Assembly (NCBI RefSeq): GCF_964355755.1
Contig: NC_092673.1
Coordinates: 29,137,648 to 29,201,647 of the forward strand
Source of the DNA: Antedon mediterranea
Lineage: Eukaryota > Animalia > Echinodermata
Direction: 5' to 3'
DNA: 64,000 nucleotides
Shown here one piece after another: positions 1 to 64,000 of this stretch. Position 1 is the stretch's first letter, and each line of letters starts with the position of its first letter. The position numbers and the translations under genes were made by a program. Under the pieces are notes generated by a model, which did no database searches, was not told where the DNA came from, and worked only from the letters and a program-made list of their open reading frames with translations.

Positions 1-1165
1 TGAAAGCAATAAGTATTTTTAATTTGAATATTTGAGCTGGCTATGACTAGCTTATACTTGGTAGTGGTTATGCCGATAATGTTTATAAAAATCTTTAAAA
101 AAATTTAAATTTTACTATGTATATATAGCAATATTAAATGAATAAAGCTCTAAACTAGTAATAAAACTAGTTTGATAGTGTAGATAGAGCTTAACCAGTC
201 CGTTTAATGATTCATTTTATTTATAAAAAAATATTCTTAGTCATTATAGTATACTGCAATTATAAATTATGAAAACAATAAAAGTTCTGGAAGACCACTT
301 GTTATTTAAACATGGTTTTTGCTTTGTTGTTTTATCGTCTTAATTATGCCAAGCAAACAAATTTTCATTTTAAAGTGGACCAATAAAATTTCTTGAATCT
401 TGAAAAATCGAAATTGGCAAACAGAAATTTCGTTTTTACTCATAATAATAATGAATTATTTATAAAAATGCTATTTTTGTATTCAAGGATATTTGTATAT
501 TGATTAGAAGGAATTAAGTATGTAATCAAATTGGCTGAATAGAAGCAAGGCTCGGCCTTGGATTTATCTATTACACATTCAAATGTAAACATCAATATAT
601 CAAAACTTTAAAATATTAAAATATCAATATTGATGCTGTATGCTTTCAGCAACATCATATTGTTATGAATTTCTGCTAGGAGACAAACATTCATTAGGCA
701 TTAAAAAAATAAAAAATGCAATATTTAAATAGAAAAATAAAAAAGATGAGTTTGAAATGAAACAGAAAAACAGACAACACAAACCATGTCAGTAGAGCTG
801 TACATATATGAGCAAGAATTAAAGAGGTATCTATGAAACCAAAGAGTATAAGATACACTAGACGAAAACTAATTGAACTTAAATTCAAAGCAAGGCCCCA
901 CACAACCCCACCCCCATCTTACATGAATCTTACAGTAATATTTTCAACAAATTTTGAAAAGTAGTACTAGTCGTTTTACTAGAGATTACCGCAATCCAAA
1001 CATGCCCAATCTTTGTTTTTTTCACGTTGAATTTAGATAAAAATGTGCAGAAAGCAACCGTGCAGGGTATGATTTTATGATTCCAAATCGATGGGCTAAA
1101 AGCAGCATTAGCACCTCTTTAATTTCTGCTATAATTCCTTACATACACCAGGGGTTCATACAAAC

Positions 1166-1279
1166 CTGTCTAGAGTAATTTGTTACAGGCAAGGGCGGGT
1201 ATTCACACTTTTCAATCTTCTTACACAATTTATACAAGTCCATTTTATCGCCATAAAATGGAGAGTGAAGCGCAGCCAT
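1166..1279 (-). CDS. NEK7: NEK6/7 exon 6B (duplicated alternative copy)
   Basis: tag|ATG...CAG|gtttgt, 114 nt, open frame, [38 protein letters not shown]. Confidence 0.88.
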
Positions 1280-4200
1280 CTATAGACAACAAGTAACACA
1301 ATAAGCAAAGAAGCACACAGAAAGAAAGCATAGATTAGAAACAGGAGGGCGCCCCCAGGGATGGCGGACAGGAAGGTGTACAGCCTCCAGTACTAACCTC
1401 TTCAGAATAATACTCAGCTGGCAGTGGAGGATAGTCACACTGTTCAATCTTTTTGCATAAAGAATAAAGATTCATCTTATCCCCATAAAATGGAGATTGC
1501 AATGCTGCCATCTATAGGACATGAATGTTGAGAAAATAAACACAAACAGGTAATCATTGTGACATCACTCAATTATTAATTCACTGTTTATTATAAAAGC
1601 TGAGCTGATTGATAATATAATTGAATTCAAAAACTGGCTGTCAGGAAATTAGTTTTCCTGTAATATGAAAGGACAGAATAATTACTCTGTAAAAACACTC
1701 TGATTACATTTTCATTTCGTTGATTGTGGCATCATCAATTTAACAGGAGCCTAAAAATTTCAATATTATAATTTGATTACGAGCATTAATCTCTTATTTT
1801 AAAGCAGTTTGAACGACTCCGTCTAAAGAGATCTACTACACTGAAAGTGTGATATGGTAGTGATATGACATCATGTCCTTCAGGACTCAACAAAGTGTCA
1901 CCTTAATAAGCGTGTCCTCTTGCATATAAGGGTTAGCCGTATTTCCCCTCGTTCTTTTAACATAAACGTTTCATTAAGGGTGTCCCTAAAGAAGTGGTTT
2001 TACTGTAATTCCCAAACATTCATACCTCATAGAGTAAGCATCCGACGGACCAAACATCTGATTTAAAGTTGTAGCCGGTTTCGTGAATACGTTCAGGGGA
2101 CATGTAGTAGGGTGTACCCACCAGCGAGTGAGCAGCAGTCGTCTTGGAGCTAAAGAACCGGCCTAGGCCAAGGTCACCAAGCTTTACTATCCCGCTGGCT
2201 GTTATGAATACATTGGCTGGCTTGATATCTGCAAAATACAATGTTTAGCTACTGAACAACAAATATATATATATATTATTTATGCCAGTAGCTTGAATAA
2301 TGAATCATGCATTTATTTCAAGATTTTTAAGTTGATGGACATAATTTTGAATGTCAATATTTATGGACGATAATGAATGAACGATTGATTTGTATTGTAT
2401 TAAAATTTGCTTTCTACAGAGACAACTACTTTCATAGCCCTAAGGTTTATCATGTTGAGCTGCCATTAAGAGTGCTTATATTCATCTGACAGGGCCTGAG
2501 ATATGTGGTAGACCTCTACTCTTCCAAAAGTTGCACATAGTTTATTTAAAGTGCCCTGAACCAGATGTGTACACTGGACCTCCACTTTTTAGGTCCTTAA
2601 TCAAGAAGACTCATTCTCCTAACAACTGGTTGAAGAGAACGTAAACCTGTGCCGATTTTATTGCTCTTGAATCAATATTTACATGTAATTTATCAACAAT
2701 TGTGATCATTAATATTCAAGTAGTAATCCTGTATTATGTAAACCAAACATACAGTACTGCATTTCTTCTTCTAGCGCAAACACTTCGTAGTTTAAATTTA
2801 AACGAGAACCACTTAAACTGGAGTTTACTTGCTACCACTTCAGTGGTTTAAGACAAAATTACAGACTTAAGTTAGTAATGTTTACTGTACTACTTACAGT
2901 AGTTGATTATTTAATCAATGCATCCACTAAATTACTGTAATCGTCCAAACTCTACTGAAGGATACAGTAGCATACTAATGGTTTTGTTTGTAGATAATTA
3001 TACTTTACATTAAATTCAAAACCTTAGCAATTGCTTTAAATGCAAAACACTGCAGAATGAGCATTTCTTTGCATTTGATACTAAATTATGATTTTTTTAC
3101 AGACGTTTCTTGTCTTATTACTGTAATTAAAACAAATATTTCTGAGAAATAAAAGAATCAAAGACTATCTAATAAAAATAATTCTAAAATGATCTAAATT
3201 CTGCAGCATAAAATTGACTACAAAGCATATGCTATATAATTTGATTTACAATAGAGTTTTCTCTATTTTTGTTGCTGTATGTTGCATAGCAACATGACAA
3301 AATAATTTCTTTCCGACCTATAAAAAATACTATTTATACTTTTGCTATATAAACAGTAGACAGTGTGTATCTATTAAGTAGCCATCTTTTGCTCAATTTC
3401 TAAATTGATCAAATAAAATACGACATTAGTATCGATAGCAACAAAGTTCAATTTCATTACAAAATGATACACATGCATTTTAGAAGATATTAGCACACTA
3501 ACTGTCAACAATGCCATTAAGACGGAAATGAAATAATCAATGTAAAGGGAGGATGAATAAAGTACAAATTTGGTTTTTGAAAAGAACGGTGAATCCACAC
3601 CACTTATTTATTTAGCGCCCATTAAAAACAATCGGAATAATATTGGACTTTCTATAACCAGACGGGTCAGCTTAAGGGTGTGCGGTATTAATAGGTCATT
3701 GTATTTACAAGTGTAACCAACCAACTAATCCTAATATATTTTCAGTTCTAAAAATATATGTGGTTATCGTAAAGTATTTTAGTAAACAAAAAGAATTAAA
3801 TGAAGTGAAGGGTAGCGATTGATGGTAATATAATGCTTTAATCCGGCTTTTATACTATAATATCCTCTTTACCTTTTAATATGTCAATGAAAATTAAAGC
3901 ACCATTCACAGGAATTTGTGGTTACCAGGAAATGGTGTTATTGACAGAAAGAGGATACAAAAACAGGGAAAAACCTACAATAATACCAAAATCTATAATC
4001 TTTTAATAAAAGCATTAAAGCAAGCCAGAAATAAAGATAATACAGCATTTATTTCTTTTCTGATATTTACTAACCAAGATAATTACATTTTAAAGGCCAG
4101 GTGCGGGCAAAAAATTTCTATTTATCATACATTCCAATAATTATCGATCTATAGTTTCCCCTATGTTTCATAATTTTTGGGATTTTATTTGTGTTACACG

Positions 4201-7200
4201 AGTTTGTTGAAAATAAGCACTTTCTTATCAGTGGGGGGATAGTTCAAATTACACAGTAAAATCTCTATTCTTTTGTACACAAATTTTGTAAATAGAGAGG
4301 CATTTTAAAAAGCTATGAAAAATAAACGGTGTGGTAAAAAATGTTATCAGATGACTAAATATAGGTAATATAACTTGAATATTACATTTCTGATTGTTAT
4401 TCAACTTCAGATTTTTATTTTCATGCTATGGCAAAAATTATCCACCGTATATCCACCATCTTTTTTCACCGTCTAGGGAGTCACCAGACATGTTATTACA
4501 TTAGGTTAACTACCTAACTACTGAAAAAAAGTCTTTCTGGTTTTTATGGAAAATTCTGCCAAATTTTGTATTTGACCATATTAAGGGAAATTCATGTTTT
4601 TTCATCTCGATTTCTGTTACAAATATTTGATTTATGTACAATTAACCAAATATTATATTTAAATTCATGCCTGTACCTGAGCTTTAAGGCTTGATGATGT
4701 AAAAGAATACAGAAGTGTACTGTACTTTTACAAATTTCAAATACAAAAAAAAGGGGGATTTCCGGTGGGATGGATAGGAAGTGTTTTATGTGGGTTGAAT
4801 GGGTATGGCTAATGCACAGTTGTACACTACATGATTCAATCACTTTTATGGTGGTGCGATGGGTTTTCTGGTTGGGGCTTGTTTGTGTTTGCCGCAGGGT
4901 TTATCACTGAATTCATTCCCAATTAGCAAAGGTGCACTGTAGTGTAACTTATAGATTAGAATGGCTCTCTTGTTTGGCAATGCAGTGTCTGATTCTGTAA
5001 GGGTCAGTTAGAGAACAGTCTACGGAAAAAAAAAAAATAAGTATTTTACACAAAAATAAAAGTCTGTACTACCTCTATGCATGACCCGTCTTGAGTGCAT
5101 ATGCTGCAGTGCAGCTGTTAGTTGTACAAAGTATTTCCAAATAGTCTTCTCTGGAATTAAACGCTTCTGTCTTTTGAAGTGCTATCGGAAAAAAGTAAGT
5201 CATTAAATAAACAAGATAAACATTTTAAAGAATGATATTAAATGTGACCAATGACCAATTAAGTGGCAACTGTGTTTAGTGACCGCATCATTCTAAACTT
5301 TAAATATCATTGTTTTGTTTATCTATTTAAAAATAACTTCAATTTAATAAAACTATTTACTGTAGGTATTTTTACAATATTCAACTCTAACTCCAATATC
5401 AGAAATGGAAAACACTCCCAAAACTGGACTTTCTTGGAGGTCCAAAATGTCCCAAAATCATTTTTAAGAAACACATTCCGAATACCAGACTTACTAGAAA
5501 ACCAGACATATCAGCCCAGGGTGTCTGGTGTAGTATTGGGAGAGTTGACTACAATACTTTGACAGAATATAACTGTATAGAGTAGAGAGTGTGCTCAAAT
5601 TACAAAGTTTATAAAATAGCTTCTTTCATTGTACAATATGGCAAGAATGTGTGACATTGAATGTGGTATGAAACAACCTTAGAAATGCTAACAAGTAGGG
5701 TCACACAGGGTTTAATCAGGTAAAGACATGCATTGTGAACAACAATAATATTGTGTTTAGGTACATATACATACAGTACTGACTACAAATCATGTACCAT
5801 AACCCGCGTTTGTCGCGCGTGTAAAATATGTGTAATTGCCGCGTGCCTGTATTTGCCGTGTGGACCATGACGTCATCACTTTGTAGCTTTTTACTGGTAA
5901 AATATGGAACTCCCGGTACGACGCCCGCGACAACACACATGTGGATATCAGTTGTTCTAGTTTCTATTGTTTAGGCCTACCATCATATTTATGTAATCTG
6001 AACCTGCCCGTTACTGTATGTAACAAAGTTTCTTTTTCTCTATTGTTAGGCAAACAATAAATAAGAAAGTTTATAGAATTCATGTAAATTGTTTTTCATC
6101 GGGGTTTTGTTTAGAGTTCACGTCGTATTATTTTATACAGTATAATGTGAGGCGTACAGCGAGAAGTGTACAACAGCAGGGAGGCTAGGCTAGAATAGAG
6201 AGCTACTGTACCTAAGCCCCCCACAATAAAACATATTTAGCGATCTTTAATAGGTGCCTAGGTCAATAAATAGCCTAATAATAGTAATATTATAAAATGA
6301 TGTTTCCTTGTATTTTCATAACCGTAAGCCAAATATTTAAATTAAAATACAGAGCTAGTGTTTTAGGCCAAGTACATAAGGATTCCCGTACATAACTGTG
6401 AATGGGTTTTTCCGCTGCTCGGTGTAGAAAGTCAAATTATTACGTTCTTCCAACACGTTTATTAAATGTCTTTTAGTATATTTCTATCTAACATGTCTGC
6501 ATTGTATACTTGCTTTATAAATTCTCTGCTTATGAAACGACTTAATAAGTTGACGTTTAAAGCAGATATTTGTCTGACATCAGCCCATGTTTATAATGAA
6601 AACAAAACAGGGTTCCGAAAATGGCACAGTCCAAAATGAGGTGTGCAATTAAATAATATCAACGTAAACATATGCGCACGGTATCAGGGCTGTAATTATA
6701 AGAGAACTGATTTTCCCTGGACGGGAAATGGTAAAAACTTGTATTTATTCGACCTCGCTTCTCTCTCGCTCTGGCTGTGTGCGGAGGAGGATCGCTCCAA
6801 CGTGGTTTCGTGGAGCGATTAATGGTCCAGTCCGTAACAGGGGTGTATATTAGTTACCGCGCTAAATACATGCATGTCAATACTGGCGTTGTAATACTAT
6901 ATAAATTATTTCCTCCCCGACTCAATGGATGAACTCTACAACGTGGTGCGTACAGAAAGTACGTCATTCGGCCACCAGCGACGATCGTGTTTTGAAAGAT
7001 ATTGTTAATGGGTCTTTTCTACCTTGTTTTTTTTAATGAGTTTTCTCAAATACTTAATAAATATAACTTAAAAATATATATAAACAAACTCTGAAAGCAA
7101 ACTAGGCCTAGAATAGTAGTACTGTAGTGTAGTAGGCCTACTAACCTCCATGATTGCACTATGATAAATAAATCGATTTTTTATTTCAAATAGGCCTATA

Positions 7201-10200
7201 TTTTGTTATATAAAATGCTGTTATCCTGTACTGTAATTCCAGTTATTGTCTGTTTGATGATAATAATATATGAACAAAACATCAACAAGTTATAAATGCA
7301 GTTCGCTGCAGTTGAATTACTCAATGCAGTAATGCATGAGTGAATATGGACAGTATTGTTAGTACCTAATTACACGCGAGTCACGCGTTTTTCACACCCG
7401 TGTAAAATGTGTGGGCTTGGTATATGATATGTAGTCAGTACTGTAGTAACTATAACATTTCTATGGGTTGTACTGTCATGGAGAATGATCACACTAAATT
7501 GTAAAGGCCTATTATCAATACTGTGCAGCGGTTAAGGCAGGGGCGCCGTTTACCGTACCTAAAGAGCCAACAACATCGGCAAGGGTTCGAGGCCGACTCG
7601 CTCCTAGTTCTGATAGTGGAACAAAGTCTTCTTGGATAAGGACTATAAACCGTAGGTCCAGTGTACACATACATCTTACAATTATTAAATTGCCAATAGT
7701 TTTCTCTATTTGAATATTTAGCTGTGCAAAAATATAAATAACATAGAATCAATATGTTGAATAATTAATTGAATAATTAAATGTTAAAGCTAAAAACCTA
7801 AAGACATCGTTGAGGAATAATTAGTGCTGATTTCTATTTTTATTTTATTTTTGAAGTGTGAATATTTAAATGGAGTGTGAATACTGTATCTAAATGAAGT
7901 CTGAATATCCAATCTGAGTGTCAATATCCAATCTGAGTGTCAATATTTTCAATTGAAGTGTGAATATCCAATCTGATTGTGAATATCCAATCCGAGTGTC
8001 AATATCAAATCTGAGTGTCAATATCCAATTGAAGTGTGAATATCTATTTAGAGTGTCTTTATCCAATTTGAACTTTAAACTAAAAATGAACCTGATAAAC
8101 TGTAATTGACATCAATGAAGTTGAAAGAAAATGTCAATTTAAAAAATCCAATTTCAATAATTCCGTGAGTCCTGATAATATTCATAGTTTGATCAAACCA
8201 TAAATAATATCTAATGGCAAGTTTTAACAATCCATTTGATAAATATTGTAATTTAATCAGGATGCATAATTAATAAATATTGCAATGTTTTTCATGTCAT
8301 CAGTTTACTGATAATGGCTGTGTGCAAGACACAACCAATAATTATGAAGCAGAATAAGGCAAACACCAATGAAATACAGGTGTGACCAAATTGTAATTGG
8401 AGTCATTGTGAGCATGTTGCTTACACTATAGTAAGTAGTATGAGGAGAAAGGTCTTTCACTTTCACAGTAATTAATTTGAAGTGTAATATTATCAGTAGA
8501 AAATTAAGGTGTGACCAAATTGTAATTGGAGTCAGCGTGAGGAACTACCACAACATAGCATGTTGCTTACACTATAGTAAGTAGTATGAGGAGAAAGGTC
8601 TTATTACCGAACACTTTCACAGTAATTAATTTGAAGTGTAATATTAATGTACTAGTAATATTATCAGTAGAAAATTGAGGTGTGACCAAATTGTAATTGG
8701 AGTCAGCGTGAGGAACTGTCACAACATAGCATGTTGCTTACACTATAGTAAGTAGTATGAGTAGAGAGTTTACCGAACAAAGTTTTATTCTATTATCATA
8801 GAAAATTGAGGTGTGACAAAATTCTAATGAAGGAACTAACAACAAAAAATATTGCTTACACCTTACCAGTATAAAGACAGAGGCCTTGAAATCAGCCATC
8901 AGATCTTATTATTACCGAACACTTTCACTTAACTGAGTTGAAGTGTACTTGTTCAGTAGGAAATTGACAGGAATTAATCTATTGTAAGTAGGATAAAGCA
9001 GCCAGGCAATGATAGCGCTTTAAATTAACGTGCATTGTACAGTTGTTTACATCTTTTAATTTAGCTAAATTGGTAGGCAGCTGAAAATAAGTTGAAATCC
9101 TGCTTTTGATTTCAAAGACATGATAATCTATGTTTAAACCCAGATTTACAGAAAGCTAAGCTGGGAAATAATTTCTTGAGCCAATGACCCTGTTGATTGT
9201 TTGTTTAGGACTCCATTATTTACCCTGTAAACAACTGATTGGTTTCCATTATAATAACAGAAGGGCCCAGCCGTTTTAGGACTCCATTATTGACATTGTC
9301 AAAAGTGTTTTCCATTATCCCAGAAAGGCCCAATTAGGACTACATTATTGACTCAGTACAACAATTGTTGGATTTTACAACTCTTGCCCAATACTACTAG
9401 TACTGTGCATGTCCAACAAAGGATAGCCTACGTTTACTCTACATCGTTGGTTTGCTTTTATTCTCATGTGGATTCAACTCTTGCCTATTAACAGTAATAC
9501 AGTACATGTCCAACAAACAGTAGCCTAACAATAAACAATATTTACTTTTTAAAAATGAATAAGACTAGAGGTGAAACTTGATATTCTAAAGGATTTCAAA
9601 GTTTTCATTTCGGATGAAAAATCACCCGAGAGATTGTTTGACACAAGAGCATATCATTATAATATCCATAATTTGCAGAACAACTTTGCTTGATGAATAA
9701 ATTACGAAGGATTTGTGAATTATTTCTCATAATTACTTCTTCTTACCTTTATCATACGAGCCAAATCGCCAGCATCAGCAAGTTCTAACACAATGTTTAA
9801 TTCATTATTTTGGATGAAGGACGCAAGGTACTTAATGACGTTTGGATGGTTCAATTGCTAAAAAGACAAAATAAAGATTATTAGGAGCATTCAGAAAAAG
9901 TATAAAGCTCTGTCTACACAGGGAGTTGTAAAATTATTATTTTACAACTCCCTGGTCTACACTATAAAACTAGTTTGACTAAAAAGTGTAATGTGCACAA
10001 ATATGGTAGTGATATTCCCAAATATGGTAGTTATATGACATCATCATGTCCATATATGGGCACATTACAATTTTTTCACTTGGGCCAACGTAAACAACAT
10101 TGTGGCGCATCAACTTAATGAATCGGCTTACTACACAAGGCTCAATTTGAAAACGGTTCCCTGAGGGATGATATGAGATCACAGCTTAACAAGATACAAA

Positions 10201-13200
10201 GACACAGATTACTGCTACTGTGACCAGAGGCTGCAGCACTCAATTTATGCAATATTACTTAAAGTTCACACTAAGTTTCTTACGTCTTTACTTAGTGTAA
10301 ATTAAATTTTAAAAATGGAGGATAAGATTAAGAAGGAATCATCATCCACATTCTATTAATAGACTATCAGAGTTAAGACCCATTCACACGAGGATGATAA
10401 CGATCGACAACAAATAAACACATTTCTCACATACAGTAAGGAAAGAAATTAGAAAGGTTTTCGTTCTGGAATTACCGTACTGACGCGGGTATAAGCCCAT
10501 ACTCGGGTATAAGCCCACCCCCGACTTTTGACTAATTTTCATGAAAAATGAGGAACTCGGGTATAAGCCCACCCATTAATTTCTTTGGTACATTTCTATT
10601 TAACGAACATTGTATACTTGCTTTTCTGCTTGATAAATTCTTGTTAAATTGATGTTTAAAATAAGATATTCTACGATAAATTACACGAACTAATTTTCCG
10701 ACACTCTACACCTCGTGTATTTAGAGGCAACGTCGTACACGTGAGGGCGCTCACTCGCATGGTGGAATACACAGTGTACATGTGCTGTTTTTGACGATCT
10801 GCATTTTTGGATCCTCGGGTATAAGCCCACCCCCCAAACTTGACGTGATTTCATGTTCGAGGGGGGTGGGCTTATACCCGCGTCAGTACGGTATACGATA
10901 ATAATTTATACTTTCTTTGATAATAATAACATTTTTAAAAATCCAATCAAATGATGTCATGATAAATAAAATCTTTGCATTGTCACGATATTATTACTCT
11001 TACTAATCATGACGTCATTTGATTGGACGTAAGGAAGCATAGATGGTTATCCTAGATAAAAACTTTTTAGACTTTTTATGTTTGAAAACCTGGACCATTG
11101 ATCGTTAAATTGTCCTTAGTGTAACTGGGCATTTATAAGAATAAATTGACTTCCAACTGATTAAAAATGGTATTTGAAAATATTTACATAAAATAAACAC
11201 TTGCCAAACTACTGTACATAGGCATTAATAATATTAAATATAGTATTAGTATAAAGAGAAATCTTCTTTTTGATATATATTATTATTTCTTTTCTGCAAA
11301 GGGTCTTATGACTACAGACATTACAATTACAGATCCCTGCAATACTAACAATGTAATACAGTTAATATATTGCTGAATAAATGTGAATAATAATTAATTG
11401 GTAATCAGATGGTTGATACAAATATACTGCCAGTAGTGTTATATACATTGGGAGCAATTATACCATTGTAAACATTGGTAGTGAATTTACAGTATATACT
11501 GTACTGATGTCAGGGAGATACCTCCTTAGTAATACATTGCAATACTGTGTAGATAATGAATAATTAATGAACACTGGCTTAATACATCTATTACAGTATT
11601 ATTTGCTGAAGAAAATCAATCAACTAATTGTTTACTGACCAGTGAGTAAATCCATAAATTAAACAGATTAATTCAAAAAATTTTCGATAAAATTCAAGAG
11701 CCATCTAGATTCGACGTGCTTTATTTCAATTTCTTTGTATGCAATTTGATGTACAGTATTTTTCTTTTTTGTTTTATCGTCTTAATTATGCCAAGTAAAA
11801 CCAATTTCAATTTTATAAAGGTGGACCAATAAAATTTCTTGGAATCTTGAATTTCATTAATGTTTTTTAACCATTTTCAATCAAACAAGTTTTTAATTAA
11901 TTTATTCATTATTCTCTCAATAATATTCAGCTCTTTTATTTGACATTCAAGGTTTTAGAGTTCAAATTATTATACCAATAAAGCAATAGGCCTGTCATCG
12001 TAAAATGATACCATAATATGGAAAGCATACAGTACATTGTAGGCCTGTCATAAATTGAATTACCAATATAAAATGGAAAGCACAGACTGGTCATAAAATT
12101 ACTTATCATTTTTAATAATGTAACATATTGTGCACACACAATAATAGTATCGTCGTCATTAAATACTGAATTATATATATTATTAAAAATGTAATTTTTA
12201 TAAAGGAGACATTAAAAACAATGAGTATCAATGGTTCACTAACCAACTCGTACATAATTGAAAATATTTTGTACAAAATACATCAAAAATATTAAAAATA
12301 CAAAAAACTAATGAACATTTTGAATACTGAAATCAATTTGCAATTTTCAAATTATTTAAAAAATTTGCTTTACCGAATAAATACATAATTGAATAACATT
12401 TTTTACTTGTTGATGTACAGTATTGTACTCCAAAAACAAAAAAATTTATAAAATAAGACTTTAAATAGGTTATGTTGTAGTGTAGTGTTAATCACTTCTG
12501 TAGAAAAAAAAATTTGACTATTTTTGCTTTAAATTACATTTTTTCAGGTAAAAAAATAAAAATTTTTCGATCAGGTTTTTTGTCAAAATGAATATGCAAC
12601 ATTAAAATGGCATGTTCAACAAAAATTGTTTTCAAATTTATTTTTTCAGGGGGACAACATATCTTTAAACATTTTAATTTAAAAAAAAAACCACAAAAGA
12701 AAATTGTCAAAACTGACTTACCTTTAATAAATCTATTTCTTTTATACAATCTTGTCTGGCTTTGGCATCCATCATTTCAAATATCTTAAAATCAAGAAAT
12801 ATGGTTTATGATAAAATGTAATCAATATTTACTACAGATTGATTCACATGTCAAAGGTCAATGATATAAGATGGAGATCTGATATTGTATTTTATTGGAT
12901 ATGTATACCTGTGTTCTTTGTCAAACACACTTAAAATAACATGTTAAAAACTAACATAACAGACTCACTTTATACAGAATTAACATAATGTTTTAATATA
13001 ACATTTTATCTTTAAAAAATGTGTATGGCTGTATTAAAAGCAACATTTTGCTACTAATTACTAACTGTGAAACGTACCAATTTCAAGTAAAATGGTTAAA
13101 ATAACACACAAACCATGTACAGTAGTACTTTATAATACCACAATAGTTCATTCATTTCATTTTTTTTATGTCAGTATGGTTTGGTTTTTAAATATTTTTT

Positions 13201-13925
13201 TATGCAAATAGTAAGTAACTTTAAAGGTATCAACATAATGTTTTTTAATCCTTGAATTAAATCCTAAAACATTTAATTTTGAAAAGTAATTAGTGATATT
13301 GGTCACTGAACATTGAAAAGATAAAATATAAAAATCAAAACAAATTGAATTTTATTGCAGTACAAAGAAAAGGTAAGATAAGAAACAAGCTGCTAAATAT
13401 CAATATCAACAGAAATTTTGCAGCATAAAAAATCTTCTTTTTTTTTTCAATTCTTAAAGTACACTATTAATAAATTAATTGTTTAAACATTTAAACAAAT
13501 TTCACTGTATTGTTGTAATAAGTATCTACAGTTGAATACAATAACTCTCCCACTCAAAACCAGATTTTTCTTGAGATTCAAAATGTCAAAAATTCATTTT
13601 AACCAAAAAAATCTCATTCTGAATACAAGAAAACCAGACATATTACACCAGCACAAGGGTGTCTGGTATTTTGGGAAAGTTGACTGTAAGTGTAATATTA
13701 ACATTTAGTACTACTTATTTGAACAAATCGCCTAAAATTGATTGATTAAAACAATGTACTCACTTGGACTTTTTTGAGTGCAATGATGGAGTTATCTATG
13801 ACTGACTTTGCTCTGTAAACTTCACTAAATTGACCTTTTCCAATCTTCTTCTCTATCACAAAATTATCAAGATGAGAATAGTGATCTTCTGTCGTAGCGA
13901 TCTCGGAGCATTGCACACCTTCCAT
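1166..13925 (-). CDS. NEK7: NEK6/NEK7 serine/threonine kinase, 3'-incomplete (last exon lies left of the window)
   Basis: GT-AG exons with consistent phase: 13925-13764 (MEGVQC...[12 protein letters not shown]...ALKKVQ), 12784-12722 ([21 protein letters not shown]), 9857-9747 ([14 protein letters not shown]...[13 protein letters not shown]), 5181-5073 ([18 protein letters not shown]...MHR), 2228-2026 (DIKPANVF...[28 protein letters not shown]...LLYE), then 1511-1398 or 1279-1166. The DLG motif and activation loop are typical of NEK6/7; NEK6 versus NEK7 cannot be resolved. Confidence 0.95.
1398..1511 (-). CDS. NEK7: NEK6/7 exon 6A (canonical-type copy)
   Basis: tag|ATG...GAG|gttagt, 114 nt, [38 protein letters not shown]. 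Confidence 0.93.
2440..2640 (-). mobile_element. Degenerate Deu-domain SINE fragment
   Basis: Similar to 55121-55433 (tttaaagtgc...agatgtgtacactggacct...gaagactc). Confidence 0.55.
5774..7443. mobile_element. Non-autonomous Tc1/mariner-type DNA transposon, about 1.67 kb
   Basis: TIR cagtactgactacaaatcatgtacca / tggtatatgatatgtagtcagtactg (24 of 26 match), TA on both flanks, no transposase ORF seen. Confidence 0.8.
7523..7670 (+). mobile_element. tRNA-derived Deu-domain SINE fragment
   Basis: gcagcggttaagg...gggttcgagg (A/B box-like) followed by ggataaggactataaaccgtaggtccagtgtacacat. Confidence 0.65.
7852..8070. repeat. Approx. 20-bp minisatellite (gagtgtcaatatccaatct-like)
   Basis: About 10 degenerate tandem units visible. 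Confidence 0.8.
8378..8860. repeat. Degenerate tandem repeat of approx. 130-170 bp units
   Basis: aggtgtgaccaaattgtaattggagtca...agcatgttgcttacactatagtaagtagtatgag recurs 3-4 times. Confidence 0.75.
9906..10075. mobile_element. Tourist/PIF-like MITE (agctctgtctacactatc family), truncated, with internal palindromic footprint
   Basis: Family terminus plus 21-bp internal repeats (aaatatggtagtgatat); other copies near 20110-20241, 27370-27505, 35815-35967, 37785-37923, 38870-38990, 39941-40062, 47613-47884 and 58585-58650. Confidence 0.75.
10475..10891. mobile_element. Tc1/mariner-type MITE
   Basis: Perfect TIR ccgtactgacgcgggtataagccca, TA on both flanks, internal ctcgggtataagcccac repeats. 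Confidence 0.88.
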
Positions 13926-15759
13926 CGTTGTCAATTTGCTGGCTCTCTCTCTGGTGGTTTGGATGATTGCACTATGAACAACAGTGAAAAAATGAATTGT
14001 CAGCAAAAACCACAGACAAATAGCAAACAGGATACGGTTCAGTGAGCAAGTACACTTTCAAAGGTCATTGAACTTGAATAACTCATTTAAAAATGTTTTT
14101 TTGACGTAACAGTTTAATATGCTACACAATGATACAAAGATCATATTGGTTAGTGTTTTAATGAATGGGTTGTTGGCATAAATGTTACTCCCTACCCCCA
14201 AAATATCTTTTGATACAATACGTCATTGAATTTTAATAACTTATCATTTAAAAATGTGTACAAAAAGTGTGATACTGGTTGTATGAGACCAACATACAGA
14301 TTAGGATTATGCTGGCCAAGAGGTCTACCTCCCAGGAGGTCTACTACGTAAATCTAAATTCTAGGCATACAATTGTGCTTTAATCATAATTACTATTACC
14401 GTGAATTACATTTTTTTTTACAAAAATAAATGAAAAGGTCAATCCAAAAAAAGATAATAATTTCATATATTAAAATAAATGGGAACATTTCCTATACAGT
14501 TGAGCATATTGTGTTTACAAAATTTACCATTACATATAAAAGATGTATTGTCCCCCAAAAACATGAAAAATGAAGAATAATTAAATCAGACTTTAAATAG
14601 TTTATTTTGTAGTTTTAATAAAGATAATCACTTCTGTAGAAAAAAAAAACAATGAAAAGGTACAAACATGACATTAATGGCAGTGCAAGTTACAGTACAA
14701 GTTCTACAAACGCTGGCTTGGGCGATACAGTCACAGACTTACTGTAACATTTAAAAGTATTAAAGTATTGCACCACAAATGTACGAAAATGATTGAATTA
14801 ATATCTCAATAAATATAAATTTTGTATTGAAATACACAAGTTCATAGCGACTTCAATCGCAAAAATATTTCAATAGATTTGCCTTTGCATAGTGTATTCA
14901 ATACAGGTCAATACTAGTGCCTAAAGATTCCTTAATGAAATAACACACAAGTGGAATTCTATAGAAATATATATTGATTTCTCAATTTTTATCAGTACAG
15001 TATATTTTGTACACAGTAGATTAGAGCTAGGTATTGTTGTGTATTTGTCAACTTGTACAGTACTGTACACAGTGTTCGTATGTGCATGGTCAAATCTACT
15101 GTATGTGATGCTAAACAGTAAAAGATCATAATTTTCTCTATTATATTTTCCCCCTCCTTTCTACCCGAAAGTATTTGTTTAATTAAAATTTTAAAAGGTG
15201 ATGGATTTATTGTGTCATTTAAAAAAAAAATCTTGCATAATAAAATTCAAGTTTAGTTTAATTAAATAATAATATTCAAAAGTATTGAACAAATAACACA
15301 TTCATTCAGTTTACTTAAGTTTAGTGTTTACATCTACAATTATCTATAAATAGTGTACAGTACCTCATACTAGAAGTGCGCTCACCAGAAAGACTGGTGG
15401 TTTGTTTACTGTAAGTTTGTTGTAAATTTTAGTAGTCAGTGAACTTAATTGCTCAGTACAGTATGATAGAGATTGGACAGAGAATGCCAGTTTATTACAC
15501 TTTTAGAAAAATGTTGATGAAACAAAAGAGATTGACAGTCACTGTGGTATGTATTAGTTTAGTTCTAACTCAATGAGAAATCTCAAGCGAAAGCTAGTAG
15601 CAACCTGAAAATTGACATGATTTTGATGTATTGCGGGCCTATGCATCATCCTGACTAATGAAAAAAAAAGCTGTCAACCTCTGAATAAATTTCAGGGGAG
15701 GGAGTGTGGGGGGTTTTATTTAATCACTAGGCTACACTAAACACATTTTCAATACAAAT

Positions 15760-16000
15760 TCAAGAAAACGATTTACAGATTACTGGCTGTCAACCGCTAG
15801 AAGAATATGTCTACAAGCAACAATTCAACTGGATCGGACATGTAATTAGAAAAGAAAATGAAGATCCTACAAAAATTCTTACTTTTCACACAACACACAG
15901 TAAACGAAGAGGTCGGAAGATACCATCAGTACTTGATAGAGTTGTACAACAAAGTCAACTTACTAGATGCAACTTCATTAGAGCCTGCTTCAACAGAAAT
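15760..16000 (+). mobile_element. 3' fragment of an RTE-like LINE ORF2
   Basis: Translates ...QPLEEYVYKQQFNWIGHVIRKENEDPTKIL...SKRRGRK; W-x-GHV-x-R and RRGR motifs resemble RTE C-termini. Confidence 0.55.
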
Positions 16001-16378
16001 TTATAATTCCCACCAATGTTTTAACTGTATATATGAACTGTTTTATAAGTTGTTTTGTGACTGTGTAATTTGGTAATAGTCACTCTCATACTGTAGGCCT
16101 ACATTTAAAAGTAACACATCCAAATGCCAACTTTAATTTAAGTCAATGGCTACCAGATGTCTCTGTGAGACGGTTATTTGAACCAGTACCAGTACCAGTA
16201 AGTAGAGTATGCACGAAAACAATTTATGTAATGTTAATTGTTACAATTTTGTAATTAAAAAAAAAATATAAATAACAACAGATTTCGCATAAAGAACCAA
16301 AAAAAACTTAAAACTTAACTTGATCTAGGCAAGGCCTACTCTATATAGGCCAGATGTCAGAAGTATAGGCCTACCTAA

Positions 16379-18210
16379 AGCCTATTTTTCACTAGGCGAA
16401 TTTGTTCGCGCGAATCGAAAGCGTCATGCTATGCGCATGCGTATTCAAGTTTCTGTCTGTCATACTCCCTTCTGCGACGAATTCTTGTTCCTTTGATTTT
16501 ACGCTTCAGCGAAATTTACTAGTTCGAATTGTTTCTAGTTTTTGCGAAGCGAAATATTGCGCAACCAATCAGAGCTCAGGAAATGAGCTATGACTTCCAT
16601 GAGCACTCGTGCGAATCGAAATGCTCGGCAACCACGCGAGGAACATGAACGTCGCAGCTATTCGCTTATTAGGTTATATGCATTAATGCATATAACCTCT
16701 TCATTCTGTCAAAATCTTTATTTATTTATTTATTTATTCTTTCCTTAGCACTATTTTGTCCGTGAATTATCTTGGCATCAGTTTCATCTAGCTACAGTAA
16801 GTCAAGTTTTCAGAGTATATTCCTTATGGCCAGGAATCGATGTGGTTATATTTTCACGATGCGCAATCAAAAAATTTTACGAAATCACGTTTGTAATCAT
16901 ATCTTCACAAGCATGAATCACAATTAAACAAAATTTGGTACTCATAAATTTCAGGTCATATTTCATCATATGGCAATACAATTACGTGCGTAGCGTATAT
17001 AACGCTTGCGTACGCGCGCTTAAAATGTTCAAAATTGTTAAAATTTATTTTCGATGAAATTAGAGTACGTTTCAGGCAATTTTAGGCGTTTAAAAAATTT
17101 CCATGAGTGCGCTGATTTTTGCACGCGCACTGCGCGTTAAACGTTAATGCGCACTCTTTTTGCCTGATTTCTGTTTTACAGTCTTTCTTTAATAATATCA
17201 TCATATTTGATTCACTTTTCAACTCGAAATTGCGTTATACGAGCACGTCAAAAGTGACAGGCTACGCACGTATAAGTTAACAAAATTGTGAAAATATGCT
17301 AATTTTTAAAATTAATATATATCGTCAGAATGCTGGGGAACACCTATTTTTTATTTCATTTTCTTGAAGTGTATGTATCATATGTATGATTTATTATCAA
17401 ATTAAGAGAACAAAAGTTGATTAAGTCTTCATTTTAAATTTAAAAAAAATAATTTCGACAATCAAACAAATTATGACATTTTCTTAGGCCGAAATAACAA
17501 ACTTAACATTAACTTTCTTTCTTAAGAAGTTCATATATTAAAGTTAAAAGTATATAGTTTGACAGTGCATTATTTTTTTACATTTTTAAAGATGTCATCA
17601 TAGTAAAAAATTATAATTCATTGCGGTATGTAATAATCTATTTGCACCAAAGTGGTTACTGCATAGTAAATACACGGAGGAATTTTTCTACAACTTTTAG
17701 TCAGTTGTGTATGGCTCGATGGTCTCTGTGCTCGTGTCTATGGCATTCAAGGTACCGAGATCGAGTCTCACCTTGGGAAACAAAAAAAAGATTTTTTTTT
17801 TATTATCCGTATTGTTTGTTCAAATTTATTTCTTTGTGTATAGATTATACACATGATTTATAATGAAATCTAGATAAAAAGTAACAATATGTCTTTATTA
17901 TTATGTAACAACAAATGTGGTTTATGACATATACGCATATGGATCTTTGATCGGATTGTGATACCGGCTATGGTGTTTGCGTTAGGTCCCATCATATATT
18001 ATAAATAATTAAAGATTCTGAGAAAATCAATGAATCAATATATCTTTTAAAAATCAATTATCTTTATTTAAATCAATGCATATAACCTATAATTCGTCAT
18101 AGTGACGAATTAAATCTAGTTATTATATGTAGTGGAAAGAGAGTAGGTGATTTTTTTCTCTTTGAAACGTTGGATCCGCGCGAACAAATTCGCCTAATGG
18201 AAAATCGGCT
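16379..18210. mobile_element. PIF/Harbinger-like non-autonomous element
   Basis: Approx. 34-bp TIR agcctatttttcactaggcgaatttgttcgcgcg / cgcgcgaacaaattcgcctaatggaaaatcggct, with TAA on both flanks. Confidence 0.75.
16667..18120 (+). mobile_element. Helentron/DINE-1-like non-autonomous rolling-circle element nested in the Harbinger-like element
   Basis: 5' palindrome aggttatatgcatt-aatgcatataacct, (ttta)n microsatellite, 3' subterminal repeat aatgcatataacct, hairpin aattcgtca-tag-tgacgaatt, terminal CTAG. Confidence 0.7.
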
Positions 18211-18341
18211 TAACCGCCGCCGCTGTCAAAAATCAGAAGGTGGTTTTTGTTTGTTTACACAAGGCCTAGCCTATCTATGCCTCCTACCATGGAGATACCT
18301 CCATGCTCCTACCTACCAAACTTATATAAAACAAACCTCAC

Positions 18342-19500
18342 CTTGTGCCACAAGTTGGTGGTAATTTTAGGCCAGATTACTTTACAAGCTGTAAATGCAT
18401 AAATTAACAGTATAAGTTCTTGGAAAATGATAAAGTATAGGCCTAGTAAACAGCAGAACGTCGTAACCACCGCCGTCGCCGAGCCGAGGAAACAATTTTT
18501 TTGTAGATTATAAAAATGATCGACAATGTCATAGAGGGCGACAAACATATACCATAATTGGTAGTCGCCAATAGTTGACTTTTGAACCACAGTACGTCTG
18601 TATGAAAGACTACATTACGTAACGATACATTGTTAACTTAGGGATTCATGCGACTTTTGCTGATCAAAAATTCCCTTAAATCTTTTTTATAAAACGAAAC
18701 CAACTCACGACGGCACGGAAAACAAAAGAAAATTGTATATACTCCACTTTTCAAGATGGTAATAGTGGGACAAAATGATTTGTATTTTTGCACGTTTGCA
18801 TAGGCCCTTTTAAGTTAGTTGAATTTATAAACGTAGTCTCGAAATTAGACGCGTTTTTAAAATAATTATGAAAATGTCCGAAGTCAAATTTGGTATGCTA
18901 GACATACCTGATTTTCTGTAACGACGAGGGCGTCCTTCATTGTATACAAAACCACGTCAACTTTCTGAATCGAGGAGCTCTGAATTTATATTAATTTCCA
19001 TGGTTTTATGTAATTTTTTAAGTAAACGCATTTTAGATTAAATAGAGCAAATATCTTGGATGATCCAATATCTTTTTATAAGCTCGAACTATTGACAGCT
19101 TATGTGTTACAGTTACTCTAATTTTCGGTAATTTATAAGGCATAGCTAGGCTAGGCCTAGCTAGCCTCTAGGCCTATCATTATCCTGCTGGGCATAAACG
19201 TCACACTGGGATGGGACCGGGTGCTAGATGTGGAACGATTGTGATTACTCTAGGCCTATGCCCTGGCCTAAAGTAAGGCCTAGGTTTCTCCAGTTTTAAT
19301 ACTTCATGTTAGATAATGACAATAATAATAGTCTCTTGAAAATTGGAAACTTTTAAAATTAAAATATTGGTGATATCTGTTTTTCTAATAATTGAATGAT
19401 AAATGATAGATTGATTGTTGTTATCATTATCAGTCAGAAAACAGAGCAGACAACCAGCCTCATCAATTCAGCACTTGGACTTGAAATGAACACAAACCAT
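18342..19500. promoter_or_regulatory. Probable divergent promoter region NEK7 / SLC50A1, including a putative non-coding first exon of NEK7
   Basis: CpG-richer stretch; minus-strand donor CAAG|gtgagg at 18342/18341; SWEET1 ATG at 19502. Confidence 0.5.
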
Positions 19501-19501
19501 A

Positions 19502-21874
19502 ATGGATAGAGTTCACATTGTTGGTTTATCGGCCACTGTATCATCTATAGCATTTTTCCTGGCTGGAATGTAAGTCCTTTGTGAACGTTTTTTTCTCATA
19601 CTTGCTTTATACTTGCGTCATGTTAATTGGTCGGTTAACAATCTAAATAGCTTATATGACTTTTCCTTTCTCTCTATGCAACAAAACTAGAAATAATGTA
19701 TAGACTTTTGGCGGATCCGGGTACGAACAATGTTTGTAATTAATAATAAAAATAATTTATCCATTATTAACACAACAACATAAAGTTCTGTGCTCACTGT
19801 GTAATCATTTATTATGCTTAATCTTATTAATTTTTATTTCAATTCAGACCAACATGTTTAAAGATAAGAAAACAAGGAAGTACAAAGAATATTGAGATTT
19901 TTCCGTACATTGCTTGTAGTGTCAGGTAAAATCAAAGTTGGTTGTCCAAACTAATACGCTTCTTTTTTGTGTAATCAAATGTAATACTTAAGTAGCCAGT
20001 ATGTAATGGAGACTTAAGTCTTTATATTTACAGGTGTAAATATAAAGAAACAACACAATTTCTGCATTGTAGCTTGTCCTATTCCAACTCATATTTTGTT
20101 TCTGTGTAAAGCTCTGTCTACACTATCAAACTTTATGTGACAAAAAATGTGCCCATATATGGACATGAGGATGTCATATCATTACCATATGTGGGCAAAT
20201 CACTACTTTTTTCAAACTAATTTGATAGTGTACACAGAGCTTTACTCAATATTTTTTTTTTACAGCTGTATATTCTGGTTAAAATATGGTCTTCTACAAC
20301 ACGACGTTTCTGTTACTAGAGTGAATATTATTGGCGTCGTATTTCAGTGGTTTTATGTGCTGGTTTTTTATCTCAATACTTTGGAAAAGGTAAGAAGCAT
20401 AATGTCCTTGCTGATAAAAGATTAAAAATGCATACAAAATTTGAGAAAACTGACTTGAACTGACCTGTGTATTGACCGGCCTAACGACCAAACAGTACAG
20501 TACAATGTATACTTACATTGGCATACATCTTTGAAATCAATAAACTTGTCATTATAAAAAAAAGTCCAAACTAACTAATAAAAATGAAAAACAATTTCTT
20601 TTACTTTTCAGAGCGTAGTGCACCAAAAGTTTTTCTATGCATCCTGTGTGGTGTTTCCAGTTCTTATTTATATCAAATTTATGGTGAGGGATCACTTTTC
20701 TGCTGTTAATCGGCTTGGACTGATTTGCTGTACGACCAGTGTCATCACCTACGGGTCGCCACTAGCCTCTATTGTAAGTTTAATATAAACTAGTATGTTT
20801 TGGATTGTATAAATAATGTATTTATCATTTGTATTTTTATGGAATTTAAGTGGGCCGCTGGATATCAACTGGCATTAATTTGTCTAGCTGGAAGGGTTAC
20901 CCTGTATAAATAAAGTTTAAAAATAAAAAAAAAATAATACAAAATTGGATATTTGTCATAATAGTCATTAACATTCATTTTGTCAACGTAAAAAATACTA
21001 TCAAATGTAGGAATAAATGGAAAAACTGTTCTTGTCTTCACATGTAAGCACATAATAGCTTGAATTGTAATGACCTGAATGACCTAAATTATAAAGATTT
21101 GATTTATATTTGAAATATCATACACAGAAAAAAGAACAAACAAAAAGGGCAACCTTTTAATATATGGCACCAGGAATAGCCCGATAAATCGGCACATTAA
21201 GATTTACTGTACATCATGATGGGTTCCTAAGCATATTCTTAATTATCATATTAAAGTATGGCTGACATTTTAATTAATGGATTCTATAGTTATAAGTAAA
21301 TAACAAAATATATAAATATGCTTTGTTGTGTTATTATTGTTTGTATTCGTATAGAAAGAAGTAATTCGAACCAAAAGTACGGAGAGCATGGCGTTCCCAC
21401 TTTGCCTTGCCAACTTCCTGGTCGCGGTCCAGTGGCTTTACTATGGACATTTAGTGATGGACATTTATTTGCAGGTACTGTATACATATACTGTATATGT
21501 AAACAATTATTCTACTGCAGTTACTGCAGTAAGTTTATTCTTACTGCAGTAATGTATGATTTTAGTTTATTTCGATGTAGAAGTTTAAGAGACAGTTCCA
21601 TAAAAAGTGTGTATGATTACAAAAACAAAATTTGCTAAATAAATAATTGCATAAACAGGCTAAAGATTAGTTACTGCAGTAACTGCAGTAGGATACTTTG
21701 TTCCTTAACCATTTGATGTTGTATACCTACCTTTATTAATCTAACATTATTTTTGTTTTTTTGCAGGTGCCTAATTTCTTTGGTTCCCTTTTAGGACTTT
21801 TCCAACTCATGTTTTTCGTTATATATCCCAGCAGGCAACACTACGACTTATCAACTCCTGGAACGTCTATTTAA
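19502..21874 (+). CDS. SLC50A1: Sugar transporter SWEET1, 219 aa
   Basis: Exons 19502-19569, 19848-19925, 20266-20389, 20612-20773, 21355-21474, 21767-21874 (660 nt, in frame). Two MtN3 repeats with motifs KIRKQGST, WLKYG, VNIIG, YGSPL, VIRTKSTESMAFPL, VPNFFG. Confidence 0.93.
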
Positions 21875-23266
21875 AAATAATACAAAATAAAAAATAAAAC
21901 CACCAAAGTAACTTAAGAAGCATTCCAGCGTTTTAGATTAAACTTTGTCGTATGATTGATGATGAGAATGTGGTACTGCCATTTGATTTGTTAATAATTT
22001 AAATGATAATAATAATGATTATTATTTTGTATTGGTTGACTGTATGTGTTTTGATACTTGGCTACCAAGGGTCCTGGGTTCAAGTCCAATCATATGTCAG
22101 GATTTTTTCTAATGACAATGTACAACTTCACTCATAAAGACTTGTAATATGACTTTGTTTATGTAGAGCATCTTGTGTATATGTTCCTCTTGTGAAGGGG
22201 ATAACCACGAAGGATAGTGAATGAATTCGCATGGTTATCCATGGCAACAATTTCACTCTACACTCCAAAAACTTGGGTTTTTGGTGAAGTGAGATTTACC
22301 CTCACTTCTGTGAGGGTGAGTGAGTGAGGTATACCTGTAATTATTTTGGATAAATATTGATCTGAAAATAGAGATATTATATAAAATCCCTATGATCTGA
22401 AGAATGCATGAAACCATGGCAATTGTAGCATGGTAATTTAGAACTAGTTTTTTGTCATAAAAATTTGCATTTTAAATGCTAGATACGCCTAAAAGGGTTC
22501 CCACAGTTAATTTTTTTATTTTTCCTGTCCCTACGTTTTTTACACCTGCATATTTTATTGTACCTTTGTACTGTCCTTGTTTAGAGCCTCTCAAAACAAG
22601 GACAGGGTAAATAAAAATTGCTTAATTAGAACTGGGTTAAATAAAAACTATTTCAGGGCAAGTAGGAATAAATGAAAACGGTTTTTGAAAATACAATGTA
22701 TATTTTTTGGTGCTATAAATTTAAATTATTTAATACTAATAACTATAACATAATTTTTATAAAATCATAATTTAAAGTAATAATACAAATTATATGAATT
22801 AATTGGACCTTATTTTTTGATTGAAAAAGGACATTTTAACCGTATTCTCAAAGCTGGACTATGTTTTTAATGTTTTTTCATTGAATAAAATAATAATAAA
22901 AAGATACTTGTATAGAATTTTATTATTTAGTACTAAATGAAAGCTATTTTACTTCCTATAATAATAAAATTATCCTTTATTTTTTATTCGTTTAAGGACA
23001 GTTTGTAATATTATAATTATTATAAAATATGTACAGTATTTTATGACATTTCCATCCAATAAATTTGTTTAATAACAAAAATACGTTGTCCTGAATTTTG
23101 TTTAAATTGCGCAATTATAAACATCGGAAAAACAGGGAGATGCCCTGGTAAAAACAGATGGTGACTGTTTTTGTCATAAAGGAATTGTCATTTGGATATT
23201 ACGCGCTCTATAATTATATAATGATAAAGTAAACATTAAAAATAATTTGATGTTCCACTTTTGATC

Positions 23267-24872
23267 GGTAATCTCTTCTTCCTCGGTCACATTTGCCTCA
23301 TTTTAATAATATAATGTCACGCTAGGCTGCTCTGAACAACACTCTCATGAATAATAAACAGTTGATTACGTCATACTATACTGGGATTTTACCTCTTGAA
23401 TATTCATAAGTTTCACTTGCACTACAGTATTGGGCAGCAATTGTTTGACTTGGATGGAAAAGATAATTAAGATATTATTTATTGTATCAAATATTATGTA
23501 ATGATTATTATGAATAAATTGGATTTTTTATTTTTCAATTTAAGTGCTTTCTTGAGAACAATTACCAAATTAAGTGACATGAACACATATTCATCAATTT
23601 GATTTTGGGCTGCTGACAACGGTAGCACTATTATTAAATAGGGTATGAGTGTGAGATATTTATTCACCAAATCAAATTGAAATTTCAGTCAGATTACGCC
23701 TATACCTAATACACCTGTATTTCTTGTGTATTTCTTCAATACAATTTTATTACAAGTCTAAAAAATAAAAAACACATTTTTTTTAAATAAACAATTACTG
23801 AAATCACAGTTTCATGTTTTCTAGGTAGGCTATAACTATAACTAAATAAAGAGAAATGGTACCCTTAAGGTGCCTTAATTATGACCTCATCACATACATT
23901 TGGGATGAGTTAGTTTATGGAATTTAAATGACATCATGGCCCCTTTAAAATTGTTGTAAATGAGAAACTTGAGTCACATTCCTAATCATTTATATTATTA
24001 TTAAGTGTCTTTAACATAGACATGGATACTTTATCACAACTTTATACAATACTATGTTCCTACAGTTCACCGGTCAAACTAAAACAATACAAATCTACAC
24101 ACACATACACATAGACAAAACCATACTAAAATTTTCACTAGATAGAAGTGGGAATTGAAATGGGGGCCAAAATGGAATCTGAAAAATCCCAAATTTTTAA
24201 CACAGGCTGCGTTTTAAAACTGCATTTTAAATCCACCCTGGAGGATATTTTTTCTTATAACTTAAATCCCAGTTGTATAGTATACAAATAATGAATGTTT
24301 ATGAGTGTAATGGTACAAATAATGGCATGAGGTGAATGATGAAAGGTTATATTTCAACTCGGCTCCGCCTCGTTGAAATATAACCTTTCATCATTCACCA
24401 AGTGCCATTATTTGTACCATTACACGAATACAAAACATTCATTATTTGTTTTATCATTACTCCATGGTTTTATATAACATCTAAATAAATTCCTGTCATT
24501 TTTTCGTACTCAAATGTTTAAAAGAAAAACGAAACTGAGACCAGACGACAGGTGGCGCTGTTGTATTTCACAGTACAGAGCCATATCATAGGATAATTTG
24601 TGTACTAGATTTTTTTTCATCCGTGAGACGTTTTTTTTTTCGTACACAAAAATGTTTCAAAAAGTACTATTTAACGATCGTTGAATAGTGCGTACTATTG
24701 CACGCCATGTGACTCACATTCGTCCAATCAAATGACAGGAATTTATATAGGTGTTATATAATATGACCTAATCAGGGAGTTATCAACTGTTTATTATTCA
24801 TGAGAGTGTTGTTCAGTCTAGCGTGACATATATTAAAATGAGGCAAATGTGACCGAGGAAGAAGAGATTACC
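23267..24872. mobile_element. Mutator-like (MULE) non-autonomous element
   Basis: Approx. 100-bp imperfect TIR starting ggtaatctcttcttcctcggtcacatttgcctcattttaat; 9-bp TSD cttttgatc at 23258-23266 and 24873-24881. Confidence 0.88.
24282..24762 (+). mobile_element. Palindromic non-autonomous element nested in the MULE; shorter inverted copy at about 33716-33978
   Basis: Long hairpin centred on ttcaac-tcggctccgcctc-gttgaa; near-identical reverse-complement copy in INTS5 intron 4. Confidence 0.7.
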
Positions 24873-24936
24873 CTTTTGATCGGTCACATTTTTATCATTG
24901 TTAATTGTCAGAACATTAACTAAACATGCTAATACA

Positions 24937-27900
24937 ATGCAGAAGGTCGTGCTAATAACTGGAGCAAATTCGTAAGTAAAAACGGTTTATTTTAACAGTA
25001 TGCATGCATAAATTACAGATACAAACTTCTAGGCCAAGGTGCTCTAGCCCAACCAAGCATGGATTATGATTTGTTTGGCATGCTATACGTCTGATGTTGA
25101 GGCCAAGTAATGCATGTTGGCTAGGTACCGGTTAATGTGTTTTTTTGTTATCCGTGAAAATTTGATGTGGCGTTTTCAGACAGGATAGTAGGTATTGTCA
25201 ACACACCCCCACCCCATCCATCCCCCGCCCCCTTCCCCTTCACACACCACCTAACCCGAGAATCACATATCAAAAAAGCCAAACGAACACACTGTACTGT
25301 ATGCACACACACATGGCATGGTGTGATTGCAATGGTACGATTATTATCAGTATTCTATTGTGTAAATATTTAATTCACTCTACAATGCAATGCCTGTCTG
25401 ATATATATTAATGGTATACTTCCAATAGAATGAGTGCATTTTTCTTTAAATATTAACGCACAGTTGATAGATTATAGGATAAAATGATTACAAACATTTA
25501 AAAACATTTTTTTCTCTTGAAGTGGGGTTGGCTTTAGTGTGGCTGATCGTTTGCTAGAAATTGAGCCATCTTTAACGATATGCCTAGCCTGTAGAAATCT
25601 TGCAAGGGCACAAGTGGCTAGAAGTGAATTATTAGCCAAACATGGCAGCAAGTGTACAATTGATGTTCAATCAGTTGACACAAGTGACCTGAAATCCGTC
25701 TACAAAGCTGCTGAGGAAATTAAGCAAAGGTACAAGTTTATAATGATGAAAAAGTATCACAATTAATCCCTAGAAAACAACTTTTTTGAGAATTTGCCCA
25801 CCCCAAACATGTTCCCCCTCCCTAAATTCCTAACCTTATTCAACACTGTTTCTGCTAAAGTGCCTTTTTCAAACTATAGACTAGAGTTATAATTGATTCC
25901 TCATGACAATTATTCACCCTTTTGTGGGAAAAAATAATCCTCCATATATAATCCTGTCCCCACCTATACTTATCCTCCTTTTTGTGCGCTGTCCGTAGAC
26001 AACAGTGACTTATTAGGTCTGGCGATTACTATAGTAATATTAAAATATTATTTTTATTTATTATATTTCAGATATAAATGTTTGAATTACCTGTATCTGA
26101 ATGCTGGCATCATGCCAGTGTCCACTATCAACTGGAAGGGCTTTCTAAAAGGACTTTTTTCAGTGTAAGCTTTTCATTTCTAAAAAAAAAGATAATAAAT
26201 TGAATTACATCGTAAAACCAAGACAATCTAACAACAGGATGTTAAACTCGGAGATCAACGGGTTTATCTGTCGCCGCAGAGAACATGTACATAGTACAGT
26301 ACCGTGTTGGTATTTGTCGCAGCCAGACATAAGATGAAAGGACTGTTACGAGTTCCTACTATCTTGGCAAGGCGAGCTCAGTGCCCTGTTGTTAAATTGC
26401 GATGGTAAAAACTGATATATAATTCCATAAAATTTATATAACACAATGACAGTAAAATTTAGATACTTTTCATGGATGTATTGAATGCACAAATAATATT
26501 GAAATACCATTTTTTTTTCTCACAATATCTTTAGGAGACGAGTGATTGAAATGTTTAGCACTGGTGAAGGATTACTTAGTGTGAAAGACCATAGCACAGA
26601 TGACGGTCTGAAAGCAATCTTTACAACTAACATATTTGGACATTTTGTATTGGTAACCTAAAGCTGGTCTGTTTATCTATGAAAATAGTTGGGTACTTTG
26701 ATCTGTAAGGGTGTCCTGTCAGTGGAGGACCCAGGGCCTAAAAATGGGGAAATGAATGGCTGACCTTAATTTGATGTCCTATCCTTTGCATGACATTTTA
26801 CAAAATTTAGGGGCCCTAAGATCCGCCCCTGCCTGTGTCCAGATGGTCACAACTCGTTTTAACCTTTGATAAATGTAATTATTTGTCACTATCTATAAAG
26901 TAGATACAGTATACTGTATCCCAACCACACACTTTGAATGAAAACACACAACTGCCTACAAAAGTACTAGAATTTGATTTGAGTTTCTCAGATGCTAAAA
27001 TAAATCACAGTTTTATTTTAATCTGGTGGCTATGACTTACAGTTTGTCTCCAAACTCATTTTGGCCTCCTTCTGCAATTTTTTTAACTAATGTAATTTTG
27101 TTCTTTCATTATAAATGTGTCTGTATAGAGAAACAATAAAAACAAACAGTTCAGATGAGAATATCAGATAGAATGACAAGATAGTATTTTAAAACATGTT
27201 ATTTTTGTAAATAGGTGCTTGCCTTAAAGGATTTGTTAGTCAACTCTAAGACGCACATCATTTGGACATCTTCCAGTAACGCACGCAGGTCACATTTTAA
27301 CATTAATGATGTTCAACATGAACAAGGGTATTTATTTACCTTATTTGTTTACTGCAGTAACACTCCGAGAACACTATAAAACTTCATGTGAAAAAAATGT
27401 GCCCATATATGGACATGATGATGTCATATCACTACAAAATTTGTGCATATCACTACCAAATTTGGGCACATCACACTTTTTTTTGTCAAACTAGTTTGAT
27501 AGTGTAGTGTTTTTGCATTACCTGTATTGAGGAGGTCATTTTATCTATGTTTTTTTTTAATTGAGGTGTACTGTATTTAGCAATAGTACTCAATATTTAT
27601 TTAGAGGATTTGAACATAATGCTAACAGTCAAGGCCAATTTACACAGACGATATAGAATTACAGTATATATAACCTATGTTATTCTTTGTGACCATTTAC
27701 ACACAACATGGAGCGGACGGGGTGCTTCCGTTCAGGGTAGATACAGATTCTACGCGGGACAAGCTATTCTTTTTTTTCCGCTTTCCGTTACCTCTGTGTA
27801 AATTAGTCTTTATGACAAAAATGTATTTTTTGTTTTTAGTTCCGAGCCATACAGTTCATCCAAGTATGCAATAGACTTACTAAGCCTAGCCATCAACTAT

Positions 27901-29663
27901 GAATGGAATAGCCATGGAGTGTACAGCCACATTACTTGCCCTGGTCTCTCCATCACAAATATTACAAATTCCATTTTACCAAAATGGTTATGGCGTGCTA
28001 TCACCCCTGTTATGTGTTCGGTAAGCTCTCAAAAACCTAAGACTTTCGCAAAACAATATATATGTATATGGCCGACTTCTGTCGTAAACAACAATGTCAA
28101 TTAGTCTTACATTCATCTGACTGATGACTAAAGCCAGGACTGTTTGAAGCATCATTGGCTGGTCCCAACATTGACGAAAGACTTCTCTCGTCCAGTGCCC
28201 ACCTTAACCAGAGGAGAGGCATAAGCCAATAAGTCTGAGGCAGATACTAGATGCAGGGGCTGCCATGAGTCAGCAGTGCTGATTTCAAATGCCTAAAGGG
28301 ACCCAAGCTCCATATACACCACCTGGTATTCCCAGATGGTCTCCCATCCAAGCTTTAACCAACGTTGCTTAAAGTCAATTGTTAAAACTGATGAGTCCTG
28401 ATTTATTACATTCCACCATTAAACAATATCCAGACTCATAATAAATATGAAATTATTTAGATAAAAAAAACAAATATGAAGCCTAACTGTTTTTCATTGT
28501 CCTTGCAGATGAGACTGTTTGTACCCCGAATCACACTGAGTCCTTACAACAGTGCTGAGGCATTGGTAGGTTTCACAAATATTGGCTTACAAAAAGATTA
28601 ATGTTTAGGGCTGTTAATGATGCATGACGCGAGCCCTTGCCATGCCACTATGCAATAAGTTTTAATTTATTTTTATAGAGTATTTATATGCATTTTTAAT
28701 GTTTATACAAATTATATCCAAAATGTTTTTTATCCAATCAGTGCAATAGGAGACCTACTAGATAGTGATTAAGTTCGCTTTTTAGGAATCCTGTTTCTGC
28801 CTGGTTTTTGTGTGATGTTCTTCTTTGTCCACGTTTTTTTATATTGTATTTTTATGGCGACAAAATAAATGAAATTAAATGAAACCCTACCTTCCAAGGG
28901 ATCCTTCCGCACCACTTTCTCTCCCTTTAATAAAATGATAATAAAAAACCAACATTGACTAATGTTGACTAGTGCTATGGATATTTGTGAGAAAGACTTT
29001 CTTGTTAAATAACAAGTCTGTGTGATTTTTATTGTAAGATGTGTTCATCTTTGTAGGTGTGGTTGTTTCAACAAGACCCAGCTGCTGTGGCTCAAGATAG
29101 GAAGTATATAAGCCACTGCAACGTTTTGGGAAAGAGATACACCCATGCAGAGATTGTACGTACAATGTACTATGACTATATGGGGTGAGGAGGGGGACAG
29201 AGAGCTGTGGAGGGGCGCAGGGAGCTGGTGAAGGTGGTGGGGAGAGGGACATAGAGAAGGGAGAGAGGGGGATGTAGAGATGGGAGGGAGAGGGACAGAG
29301 AGATGGGAGGGAGGGGGACAGAGAGATGGGAGGGGAACGGAGAGCTGGGGAAAGTACTTTCTGTAGTGCTTGCATAATATTCTATGCAAGAGCTATATTT
29401 ACAGTATGACATCCCAAGCACTGAAACATAGAAACATTATGTGGATTATCTAATAATAGAGGGCCTTGTTTAACAATATATACTGTACCACTGACAATTG
29501 TCTAGAATGGCCCGGGGAAATGTTTCAGGAAAACACAACATTTTACATTTGTTTTTCTATTTTTTCTTCTGTTTAGATTGATTTTGATGTGGATGAGGCA
29601 AACGAGTTGTATGAAAAATTAGCTGGCTTAGAACAAGTGTTTAGAAACCGCTTTAAAAGCTAA
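24937..29663 (+). CDS. HSD17B7: 3-keto-steroid reductase / 17-beta-hydroxysteroid dehydrogenase 7
   Basis: Exons 24937-24971, 25523-25729, 26072-26164, 26535-26652, 27215-27327, 27840-28020, 28509-28565, 29057-29155, 29577-29663. Motifs KVVLITGANSGVG, LACRN, YLNAGIMP, TNIFGHF, IIWTSS, catalytic YSSSK. Confidence 0.93.
28315..28372 (-). pseudogene. 5S rRNA-derived fragment, possibly the head of a SINE3-like element extending to about 28100
   Basis: Reverse complement contains cttggatgggagaccatctgggaataccaggtggtgta, matching the 3' half of 5S rRNA; 5' half degenerate. Confidence 0.7.
29182..29352. repeat. G/A-rich degenerate repeat (ggggacagagagatgggag) in HSD17B7 intron 8
   Basis: Repeated G-runs; source of the proline-rich spurious minus-strand ORFs. 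Confidence 0.7.
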
Positions 29664-30409
29664 TCATTGAGAAAATGATCGTAGAATTGTAAGAAAAACA
29701 TATACAGTATGTTAATATTTTTTTTTCCGGTAGAATTCGCATTCAATCATGCGATATATTATGATTTAGTTAGTCAATCAGAATTTTAAAATTATGAACA
29801 TTGGACAACTGTATAAATGAAATAAGTGATGAGTATAAGTGTGACCCGTATTTTATGTTGAGTGTGGGGGGGGGGGGGGGGGGGTTGGGGGTTGTATACC
29901 AGTTATTAGGGTACTAATAGATAGTATTAGTACCAATGACCCTTTTAATTATTCTAACATTAATTATGTGCAATTAAAGATAGACAAGATAATTTTCAAT
30001 CAAAGAAAAAACACATTTTAATTTGTTACAAAATAATCTTTTATTTCTCCAACTTACATCAAAATGCAAATAAAAATATAATGCAATGAAATGTATAGTG
30101 TGATTAAATGTTTTATTCAAAAAGAAATCTATAATAGCAAGTAAATTTGTTTTTAATAAAAATAAACAGATGAATAAGTACAATTTTGTTTCATGATTTA
30201 TTGTATCCGAGTCATTAGGAGTCATTTTGACAATTCAATTTTAATGAATGCAATGAACTCTCCCAAGAACGTACACCCTTGTTTTTCTGATTGCAATTTC
30301 CATTCAAATGAATTTGGGATCTTTTGTACATTAAGATATAATTCTAGTTTTTGAATAAGCAAGTGAACTTCATAAACTTTTATAAATAAAAAAAAAACTA
30401 TTCAAAACT

Positions 30410-31861
30410 TTATATATGCAAAACAGCCTTCTCTGCAACCTGTTTACATCCGGATATTGAATAAGCAATTCCATTCTCATGATGAAAAGTAATTTCTGCG
30501 GTAATCTTTTCAACTATTTCATCCGTAATCTTATCATTCGGCAAGTGCTGTTGCAAGACGCTATACGCACACAATTTAACATGTTCTCGTTTTAACGGAA
30601 AGAATGCTAAAATTTTACTAGATTCCGGGAAATTAAAACTTTTATCAAGATTTTCAAAATCTGGGATCACATCATCAGGATCTACTTTATCTTTCGATGA
30701 TTGTAATTCTTGCCTTATAATGTCAGTCGTGTCTAAATAGCAGTTTTCGTCAGTACAGTCCCGTAGTAAAATGTGTTCTTTACCCATCATGCTAGTTAGT
30801 ATAAGTATAGTAGATTTAACGCTTGAATCGGATAATGATTTCTGTATTTTTTGTAACAAATAATCAACAAGTTGAGGAGTAAGAATGTCCGAGTTATCAA
30901 CTATAAAAAACTCAAGAGGGCATCTTGGACTAGTTTCCTGAACGAACCAATCAATAATATCACGATTGATCTGGTCTCCTCTGCCTGTGATATGAAGGCT
31001 TGTAATAAAGCTATGAACGCAAGGACTATCTAAGCCTTTCGTAAACAGATGATTGGCGGCAGCTTCTGCTAGGAACGTCTTACCAACCCCCGGTCCACCA
31101 TGAAACGACAACACAAGAGGGCGTTCATGTTTCTCACCAGTTAACTCATTTTTCAACGCTTCCTGAATAAATTGAATTGTATATTTTTGATGGAAGAAAT
31201 TCTGCTTTAAGTATTTTTTAAACCCTGTAATGTTTATCCGTACTTCATTGTGGTCGTATGGTGGAACACTATCGGTAAATAACATGGATAAGAATAACAA
31301 TGCTAGAACGGTGAAAAACAAAAAACCTATTACGTAACACTTGTCTGCTTGTTTTGTACTGGACGGCGTCTCTTTTATTTTATCATGATAGTATTCAACA
31401 TTGTTTTCGTTTTTGGCTGACTTTTTAATCTTGCCAGAGAACGTGGCCGAGCGCCTCATGGAAGGCTTCTTGGGTTTACTCGCTGAATAATGATTGGGCG
31501 TTAATGATCTTGAACGAGGTGTATCGTTTGATTGTTTACTCATTTTAGGTGATGTATCGTCAATATGGTATGTTTTATCTTTCTTTGTTTTCGTAGCAGG
31601 AGAACGCCAAGTGCTGAATTGATCTCCTGATGAAACAGCCAACGTTTCTTCACCTGGTTTGCGGTTTCGCACAAGACCTTTGCTGATTCCGGGTTCACTT
31701 ATATTCGGAATCAATGATATTTCTGTTAGTTGCTGGTTTCTGATTTGTATGCGGCCTTTACTGATCGGAATATCACAGCAGTTGCTATGATAAATCTCGA
31801 CAGATTGAACAGGTGGTGGAGTGTCCTTCCGTTTTGGATTGTATCCCATCAAAGACATCAT
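30410..31861 (-). CDS. Torsin-family AAA+ protein, torsin-4A-like, single coding exon, type II membrane topology
   Basis: 483-aa ORF: low-complexity basic N-terminus, TM CYVIGFLFFTVLALLFLSMLF, PLVLSFHGGPGVGKT (Walker A), FFPLKREHVKLC, and torsin C-terminal YSISGCKQV. Putative 5' UTR exon donor at 32290/32289. Confidence 0.88.
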   Translation of the reverse strand: MMSLMGYNPKRKDTPPPVQSVEIYHSNCCDIPISKGRIQIRNQQLTEISLIPNISEPGISKGLVRNRKPGEETLAVSSGDQFSTWRSPATKTKKDKTYHIDDTSPKMSKQSNDTPRSRSLTPNHYSASKPKKPSMRRSATFSGKIKKSAKNENNVEYYHDKIKETPSSTKQADKCYVIGFLFFTVLALLFLSMLFTDSVPPYDHNEVRINITGFKKYLKQNFFHQKYTIQFIQEALKNELTGEKHERPLVLSFHGGPGVGKTFLAEAAANHLFTKGLDSPCVHSFITSLHITGRGDQINRDIIDWFVQETSPRCPLEFFIVDNSDILTPQLVDYLLQKIQKSLSDSSVKSTILILTSMMGKEHILLRDCTDENCYLDTTDIIRQELQSSKDKVDPDDVIPDFENLDKSFNFPESSKILAFFPLKREHVKLCAYSVLQQHLPNDKITDEIVEKITAEITFHHENGIAYSISGCKQVAEKAVLHI

Positions 31862-32383
31862 CAGTTAGTCTGTTTATAAATATACAATATAGAATAATTT
31901 ATGAATAATAATTATTGTTTATGCCAAGCAAATTGGCAGTGATATTAGATTTCCACCACAGAATTGCCGTACTCCATTGTATATAACATGCTATAGTGCA
32001 GTTATTTTATTAGCATGTGACCCACAATCGTTTAATAAAATAAGAATCTACTGTCGTGTTATGTATAAAAATTTAATTAAGACAAACTGCGAATGGTACT
32101 GTACTACCGTACTACTACTGTAGTATACTACTGTATTTACTAATCAATTCAACAAATAAAATAATATTGAATGCAATGAATATAAAGATTCTATATCTAA
32201 ACAATGGTGATAAATAGTGTAAACTATATAGCTACAATTATCTACATTTGTATAGATGCACATTGCTACAAAACTGAAAATGTACTTACCCAAAAAACAG
32301 TAAACTGTTACCAAGTCTATCCTTTCTACCAAAAAACAATCATGCTTAACCTTTGAACTTTCAACTTTGACGATTCGAAAAAA

Positions 32384-35300
32384 ATGGCAGCCTCCATGTC
32401 GATGAGACCTCAGCAGTTTCCAGCTGATGTAAGTCACAATTTTCATGTATTTTTACAAGCAATTACAATGAATGTTTTGAAATGTATTACATTTCAACGG
32501 ATCACGTATGATTTAAGCTATTTGTAATGTTCTAGGTTGTAGCTAGGCCGGAGCTACCGGTGCTAGGCTAGGGCTACGGTGTTGATTGAGACTATTTATA
32601 GCGATTGAACCGTGTCCGGATCCTAGTGAGAGTCGTTTCGCCCGAGATGAAACGAGTTAGATGTTCAGAGTTCGATTTTTTTTACAGAATTTCTGATATT
32701 TTAATTTTCTTCTCAGGACATATCAAGCCATGTTAGAAGTTTTGTGAAGGGATGCAATATTCGGACTGGTCAGAAATTGACCAGTGTAGAGCATGCTCGT
32801 TGTGCCATCCAACTCCTACGAACGCTACCCTCTGCTAGAGCTGCCGTCTTTGAACACCTTTGTAATGTGTTCAATGAAAGTGTCAACACGCACCTATGTG
32901 AACTTGAGGGAGAAGGTTTATTTTATTTCTTTTTAAATTTTTTTTCTACAAAAACATGCCCTAAAAATGCTATTATTATCTATCTAAATACCATAGAAAA
33001 GAGTGTTTATTTATTTAGTTAATAAACATAAAAAAAAACTTTCTCTATCCTTTAGAAACTCTAAATGGCATGAAATAGAACACTGTCGTGTAATGGCATT
33101 GATGCGTATTATATTGTATATATATACACCCATGAATGGGCTGAGGGTGCTATAAATTGCATTTTTGAAAGTAAATAATTAATTTTAATTTTGTTTACAG
33201 CAAAAATTGGGCCATGTTTAGATGAGGCTATACATGAAGTATATTTAGTGTTGATTGACTTTGTTAATGCTAACTCAAACACATGGGCTTCTATTGTCTT
33301 TTCAGTAAGTTTAGTTTTTTATTTTATAAATACATTTAAGGTATTTTCTATGACTTTTTTTTTATCTAGATTCTTATAAAATTGACTCTTAAAATTTCTT
33401 ATCTTTTTCAGTGGTCGATTGACCTCTTAGGTCAAGTGAGTAAGAAATACGCACTACGTCGTGGTGTTCCACATTCATCAAACCTAAATGAAATTCTACA
33501 GTTGTGGATGACTTGCAAAGGTGAAGAATTGAATTACAACAAATTAACAAAAACAAGTACATTCTTACCCCACATTGTTCACCAGTAATTCCAGACACAA
33601 AGCAGCCTTTCCCCTATGCACAGGGGTAGCAATTATAGCCTTCTGGAAAATCTCCAGCCCAGTACTTCAAACACAACAATGTATCTTCAATGTTGCACAT
33701 GGTAGCATAATGAATATTATATAACACCTATATAAATTCCTGTCATTTGATTGGACGAATGTGGGTCACATGGCGTGCAATAGTACGCACTATTCAACGA
33801 TCGTTAAATAGTACTTTTTGAAACATTTTTGTGTACGAAAAAAAAACGTCTAGATGTTATATAAAACAAATAATGAATGTTTTGTATTCGTGTAATTTGC
33901 CTCGTTGATATAACCTTTCATCATTCACCTCGTGCCATTATTTGTACCATTGCACTCATAAACATTCATTATTTGTATATTATTTCCGAAACATAAATTT
34001 CACATAAGAATTACTGTAATAACCAAACATATTGAGCCTTGTATTCCAGTGTGTAGCTAAGCTAAACTACTGTACATGTCATGCATCAATGAACTCTATG
34101 TGCTTGTACTGTTCTCAGCTATTGAGCCTTGTATTCCAGTGTGTAGCTAAACTAAACTACTGTACATGTCATGCATCAATGAACTCTATGTGCTTGTACT
34201 GTTCTCAGCTATTGAGCCTTGTATTCCAGTGTGTAGCTAAACTAAACTACTGTACATGTCATGCATCAATGAACTCTATGTGCTTGTACTGTTCTCAGCT
34301 ATTGAGCCTAATTTGCATACTATTACAGATGTATATTTTTAAACAAAATGTTATTTGTATTTTAAATTGAAAGGATATTCATTTTTAAAGCTATTATTAG
34401 TGACATTGTCATCACTGGTACTTTACTATTAAAAACAAATTTACAATTTTTTATTTCTCCTCCAATTTTTGATCTCATATTTGATATTGACATTTCATAT
34501 TCATTAAATGTTATTAAATTTTTTTTTTATTGCCTATTATTTTCTATTATCTCATTACTTTAATAAAATGCAAAAAATAATGCAAACTTTTAAAATATAT
34601 TGAATTATGAAATATTGAATAATATATTCTTTCTTTATATTTGTTTTTAGCAACAAGGACCCTGATGGATTTGTCCACACAGTGTATCTCCAATATGATT
34701 GCCACCTGTCCTGATCTGTGTGTTGATGCTTTACTTGATGCGTCTGTTACACACTCCCCTCATTTTGATTGGGTTGTTGCTCATATTGGGTCAGTTTTAC
34801 AGTTGGATTTTAGATTAAAAGGTTTTAATAATAAAGATTATGTAAAAGTAGTGAAGCCATAGGTGGTTAACGTTTATTTATATATTTTTATTTATTTATG
34901 TGCTTGTAACATGCTGGCCTTCAAATCCCAAGGTCTGGGGTTCAATCCTGACCTAGTGCCAGGGTTGTAACTCACGACTCTTTCAACTCCACTCCCTAAG
35001 CCTCATGATAAATTATTAAATAGTTTAATTATTTAAAAAATATAAAAAATTTTATAAAAATTATATTTAAAAATGTAGATTTTTACGGCGTATTGGAGTG
35101 TTATACGACAGCTATGCTTGCTGGTGACTGGCTCAGTATATTTAATATTTTACTACTGTGCATTTTTATTCATTTTTTTATACGTATATCTCTTCTGTAG
35201 GTCTTGTTTTCCTAATACTATTATTACCAGGGTGTTAGCTTGTGGCCTAAAAGACTTTTGTGACACACAGTCCGAGGCCACGGCAGGAGCTGATCAGAAG

Positions 35301-38300
35301 GTTCCAAAGATGGCGTCGGTCGTTGGGATTCTGGGACATCTGGCCAGCCAGCACTCTCAAGATATTCGCATAGCATTGCTTGAGTTATTTCAGGTAAATT
35401 GTTGATTCTATTACATTGTGATAGATGTACAGTTTATTAAGTAGACAGTAGTGGTGTTGTGGTGGTGGTGGTGGTAATGGGTTGTAATGGTGGTAGTGGG
35501 TGGTGGAGGTGGTGGTAATGGGTTGTATTGGTGGTAGTGGGTGGTGGCGGTGGTGGTAATGGGTTGTAATGGTGGTGTTAGTAGTAATCAGTGGTAGTAG
35601 TGCCAAGTAAACCATATATCTGATGTCTTGAAGACACATTTCCTTTCTAAATTTGTTTGCAGGAAAGTCTAACAAGTGAAAATGAGCAGCAACTGCAGAC
35701 GGTTCCATTTTTGCTTCATCTTGCCACCATGTCCGTCATGCTACTCAAAGTCATCACTACGGATTTTGTACAGTCACGTAAGTTTGTAGTGGAGCTGTAG
35801 ATTGGTTGGTAAAGATCTGTCTACACTATCAAACTAGTTGGACAAAAAAAGTGTGATGTGCCCAAATGTGGCAGTAATATGCTCAAAAATGGTAGTGATA
35901 TGACATCATCTATACATAGGCACATCACCTTTTTTGTCACATCAAATTTGATAGTGTAGACAGAGCTTTATTGTGCCTGCTTGCGTTTCATTCCCAAGGT
36001 CCAAAGTGTCAAGGTTGTATCTCACAACTGCAAAACTTCCCTTCACTAGGCCTCAAATTATAAGAACGATATAGTATATTGATCCTAATTGGCGAGTTTA
36101 GTTGCTGAATTTGAAAAGAAAAAGTTGTTCTATACCATATCTATCAATATCAAATAGAGGAATAATCACTACCAAAAGAGTGATGTAAATATGGTTACAT
36201 TTTAAAAGTTGTTCTCCTTTTCCAGTAACTCCCTCAGTACTCAACAGGCTGTCGGAACAATTTTCCAAATCTGCGATAATTAAACGAGATCAAGAAAGTC
36301 TAATACATGTGGTCATACACCTGATATGCAAATCAGGCAATGGTGCTTTTAAGTTGTTGCAGTTTCTGTTGGAGACTGCCTCCAGGAGTTCTCATAGTGA
36401 GAGTGGAGATGAGAAAGTGAACGTGGTTGTACAGGATACTTGTTCCTTAGTGCTGGTAAGATTATAACTAACATGGTAACCATGGTTGCATGGTAACCAT
36501 GGCTATATGGTAACCATGGCTATATGGTAACCATGCAACCATGGTAATCATGGCTATATGGTAACCATGGCTAAATTGTAACCATGACTACATTGTGAAG
36601 TACAAGTTAATTGCAATACAGAGGTCTACAGCTTTAAAAATGAAATATAGGGAGGCTTTATCAAAGTGCAACCAAACCATAGAGTGTGCTATAATTGTGT
36701 TTAAATACAGTACATCCAAACATTGAGGGCACTATTATAGAATCTCATGGCTTCATTATCTAGTTAACAATGGCTATGAAAAGATGCTTTCCAAATGTAG
36801 TCTATACAGGCGTGCATTGTGGAAAATGCATTGTCAACATATTTTTCACCTTTATTAACCAAAAGAGCCTAAATAGTAAATTTATAGGGATGGTTTTTTT
36901 TATATTCAAAACAATTGGGAGACTTGAGATCGCTCAAAATATCAGGAAATTACAGTGTTTATCAGGGTATGCAAATATGACTCATTGTGGTGGGGAAATG
37001 CGTAGTGGGAAATAATGCTGCAACTACTGTACATCATCCAATGCCAAATTAAAGTGAATAATTCAAAATGTAAATGTACAAATTTCATTTACATTTTAAG
37101 GATCTATTGCTGCTTGACTTACAAAGATCAGTTTACAGTAAGACTGGTAACATTGTACAAAAAAGTAGGAGTGACGATCACACAGAGATACCCTTCTTAG
37201 AAGATTTACAGAAACACACTGATGTACTCTGTAAGGACATCTTGAAAACAGACTCCAAAAGGTTTGTATTCTGTAATGTATAGGTATTCTCGTCGAATAT
37301 GTTCATAGGAGTGGAGTTGTGGCTTGGTGGTTATGATACTTGGCTACCACTCTAAGGGTCCTGAGTTCAAGTCCTGTCACATGTCAGATGTCACATTTCT
37401 AATAACAAATTACAATTCCACTCCCAAAGACTTGTAATAAGACTTTGTTATGTAGAGCATCTTGTCTATGTTTATCTAATGTAGTTTTAAAGCATACATT
37501 GTTAATTTCAATGTAATCTCTCCTAAATATGGATGTTTAGATTTGGATAATTATGTCAATAATTTAAATCTAATCTATTAATTATTAAACTAATCTATTT
37601 ATCCATTTAATCTATATCCGTTTCATTAACTGTATTATTTGTTTGTAGTTGGTTACAGCGTTTATTATGCCTAGTGGCTGTACACTGCGGTGAAAGTTGT
37701 GCCTCAGATATACTTAGTTATATACTTGTGAATCTCAATGATCCGCAAAAGGTAAATCTTTTAAAAATTACTTCTATTCTATAAAGCTCTGTCTACATTA
37801 TCAAAGTGTGATGTGCCAAAATATGGTAGTGATATGCCCAAATATGGTAGTGATATGCCCAAATATAGTAGCACGTCACATTTTTTTTGTCGTCACATAA
37901 ATTTTGATAGTATAGACAGAGCTTTACGCTACATTCACTCATGTTCCGCTTCATGGAAAACCATCTACAAGATTGTGAAACGGACCAAGTGCAAACGTAG
38001 CTTAAAAAGTAGATATCTAATGGACTAATAAATGGATTAATAAACAAATTAGGAAATTGTATATACATTATAATGGATATCATAATAATAATATTTAAAA
38101 CATTATTTTTTTATCCCAAAGGCAAGTCTATTTATAGAACTTCAAGCTGAAATGGAAGCTACGTTTCCAGAAGTTCTTGATAAAAGTATAAAGAAAGCTG
38201 TTAGTCACATGCAACATATAGACACCGCTACTGTAAGTACATATAGACACTGCATGCTACAGTAAGTACATATAGACACTGCTACAGTAAGTACATTATA

Positions 38301-41300
38301 GACACTGCTACAGTAAGTACATATAGACACCACCGCTACTGTAAGTACATATAGACACTGCATGCTACAGTAAGTACATATAGACACTGCTACAGTAAGT
38401 ACATTATAGACACTGCTACAGTAAGTACATATAGACACCGCTACTGTAAGTACATATAGACACTGCATGCTACAGTAAGTACATATAGACACTGCTACAG
38501 TAAGTACATATAGCCACTGCTACAGTAAGTAAACTGAGCAGTAATTCATATTCATATGCATTTCTTGCAGTCTGTTATGATGTTAAAAAATCTTGTCTGC
38601 CTTGTTCAATGGGAGAATAGCCCTGAAGGTCGCACCACACCAAGAAGAAAGCTCCAAGACTGTTTGCAGTCGTACCTTCAGATGATCACAGCTCAACTGC
38701 ATCATTCAAGTTGCGATGTCTCTTCAGAGGCTATCAAACTCATGATGCTGATTGGATTACCTGATACTGTGTCTATGGCAACCATTTTGAATGTTGCAAC
38801 GTCAACAGTTAATTATTTCTTTTGTATCTTGCACTTTGAAGGTAACTCGTTGCTAGAAAAAAATGTTTGGTCTGTCTACACTATCAAACTTTATTTGACA
38901 AAAACATGTGATGTGCCCATATGGACAATCAATACTATATTTGGGAACATCACACTTTTTGTCAAACTAGTTTGATAGTGTAGACAGAGCTTTAGAGAAG
39001 AAGATATACCATCAAAATATCAAACACAAAAACATTTTAAATTTCCTCATAGACTCCGCAAACAGACCATGTATACTTAACTGCTGCTGTAAAGTCCTAG
39101 AAAGTTTGAGCAAGACGGCTGTGGGACAGACTATTCTGCTTAAAGAACTTGTAGAGGGGGCACTTCAACAGGTAAGTGAATTTCACTATAAAGTTTAATC
39201 ATGGAACTATTATATTAGTTCCATGGTTTAATGTAAAAAATAAGTGAAATAACTAAACTAAATTTTCAACATTTTTGATTTGCAGGAAAATGCATTTTTA
39301 TTTGGAGGAAAGGTTGTTAAGTATGTTGACAACGCATCAACGAGCAAAGATAGTAAAATGTTGCTACTACAAGAAAACCAAAGAATTGGATCAACCGTAT
39401 CATTTGCGAAACAGATGACAAACGTGTTTCATGGGGGAACTGTGGGTAAAGGGGTTAAACCACAAGTTGAATTAGTAACCATTTCAGAAGTAAGTGTATA
39501 CTGGACCAAATGCAACAACATCAATCAATTAAAATGCAATAATCAGCATTATAAATGCCAAATATATTTCTGTAACAGGCCAAATAAAAGAAAAGCTGAA
39601 AATCACTAAATGTTAAAATTGTACCTATTTTTAATAATACAAATTTAGACCACTAAAGAAAAATATTTAAAATGTAAAAAACAATTATTACTATTTTTTA
39701 TTTTTGTGCTAGGATTTGATGCTAATGAATATACAGACTTTTATTTGTGTGGTGCATAGTTGCTTAGCAACTGACTCTAGACCCCTAGGCTCACAATCCA
39801 GTACTCCTGGAGAGGTTGACTCCAAGTCTGGCAATGAAGTGTTAGCGAATCTACTGGTTGATGTCATCTGTCCAGATGTCACACACGCTGGTGTCGTTTG
39901 GCCGGAAGAGGAGCACATCAAAACCAAGATTAAAATGTAAAGCTCTGTCCACACTATCAAACTTTATGCGACAACAACATGTGATGTGCCCATATGTATA
40001 TGAACATGATGTCATATCACTACCATATTTGGGTATATGTAATTACTACCATATTTGGGCACTTGATAAACCAAGAAGGAATCCTAAGTCAACACATCTA
40101 ATTATATTACTGCAGTAACTATATTACTGCATTTGAACTTCACCAAATTACTTATGATTTATTACACAGGGACCTTTTGATACGAAACAAGTTTGACAGC
40201 AACCCAATCTTATGGGAGTTAATGGACATGATTGCAAGTGGTAAGCTAATGTCACAATCATTTGCTTGTGTCTTTTGGAAAATTGCTACAGTAGGCCTAG
40301 ATATATGTGAAATATACGATACTTACAGTGGATTCTAGATAATTTATCTACTGTACAAATTGTTTCGTATCATATTTAATGTCTAATACACTGTCGCACA
40401 TATAGAGATGCAGTCCAGTGAGGAGCGGGTGATATTTTAATTAAAATTTCAAAGATGTATTGTCCCCCTGAAAAAATAATTTTAAACATTTTTTTTTAAT
40501 ATGCCATATTAATGTTACATAATAGTTTTCCACTTTGATCCAAATTGAATTTGCCTGAAAAAAAACTGTATTTACCTGAAAAAACTGTAATTTAAAGCAA
40601 AAAAATAGTCAAATTGGCTGCCAGCCAATGGTTTTTAATTGAATTAATTTGGTCATTTTATAAGTGAAAACATTGGTTTTTTTTCTACGGTAAAAGTGAT
40701 TAACTCTATTAAACTAACAAATAACCTATTCAAAATCTGATTTCATTAATCTTTTTTGTGGAAAATTTATCTTTAAATAATTTGTTGTGTTTCCAACAGA
40801 TAGCATTGCGATGTGCCACTGTTCCCCATTGCTGTACAGCACATTGTCTACTGTGATTAACTACTGGGATTCTGCACGTGTTAGCAGAGCTAGTGACGCA
40901 CCATCCGAATTAAAAGCTTCATGTAACATCATCAAATATCTAAGCAAGGTACATTTAGATTTAGGGAGCCCTCTATTGGTTCAAATACTTAAGTATGGTA
41001 CATACTTAGATTTAGTGAGTTCAAAAGCAAAGTCAGTACCTACTTAATTTTGACTTTTTACAAAATATCCGAAATATACTTTTTTAATGTTTTATTTACC
41101 CGAAAGAACCATAATTTTAAAGCAAAAAATAGTCAAATTGACTGTCAATAGGTTTTTGGTTGAATTTAAATGTTTTTAAAGTGTTTGTAAGCCTAATAAA
41201 CATAAAACAGAAAAACCTATAATAATTTTGTGGGTTTTTTTTAGGCCCAATTGTTAGTGGCACCGTTTTGCTACATCGGTGAAATACTAGATCATCTGGA

Positions 41301-41859
41301 CCCGCATGAAATGTTTGTTTTATTGTCAATCGTTTGGGCAACAATGAAGGTAATGTAAATTAATTCCAATATCAAATTATACATGCTCGCTGATTTCACG
41401 ACACTGCCTTTCATATTAATATTGCAACATCAATAGAATATTAAACAATAGGTGCATTGATTGGAATGCACTTGTGTGAAACTATGTAACAATAGTGCAT
41501 TGAATAGCAGGCCTATAGAACAGACTATAAAGCACCTGCTAAAGCTATGTAACAAACAGAAAAGGAGTCCATTTTTCCACATCACTGCCATACTAAATAT
41601 AAACATGTGATATATCCTATGCCATACAAAACTTCTTAATGTTTTATTTAAAATAAGTATTTTGATTTCACAGATAAACACACCCTCAGCTGCCAATTAC
41701 AACCAAACATCACCTGATCAACCTTTGACCCGACAGACCCCGCTTGTCTGCGATCCGCAACACGTTGAAACATTGAAAAGCATTTTGCACAGGAATATTG
41801 ATAGATTTGGACATTTATTCCCTAGATTCTTTCCAGTAACAAGCTCAACTATCTCATAG
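32384..41859 (+). CDS. INTS5: Integrator complex subunit 5
   Basis: 19 phase-consistent exons: 32384-32428, 32717-32915, 33201-33304, 33412-33520, 34651-34789, 35201-35393, 35663-35777, 36226-36455, 37101-37261, 37649-37751, 38122-38232, 38571-38841, 39053-39171, 39286-39489, 39713-39936, 40170-40240, 40800-40948, 41245-41349, 41674-41859. Motifs [72 protein letters not shown]. Confidence 0.92.
34031..34308. repeat. 90-bp tandem repeat, about 3.1 near-identical copies
   Basis: attgagccttgtattccagtg... begins at 34031, 34121, 34211 and partially at 34301. Confidence 0.92.
35448..35600. repeat. (GGT)n-derived low-complexity repeat
   Basis: ggtggtggtaatgggttgta units. Confidence 0.8.
36470..36592. 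repeat. Approx. 15-bp quasi-palindromic minisatellite (atggtaaccatggct)
   Basis: About 8 units directly downstream of an INTS5 donor. Confidence 0.8.
37308..37470 (+). mobile_element. tRNA-derived SINE family (other copies about 22040-22190 and 48437-48610)
   Basis: gtggcttggtggtta (A box), ctgagttcaagtcc (B box), shared body actcccaaagacttg...atgtagagcatctt. Confidence 0.6.
38215..38531 (+). repeat. 25-29 bp minisatellite built from the INTS5 exon 11 end and donor site
   Basis: 12 units of catatagacac(t/c)gctac(a/t)gtaagta. Confidence 0.92.
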
Positions 41860-42206
41860 AAAACTTGAGCATATTTTAAATGTTACCATTGAGATCCTGA
41901 GGACAAACTTGGAATAGACATTAGAATTGAAAGTGTTACTACGAAAGAATATAAAAGAAACGTTGAAAAAATAGAAATAAAAACTAAAAGATTCAAAAAA
42001 CAGAACCACATTCCTTATTTGGCAAAAAAAAACATGAATAAAATAAAAAGACTTGAAGAATGTTAGTATTGTTTTATTTATTACATATTATTTCCAACTC
42101 TGACAAGGCTATATATATTCATTTGAAATGAATTTCACTCAAACACTATTCAGATCCTATTCTATAACATCTTGATGGATAATATTGAAGCACTACTAAG
42201 TACTGT

Positions 42207-42510
42207 GAGAGCGTGTGGCGCAGTGTGTTGGACGTTGGATTACTGATCTTGAGATCGTAGTTCGAATGCAACTCTCGTCGCATTGCTTGTATCCTTAGGC
42301 AAGACACTTCACTTGCATTTGCCTCTCTCCAACCAGGTGTATAAAATGGGTATCCAGTAGATCAAGACACAACTTTGCGCCGATTACTAGCTGCATTATT
42401 ATGGGACTAGTTTCCATATGTGTTTGATCCAAAAAGTGGCTGGTGTAATAATGTGCAGTGCATTGAGAGTTTGCTTATATGCGCTATATAAAAATGATTA
42501 TTATTATTAT
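42207..42510 (+). mobile_element. tRNA-derived SINE with CORE/V-like body and L2-like tail
   Basis: gtggcgcagtg (A box), agttcgaatgc (B box), tccttaggcaagacactt, tail gcgctatataaaaatg(att)n. Confidence 0.7.
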
Positions 42511-43955
42511 ACTGGGAATTTAAATATTAATAACAAATGCTATATTAAAGTACAGCATATAAACAACCTTATGTGTTTTGTGAATGTAATTAAAGTACAA
42601 TCAGATACCAGCAACAAATTGAAATGCCTCAATAACTATTTATTACTTCGTTTTAATAATTATGAATGGGGTTTTTTTTTTTTGTCTTTGTGCCAGAATT
42701 GTTTTACCATAGCATTAGACTACTGACTGTTGGCAATAGTTATTGTTGAAATTGTTCAAGAAATTCATTAAAAATATCGACAAAATAGAGGAAAAAATGC
42801 ATTTCGGTGATTGAATTTTAATTTAACCATATTATGGTTATCAAATAGCAAATCTCAATATTAATGATATTAACATATTGTATTTAGATGACGCAGTACC
42901 CATAGTTCACAAACAAAAAATAACAAAACTTAATTTGAATGCATGATGGCGTTTTCGCTTTACTTTCAGTTCCATTCCTATATAAAAGATTAAAATTACT
43001 ATAGCTGTTTCAAAGCTTTGTTCCCACAACACAAGATGCTCAGAACAAGCATTCACAATTCAAATTATCTGTCAATATGATTGTTTGCATTACAGTACAT
43101 TCATGTTTTGTCTTGTGTGAACAAGAGCTTAACAAAGCAAGTGGAGCAAACCATTATTTTGTAAACAAACAGAAAATAGTCATACAGTCAAAACACTGCC
43201 AGCAGTGTGCACAGTTGCATAACACAAACGCCCCTGGTTTAGCACTCCTAAGTGGCCCTCCAACGCTGGATACACTTGTTGCATTGGACTGCTCATGCTC
43301 TGGGGCCCCTTGAGCTCTGAGACTCCTTGGTTTAGCCAGAGAGCACTCATAGCCGTTACCCACTGAGTGTACTGTATAACAATTTCATGTTACAGATGTT
43401 TCCTTGAATCTCCAGGTTGCCTCCTGTTTCCACAGAAAACCCAAGATAAAAATAGAATAAAAAGAAATATATTCTTGCAGAGAATAAACAATATCATCAA
43501 TAATGGAAATTATATTATTTTAAACAGGGAAGAATTTCACTCTTCCCCGATCTTAAATAATATTCTAAGGTGGTCACAATCACATTAGTAGCTACCATAA
43601 AAATTGCACCTTTAATTACATTATAAATTAATTTCGTATTTTCCTATAATGAACTAAATTATTAAACTGTATTCATTTCGTATATACGTATTTATACTCT
43701 AATATTAACTAATTAGCATAAATAATGATCAATTATTCTAATAACAACTACTTATCAAGTGGTGGATCCAGAAGAGTGGTTGGGGTTGATATAAAAATGA
43801 GTATGATATTATTAATATACTTATACGAACATCTACTGTAACATTCAAAATTGAATAAATTATTGATTGATTATATCAGGGGCTTACAGAAAATGTACAC
43901 ACTCCCCCTGCCACTGTTATTATCAATCAATCCAGTGAACTCTGCACCTACTGTA

Positions 43956-44400
43956 TATATTATAATCTAGATGTACATATTATAATCTAGATGTACATAT
44001 TATAATCTAGATGTACACATTATAATCTAGATGTACATATTATAATCTAGATGTTCATATTATAATCTAGATGTACATATTATAATCTAGATGTTCATAT
44101 TATAATCTAGATGTTCATATTATAATCTAGATGTTCATATTATAAACTAGATGTACATATTATAATCTAGATGTTCATATTATAAACTAGATGTACATAT
44201 TATAAACAAGATGTTTATATTATAAACAAGATGTTTATATTATAATCTAGATGTTCATATTATAATCTAGATGTTCATATTATGATCTAGATATACATAT
44301 TATAATCTAGATGCACATATTATAATCTAGATGTTCATATTATAATCTAGATGTTCATATTATGATCTAGATGTACATATTATGATCTAGATATTCATAT
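43956..44400. repeat. 20-bp minisatellite (catattataatctagatgt[a/t]), about 22 copies
   Basis: Obvious tandem array. Confidence 0.95.
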
Positions 44401-44554
44401 CAAATAAGAATACATTCATTTAATATGGTTTCTATTAAACCATATTTTAAAAATTTGCATATATTAAGTACTAGGAAGTCAAGATTATTTTCAAGAAAAA
44501 TACATTCTGTTATAAATGAATACAGTACGACTATGTCTACGAGGAAAGGAATAA

Positions 44555-44925
44555 TAGGACCAATATCTATGAGGGGGTAGAAAGAAATCGATGAGGGGGG
44601 GAGGAATGGTTATGGTATGAGGAGGGTAATAGAAAGTAAATGAGCACGCAGCTTATGGTATAAAAGAAGGACAGGACCAATATCTACGAGGAGGGCGGGG
44701 TAGAAAGGAACCGATGAAGGGGTGCCAAGTGGTACGAGGAGGGGTAATAGAAAATAAATTAGCACGCAGCTTATGGTACTAATGACAGGACCAATATCTA
44801 CGGGGGAGGGGGTAGAAAGGAACCGATGAGGGGGGTGGAAGTGGTTATGGTACGAGGAAAGGTAATAAAAAATGCATGAGTATGTTGCTTATAGGACAAC
44901 TGAATAGTAGTCATACAGGACCAAT
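44555..44925. repeat. Approx. 115-bp G-rich tandem repeat, about 3 copies
   Basis: aggaccaatatcta...ggggtagaaag...gatgagggg recurs. Confidence 0.8.
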
Positions 44926-46222
44926 GGCAGTATTTAAGTTAAGAGAAAATTTCTATTTAAATACTATATTAATAATAACCTTTCATTATTGACCAGACAA
45001 GGTTTATATACTATTATAATAAATTAAATTATAAGCAAAGATGGCTCATATATATATACTGTATATATAAAAACATTAAATTATAAGCAAACAAGGTCAT
45101 ATATAACTATTATGTAAATATCTAATTTATAATAAAGACAATATTTGTGTCCTTACTTTATATTGGTTCTTCTGTTTTTTAAACTGTGAATAAGTAATTC
45201 ATATACTGTAGTTATTGTAAATATTGCTATTTAATTTATAACATTTAAAAACATTCGATAATATCATCTATAATATTTATATAATAAATATAATATTGTG
45301 TATTTTTCAAATACTTTTTAAAGCTAAATGTTTTTGCATACTATGAATGCATTTGAAGTTACAATAAACTTGGTTATTTGCTGTTAGATACTGTAGTAAA
45401 CAAAGACTACTTAAGAGTTGCTTATTTCAAGTCAATTTCAAATTGAGTAATTTAACTACATTTGGTTCAAGTTAACAAGGCAGTATGGACTAGTACTAAG
45501 GATTTGGGACCTTTTTGGACCTCAAGAAAAAGTCCGCTTGGGAGAGTTATGGATGCCCGGTATTTACTGATAATATGATAAGTTAAATGACAGTAATAAT
45601 GTTATAATTTAATAACCATATCATAAATAATTTTAATAAATTTGGAATCATATATAGCAAATTGTGTTGGCGTACAACAATTTTTGCTTATATATTAATC
45701 TACGTATACCAATATTTTCAGTGTGTTATAATTTTGATAATAAATAAAAACTTTTAAAATTGTTTCTGATAAACAGACATATTTTTGCAGTGAAAATGTG
45801 TGAAGTCGGCAGAATTGGCATTTTAAAATTTCAACAATCACTTTGCTCGTATTATATTATTGAAAAATCAACAAAACAGCACCCTTTCAGAAATGACAAT
45901 CGTATAAATAACAAATTTAAAAGAGTATTTTACTATCAGATATTGCACATAAACATTTAAAATGGTGGACACTTGTATGCACCTAAATACAATACTTTTA
46001 GAACTAGATAAAATTGAAAAGATGGAATTATGCCCAGTGTATCCATCAAAGATGGAATCATAATTTTTTTTTTAAATGTATTGCAATAATTGTGTATGTG
46101 TATATTTTTACCCTTTCTTCCAATACAAAATTTAAAAAAAAGAAAAAGAAGAGAGATGGATGTTTTGGTATGAAACAATTGTGTTCCAGTAACATTTTTG
46201 TCATTAAATTGAGAAAACATTG

Positions 46223-49200
46223 TTAGTTATTATCATTTTGCGTACATGGCCACCGATACAGATTCTCTTCCTTCACAACGCTTTGTTTTAAGCGTTTACT
46301 CAGCCCTTTCTTAGGCTTGTGGCTAGGCCAAAGCGGACCTTCACTGATGTTTAGTTCACAGAAATCTACAAGGGATTTTACTTTGCAAACAAGGGTTTCT
46401 TCTGATCGGAACCGACGGCGAGCTAGGATGAAGAATGCCTCGAGGAACGCCCCAAAGCACATTCCGCAAGCGGTGCCAGCTGGAGTCTCCAGGTTCCACC
46501 TTCGTACGATGTCGATGTACATGATGTCAACGGAAGCCATTGTTAGGCTTCCAATACAGACTTTAGCTCGTCTGTAACAAATGAATGTTAATATAATTTA
46601 ATCATGTGATAATAGCGAGTTGTTACATTACATTATACATATAGACTGGGTTTTAACAAGAAACTGTATTTTGATGTAACTGTAATTTTTGACATAATCT
46701 CTAATTTCATAATAATAAAATATCTTCAATAGGTCCAAGTTGATTTTTTTTAAAGTATGGTATTGTATTGTTGTGAACAACTTCCAAAACAAAACATCCG
46801 ACGCAAGATTACACATACAGTACCCTTATGATTTACCTGTCAATCACGCATCCATATACTGTACCAGTAGAAAATTAGAATGCCTCATAAATTACAGTTT
46901 ATTTTGTTTCAATAATGTTTAATGTGACATATTTTATCTTTACTTGTTAGTTTGCGCGTCTTCAACATACTGCCTAAAAATGACTGCGCAATGGCAACAA
47001 ATTAATAAATAAAAGATCTCACCGACAAAAATTCCTGAACCCAGTGGCTCCCATATGCTGTGACTCGCGCACTCCTAAAAATAAATGGAATATTCCTGCA
47101 ACTTTTTCTATCAGTCGGAGATGTTCATATTTTTCAGAGTATTTTTTTGGCCATATTTCTTCTAAACAATCCAACACCAGTTCCTCTTGATCTTCCTCTT
47201 TTGCCAAAACTCTTCTACTTGAAGGAATGTGTTCACAACTTCGAGAAACAAGTGCTTTTCTAAAACGGAAAATATATTTATTATAATTTTATTAAATATA
47301 TTACATAATAATCAGTAATTTAAAGCAAATTTTGAATAAGAAGATAAGTAAATGTCTACTGGGCTAACATAGTAGGTAGGGTCAGTTGCTAAATAAGGCA
47401 ACAATTAGTGGCTGGTTCTATCCTGACCTAGAACCAGGGTTCAATTCTAACTGTTTCAATTTCAATTCCTAAGCCTCAAATAAAATAAAGGCATGATTTA
47501 GTTTATCCAATCTGTAATTGTCGAGAATTTACAATCACTATAAAGCTGAACCCCAAATCCTAATCCTACCTCTCCGCAACAAACACATTTCTAATATGTT
47601 TTACTAGGCTTAAGCTCTGTCTACACTATCAAACTTTATGTGATGTGCTAATGTATGGACATGATGATGTAATATCACTGCAATATTTGGATATATCACT
47701 ACCATATTTGGATATATCACTACCATATTTGGGCATATCACTACCATATTTGGATATATCACTACCATATTTGGATATATCACTACCATATTTGGGTATA
47801 TCACTACCATATTTGGGCATATCACTACCGTATTTGGGTGCATCACACTTTTTGTCAAACTAGTTTGATAGTATAGACAGAGCTTTAGTGGTTATTTCAT
47901 CATTCTGTTGTAATGTTTACCTTGCGGATGACAACCGATTCGCTGGCATAATAATCTTCAGTGTATCCGTCACTAGTGGAATTTTAATCTCTTCGTCCAC
48001 CGGACTTGGAACGGATTCTACAACACCAGGTGACGCTTCATACTCATAGTCCAATCGCAGACTGGGATTGGCGTTTACTTCTAATAGCATAGGTTCCAAG
48101 TCTTCGGTAATCAGAATGTCAAATCCAAGGATCTATGAAGTAATTTTAAAATTGAAAACGTACATATAATATACAAATCAATATTTAATCAAGTTTAAAT
48201 GTTTTACTGTGAAGAATGTGTGGTGTTGCCATAACAACTATTACTTTGCGACAAATGGTAATGAAAAATATGGTAATTCTGTGACATTTTTGGATTTTAT
48301 GTCCAGAAAAAGATCAATAAGATATATTTGTTGAATAAAAATAAATACATTTTAAAGTAAAGCAAAATGAGAATACTGCAAAGCAAAAGATGTTGCTTGC
48401 CTAACCTAATCTAATAACTGACAATAGTCAACCAATCCTGGGTTCAAGTGCCATCACATGTCGGAAATTTTTCTAAGGACAAAATTACAACTCCACTCCC
48501 AAAGACTTTGTTTATGTAGAGCATCTTTTGTATATTGTCTTGTGAACCTCTGAGGGTCCCTAAAGATCATCAATTGCTGGATGGATCACCCTCATTAAAT
48601 ATGGTTATAAAAAAAAAATGTGATCAAGCAACAAACAACCGCATCATTTTACAGTAGTTCATTGTGCGCATGGATTATGGGATGTGTGTGCTCCTCACCA
48701 CGACACAGGTTTGGTTGGTTCTCGGACGTCGCAAATCACGCTCCCTATTGTCATTGCTATGCTTTAATTTTTCCACTTTATTTCAGTTATTAGTAAAGTG
48801 AAATAAAATCAAAACATGCTCACCTGAAAACAAGATGGCCCAGCAGGCCTCTTTGCAGGAATCTCCAATTCATAACATACATTAAGGTCTGGAAGTAATG
48901 ATGTTATAGTCTTCACAACAATTGCCTCAATTTTACACCATAACTGATCCGTGTTCACGCCCTTCTCGTCTAGCGTCCTCAACACGCTCTTCATAGTTCG
49001 TTTACTACCTCCATCAAGATTATCCGTGTGCACAAAGTTTATACTGTGTTTGTTTAGCGAGTAGTTAGTGAGATGCATGTATACTTGGTTTAGGTTTTGA
49101 TTGGTCGGTTCTTCGTAATGTAAAGTACAAAATCGAGCCATTCCTTCTTGACTTATGTAGATGCGTAGCGGGTTCAACGACGCCAGTAAGACGTAAACTC

Positions 49201-52200
49201 GTAAATCAAATTTAGTTTTTTCGAGTAACAACGGTCTGGTAATATATTCTTGTATGATAGACTGACGAATATTACCCTGAATGGATACAGATTTTGGATC
49301 TGTGATTAAGTAAATACCGTCTCCCTGGCTTCCCTCGCTCGGTTTAACGATAAATGTTGGTTTGTAATTCGGGTTCTCATCATTTGCCTTCATGACGTCT
49401 TGGTAGAATTTGTGATATTCATCCGGAATGATCCAAGACGTTGGAAAGAAGCTGAATTCCGTTGGAAAGAGTTGTTTCATCTGGTACAGCAGTTTTGTGA
49501 GCTGTGATTTTTTGACAAGTCCTATTAATCCTAGAAAATGAATGAAATAACTGAAAATTTACATCTAAATATTTACATTTATATCAGAGGGCCCCTGGAT
49601 ATCAGCTGACCTGCGGGTTCAGCTGGAAGGGTCACCCTCTATAAATAAAGTTGAAATAAAATATACAAACAAATATCAGTACAAGTTCACTGGCCAGTAA
49701 TTCACAGACAATTTCATGAGGTAAAGATTTGGTATATTTTTAATCTTTAAAACAAAATTTGGATGGCCAGTAAATTAAATTCCTGGGCAATTAAAACACT
49801 AAACTACTGGCCAGATGCAGAAGTTAAAATAAATTAATAATTTAATTAATTAAGAAAATACATGCAGAGACGGAAAATGGATATTTAGTCTACATTGACG
49901 GTGGACGTACAGTATAGCCGATCACTCAAAATATGCTAAAACGTCTCCAATGCCATCTACTGCTTAATGTAGAAACAGCGTGTTATATTCTTACACAGTC
50001 AATAGAAACTCGGCAAATTAATTAAATACAAACGTGTAAAAACTGTGACTAACCTGGGAATTTATTGACTTGGCCTGAAAGAACGGTTTCATTATCGTTA
50101 AAGCTGAGTGCGTTCCAATAAAGATCACAGCCGATTCGTCGTCCAGTTCGGTACTTAAAAGTGTGAAAAAAAACATCATTTTACATTCAAATGTCAAATT
50201 AAAAAGTTTTTTTTTCTTTTATATTGAAGAATTTTGATCTATTGCATAATATATCATCATTTACCAGATTTCTCAGTTCTTCTTTAGGTCGTTGCCAGTA
50301 TGTGGGGTGCTGAATGTTTCTCGTTTAGTCCATGCTACTCTATGCTGTACAGTATATACACCGCGGCCATTTTTTTAAACAATTTCGATTTTTATGGCAT
50401 GCATGATTTATAATATTTTATTTTTTTTTTGTTCATGTCTTTAGGCACATGTGGCTAAAGATTACCAATAGTAAATTATTCACTGTCCTATCAGATAGGC
50501 GGTAATCCCCCTGATACAGGGGCTATTTTGAACTAGTTCACCGCAGTAACCCCCTACTCTTCTTGAATAATGAACTGGGTTCTTTAATGTGCACACAGGT
50601 TACAGTATAACTGTGTACACCAGACCTACGGTTTATATAGTCTAAGAAGATTCGTTCCATCACCAGAACTAGGAACAAGTCAGCCCTGAACCTTTGCCGG
50701 TATTTTTAGCTCTTTATGTCCGGTAAATAACCTCCCTGTCTTAACCGCTTGACAATCTAACTCGCTCATATAATTTTACAAGTTAACTGCAGAGGTTACC
50801 CTCATCATTGTGAGATTAAACCTGTTATTTTCAAGGTATTTTTGCACACATATTGACTTTTCAGTTTGCAAGGTGGCTAATATACCAGTAAAATTACTAA
50901 TAAAGTGTACAGTATATGGCATATTTTGCCATCTGGATGAGATAGTTTTGTTTCGTTTCGTTTTAACTTAATAATAATTATTTTAACAACTTATTCATTT
51001 TTCAAACTAATCTTTAAAATGAAACTGTACAAAATTGTATATTTGTATTTTTCAACTTGAACAAACTCCAAATTCCAAACATATTTTTATGCACATTTGA
51101 CATACAATGAAATATAAAATTGCATAATAGATGGATATAAATTACAATGTTGTGTTTTTGCATTATACATAATAAATCTGAATTTACATCCAAATCACCA
51201 AAACTTAGAATATGTTCTTAACATTCTTATTCATAACTATAGTAATGATAAAAACAATTTTAAATGTAAATATGTATATGTTTGTATGATGTAGTATGTT
51301 TAAGCAGATATTAGTCCTTGATGGCATTTGCAGAAATAAAGAAATTGAATTGAATCCTAGTTCTGTTATATTATATATCACAATTTCTTCCTCACAATTT
51401 CCACAATTTGAAAGAACTATCTTAATATCTACAATATCATTATAATAATACATACAGTATGTAAACCACCTAAACAACAATATAACATTCATTTATTACA
51501 GGCAAATTTCACACATGGTTTAACCATTGCAAGAACTTATATAATTAATTTATTCACATGAATACTGTACACATATTTAATGTATACAAAAATAAATGAC
51601 ATTTTTATTAATAGTTTATACATATAGATCTGTCTAATTTCATGCAAGAAATATTGGTGAATCCCTACAGAATATGCAAAATGGATCCTGGTTAATTATA
51701 TATAGAATGCAAAATGTTGCTTTATTTAGACTAATCCGTGCTATTTCAGTCTTTTTGTCCAATTCGTAACTTATTATTGAAGCCAGGTGCTTAAGATTGA
51801 CCAGTAACACAGCTTGATAAAATGCAAGCGGCCCGTGTGAAATTCTTTTGTTACTTATTCATCTGTAAATAAAATCCTTTTGTACTTATGAACGGTTACC
51901 ATAGCACTGGATATACAGGCAGTTTAAAATTTAAAACAATTCTGATTTTTTTAAACTCTTTTTCTGTCTAGTTCTTCCAAATTTGATTCGCAGCCTGTCA
52001 ACTTGCCTGAAAACAGCCGATTCTATTATTTAACCAAGACCGCTATATTTATTTACCGCAACAACCAACCAACAAAAAAAACGGAACCGCTGAGATTTGT
52101 ATTTAAACATGACTTGAATTGCCTAAAGAGATTGACAGTGACGGATATGCAGTCCTGCTTGAGCAAAAAAAATCTAAAAAAACCTTAAAGATTTAAGGTG

Positions 52201-53279
52201 TGGCTCAGAATGGATACGATAAGAGCATCCTTTTCAGATGGAAGGTCTTTTCATGTTGGGACATGAAATAAGGTTATATCCTGCGGATAAGCTATAGTGG
52301 ATATTTTATGCATTCTTATGCACATTAATAATACAATCCATTCACTGAAGTCTACATTGTCATTACATACACACTACATTGTTCTATAATTACAGTGCAG
52401 GGATATCACCAGCATGTCATGAGTGGTGGTCAAGATACTCTGCTAAACCCACGCATTTCATAATTAAAGGTCGGAAAAATGCAGTTCGTAGACAATTCTA
52501 CGATGTTCTTTGTGAGGTAACAATAGTCTTTTTCACACTGATCTGTAACCCTAACAAACAGGAATATTTACACTAATCTAAAAATTAACAAAATTTAATT
52601 GGCATTTGTTTTCATGTAAAAAAAAAAGAAATATTTCAACAGTAAAAATAGTTAAATAATTAGTGATATTTCAATTTTTCTAACTTTTAAAAGTTGCAGT
52701 TTTAATTTGGATGGTGCACACTAATTAAAAGTCTAAACAATTAATTAAGTCTTTCATCTGTCATTTTATTTATATACAGCCTGGTGTACTGTTAAATTAA
52801 TAATTTCCCCTTCTTAATAAAGCATTAATTTTTTATATTCTGAAAAAGATTTACTTACAAATTCTTCTTACCTCTCTCCATGGCCACCCCAAGTCATCAA
52901 AACATTTTCTTAAAATTTCGGCATTCGACTTCGCCTTTGATGTGTCAACAGAAATAAGTCTACCCCTAGAACGTTTCTTTTTATCTTTATTAGGACAGGG
53001 GTCAAGTGTCAATCTTGAAACTAGATGACAAGTGTCCGGCAACGGTTCACGACTACACAGGCTAAACTCGGTTGTATTTGGCAGCGAAGACGATAGCCTT
53101 TCTTCAGCCCATATCCTGTGGCTTGTCTTGCGGTATCGACCTGGTGGACCTCGGCTAGTAGTAGTAGGCCCTGGGCTCTGGCCACCACCATAACGGCGGC
53201 GTTTGGAAGAAGTTGCTCTGTCCAGTGATGTACATCTCCCTGCTCTGTCTAGCCTGTTTATGGTTACTCCAGCACACAT
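46223..53279 (-). CDS. TTLL11: Tubulin polyglutamylase TTLL11
   Basis: Exons 53279-52872, 50153-50054 (CDLYW...SGQVNKFPG), 49530-48824 (FIVKPSEGSQGDGIYLI, QEYI, KFDLRVYVL, MHLTNYSLNK), 48132-47921 (ILGFDIL...LLEVNANPS), 47259-47023, 46571-46223. Start codon choice is uncertain. Confidence 0.9.
47613..47884. mobile_element. Complete Tourist/PIF-like MITE with an expanded internal 21-bp repeat array
   Basis: TIR agctctgtctacactatcaaact / agtttgatagtatagacagagct, TTA TSD, about 7-8 units of atatcactaccatatttgg. Confidence 0.9.
50500..50765 (-). mobile_element. Deu-domain SINE copy
   Basis: Collinear with 55121-55433 (gtaaccccctactc...tgtgtacaccagacctacggtttata...tcttaaccgct). Confidence 0.7.
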
Positions 53280-55120
53280 TTTGTGCGCCAGTACTAAACA
53301 GGAATCGACATTTTTTTCATGAATAAAGTAGAATACTTTAATTAATGATATGAAGAAAGACGCACCACACCACCTGAGCACACAATAGTGTGAAGGTTAT
53401 CGATTTGCATCGATTTTGTATTATATTAAATAGCGCCATCTATAGTATTATACCATGAAAACTTTTTTTTTTTTTAAATGTACGTTGTTTCGTTTGACCG
53501 GGAACTACAATTATTTTTTCATTTTATTTCCTCACAAAAGATGGTATACATAATTTTATTTTTGATATTATTTATTTATTGCAAATGCTGAATCCTGTAT
53601 ATATGTATATAAGAAAAGTGCTAAAGTGGGTGAAATCACCACAAAAAATATTTTAGCCGAAAGCTAAAAGGTTTCAGAAATAACAATTTAATGTCCGCAT
53701 GCATAAATATAGGCATATAATTATATCTAATGAGCGCACGAGATCTAGTAATTAAATCGTTGATAATCAACTATCAACTATAGAACACGTGATTATCAAG
53801 AACCGCCTGTATTTACAACAACCAGCACCACAATTAATGAAGAAATATAATATCGCTTACAGTTTTGACAATTTTATAGTGTTTTTATTTAATACATGAG
53901 TTATGGTTGTCTTGCTAGTGAGTCAACATGCGGGTATCAATGTGTCTCAAATAATATCCTGCAACACACAAAAATATATGATATATTTAAAGTAGGCCTA
54001 TACATATATCTTATATAATGTATACGCAGAATTCTCAACGATCACAAACTGAACTTCACTAACAAACCTACTTGCCGATTAATAAACCCGACCAAATCCG
54101 AGACAGGCAAGATAACACAACTTTACTCGATCGTATTAACAGCAACATTACATCAAAACATCGCATCAATCAATAGAAAAATACCTCATCGGTCATCGAA
54201 TGGTTCAAGAGTATAGACAAGAAACAACAACACAACTTTATATGCTTCGACATCGTGGAATTAACTTCTTAGACGTCACACTCAACCTAGCGAGGAACAC
54301 ATACCAGCCCTACACCAAACCACACGCCACTTTACAGTATATCCATCAACAAAGTAACCACCCACCGATCATCCTAAAAAATATACCCGTAGGAATAAAC
54401 AAACGACTCTCGTCCTTGTCATCCGACAAGAATTCATTCAACTTAGCCGCCCCTGTATACCAGAAAGCCCTTAACGACAGTGGATACCATACCAGCACAC
54501 ACACTAAAATACGAACCGGCAACCAAGATAAGACGAAAAATGATACAACCCACCGTTCAGCCAAAACGTCAGCACAAACATTGGACAGAAATTCCCATCC
54601 CTAGTGGACAAACATTTTCCAAAAGATAACAAATTAAGGAAAATCTTCAACCGAAACACCATCAAGATAAGCTACAGCTGTATGAACAATATGAAACAGA
54701 TAGGCCCCTAATAGACAGGCACAACAAGAGAATACTCAACCAGCCCAAAACAACATCCGTGGAAAACACGCAAGAAAACAAAACATGCAACTGCTGACAG
54801 AAAGACACATGCCCACATCTGTAATATACCAAGCCACACTTACACGCAAAGACTAGACAAATCCACCTCGGAAACTTATATCGGACTCACTTAAAATGAT
54901 TTCAAAACACGATACAGAAATCACACCTCGTCATTCCGTCATACACGTTCTAGAAACTCAACTGAACTCAGTAAACATTTGGACACTCAAGGACAACAAC
55001 ACAGACTATTAAATCTCATGGCGCATCTACTAAAGCATATAGTAGCGCAAACAAAAAATGCAATCTCTACCTCAAAGAGAAATTATTTATCATCCGCGCG
55101 CCACCCTGAATTATCGACAT

Positions 55121-55433
55121 GATTGATTGAAATTTATATTTATACTGGGTAACCTCTTCAGTCAAAGACTGGTCTCCCAGAGGGCCCAGTTGGTGATCAG
55201 TAGCTGTGATGTACTAATACACCGGGGTAACCCCCTACTCGTCTCGAAAGATGTACTAGGTTCTTTAAAGTGCACACGAGCTAGATGTGTACACTGGACC
55301 TACAGTTTATAGTCCTGATCTGAGAAGACTCGTTCTACCACCAGAACCATCGAGTGAGTGAGCCTTGAACCCCTGCCGATGTTATGGCTACGTAATTACG
55401 GTTCCACTGTCTTAACCGCTCGGCCACTCACTC
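55121..55433 (-). mobile_element. Full-length tRNA-derived Deu/Nin-domain SINE inserted in the Penelope element
   Basis: 5' gagtgagtggccgagcggttaag (A box), ggggttcaagg (B box), central ggactataaactgtaggtcc...ctttaaagaacc...gagtagggggttaccccggtgt resembling the Deu domain; splits the PELST|LNKRNEL reading frame. Confidence 0.8.
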
Positions 55434-55572
55434 AAACAAACGTAACGAACTTGTGTCCGCCTGCCGACACAGAAAGAAGGCATTGTTACATTCCAAAATA
55501 TATTACCTGTAAATGCTAATTATACAAGTAAATGTGCTTATAAGCAACGTTGTAATTGATTGTTCTCATTAT

Positions 55573-55623
55573 AGTCTCCTGATGAGTAAGTAGCACGACT
55601 CACGAAACAAGCCTGTAGAGACT
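55573..55623 (+). ncRNA. Type I minimal hammerhead ribozyme (Penelope pLTR type)
   Basis: agtctc-CTGATGA-gtaagt(agcacg)actcac-GAAA-ca(agcc)tg-TA-gagact: stem I, conserved core, stem II with one mismatch, short stem III, GUA cleavage triplet. Confidence 0.85.
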
Positions 55624-55859
55624 TCTTTTCCAGACTTATATTATATATATCCATATATAGGCCTATATAAACACAGCAGGCAAAGAACATTAATTCTAAA
55701 CCGCCCGGTGATATACTGAAATTTAATTAATTAATTTGAGATCCAGCCACTGATACCCACAGCATTGTCATTTTTTGTCAGTAATTTGCCTTTGGACATA
55801 TATATATATACATAAATACAGAAGGCATGCCCAAATACAATAACATAGGCCTACTTTTC

Positions 55860-58286
55860 CTATGATAAATTAATATAATGTTCTGTTTGATTTTGCCTTA
55901 GACGACGTGATACAAATAAAAACATTACTCCACATAAAATTGCAGTTACAACTGCCACAAGAGCAATCAGCCAGGCATAGTTACGACGACTACTTGACGC
56001 GTTTGTGACGCGTTGAGAAGAAGAAAACAACTCGTTCGTATAGTTTGAAACGCATTGGCAACACATTGGAAACGGCTCACATCCTTCGTTACAACACGGT
56101 TGTATACTAATATCGGACTCCTGCCATACACTCTCTCCAACAGTTAGGCCACTCTCTTCTAGTAATCTGGCCGTATGTAAGTCATTTAAAATCGAATGCA
56201 TCGCCTCGTCGTTCGCCATGTTTACCTGTTCCCCTGGGTCAAGGTTCAGATTGTAAAGTAACGCACGATCGTGCTTAGTAAGCGGTATAACTCCGTCACA
56301 AGCATGTGTATTTGACGAATTACTAGCGGCAAGCGTTGCGCTGTGTGCTTTGTACTGGTGGTAACGGTAGGCGTATGGCCTTGTGTATGTAGAATTGAAA
56401 ATCATAAGACCTGATCTTGGGCTCTGAAAAAAAATGAACATTAAACAAATTATGCTGTTTAGTACAAGAAACACAAAGCAACGGCAAATGGGCTTGATGC
56501 TCTTATTTTGAGAATTTAGGTTCAGGATCAGGGTCTCTTAAACAAATATTTAAATAAATAAATACAATCTTTGGTATAATTATTTCAGTTCGAAAACATT
56601 TAACACACCTGGGTAAACGTTTGCACCCGATTATACACCAGTATATTCATAACGTACGGTAACTATTTGAAAAATCACGCATACAGCTTGGTTCCCACTA
56701 GAGACGCAACACAAGGACGTGACGCAACGTGAGTGAGTTAACTAATCACAAGCGATGGATTATTTGAACTCTCGCTTGTCATTGGTCAACACGCTTACGT
56801 TGCACCACTATCACTACCATGGTTAACGATATAAACTGGTGATCGCTCTCTTTTTGCTTGCTATTCAATTACCTTTCCATTGTTAAAAATCACATCACTG
56901 ATGTCATGACCATCAAGTTGTATATTGTCAACTGACGACCCAATCAAATTTGCAATTGTTGGAAATATATCTAGATGACTGATAATTTCCCTAGATATAC
57001 CAGGAGCAATTCGACTTGGCCAATACACCACACCCGGTACTCGTGTGGCGCCTTCAAACGTGGTATCCTTTCCACATCTAAGTGGCCCAGATGAACCACC
57101 ATCAAAAACTGCATCTTTGTTTGGCCTAAAAGAAAACAACATCGTGAAAATATCTTCTTTTTTTTTAAAATTAAATTGTGATCTGATGACGCCTCCAATT
57201 GTATAAATACTGTATATACTTTTATTTAGTTTAAATTAAATTTAATTAAAATATTTAATATGTCATGGTTGTTATGAGCTATTTCAATATTACCAACTCA
57301 CCCGTTGTCGGATGTGAATAGAAACAAAGTGTTGTCAAATTCCCCAATATCCTTTAATGTTTTGATGATATCTCCAATCTGCCAATCCATTTCAGCTATG
57401 GAATCGGTATAATATCCACCTAAGGTGGAATTACAAAATCTTGGACTAGGAAAAAGTGGAACATGAGGTTGCACAAACCAGTACATAAGTAAAAACGGAT
57501 TACCACCTTCACTGAACTCTGTAACCCAACTTCTAGCGGCTGCGGTTTGTCTTTCAATGAGTGTAAACAGATCCACCGGTTGTTCAATGATCTCATCCTC
57601 TAGAAATAATGGAGAAGGTACTTCTGTATCTAAACAGTCTACGGTACAAGGTACATCTGGTTGAAAACAGATTAGAGTTGGACATCCGCAAAGGTCAAGC
57701 GAGACAGGAATACCGAAATAATGGTCAAATCCATGATGCCGTGGCAGAAACTCTCTGTTACGACCAACTCCAAGATGCCATTTGCCAACAAGGGCAGACT
57801 TGTATCCCTGTTCAGCTACGAGTTCGGCAATGGTCGTCTCGTTGTGAGGAAGCCCTAGCGGACTACTTAAGCGCAGCACTGACCGTGTATCCAGGGCGTT
57901 CCAAAAACCACTCCGTACCGGATATCTACCAGTCAATAGGCCAGCTCTAAAAGAAAATGTAATTTATACCGAATAAAACAAAAACACAACACCTTTTTTT
58001 TTCAACTAGATATCGCTAAATAATAATAAATTTAATTTTAATTCACAAACCTGGATGGGGTACAAACAGGACCCGAACTATAAAATTGTGTAAGTTTCAA
58101 CCCATCTCGGTAGAGTATATCAATATTTGGAGTATTCGAGATCGGGTTTCCAGTCGCCTGTAGATCACCATAGCCCACGTCATCGGCCAGAAATATGACA
58201 ATATTAGGTTTTTTGTGAGATCGACAAATGTTACATTTTACAACTAATAATATAAATAATACAGGAAACCATCTTCTTATATACAT
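55860..58286 (-). CDS. Arylsulfatase A-like protein with C-terminal transmembrane anchor, 565 aa
   Basis: Exons 58286-58051, 57946-57302, 57125-56873, 56423-55860. Signal peptide, KPNIVIFLADDVGYGDL, CTPSRAGLLTGR, VGKWHLG, FTSDNGP, CGKDTTFEG, ARSA-type C-terminal CCNEGCEPFPMCCQC. Confidence 0.9.
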
Positions 58287-59217
58287 TGTCCTATGTTATA
58301 CCGTAGCTTCCATTAATATGTATTGTAGGTACGTATGAACTTGCAATCCCTTCTGATTTAAACAGTGTGAACACCACACCGTCATACATATATATGCATA
58401 ATTTGCAGCATAATTTATGCGGGTATTATTATCAAACGATTAAATTATATTTCTTAGCCTACAGTGTCTTAATAAAATTTTGTTATGTCTACCGGTATTT
58501 TTACATGAGCCGAAACATAGTTATATTATTATAAAAGGCGAATGTGAAAGGAAATATAGCAGAGAGTCGAACAACATTCGTAAAGCTCATATATGTACCA
58601 TATTAGGCATATCAACACCATATTTGGGCACACTTTTTTTTTTGTCAAACTAGGTAGAATCACGAAACACTTCGACGTTGTTGGCCTAAAATGTTTACAT
58701 TTACAAATTCCTTTTTTGAATAACGCTGTTAAATTATAAAATAAGAAGTTACTATTTTATTATTATGATTATTATTATTATTATTATTATTATTGGTATT
58801 ATTGTTATTATTATTATTGTTTCTTATTTCTACACTGGTTTAATCAATAGATACATTTATATAAAGTGTAAGGAAGGAAAAGAAATGATACATTAACGTT
58901 AAAGCAATGAAGCTATTATTAGAAGTCATCAATACTCTTCCATAATAGTGGCGTTAACTGGAAAAAAGAACCGGGACTTCCCTGTTAAAACATGGGTCAT
59001 TAAACACTTATTGATATAACCTCAGTTTCCTATCTAACCTATCCTTATTGTTTTGTGCTTTATGGTATTTTACGATATCAATTATTAAAATATTGATTAT
59101 TATCATTAAGTATTGATTACTATCATTAAGTATTGATTATTATCATTAAGTATTGATTATTCGGTTCGTATTGAAAATTCATAATTGAATTTGAAAAGTT
59201 TTAATTTGTTGATATAA

Positions 59218-59360
59218 AGTATTGATCATTATTGATTTAAAGTATTGATCATTATTGATTTAAAGTATTGATCATTATTGATTTAAAGTATTGATAATTA
59301 TTGATTTAAAGTATTGATCATTATTGATTTCAAGTATTGATCATTATTGATTTCAAGTAT
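59218..59360. repeat. 21-bp minisatellite (aagtattgatcattattgatt...), with a related 20-bp array at 59090-59160
   Basis: About 6-7 tandem units. Confidence 0.85.
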
Positions 59361-60181
59361 ATTACTCTTGATGATTAATGTAAACTTGCAAGAAAACATA
59401 ATTAATAAATAAATTTTGACTTTTAACCACATAATGCTTAAAGCCTCTATGCCCTTCACATGAAAATAAAAGTAATCCATGAAATAAATAAAATAAAAAG
59501 AGCAATTAAAAGTGAAAGTGACAGGCCATACAATATAATGATGTTAACTGAAAAAGGTTTCAATATCGAAGGTGAAAATATATGTTGAAAAGGTAAGTTA
59601 AAAAAACTGTATATGGTGGTTTTTACTATATATTTTAATACCTATTGGTGGCCAACCATTGGACCATACATAATGTGTCTTGTTATGCATGACAAACCAA
59701 CAACTATATAATAATCATTATGTATGTATGTGTATATATATGTGTGTACTTTACTTTCGTTTTAGAACAACTCCTATATCCGGACCAACTCCTTCAAGTA
59801 TAATTGTTATCGTTTGTATTACAACGTTCAAGTAGTGTTTAAGTGAGCTGCATGGATTAACTGCGTTGGTGTTTAGGTAAGCCCTTACTTTGTTTTAAAA
59901 ATAAAAATTCCATGTCATAAATAACAGTTAGTTACCAGGCTTTACAATGAGTTTACATGGTATTGTTTGTTGTATTGGTTTGTAACATCCAATTACTGCG
60001 TTTACTTTATAGATTAAAAACGTATATTTCTTGAAACATTCATTTATCTTTTCTTCAGAAAATATTAATTGACGTGGTAGACTAAAATCAACGTATAGAG
60101 TATCTAACATATATGGACAAATCTATCTGACAAACAATGTCAAATTAGGGAATAACTGTATAGGCTTATCATTCCTCAAGT

Positions 60182-63100
60182 ATGAATACCCTCATCTCCA
60201 CCATTTTTGTCGTGTTTTGGACCTTTTTACTGAAACCAAGTACAAGTAAGTAGCCTACTGCTCGAATATACAACATTAGTGTACTTTGCAACCATAACCA
60301 TTATGAGTAAGATTCATGTTGAAAAATAACAAGGCCATATACATGGCTGCAGTCGCGTGCTCAAGTCAGTGTTTACCGACCAACCGTCCGACCAACCAAC
60401 CGACATAGTGAGCTAGAGTCGTGTTGCACGCGACTAAAATTGTTGTACTCTATTAAAAATTAACATGGTTATCGGGGGTGGAGGCGTTGAAATGAAAATG
60501 CATCTGATCTTTTCTTAATAGATATATTTGCTTGTCTGTTGACCTCATGGGGACCCGATTCTCAAGTTAAGATCTTGCACATTTTTATTTTTCAAAGGTA
60601 ATCCGTATGGAAATCTATCGTGTGAAAGCACAACGATCGACCAGTATAGATGTATTTGGAAATCACGTTCACATGGTAGAAATGTGACCTATGACATTGA
60701 ATCGAGACGTTGGGACGATGAGTAAGTGTCTATGACTACTGTTGACTAGGCCTACATTTGGAGAGGGTTTAGATTTATAGGCCTATATTTGGAACTCAAT
60801 AGACTAGGCCTATATTTGAAAAGTGCTTAGACTAGCCTATTTGGAAAGTGCTTAATAGACTAGGCCTATGGAAAGTGCTTAGACTAGGCCTATATTTGGA
60901 ATGTGCTTAATAGACTAGGCCTATATTTGGAAAGTGCTTAATAGACTAGGCCTATATTTGGAAAGTGCTTAATTGACTATGCTATATATGGAAAGTGCTT
61001 ATAGACCTATTTGAATGCTTATTGAATCCAAGCATCCAATCCTTGGCAATTTGACTAAATAAACACTGATAATTTAAATGAAAATGGCTTCATCTAATTC
61101 TTTTATCCGGGCCCATTCGGGTATAGGCCTATAGGCACTTTTCTTAGACCGGTGGACTCATTGTGTACGAGTTTCTGTCGTGTTTTTATTTTTATTCTTC
61201 GTATTTGCCTTTTCTTCACGTATTATGATACATGCTTATTGTTTATCATATCAACAGCATACGAATTTTTCCAATCAACAAATCTTTTCAATCAGATGGA
61301 AAAGCCACAATTGTTAATTTTGACTGCGCAAAAGGCCAAGGAGAGTTCACAGCGCAGATTGTATCGGTGTACAGAAAAACCGCCGATGGAAATCGAAAAC
61401 TTGTTTCTGATCAATTGAAATTTGTCCCATATACAGAAGGTAATACATTTCGCAATCTTATTTAAGTTTAGAAACCAATCACAAATTATCCATCGTGATT
61501 GGTCATATTACTTGCGGCGCGTTTACCATTTTGTCCAATTAAGTTCGAACTTTAAACCCTAAGTATGTATAGCAACAAAATACCGACATTACCCCATTGA
61601 AAAAATGTGTGTTTGTTCTAGCAATACCAAGGGAAGTTTCAGGAATCAACTTCAATGTCACTGAAATGTCCATAACTGCCATTTGGCAGAGGCCGCGTGA
61701 CCTTACAAAAAGTACTCGGAGCTTACGCTACAAAGTACACTACTGGAACCCGGATGTAGATAAAACTATTGAAATGGTAGGGATAACGACGTTTTTAATT
61801 AATTCATTCTAATTATAGGGTCCACATTGTTAATAACAGGCAGGGGTTGGTATACCCTATCTTTATTAAAAGTATGGGTTTTGCGCGTGCAAATTTGGAG
61901 CGGGTAGGCCTATCTTTCCAGTTATTTCATAAATGTGTAAAATAATATGTAACGTAATATGTACATAATTAAGTTCTCGGTCTAATAATATTTTAATATT
62001 CATCACAGAATGAACAGCAATGTACCATTGGTGACTTATCACCGTATACAACTTACAATATTAGTATATCGAGTCGTTTTAAACTGTTCATATATGATGA
62101 AGAGGCCAAGTGGAGTAAACAAACTATAAACCAAGTCACCACAGCGGGTTCTATTACTAATAAGGCTACTACTGCCCCGCCCCCAACGACAATAGCAGGT
62201 AGGTATAAAGATCAGCTTCTCTGCTACGAATTGCTGAATATTTAATGCAATTTCTATAAATTCTATCATTCTTATTAATATTAATGATGTCAATCTCTCT
62301 TAAAGTATTGTCCTCCAAAAACATGAACAATTAAAATTAATAAAATCAGACTTTAAATAGGTCATTTTGCAGTTTTAATGAAGTTATTCACTTCCGGAAA
62401 AAAAAGAAATTATTATTTAACTTATAAAAATACAAAGGAAACGGTTAATTTTAACCAATATTTTGCTTTAAATTACATTTTTTCAGGTAAATCATTTTTT
62501 ATCGATCCAGTTTTTGGTCAAAGTGATTAACTATTATGAAACATTAAGATGACATACAACAAAAAATTAGGGCAAAATTATCTTAAACTGTGTCAAGAGT
62601 ATCTCTACCTTATTATCGCATGTGACGTCATAAAAGTACCTTAGTGATGCACTGTGGACGTAAAAAATAAAATACTGATTTCTTTTTAGAAGCTCCACCA
62701 CAGTGGCTATATGTTTCGTTCACGTTAGCTACTACAGTAGTCGTTATTTTCGTGGCAATAGTGTTTGTCATTGGCATTACGCGGCATTGTACACTTTTGG
62801 ATATGAAGAACAGCGCAGATATTCAATCAAGTCTGCTGAAATGGAAACATTTGGTAAGAATAATGAACAATTGATATTTATGTTGTGTGTGATGACAGAC
62901 ACGTAATGAAGACCCCAATGAGGCGGTGGGTGAGTCATTTCATGGTGATGATGATAACAATGTTGATGTATGTAGGTCTATAAAGTATACTGTATCATAT
63001 TTTGCAGAAATACTCACCGAAAATCCCTGAAAAGGAGCAGTATACGGAATTACGTCCTCAAGAAGAGAAAACTGAGAAGATGTCAGCCCCTGACGACAAC

Positions 63101-63604
63101 AATAACGCCAGCACCACGTCGTCACTACGTCCGTCTGCTGCGGACAACTACGCTAGCACCACGACGTCATTACGTTCATCTACTGTGGGCAACTACGCCA
63201 GCAACACGACGTCAGTACGTCCGTCTGCCGCTAACAACTACGCCAGCAACACGACGTCACTGCGTTCGTCTGCTGTGGACTCGTATCAACAAATGCAATA
63301 TACCATAGCCTTTGATTTTCCGATTTGTTCCGAAAACCATGACAAATCCGACCCAAATCCTCCACTTGGTACGTACGTTAAGATTAATTTTGACGATAGT
63401 GGCCCTCCACCTGAATGTGTCCGGCATCCCATCATTGACGTCATAACGCTAGATTCATTAGAAATAGAAGAGGATATTTTAAATGACGTCAGCATAGAGT
63501 TTTACCCATCAGACAGTTACAATACTAAAATAAACGAAGAAAACATAATAAAATGCGGGTATGTTCCAATTTCGAAAACAAGAGAGGATTCAATACAGAC
63601 TTAA
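60182..63604 (+). CDS. Single-pass class I cytokine-receptor-like protein (two FN3-type domains), about 491 aa
   Basis: Exons 60182-60245 (signal peptide), 60598-60721 (NLSCESTTIDQYRCIW), 61258-61439, 61622-61776 (IPREVS...ITAIWQRP...YKVHYW), 62009-62198 (DLSPYTTYNISI...KWSKQT), 62690-62853 (TM), 63008-63604. All phases consistent, 1476 nt. Confidence 0.75.
60743..61010. repeat. Approx. 30-bp minisatellite (agactaggcctatatttggaaagtgcttaat)
   Basis: About 9 degenerate units in intron 2 of the receptor gene. Confidence 0.85.
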
Positions 63605-64000
63605 ATGTGAAAGAATCCTGGTCAGCTATTGGTAACGCAAGTAATTTGACCAATCACAACAGTTCGTTCATAGCTTTGCGTTGCGTCTTACGTAACTATT
63701 GACTACAGCATGGTAACCAAGCAATAACTATATTACTAACTTTCAACAGTACGCTTATATTAACATTCTAACCACATAATGTTTCCATATTTAGGCCTAT
63801 TGTATTAGAAAGTAATAATAATAATAGTTTAATACTAATATTTATTCTTAAACATAATATATTTTTTTAAAACTTTTTTCCGATCTTTACGATTTTGATG
63901 ATAACGATTATTAATGATGATGCTGATGCATGATGATGATTATGATGAAAACAATGATAAATTAATGGTCTTGATATCTTTAATAAAATGTCAAAATATT

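What the first reader, a model, noticed from the sequence alone, without database searches (positions are those of the whole stretch)
788..1397. Nested long-range RNA duplexes that could mask the exon 6A donor and select exon 6B
Seen on the minus-strand pre-mRNA: (1) the 6A donor GUUAGUA[CUG]GAG[G]CUGUACA (1397-1377) is complementary to UGUACAGCUCUACUGAC (804-788), giving 17 bp with one G-U and two bulges and covering intron positions +1 to +7; (2) AGCAGAAAUUAAAGAGGU (1130-1113, about 35 nt past the 6B donor) pairs with ACCUCUUUAAUUCUUGCU (828-811), 17 of 18 pairs including one G-U. The two distal partners are only 6 nt apart and the helices are nested and compatible, leaving exon 6B and its splice sites in the loop. 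Known: docking/selector RNA pairings control mutually exclusive exons in insect Dscam1, Mhc and 14-3-3zeta. Inference: the folded state blocks U1 at 6A and favours 6B, and the unfolded state gives 6A. G-runs at about 897-915 on the minus strand may add protein control.
Basis: partly seen in the sequence, partly recalled or inferred. Interest (0 to 1): 0.85.

Follow-up and report, generated by a model that had tools for sequence, protein, structure and literature searches.

The report
Echinoderm NEK7 exon-choice RNA switch
In a cell-division kinase gene (NEK6/7) that matches feather-star sequences, two look-alike exons are each spliced in on their own, and three predicted long-range RNA pairings in the introns likely form a two-position switch that picks one of them.

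Summary
The gene is a crinoid NEK6/7 kinase with tandem, in-frame 114-nt exons 6A and 6B. Spliced contigs join each exon singly to exons 5 and 7. Both single-exon forms are annotated in 10 of 11 echinoderm species seen and in no outgroup. H2 beats shuffles (0 of 100); H1 alone is marginal (9 of 100). H3 shares 11 nt with H1 and crosses H2. The likely switch is therefore between two folds of near-equal predicted energy, not folded versus unfolded. H3 would loop out 6B and leave the 6A donor partly open. H2, with H1 or local hairpins, would cover that donor and give 6B. In a roughly 96%-identical relative all three helices keep their energy (0.7% of simulations do as well), but no two-sided compensatory change was seen. 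Exclusion looks leaky: 6A+6B models exist in 6 species. Nothing is tested experimentally. No paper on this was found.

The parts
13761..13925 (-). NEK6/7 coding exon 1 (approximate ends)
   Evidence: tblastn of P0001, 98%
12722..12787 (-). coding exon 2 (approximate)
9747..9857 (-). coding exon 3
5073..5181 (-). coding exon 4
2026..2228 (-). coding exon 5 (activation segment); its donor is joined to 6A or to 6B
   Evidence: human NEK7, E 1e-39; contigs covering exactly 2026-2228 in X5 and X9; loose ends
1398..1511 (-). exon 6A, 114 nt, phase 0, ancestral type (35 of 38 residues as human NEK7 229-266)
1396..1416 (-). end of exon 6A: second-choice partner (H4, -17.6) of 828-809 when H2 is open
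1280..1397 (-). 118-nt intron between 6A and 6B; first 55 nt 64% G+C; 103-nt AG-free zone
1377..1397 (-). H1 proximal arm, includes 6A donor +1..+7
1360..1387 (-). H3 proximal arm (6A intron +11..+38); shares 1387-1377 with H1
1334..1338 (-). branch-point candidate, A at +63 from the 6A donor (predicted only)
1301..1305 (-). second branch-point candidate, A 23 nt before 6B (predicted only)
1166..1279 (-). exon 6B, 114 nt, phase 0, derived copy (72% DNA identity to 6A over the repeat)
1113..1130 (-). H2 proximal arm, 35 nt past the 6B donor
892..918 (-). D3: G-rich distal arm of H3; lies inside the loop closed by H2
811..828 (-). D2: distal arm of H2
788..804 (-). D1: distal arm of H1; its best partner in the 14-kb pre-mRNA is the 6A donor region

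Best explanation
Exons 6A and 6B of this NEK6/7 kinase gene are duplicated alternatives that are spliced in one at a time, and the choice is likely biased by two competing long-range RNA folds: H3 would loop out 6B and favour 6A, while H2 would block H3, let the 6A donor be covered and favour 6B. Shown: the exon pair, the single-exon junctions, the complementarity, the overlap of H1 with H3 and the crossing of H3 with H2. Predicted: H3 leaves donor positions +3..+8 largely open, while the H2 state pairs +3..+6 through H1 or a local hairpin, and the two states lie within about 0-4.5 kcal/mol. Inferred from srp and ATE1: a helix that starts just past the upstream exon and encloses the downstream one promotes the upstream exon. 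D3 is transcribed before D2 and D1, so H3 would form first and H2/H1 would have to displace it. The switch would set the ratio and reduce, not abolish, double inclusion.
For:: X5 contigs join 5-6A, 5-6B, 6A-7 and 6B-7, with no 6A-6B joint listed; X9 holds 5-6A-7. Both exons are 114 nt in frame and all donors are U2-type, so neither decay nor spliceosome incompatibility enforces the choice. H3 is the top duplex of 2030-600 (-34.7), reached by 0 of 100 shuffles, with the best partner in 128 kb; 3 of 62 other tiles are as strong, 1 of 55 without the repeat-end tiles. H2: 0 of 100 shuffles, best partner in 128 kb. Organism B: the change in the H1 arm falls in its 3-nt bulge, 1125 at H2's mismatch, 807 in the spacer, and two G-U pairs of H3 become G-C, offsetting two 1-nt deletions in D3. 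Energy changes are -0.1, +0.5 and -0.8; the sum is matched in 0.7% and 'all three no worse than +1' in 0.23% of 3000 random placements. Of six D3 partners tested only H3 keeps its strength in organism B. State energies and donor accessibility.
Against: No experiment was done. Only one close relative (about 96% identical) was seen, no pair changed on both sides, and 788-794, 827-857 and possibly part of 911-918 were hidden near contig ends. Taken singly, the conservation tests are weak for H1 (17.5%) and H2 (11%). D3 is promiscuous: it also pairs with the start of 6B (-29.1), 1118-1089 (-26.7) and a repeat at 10884 (-37.7). Duplexes of about -24 are the median best of a random tile. A first, seed-based tile scan, which under-scored H3, found the region unremarkable (best duplex matched in 11 of 72 tiles). 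In the H3 state the exonic donor bases -2..+1 are still mostly predicted paired. Energies of 600-860-nt folds are uncertain by several kcal/mol. 6A+6B models are annotated in Antedon mediterranea, three sea stars, a sea cucumber and a sea-urchin fragment. The 103-nt AG-free zone points to a branch-point or polypyrimidine mechanism as well.
Confidence: 0.5

Rival explanations
1. The helices are incidental. The choice is made by proteins (hnRNP F/H-type on the G-runs, PTB-type on the long pyrimidine tract of 6B), helped by a branch point near enough to the 6A donor to hinder 6A-6B joining.
For: AG-free zone of 103 of 118 nt, best branch motif at +63, and a -8.5 kcal/mol hairpin between donor and branch point that would shorten the distance. 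G-rich RNA pairs promiscuously. Chance duplexes near -24 are common. 9 stretches as G-rich as D3 occur in the window.
Against: +63 is above the roughly 50-nt steric threshold quoted in PMC7969005, and a second branch motif sits at the usual distance. It does not explain why three arms each find a top-ranked partner within 130 nt of each other, nor the organism-B pattern.
Confidence: 0.25
2. One reading: H1+H2 folded masks the 6A donor and gives 6B, the unfolded RNA gives 6A, and the G-runs bind proteins.
For: H1 and H2 are nested and adjacent; D1's best partner in the pre-mRNA is the 6A donor; H1 forms with H2 at 0.92-0.95 when exon 6A is left out, and H1+H2 dominates one organism-B fold.
Against: It ignores H3, 15 kcal/mol stronger than H1 and overlapping it. 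H1 alone is matched by 9 of 100 shuffles. Its donor-covering part (about 5.5) is weaker than U1 pairing (about 8.2).
Confidence: 0.12
3. Opposite polarity for H1: its 11-bp core (1387-1377 with 804-795) and H3 both act as 6A-promoting bridges that loop out 6B, U1 displaces the weak donor-covering end, and only H2 promotes 6B.
For: H1's core is -14.7 of -20.2. In srp and ATE1 a helix from the inter-exon intron to the downstream intron promotes the upstream exon (PMC4691838, PMC7797038). In state H1+H2 exon 6B lies inside H1's loop, which is repressive in those systems.
Against: H1 is compatible with H2 and predicted to form mainly with it; the 7 bp over the donor would be superfluous.
Confidence: 0.13

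Closest known systems
Human ATE1 exons 7a/7b (R1R3/R3R4 and R2R5; PMC7797038)
   Same: Two homologous exons; one element with two competing partners; splice-site masking by structure; a long-range helix from the inter-exon intron to the downstream intron (R2R5, like H3) that favours the upstream exon and crosses the other helices.
   Different: ATE1 masks acceptors with duplicated arms R1 and R4. Here the masked site would be the upstream donor, all three distal arms lie downstream within 130 nt, and the arms are not visible duplicates. ATE1 is proven by mutagenesis; this is predicted.
Drosophila srp exon 4 dual (bidirectional) pairing (PMC4691838)
   Same: Two non-shared, crossing helices act as a two-state switch, one per exon; the downstream stem is needed for the upstream exon.
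   Different: srp uses one upstream and one downstream dock; here both docks are downstream.
Docking site/selector systems: Dscam1, 14-3-3zeta, Mhc (as described in PMC6071210 and PMC4691838; the primary 14-3-3zeta/Mhc paper was not read)
   Same: Downstream docking region; elements just 3' of each alternative exon.
   Different: No single dock shared by a selector of each exon: the one candidate (D3 with 1118-1089) loses its core in organism B.
Kinase mutually exclusive exons such as JNK2 6a/6b (PMC1874599); MAPK8 and MAPK14 listed in PMC8373072
   Same: Tandem duplicated exon inside a kinase gene; that the JNK and p38 exons cover the same alphaG region is recalled, not from a call.
   Different: JNK2 is enforced by a U2-U12 hybrid intron; here all donors are U2-type. 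Human NEK7 has a single exon-6-type segment in the records seen.

Membership tests
Tandem-duplicated mutually exclusive exons | Homologous neighbours of equal length and phase | tested here: met
   114 nt each, phase 0, 72% DNA identity
Tandem-duplicated mutually exclusive exons | Each exon spliced singly to both flanking exons | tested here: met
   All four junctions in X5 contigs; RefSeq X1 and X2 of Antedon mediterranea
Tandem-duplicated mutually exclusive exons | Double inclusion absent or rare | tested here: inconclusive
   No 6A-6B joint, but contigs drop rare forms; 6A+6B models in 6 of 11 echinoderm species seen
Tandem-duplicated mutually exclusive exons | Both exons conserved across species | tested here: met
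   A-only and B-only models in 10 of 11 echinoderm species seen; B exons form one side of a branch, 81/96
Docking site/selector (Dscam1, 14-3-3zeta, Mhc type) | One docking site complementary to a selector beside each alternative exon | tested here: not met
   H2 and H3 use different docks; D3 with 1118-1089 falls from -26.4 to -18.6 in organism B
Docking site/selector (Dscam1, 14-3-3zeta, Mhc type) | Pairings that cannot form together | tested here: met
   H3 shares 1387-1377 with H1 and crosses H2; prediction only, a pseudoknot cannot be excluded
Docking site/selector (Dscam1, 14-3-3zeta, Mhc type) | Conservation with compensatory changes across species | tested here: inconclusive
   One relative at about 96%: energy kept, one-sided G-U to G-C changes, no two-sided change; no distant introns obtained
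Docking site/selector (Dscam1, 14-3-3zeta, Mhc type) | Loss on disruption and rescue by compensatory mutation | not testable with these tools
   Needs a minigene
srp-type bidirectional pairing | An upstream dock pairing with a selector to loop out the first exon | tested here: inconclusive
   Best upstream candidate 1850-1821 with 1407-1379 (-25.1) abuts a repeat; organism-B contigs stop aligning at 1813-1820
ATE1-type two-module structure | Competing helices that mask the acceptors of both exons | tested here: not met
   The predicted masking here concerns the 6A donor
ATE1-type two-module structure | Long-range helix from the inter-exon intron to the downstream intron | tested here: met
   H3 has this geometry; function untested
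Steric exclusion by a distant branch point (alpha-tropomyosin, OGDH type) | Branch point within about 50 nt of the upstream donor | tested here: inconclusive
   Motifs at +63 and +96, AG-free zone 103 nt; branch point not mapped
U2/U12 incompatibility (JNK type) | A U12-type donor on one exon | tested here: not met
   Donors of exon 5, 6A and 6B are U2-type (U12 consensus recalled)
Frame-shift/NMD-enforced exclusion | Double inclusion shifts the frame | tested here: not met
   114 nt each; the 327-aa 6A+6B model is in frame

The most novel reading that the evidence does not exclude
All echinoderms share one ancient exon duplication in NEK6/7 whose choice is set by a finely balanced, possibly temperature- and elongation-sensitive RNA conformational switch. 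The switch swaps the alphaG helix and the acidic patch that human NEK7 uses to bind NLRP3 (D261, E265, E266 become T, R, Q in crinoid 6B), and so would toggle the kinase between partners such as NLR immune receptors and spindle proteins.
Probability: 0.1. Interest if true: 0.85.

Novelty: new variant of a known kind. Interest (0 to 1): 0.6.

Why it matters
RNA-pairing control of mutually exclusive exons is documented in insects and in human ATE1 in the papers read here; my searches found no echinoderm case. This locus offers a compact test case: about 620 nt hold three helices and two states, with a donor-masking geometry that differs from the known designs. It also points to an echinoderm-wide NEK6/7 isoform pair that is in RefSeq models but that my searches did not find in print. 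The swapped segment (end of alphaF, alphaG, loop to alphaH) carries residues that human NEK7 uses to bind NLRP3 (PMC7830601), so the two isoforms may differ in partners.

Tried and rejected
Distant orthologous introns were not obtained. No genome is held for the window. 0 of 80 metagenome loci hold a second exon-6 copy (47 have exon 6 as a separate exon, 33 of them with at least 500 nt on both sides). Scans of genome contigs and viral contigs found no relative. Run X10 laid nothing on 730-1600. No run was on record as RNA; X5 and X9 are taken as RNA because their contigs are spliced. Idea that 6B is pan-bilaterian: rejected, since the 6B-like louse-cluster ORF P0002 runs from exon 5 into exon 6 without an intron and the louse sequence groups with single-copy exons. 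D3 as a common dock for 1118-1089: rejected, an 8-nt deletion in organism B removes its core. D3 pairing with the start of 6B: weakened by 5 kcal/mol in organism B, kept only as a minor possibility. A helix masking the +63 branch motif (1338-1332 with 1012-1006, in the fold): rejected, broken by the change at 1010 in organism B and at 1006 in X5. U12 and NMD mechanisms: rejected. Rfam: no match at the curated threshold in 1-2300, one chance-level hit at E 0.68. The seed-based tile scan under-scored H3 and was replaced by a sliding scan; both results are reported. The one-clade test failed to run. Earlier findings of the scan: nothing. The shift from H3 at 37 C to H2 at 15 C is within model error and is not used as evidence.
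Full report
The gene. The minus strand of window 13925-1166 encodes a NEK6/7 kinase. Exon 2228-2026 matches human NEK7 at E 1e-39. The Antedon mediterranea model P0001 aligns to six coding exons at 95-100% for exons 1-5, so the source is a crinoid close to that species. Exon 7 lies beyond the window's start. Exons 6A (1511-1398) and 6B (1279-1166) are each 114 nt, phase 0 and 72% alike, with a 118-nt intron between them. Including both keeps the frame, and the donors are U2-type, so neither decay nor spliceosome incompatibility keeps them apart.

The splicing is real. In run X5, contig loose ends at 1513 and 1281 are the end of exon 5, and those at 1398 and 1166 read as the start of exon 7 (L-R-E-L-V-T-L-C-I, translated by hand, as in P0156). 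All four single-exon junctions are thus present in one run, and no 6A-6B joint is listed. Contigs drop rare forms, so this does not show absence. X9, from the related organism B, holds 5-6A-7. A-only and B-only models exist for 10 of 11 echinoderm species seen (2 crinoids, 4 sea stars, 1 sea cucumber, 3 sea urchins; Diadema showed A only; no brittle star was seen). The 8 two-copy proteins among 286 stored are all echinoderm, and 0 of 80 metagenome loci have a second copy. On a 38-column tree the 9 B exons form one side of a branch (81/96, 94% of bootstrap trees) and the A exons sit with outgroup single exons. One duplication in the echinoderm stem is the simplest reading; it is not ruled out, and not proven. 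Against strict exclusion, 6A+6B models are annotated in 6 of the 11 species, including A. mediterranea X3 (327 aa) and one L. pictus fragment.

H1 and H2 are as described. H2 was matched by 0 of 100 dinucleotide shuffles of the downstream intron and its partner is the best in 128 kb; H1 was matched by 9 of 100 and its partner ranks eleventh. In a scan that fixes no arm, H2 is the best ungapped helix of its tile, but 24 of 187 other tiles have one as good (16 of 170 without repeat-end tiles). H1 gains weight from position: 15 of 7526 windows match its arm as well, yet its partner lies 6 nt from H2's, and D1's best partner in the 14-kb pre-mRNA is the 6A donor.

The missed helix. The unconstrained fold of 1560-680 contains neither H1 nor H2 but a 23-bp helix, H3, between 1387-1360 and the G-rich 918-892, with pair probabilities 0.7-0.9. 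H3 is -34.9 kcal/mol, the strongest duplex in 2030-600, matched by 0 of 100 shuffles, best in 128 kb for its proximal arm and matched by 3 of 62 other tiles. An earlier seed-based scan under-scored it and ranked the region as ordinary (11 of 72). H3 shares 1387-1377 with H1 and crosses H2, whose loop contains D3. Across six windows and both organisms the H2 and H3 states differ by 0-4.5 kcal/mol. With H2 forced, donor positions +3..+6 are mostly 0-0.2 unpaired, through H1 or local hairpins; with H3 forced, +3..+8 are 0.4-1.0 unpaired, though -2..+1 stay mostly paired. Forced H1+H2 costs 7-9 kcal/mol at 37 C in the window's sequence when the end of exon 6A is included, and 3 when it is left out, where H1 accompanies H2 at 0.92. 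D3 is transcribed before D2 and D1, and H3 dominates the shorter growing transcripts.

The relative. Organism B differs at about 4% of sites (32 of 904 in the longest contig). In the visible parts of the arms the changes are: a substitution plus 1-nt deletion in H1's bulge (1389, 1388); 1125 at H2's mismatch (run X6 only); 807 in the spacer; 1112, turning a flanking G-U into A-U; 1370 and 910, each turning a G-U of H3 into G-C (910 at half depth in X7); and 1-nt deletions at 899 and 903. Using the X6 list (875, at half depth, and two unlisted gap letters left out), the energies change by -0.1 (H1), +0.5 (H2) and -0.8 (H3). Random placement of the same changes does as well in 17.5%, 11% and 2.1% of 3000 trials singly and 0.7% for the sum. 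Of six D3 partners only H3 is not weakened. Limits: one relative, few events, no two-sided change, and 788-794, 827-857 and perhaps part of 911-918 hidden near contig ends (6 of the 7 differences of the contig over 764-857 are not listed).

Mechanism. The best reading (0.5) is a two-fold switch. In one fold H3 encloses 6B and leaves the intronic 6A donor open, giving 6A. In the other H2 takes D3 out of reach, H1 or a hairpin covers the 6A donor, and exon 5 joins 6B. The direction is inferred from srp, where the downstream stem is needed for the upstream exon (PMC4691838), and ATE1, where breaking R2R5 abolishes 7a (PMC7797038).

Protein consequence. Exon 6 is residues 217-254 of P0001: the end of helix 203-219, helix 231-240 and the loop to helix 253-262 in the model (pLDDT 81), which by standard kinase naming are alphaF, alphaG and alphaH. 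It equals human NEK7 229-266. A review states that D261, E265 and E266 of NEK7 contact NLRP3 HD2 (PMC7830601); 6A has E, E, E there and crinoid 6B has T, R, Q. The end of B is variable in other echinoderms, so a partner switch is only a lead.

What is known. It works like the competing-structure systems but is not a docking-site/selector member, because no shared dock was found; it is closest to ATE1 and srp. Searches: NEK7 with 'mutually exclusive exon' gave 6 papers, none on this by title or abstract; NEK6/NEK7/alternative splicing/duplicated exon gave 25, 20 listed, none on this by listing; echinoderm with mutually exclusive exons and RNA secondary structure gave 1, on myosin; Nek7 with sea urchin and alternative exon gave 0; two searches gave 0 and 2, and the main text of PMC8373072 has no 'NEK'. 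The library lacks most subscription papers. Papers seen: PMC7797038 abstract, first third of Results, Discussion; PMC4691838 abstract, Introduction, first quarter of Results; PMC6071210 first fifth of the text; passages only of PMC7750478, PMC8373072, PMC11802352, PMC7830601, PMC7969005, PMC5378181, PMC1874599. No supplements were read; gene lists in the supplements of exon-duplication surveys could mention NEK6/7.

Verdict. This is a new variant of a known kind, in an exon pair that is annotated but apparently undescribed. Interest 0.6.

Noticed in passing
window 1821-1850 and 1379-1407, minus: An upstream intron stretch next to a high-copy repeat can pair with the 6A donor region (-25.1); organism-B contigs stop aligning at 1813-1820, so its conservation is unknown.
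   Followed up: partly
window 1252-1278 and 893-923, minus: D3 also pairs with the start of exon 6B (-29.1; -24.0 in organism B), a possible extra way of silencing 6B.
   Followed up: partly
window 1398-1511: Exon 6A shows 0 differences in organism B while 6B shows 4; chance or extra constraint on 6A.
   Followed up: no
window 896-915, minus: The G-runs of D3 could alternatively form a two-tier G-quadruplex or bind hnRNP F/H-type proteins (from the sequence; not computed).
   Followed up: no
P0250, P0131, P0025, P0139, P0133, P0256, P0257, P0024: 6A+6B models in crinoid, sea stars, sea cucumber and a sea-urchin fragment would duplicate the alphaG region; real minor isoform or annotation by-product is open.
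   Followed up: partly
P0131, P0135 (Acanthaster): Models in which 6B reads on into a different C-terminus instead of exon 7.
   Followed up: no
P0022, P0002 (louse cluster): A single-copy exon-6 segment with the same H, K and Q as crinoid 6B, apparently convergent.
   Followed up: partly
window 20114, 35817-35963, 37919, 38872-38987, 47617-47880: Copies of a short element with terminal inverted repeats (MITE-like); they supply the strongest chance duplexes in the tile scans.
   Followed up: partly
window 1-400, 1852-1880, 4090-4690: High-copy repeats inside NEK6/7 introns, with very high contig depth.
   Followed up: no
window 30410-31864, minus: Long ORF with a torsin-family AAA+ domain (PF06309, E 1e-19).
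   Followed up: partly
window 48809-49558, minus: Exon of a tubulin-tyrosine-ligase-family gene (PF03133).
   Followed up: partly
window 55860-57963, minus: Exons of an arylsulfatase with a predicted C-terminal hydrophobic stretch (PF00884, PF14707).
   Followed up: partly
window 54140-54604 and 62984-63604, plus: Two ORFs without a Pfam match; the second has short repeated S/T-rich units.
   Followed up: no

What the first reader, a model, noticed from the sequence alone, without database searches (positions are those of the whole stretch)
1166..1511. Tandemly duplicated, probably mutually exclusive alphaG-region exons in NEK6/7
Seen: two 114-nt phase-0 exons 118 nt apart, each with intact AG/GT sites and an open frame (6[39 protein letters not shown]; 6[39 protein letters not shown]). 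They share 28 of 38 residues while many codons differ only synonymously, which suggests purifying selection on both. 6B is more basic. Known: this segment covers kinase subdomains IX-X (alphaF-alphaG), a substrate/partner docking surface; JNK alpha/beta and p38alpha isoforms swap homologous exons in the same region. Inference: one gene makes two NEK6/7 isoforms with different C-lobe surfaces, a splicing-level alternative to the vertebrate NEK6/NEK7 gene duplication. I know of no description of this for NEK6/7 but cannot search.
Basis: partly seen in the sequence, partly recalled or inferred. Interest (0 to 1): 0.85.

Follow-up and report, generated by a model that had tools for sequence, protein, structure and literature searches.

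The report
Echinoderm NEK6/7 swappable duplicated exon
A feather-star gene for a cell-division kinase carries two old copies of one small exon, each seen spliced into RNA on its own, which likely gives two kinase versions with different partner-binding surfaces; the same pair is in public starfish and sea-urchin gene models, so it is a new example of a known trick.

Summary
Confirmed. Two intact 114-nt exons (6A 1398-1511, 6B 1166-1279, minus strand) of a crinoid NEK6/7 gene share 28 of 38 residues, with synonymous sites saturated. Contigs of one RNA-like run join exon 5 to 6A or to 6B, and each to the same next exon. None of its 6 records there splices 6A to 6B; one retains the intron between them. 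NCBI models already hold the isoforms: a 6B-only form in 8 of 8 echinoderm species retrieved (crinoids, starfish, sea urchins), none in 203 non-echinoderm proteins. But 6A+6B forms are modelled in 5 of the 8, so exclusion is probably leaky. 6A is the ancestral type. 6B changes residues that contact NLRP3 in human NEK7. Corrections: 'more basic' holds for crinoids only; vertebrate NEK6 and NEK7 are both 6A-type; unlike JNK, all splice sites are U2-type. A predicted intronic helix looping out 6B is only a lead: it does not beat local-composition shuffles. New member of a known kind.

The parts
13764..13925 (-). NEK6/7 coding exon 1 (54 codons)
   Evidence: translation identical to residues 1-54 of P0003
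12722..12784 (-). exon 2
   Evidence: identical to P0003, AG/GT sites
9747..9857 (-). exon 3
   Evidence: identical to P0003, AG/GT sites
5073..5181 (-). exon 4 (phase 1 end)
   Evidence: tblastn 100%; X1 loose end at 2230 is the end of this exon
2026..2228 (-). exon 5, common upstream exon; its donor at 2026 is joined to either 6A or 6B
   Evidence: tblastn; joints 1511-2026 and 1279-2026 with GT..AG ends in run X1
1398..1511 (-). exon 6A, ancestral-type copy (35/38 identical to human NEK7 229-266)
   Evidence: spliced to exon 5 and to the next exon in X1; in NCBI isoform X1 (P0024)
1280..1397 (-). 118-nt intron between the copies; U2-type GT..AG; stop codon in frame after 20 codons if retained; first 60 nt 62% GC
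   Evidence: retained in one X1 contig, 1252-1427
1360..1387 (-). C-rich intronic block just after the 6A donor; candidate selector arm (predicted, not shown)
   Evidence: pairs with 892-918 at -33 kcal/mol, pair probability up to 1.0 in a global fold; not significant against block shuffles
1334..1338 (-). only branch-point-like motif (CTAAT) of the 118-nt intron; branch A at 1335, +63 from the 6A donor, -56 from the 6B acceptor
   Evidence: motif scan; use not shown
1166..1279 (-). exon 6B, derived copy (28/38 identical to human NEK7)
   Evidence: spliced to exon 5 and to the next exon in X1; in NCBI isoform X2 (P0003)
892..918 (-). G-rich intronic block about 250 nt after the 6B donor; candidate downstream docking arm (predicted, not shown)

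Best explanation
The NEK6/7 gene carries a tandem duplicate of the exon for kinase helix alphaG and its flanking loops, each copy is spliced in alone between exon 5 and the last exon, and the two resulting kinases likely differ only in a C-lobe surface that would bind partners. Shown: intact copies, either-or junctions in RNA contigs, conservation in three echinoderm classes, 6A ancestral-like and 6B derived. Inferred: one duplication in the echinoderm ancestor (favoured, not proven); 6A the main form and 6B the minor one; exclusion that is predominant but leaky, because the 118-nt middle intron is spliced poorly (it is seen retained, which adds a stop codon) while some species' models join both copies. 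How the middle intron is kept from splicing is the weakest step: my pick is RNA structure in its GC-rich first half, most likely pairing with a G-rich block downstream of 6B, which would loop 6B out and favour 6A, helped by a branch point only 63 nt from the 6A donor (about 0.3 for the long-range helix). That the swap changes partner or substrate choice is inferred from human NEK7 and JNK (about 0.55).
For: Joints 2026-1511 (depth 23.9) and 2026-1279 (depth 8) at GT..AG, and the same 28-nt next-exon end after 1398 and after 1166; read by hand, its reverse complement encodes the residues that follow exon 6 in P0003. 0 of 6 X1 records on 880-1800 splice 6A to 6B; one retains the intron (depth 7.6), and 8 + 7.6 matches the 15.7 of the 6B body. 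pS saturated, pN 0.17. 6B-only models in 8 of 8 echinoderm species retrieved, 6A-only in 6 of 8, order always A then B. The 8 B rows form one side of a branch, 91/87; D14, K24 and E26 are in 8 of 8 B copies and together in 0 of 72 distinct non-echinoderm segments. Core residues (SPFY, L18, K21, I22, P28, L30) are kept in all B copies. Exon positions 33, 37, 38 are human NEK7 D261, E265, E266, which contact NLRP3 HD2 (PMC7830601 passage); the window has E,E,E in 6A and T,R,Q in 6B, and position 33, D or E in 68 of 72 outgroup segments and 7 of 7 A copies, is non-acidic or deleted in 8 of 8 B copies. NMD (114 is a multiple of 3) and U2/U12 incompatibility are excluded by the sequence.
Against: NCBI models with both copies exist in 5 of 8 species, including the crinoid whose protein matches the window exactly (P0144, P0134, P0025, P0142, P0136, P0199); I could not see their read support. 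The RNA evidence is one run, labelled RNA only as a guess, kept as contigs that drop rare variants; junction arms are 25-30 nt, under the tool's 31-nt rule, and depths are not expression levels. The tree has 38 columns, the B branch is not starred, and separate duplication in crinoids is not rejected (p-AU 0.108); D14 alone also occurs in 2 of 72 outgroup segments and 4 of 144 further unnamed ones. Positions 37-38 vary among A copies too, and 6B charge runs in opposite directions in crinoids and eleutherozoans, so no single conserved new surface is evident. The intronic helix beats tight-window shuffles (3-42 of 2000) but not wider windows (187-946 of 2000) or block shuffles (9-19 of 120), and the middle intron alone folds no better than shuffles. 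No partner or substrate was tested.
Confidence: 0.7

Rival explanations
1. The two copies are independent cassette-like exons: besides 6A-only and 6B-only, a 6A+6B mRNA is routinely made and encodes a working kinase with a 37-38-residue insert in the C-lobe.
For: 6A+6B models in 5 of 8 species and three classes; the frame is kept; AlphaFold2 keeps the kinase fold for the 327-aa form (mean pLDDT 76, TM 0.93 to NEK7 2wqn by target length) with residues about 231-266 unresolved.
Against: 0 of 6 X1 records join 6A to 6B, the middle intron is seen retained instead; no such model was retrieved for Anneissia, Asterias amurensis or Diadema setosum; where the insert falls in the model depends on my alignment's gap placement; automated models also include intron read-through forms (P0134, P0138), so they admit rare products.
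Confidence: 0.17
2. 6B is not a second binding surface but a dose regulator or a weakly constrained relic: its main effect is to divert transcripts into the intron-retained, stop-containing form, and its protein works like 6A.
For: The retained-intron contig has about the same depth as the 5-6B junction; B copies diverge faster than A copies (mean pairwise identity 28.2 vs 34.1 of 38) and their charge is not conserved.
Against: The frame and core residues are kept in 8 of 8 B copies across three classes, with class-wide fixed changes (10-13 S/A-E-G-L and a one-residue deletion shared by starfish and urchins); pN is far below pS.
Confidence: 0.1
3. On origin only: the exon was duplicated twice, once in crinoids and once in eleutherozoans, and the shared 6B residues are convergent.
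For: Crinoid 6B keeps 38 residues and GDKM, eleutherozoan 6B has 37 and a different loop; holding crinoid A and B together is not rejected (p-AU 0.108); K24 and E26 are common single changes (30 and 16 of 72).
Against: Best tree has all B together in 100% of 200 bootstrap trees; same order A-B; D14+K24+E26 together in 0 of 72 outgroup segments; H5 shared by crinoid and urchin B.
Confidence: 0.2

Closest known systems
JNK1/2/3 (MAPK8/9/10) mutually exclusive exons 6a/6b (7a/7b)
   Same: Homologous exon pair inside the kinase domain, subdomains IX-X (PMC2694422 passage), encoding part of a substrate docking site and changing substrate choice (PMC13012108 passages).
   Different: JNK exclusion uses a U12/U2 hybrid intron (PMC1874599 passages); here all six sites around the pair are U2-type. 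Different kinase family and lineage, so an independent origin; function here is untested and exclusion looks leaky.
Tandem exon duplication-derived substitutions / homologous mutually exclusive exons (PMC8373072, PMC7954323, PMC4494069)
   Same: Equal length, same phase, adjacent, old, fold kept and variable residues at likely surface positions.
   Different: 'NEK' occurs 0 times in the main text of the three papers (supplements not opened); here both-exon models exist in several species.
Downstream docking-site/selector control of 14-3-3zeta, Mhc, MRP1 and Dscam exon 4/9 clusters (PMC6071210, PMC4691838)
   Same: Geometry: a candidate arm just after the upstream exon pairs with a block in the intron after the last variant and would loop out the downstream copy.
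   Different: One species only, no conservation or compensatory change tested, not significant against block shuffles, no second competing selector found.
NCBI automated isoforms of echinoderm 'Nek7-like' (e.g. XP_071948168/69/70, XP_033115660/62, XP_038045316/20/22, XP_072176563)
   Same: The window's exons translate letter for letter into the Antedon mediterranea models: the isoforms are already on record as predictions.
   Different: They are unlabelled X variants; I found no paper that notes the duplication, its age or its role.
Vertebrate NEK6 and NEK7 paralogues
   Same: Two versions of the same kinase subfamily in one organism.
   Different: Both paralogues carry a single 6A-type segment; they are not a partition of 6A and 6B.

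Membership tests
NEK6/7 subfamily kinase | Kinase domain with best sequence and fold matches to NEK7/NEK6, little else in the protein | tested here: met
   Pkinase E 1e-64; all 10 PDB hits of 6B are NEK7 chains; top Foldseek hits NEK7
Tandem duplicated homologous exons | Adjacent, homologous, same length and phase, intact splice sites | tested here: met
Tandem duplicated homologous exons | Both copies conserved across species under purifying selection | tested here: met
   8 species, 3 classes at protein level; pN 0.17 vs saturated pS within the window; dN/dS between orthologues not computed (no DNA of relatives)
Mutually exclusive exons | Each exon is spliced alone between the same flanking exons | tested here: met
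   four junctions in run X1; single-copy models in NCBI
Mutually exclusive exons | The two exons are not included together | tested here: inconclusive
   0 of 6 X1 records join them, but contigs drop rare forms and 5 of 8 species have both-exon models
JNK-type exclusion by spliceosome incompatibility | U12-type 5' splice site on the intron between the variants | tested here: not met
   6A donor GTTAGT, 6B donor GTTTGT, exon 5 donor GTATGA: none matches the U12 consensus (consensus recalled)
NMD-enforced exclusion | Double inclusion shifts the frame | tested here: not met
   114 nt is a multiple of 3; both-exon models are in frame
Steric exclusion | Branch point too close to the upstream donor (about 50 nt or less, recalled from alpha-tropomyosin) | tested here: inconclusive
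   only CTAAT motif is at +63; real branch point not mapped
Docking-site/selector RNA pairing | Complementary intronic arms flanking the looped-out variant | tested here: inconclusive
   -33 to -35 kcal/mol, third best of 4264 minus-strand windows for the selector, yet 9-19 of 120 block shuffles do as well
Docking-site/selector RNA pairing | Conservation and compensatory changes across species; rescue by compensatory mutation | not testable with these tools
   no echinoderm genomic DNA of relatives retrieved

The most novel reading that the evidence does not exclude
Echinoderms have, for as long as crinoids and sea urchins have been apart, switched the NLR/partner-binding patch of NEK6/7 by splicing, converging on the JNK trick in the same kinase subdomains but enforcing it with an insect-style long-range intronic RNA helix, with a leaky third, double-exon kinase as a by-product or extra isoform.
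Probability: 0.15. Interest if true: 0.65.

Novelty: new member of a known kind. Interest (0 to 1): 0.42.

Why it matters
This segment of NEK6/7 is nearly frozen from sponges to humans (6A is 35/38 identical to human NEK7), so an old, expressed variant copy is a natural experiment on what the alphaG surface does, including residues that in human NEK7 touch NLRP3. It adds a second kinase family that diversifies subdomains IX-X by exon duplication, with a different exclusion mechanism from JNK, in animals whose eggs and embryos are standard cell-cycle models (recalled). It also warns that the longest NCBI isoform in several echinoderms is the double-exon form, which may be a minor product.

Tried and rejected
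No whole genome was held, so the last exon and paralogues could not be read from DNA. The run search listed no holder on record as RNA; X1 was treated as RNA because its contigs skip introns at GT..AG and leave most intron bins empty. AlphaFold2 with a 4-sequence alignment failed (pLDDT 42); the 83-sequence job worked. Local folding of the middle intron is no better than shuffles (z 0.69; z -0.1 to 0.5). My first shuffle test of the helix used a wrong window and was redone. A weaker duplex between intron 5 and the same G-rich block (-26.6) was not followed up. The metagenome scan gave 12 loci, each with a single 6A-like segment, none B-type. The search of 50%-identity representatives listed 150 of 260 hits; among the 144 new ones none had two copies or the D14+K24+E26 signature; 10 look-ups named only a louse protein. 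No holothurian, ophiuroid or Strongylocentrotus/Lytechinus protein was retrieved, so those groups are untested, not negative. Hemichordate (2 proteins) and amphioxus (4 proteins) clusters held only the A type, which does not show absence from their DNA. The primary NLRP3-NEK7 structure paper was not held under the id I tried; I rely on a review passage. Rejected: assembly artefact, pseudo-exon, U12/U2 and NMD mechanisms, a conserved 'basic' 6B, and a 6A/6B = NEK7/NEK6 correspondence.

Full report
Observation. The minus strand holds a NEK6/7 kinase gene with exons at 13764-13925, 12722-12784, 9747-9857, 5073-5181 and 2026-2228, then two copies of the next exon, 6A (1398-1511) and 6B (1166-1279); the last exon is off the window. 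Both copies are 114 nt, phase 0, with AG and GT ends, 118 nt apart. They share 28 of 38 residues; 15 codons differ synonymously and 10 non-synonymously, pS is 0.85 (saturated) and pN 0.17. Contigs of four DNA-like runs carry both copies in one piece, so this is not an assembly error, although those runs may be the window's own source. The window's exons translate letter for letter into NCBI proteins of the feather star Antedon mediterranea.

Use in RNA. The run search listed 5 runs, none on record as RNA. Run X1, guessed to be RNA, behaves like it: its contigs join 2026 to 1511 (depth 23.9) and 2026 to 1279 (depth 8), both at GT..AG, and leave 1398 (27.6) and 1166 (15.7) into the same 28 letters (8 of 20 X1 records shown). 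Read by hand, those letters encode the residues that follow exon 6 in P0003. On 880-1800 all 6 of 6 X1 records are shown: none splices 6A to 6B; one keeps the 118-nt intron (7.6) and one covers 911-1180 of the next intron (4.9). The inflow to 6B (8 + 7.6) equals its body depth (15.7), leaving little room for a spliced 6A-6B form. Limits: one run, contigs that drop rare variants, junction arms of 25-30 nt, and depths that the tool says are no expression measure; 'about three to one for 6A' is only a hint. The retained intron puts a stop after 20 codons, which would truncate the kinase.

Relatives. NCBI models exist for 8 echinoderm species retrieved: 6B-only in 8 of 8, 6A-only in 6 of 8, and 6A+6B in 5 of 8 (Antedon, Acanthaster, Patiria, Asterias rubens, Diadema antillarum); the order is always A then B. 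Of 215 non-echinoderm NEK6/7-like proteins examined, 203 had one full segment (72 distinct), none had two, and 12 fragments had no full segment; 3 NEK10 proteins were left out. These include 2 hemichordate and 4 amphioxus proteins. No holothurian or ophiuroid protein came up. In a 38-column tree of 32 rows the 8 B copies form one side of a branch (91/87, not starred) and the 7 A copies sit among the outgroups with human NEK7 and vertebrate NEK6. D14, K24 and E26 occur in 8 of 8 B copies and together in 0 of 72 outgroup segments. Separate duplications in crinoids and eleutherozoans are not rejected (p-AU 0.108). So 6A is the ancestral type, 6B the derived one, probably from one duplication at the base of echinoderms. 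Net charge of 6B is +2 and 0 in crinoids but -3 to -5 in starfish and urchins, so 'more basic' is not the conserved feature.

What the swap would do. The exon is human NEK7 229-266. In the model it runs from the end of helix 203-219 through helix 231-239 to just before the next helix; the names alphaF, alphaG, alphaH are from my knowledge of the kinase fold. B copies keep the core residues and change positions 5, 14, 24, 26 and 32-38. Positions 33, 37, 38 are human D261, E265, E266, reported to contact the HD2 domain of NLRP3 (PMC7830601, passage of a review); the window has E,E,E in 6A and T,R,Q in 6B, and the acid at 33 is lost in 8 of 8 B copies. NLRP3 itself is vertebrate (recalled), so this shows only that the patch can bind a partner. 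In JNK the alternative exons lie in subdomains IX-X (PMC2694422 passage) and change substrate docking (PMC13012108 passages). A changed partner surface is therefore the best reading, but inferred. The double-exon protein is predicted to keep the fold with about 36 residues unresolved (pLDDT 76), a result that depends on my alignment.

How exclusion might work. Of the mechanisms listed in PMC6071210 (Introduction read), NMD fails because 114 is a multiple of 3, and spliceosome incompatibility, used by JNK (PMC1874599 passages), fails because all sites are U2-type. The middle intron's only branch-point-like motif is 63 nt from the 6A donor, and its first 60 nt are 62% GC, reached by 1 of 1135 windows upstream in the gene. 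A C-rich block at 1360-1387 pairs with a G-rich block at 892-918 (-33 to -35 kcal/mol; pair probabilities up to 1.0 in a fold of 780-1511; third best partner of 4264 minus-strand windows), looping out 6B as in the downstream-docking clusters of insects (PMC6071210 and PMC4691838 passages). Against this, the windows were chosen after the fact: tight windows give 3-42 of 2000 shuffles as good, wide ones 187-946 of 2000, and block shuffles that keep local composition 9-19 of 120. It is a lead, not a result; no relative's intron was available to test it.

Is it in print? Searches for 'mutually exclusive exon' + NEK7 (6 papers), 'mutually exclusive' + 'exon duplication' + NEK6 (0), echinoderm + 'mutually exclusive exons' + kinase + 'alternative splicing' (7), NEK6/NEK7/sea urchin/isoform/splicing (20 of 46 listed) and NEK7 + echinoderm + exon (15 of 21 listed) showed no title or abstract on this; I saw listings only. 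'NEK' occurs 0 times in the main text of three surveys of homologous exons (passages seen, supplements not opened). In the docking-site search 'echinoderm' occurred in 0 of the 20 papers listed. Subscription journals are largely not covered. The scan's own notes held nothing on this gene and two other echinoderm exon pairs.

Verdict. A real, old, expressed pair of alternative homologous exons in echinoderm NEK6/7, mostly but probably not strictly exclusive, already present as unlabelled NCBI isoforms and apparently undescribed. New member of a known kind; interest 0.42.

Noticed in passing
window 30416-31864 (-): Single long ORF of 483 aa with Torsin and TOR1A_C matches.
   Followed up: partly
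window 32705-39600 (+): Exons of Integrator subunit 5 (INTS5_N and INTS5_C matches at 32705-33019 and 35079-35402).
   Followed up: partly
window 46226-53396 (-): Tubulin-tyrosine-ligase-family gene (TTL match at 48815-49558); looks TTLL11-like by recall, and TTLL11 lies near NEK6 on human 9q33 (recalled, not checked), a possible old linkage.
   Followed up: partly
window 55866-58295 (-): Arylsulfatase-family gene with a hydrophobic C-terminal tail (Sulfatase and Sulfatase_C).
   Followed up: partly
window 1843-1920: Short dispersed repeat inside NEK intron 5, very high depth in all four runs laid.
   Followed up: no
window 911-1180: X1 contig over the intron after 6B (depth 4.9) stops at the G-rich block; Acanthaster models P0134 and P0138 also read past the 6B donor into a different C-terminus, so the 6B donor may be weak or an alternative end may exist.
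   Followed up: no
window 1329-1338 with 1006-1015: A second predicted helix covers the putative branch point of the middle intron; not tested against shuffles.
   Followed up: no
window 25521-25763 (+) and 54140-55119 (+): An exon that looks like a short-chain dehydrogenase (HSD17B7-like by recall) and retroelement-like frame fragments; neither had a Pfam match.
   Followed up: no
P0386 (unnamed, 56 aa): A segment with H5 and GDGL, partly like eleutherozoan 6B but with N14, Q24, D26; source organism unknown.
   Followed up: partly
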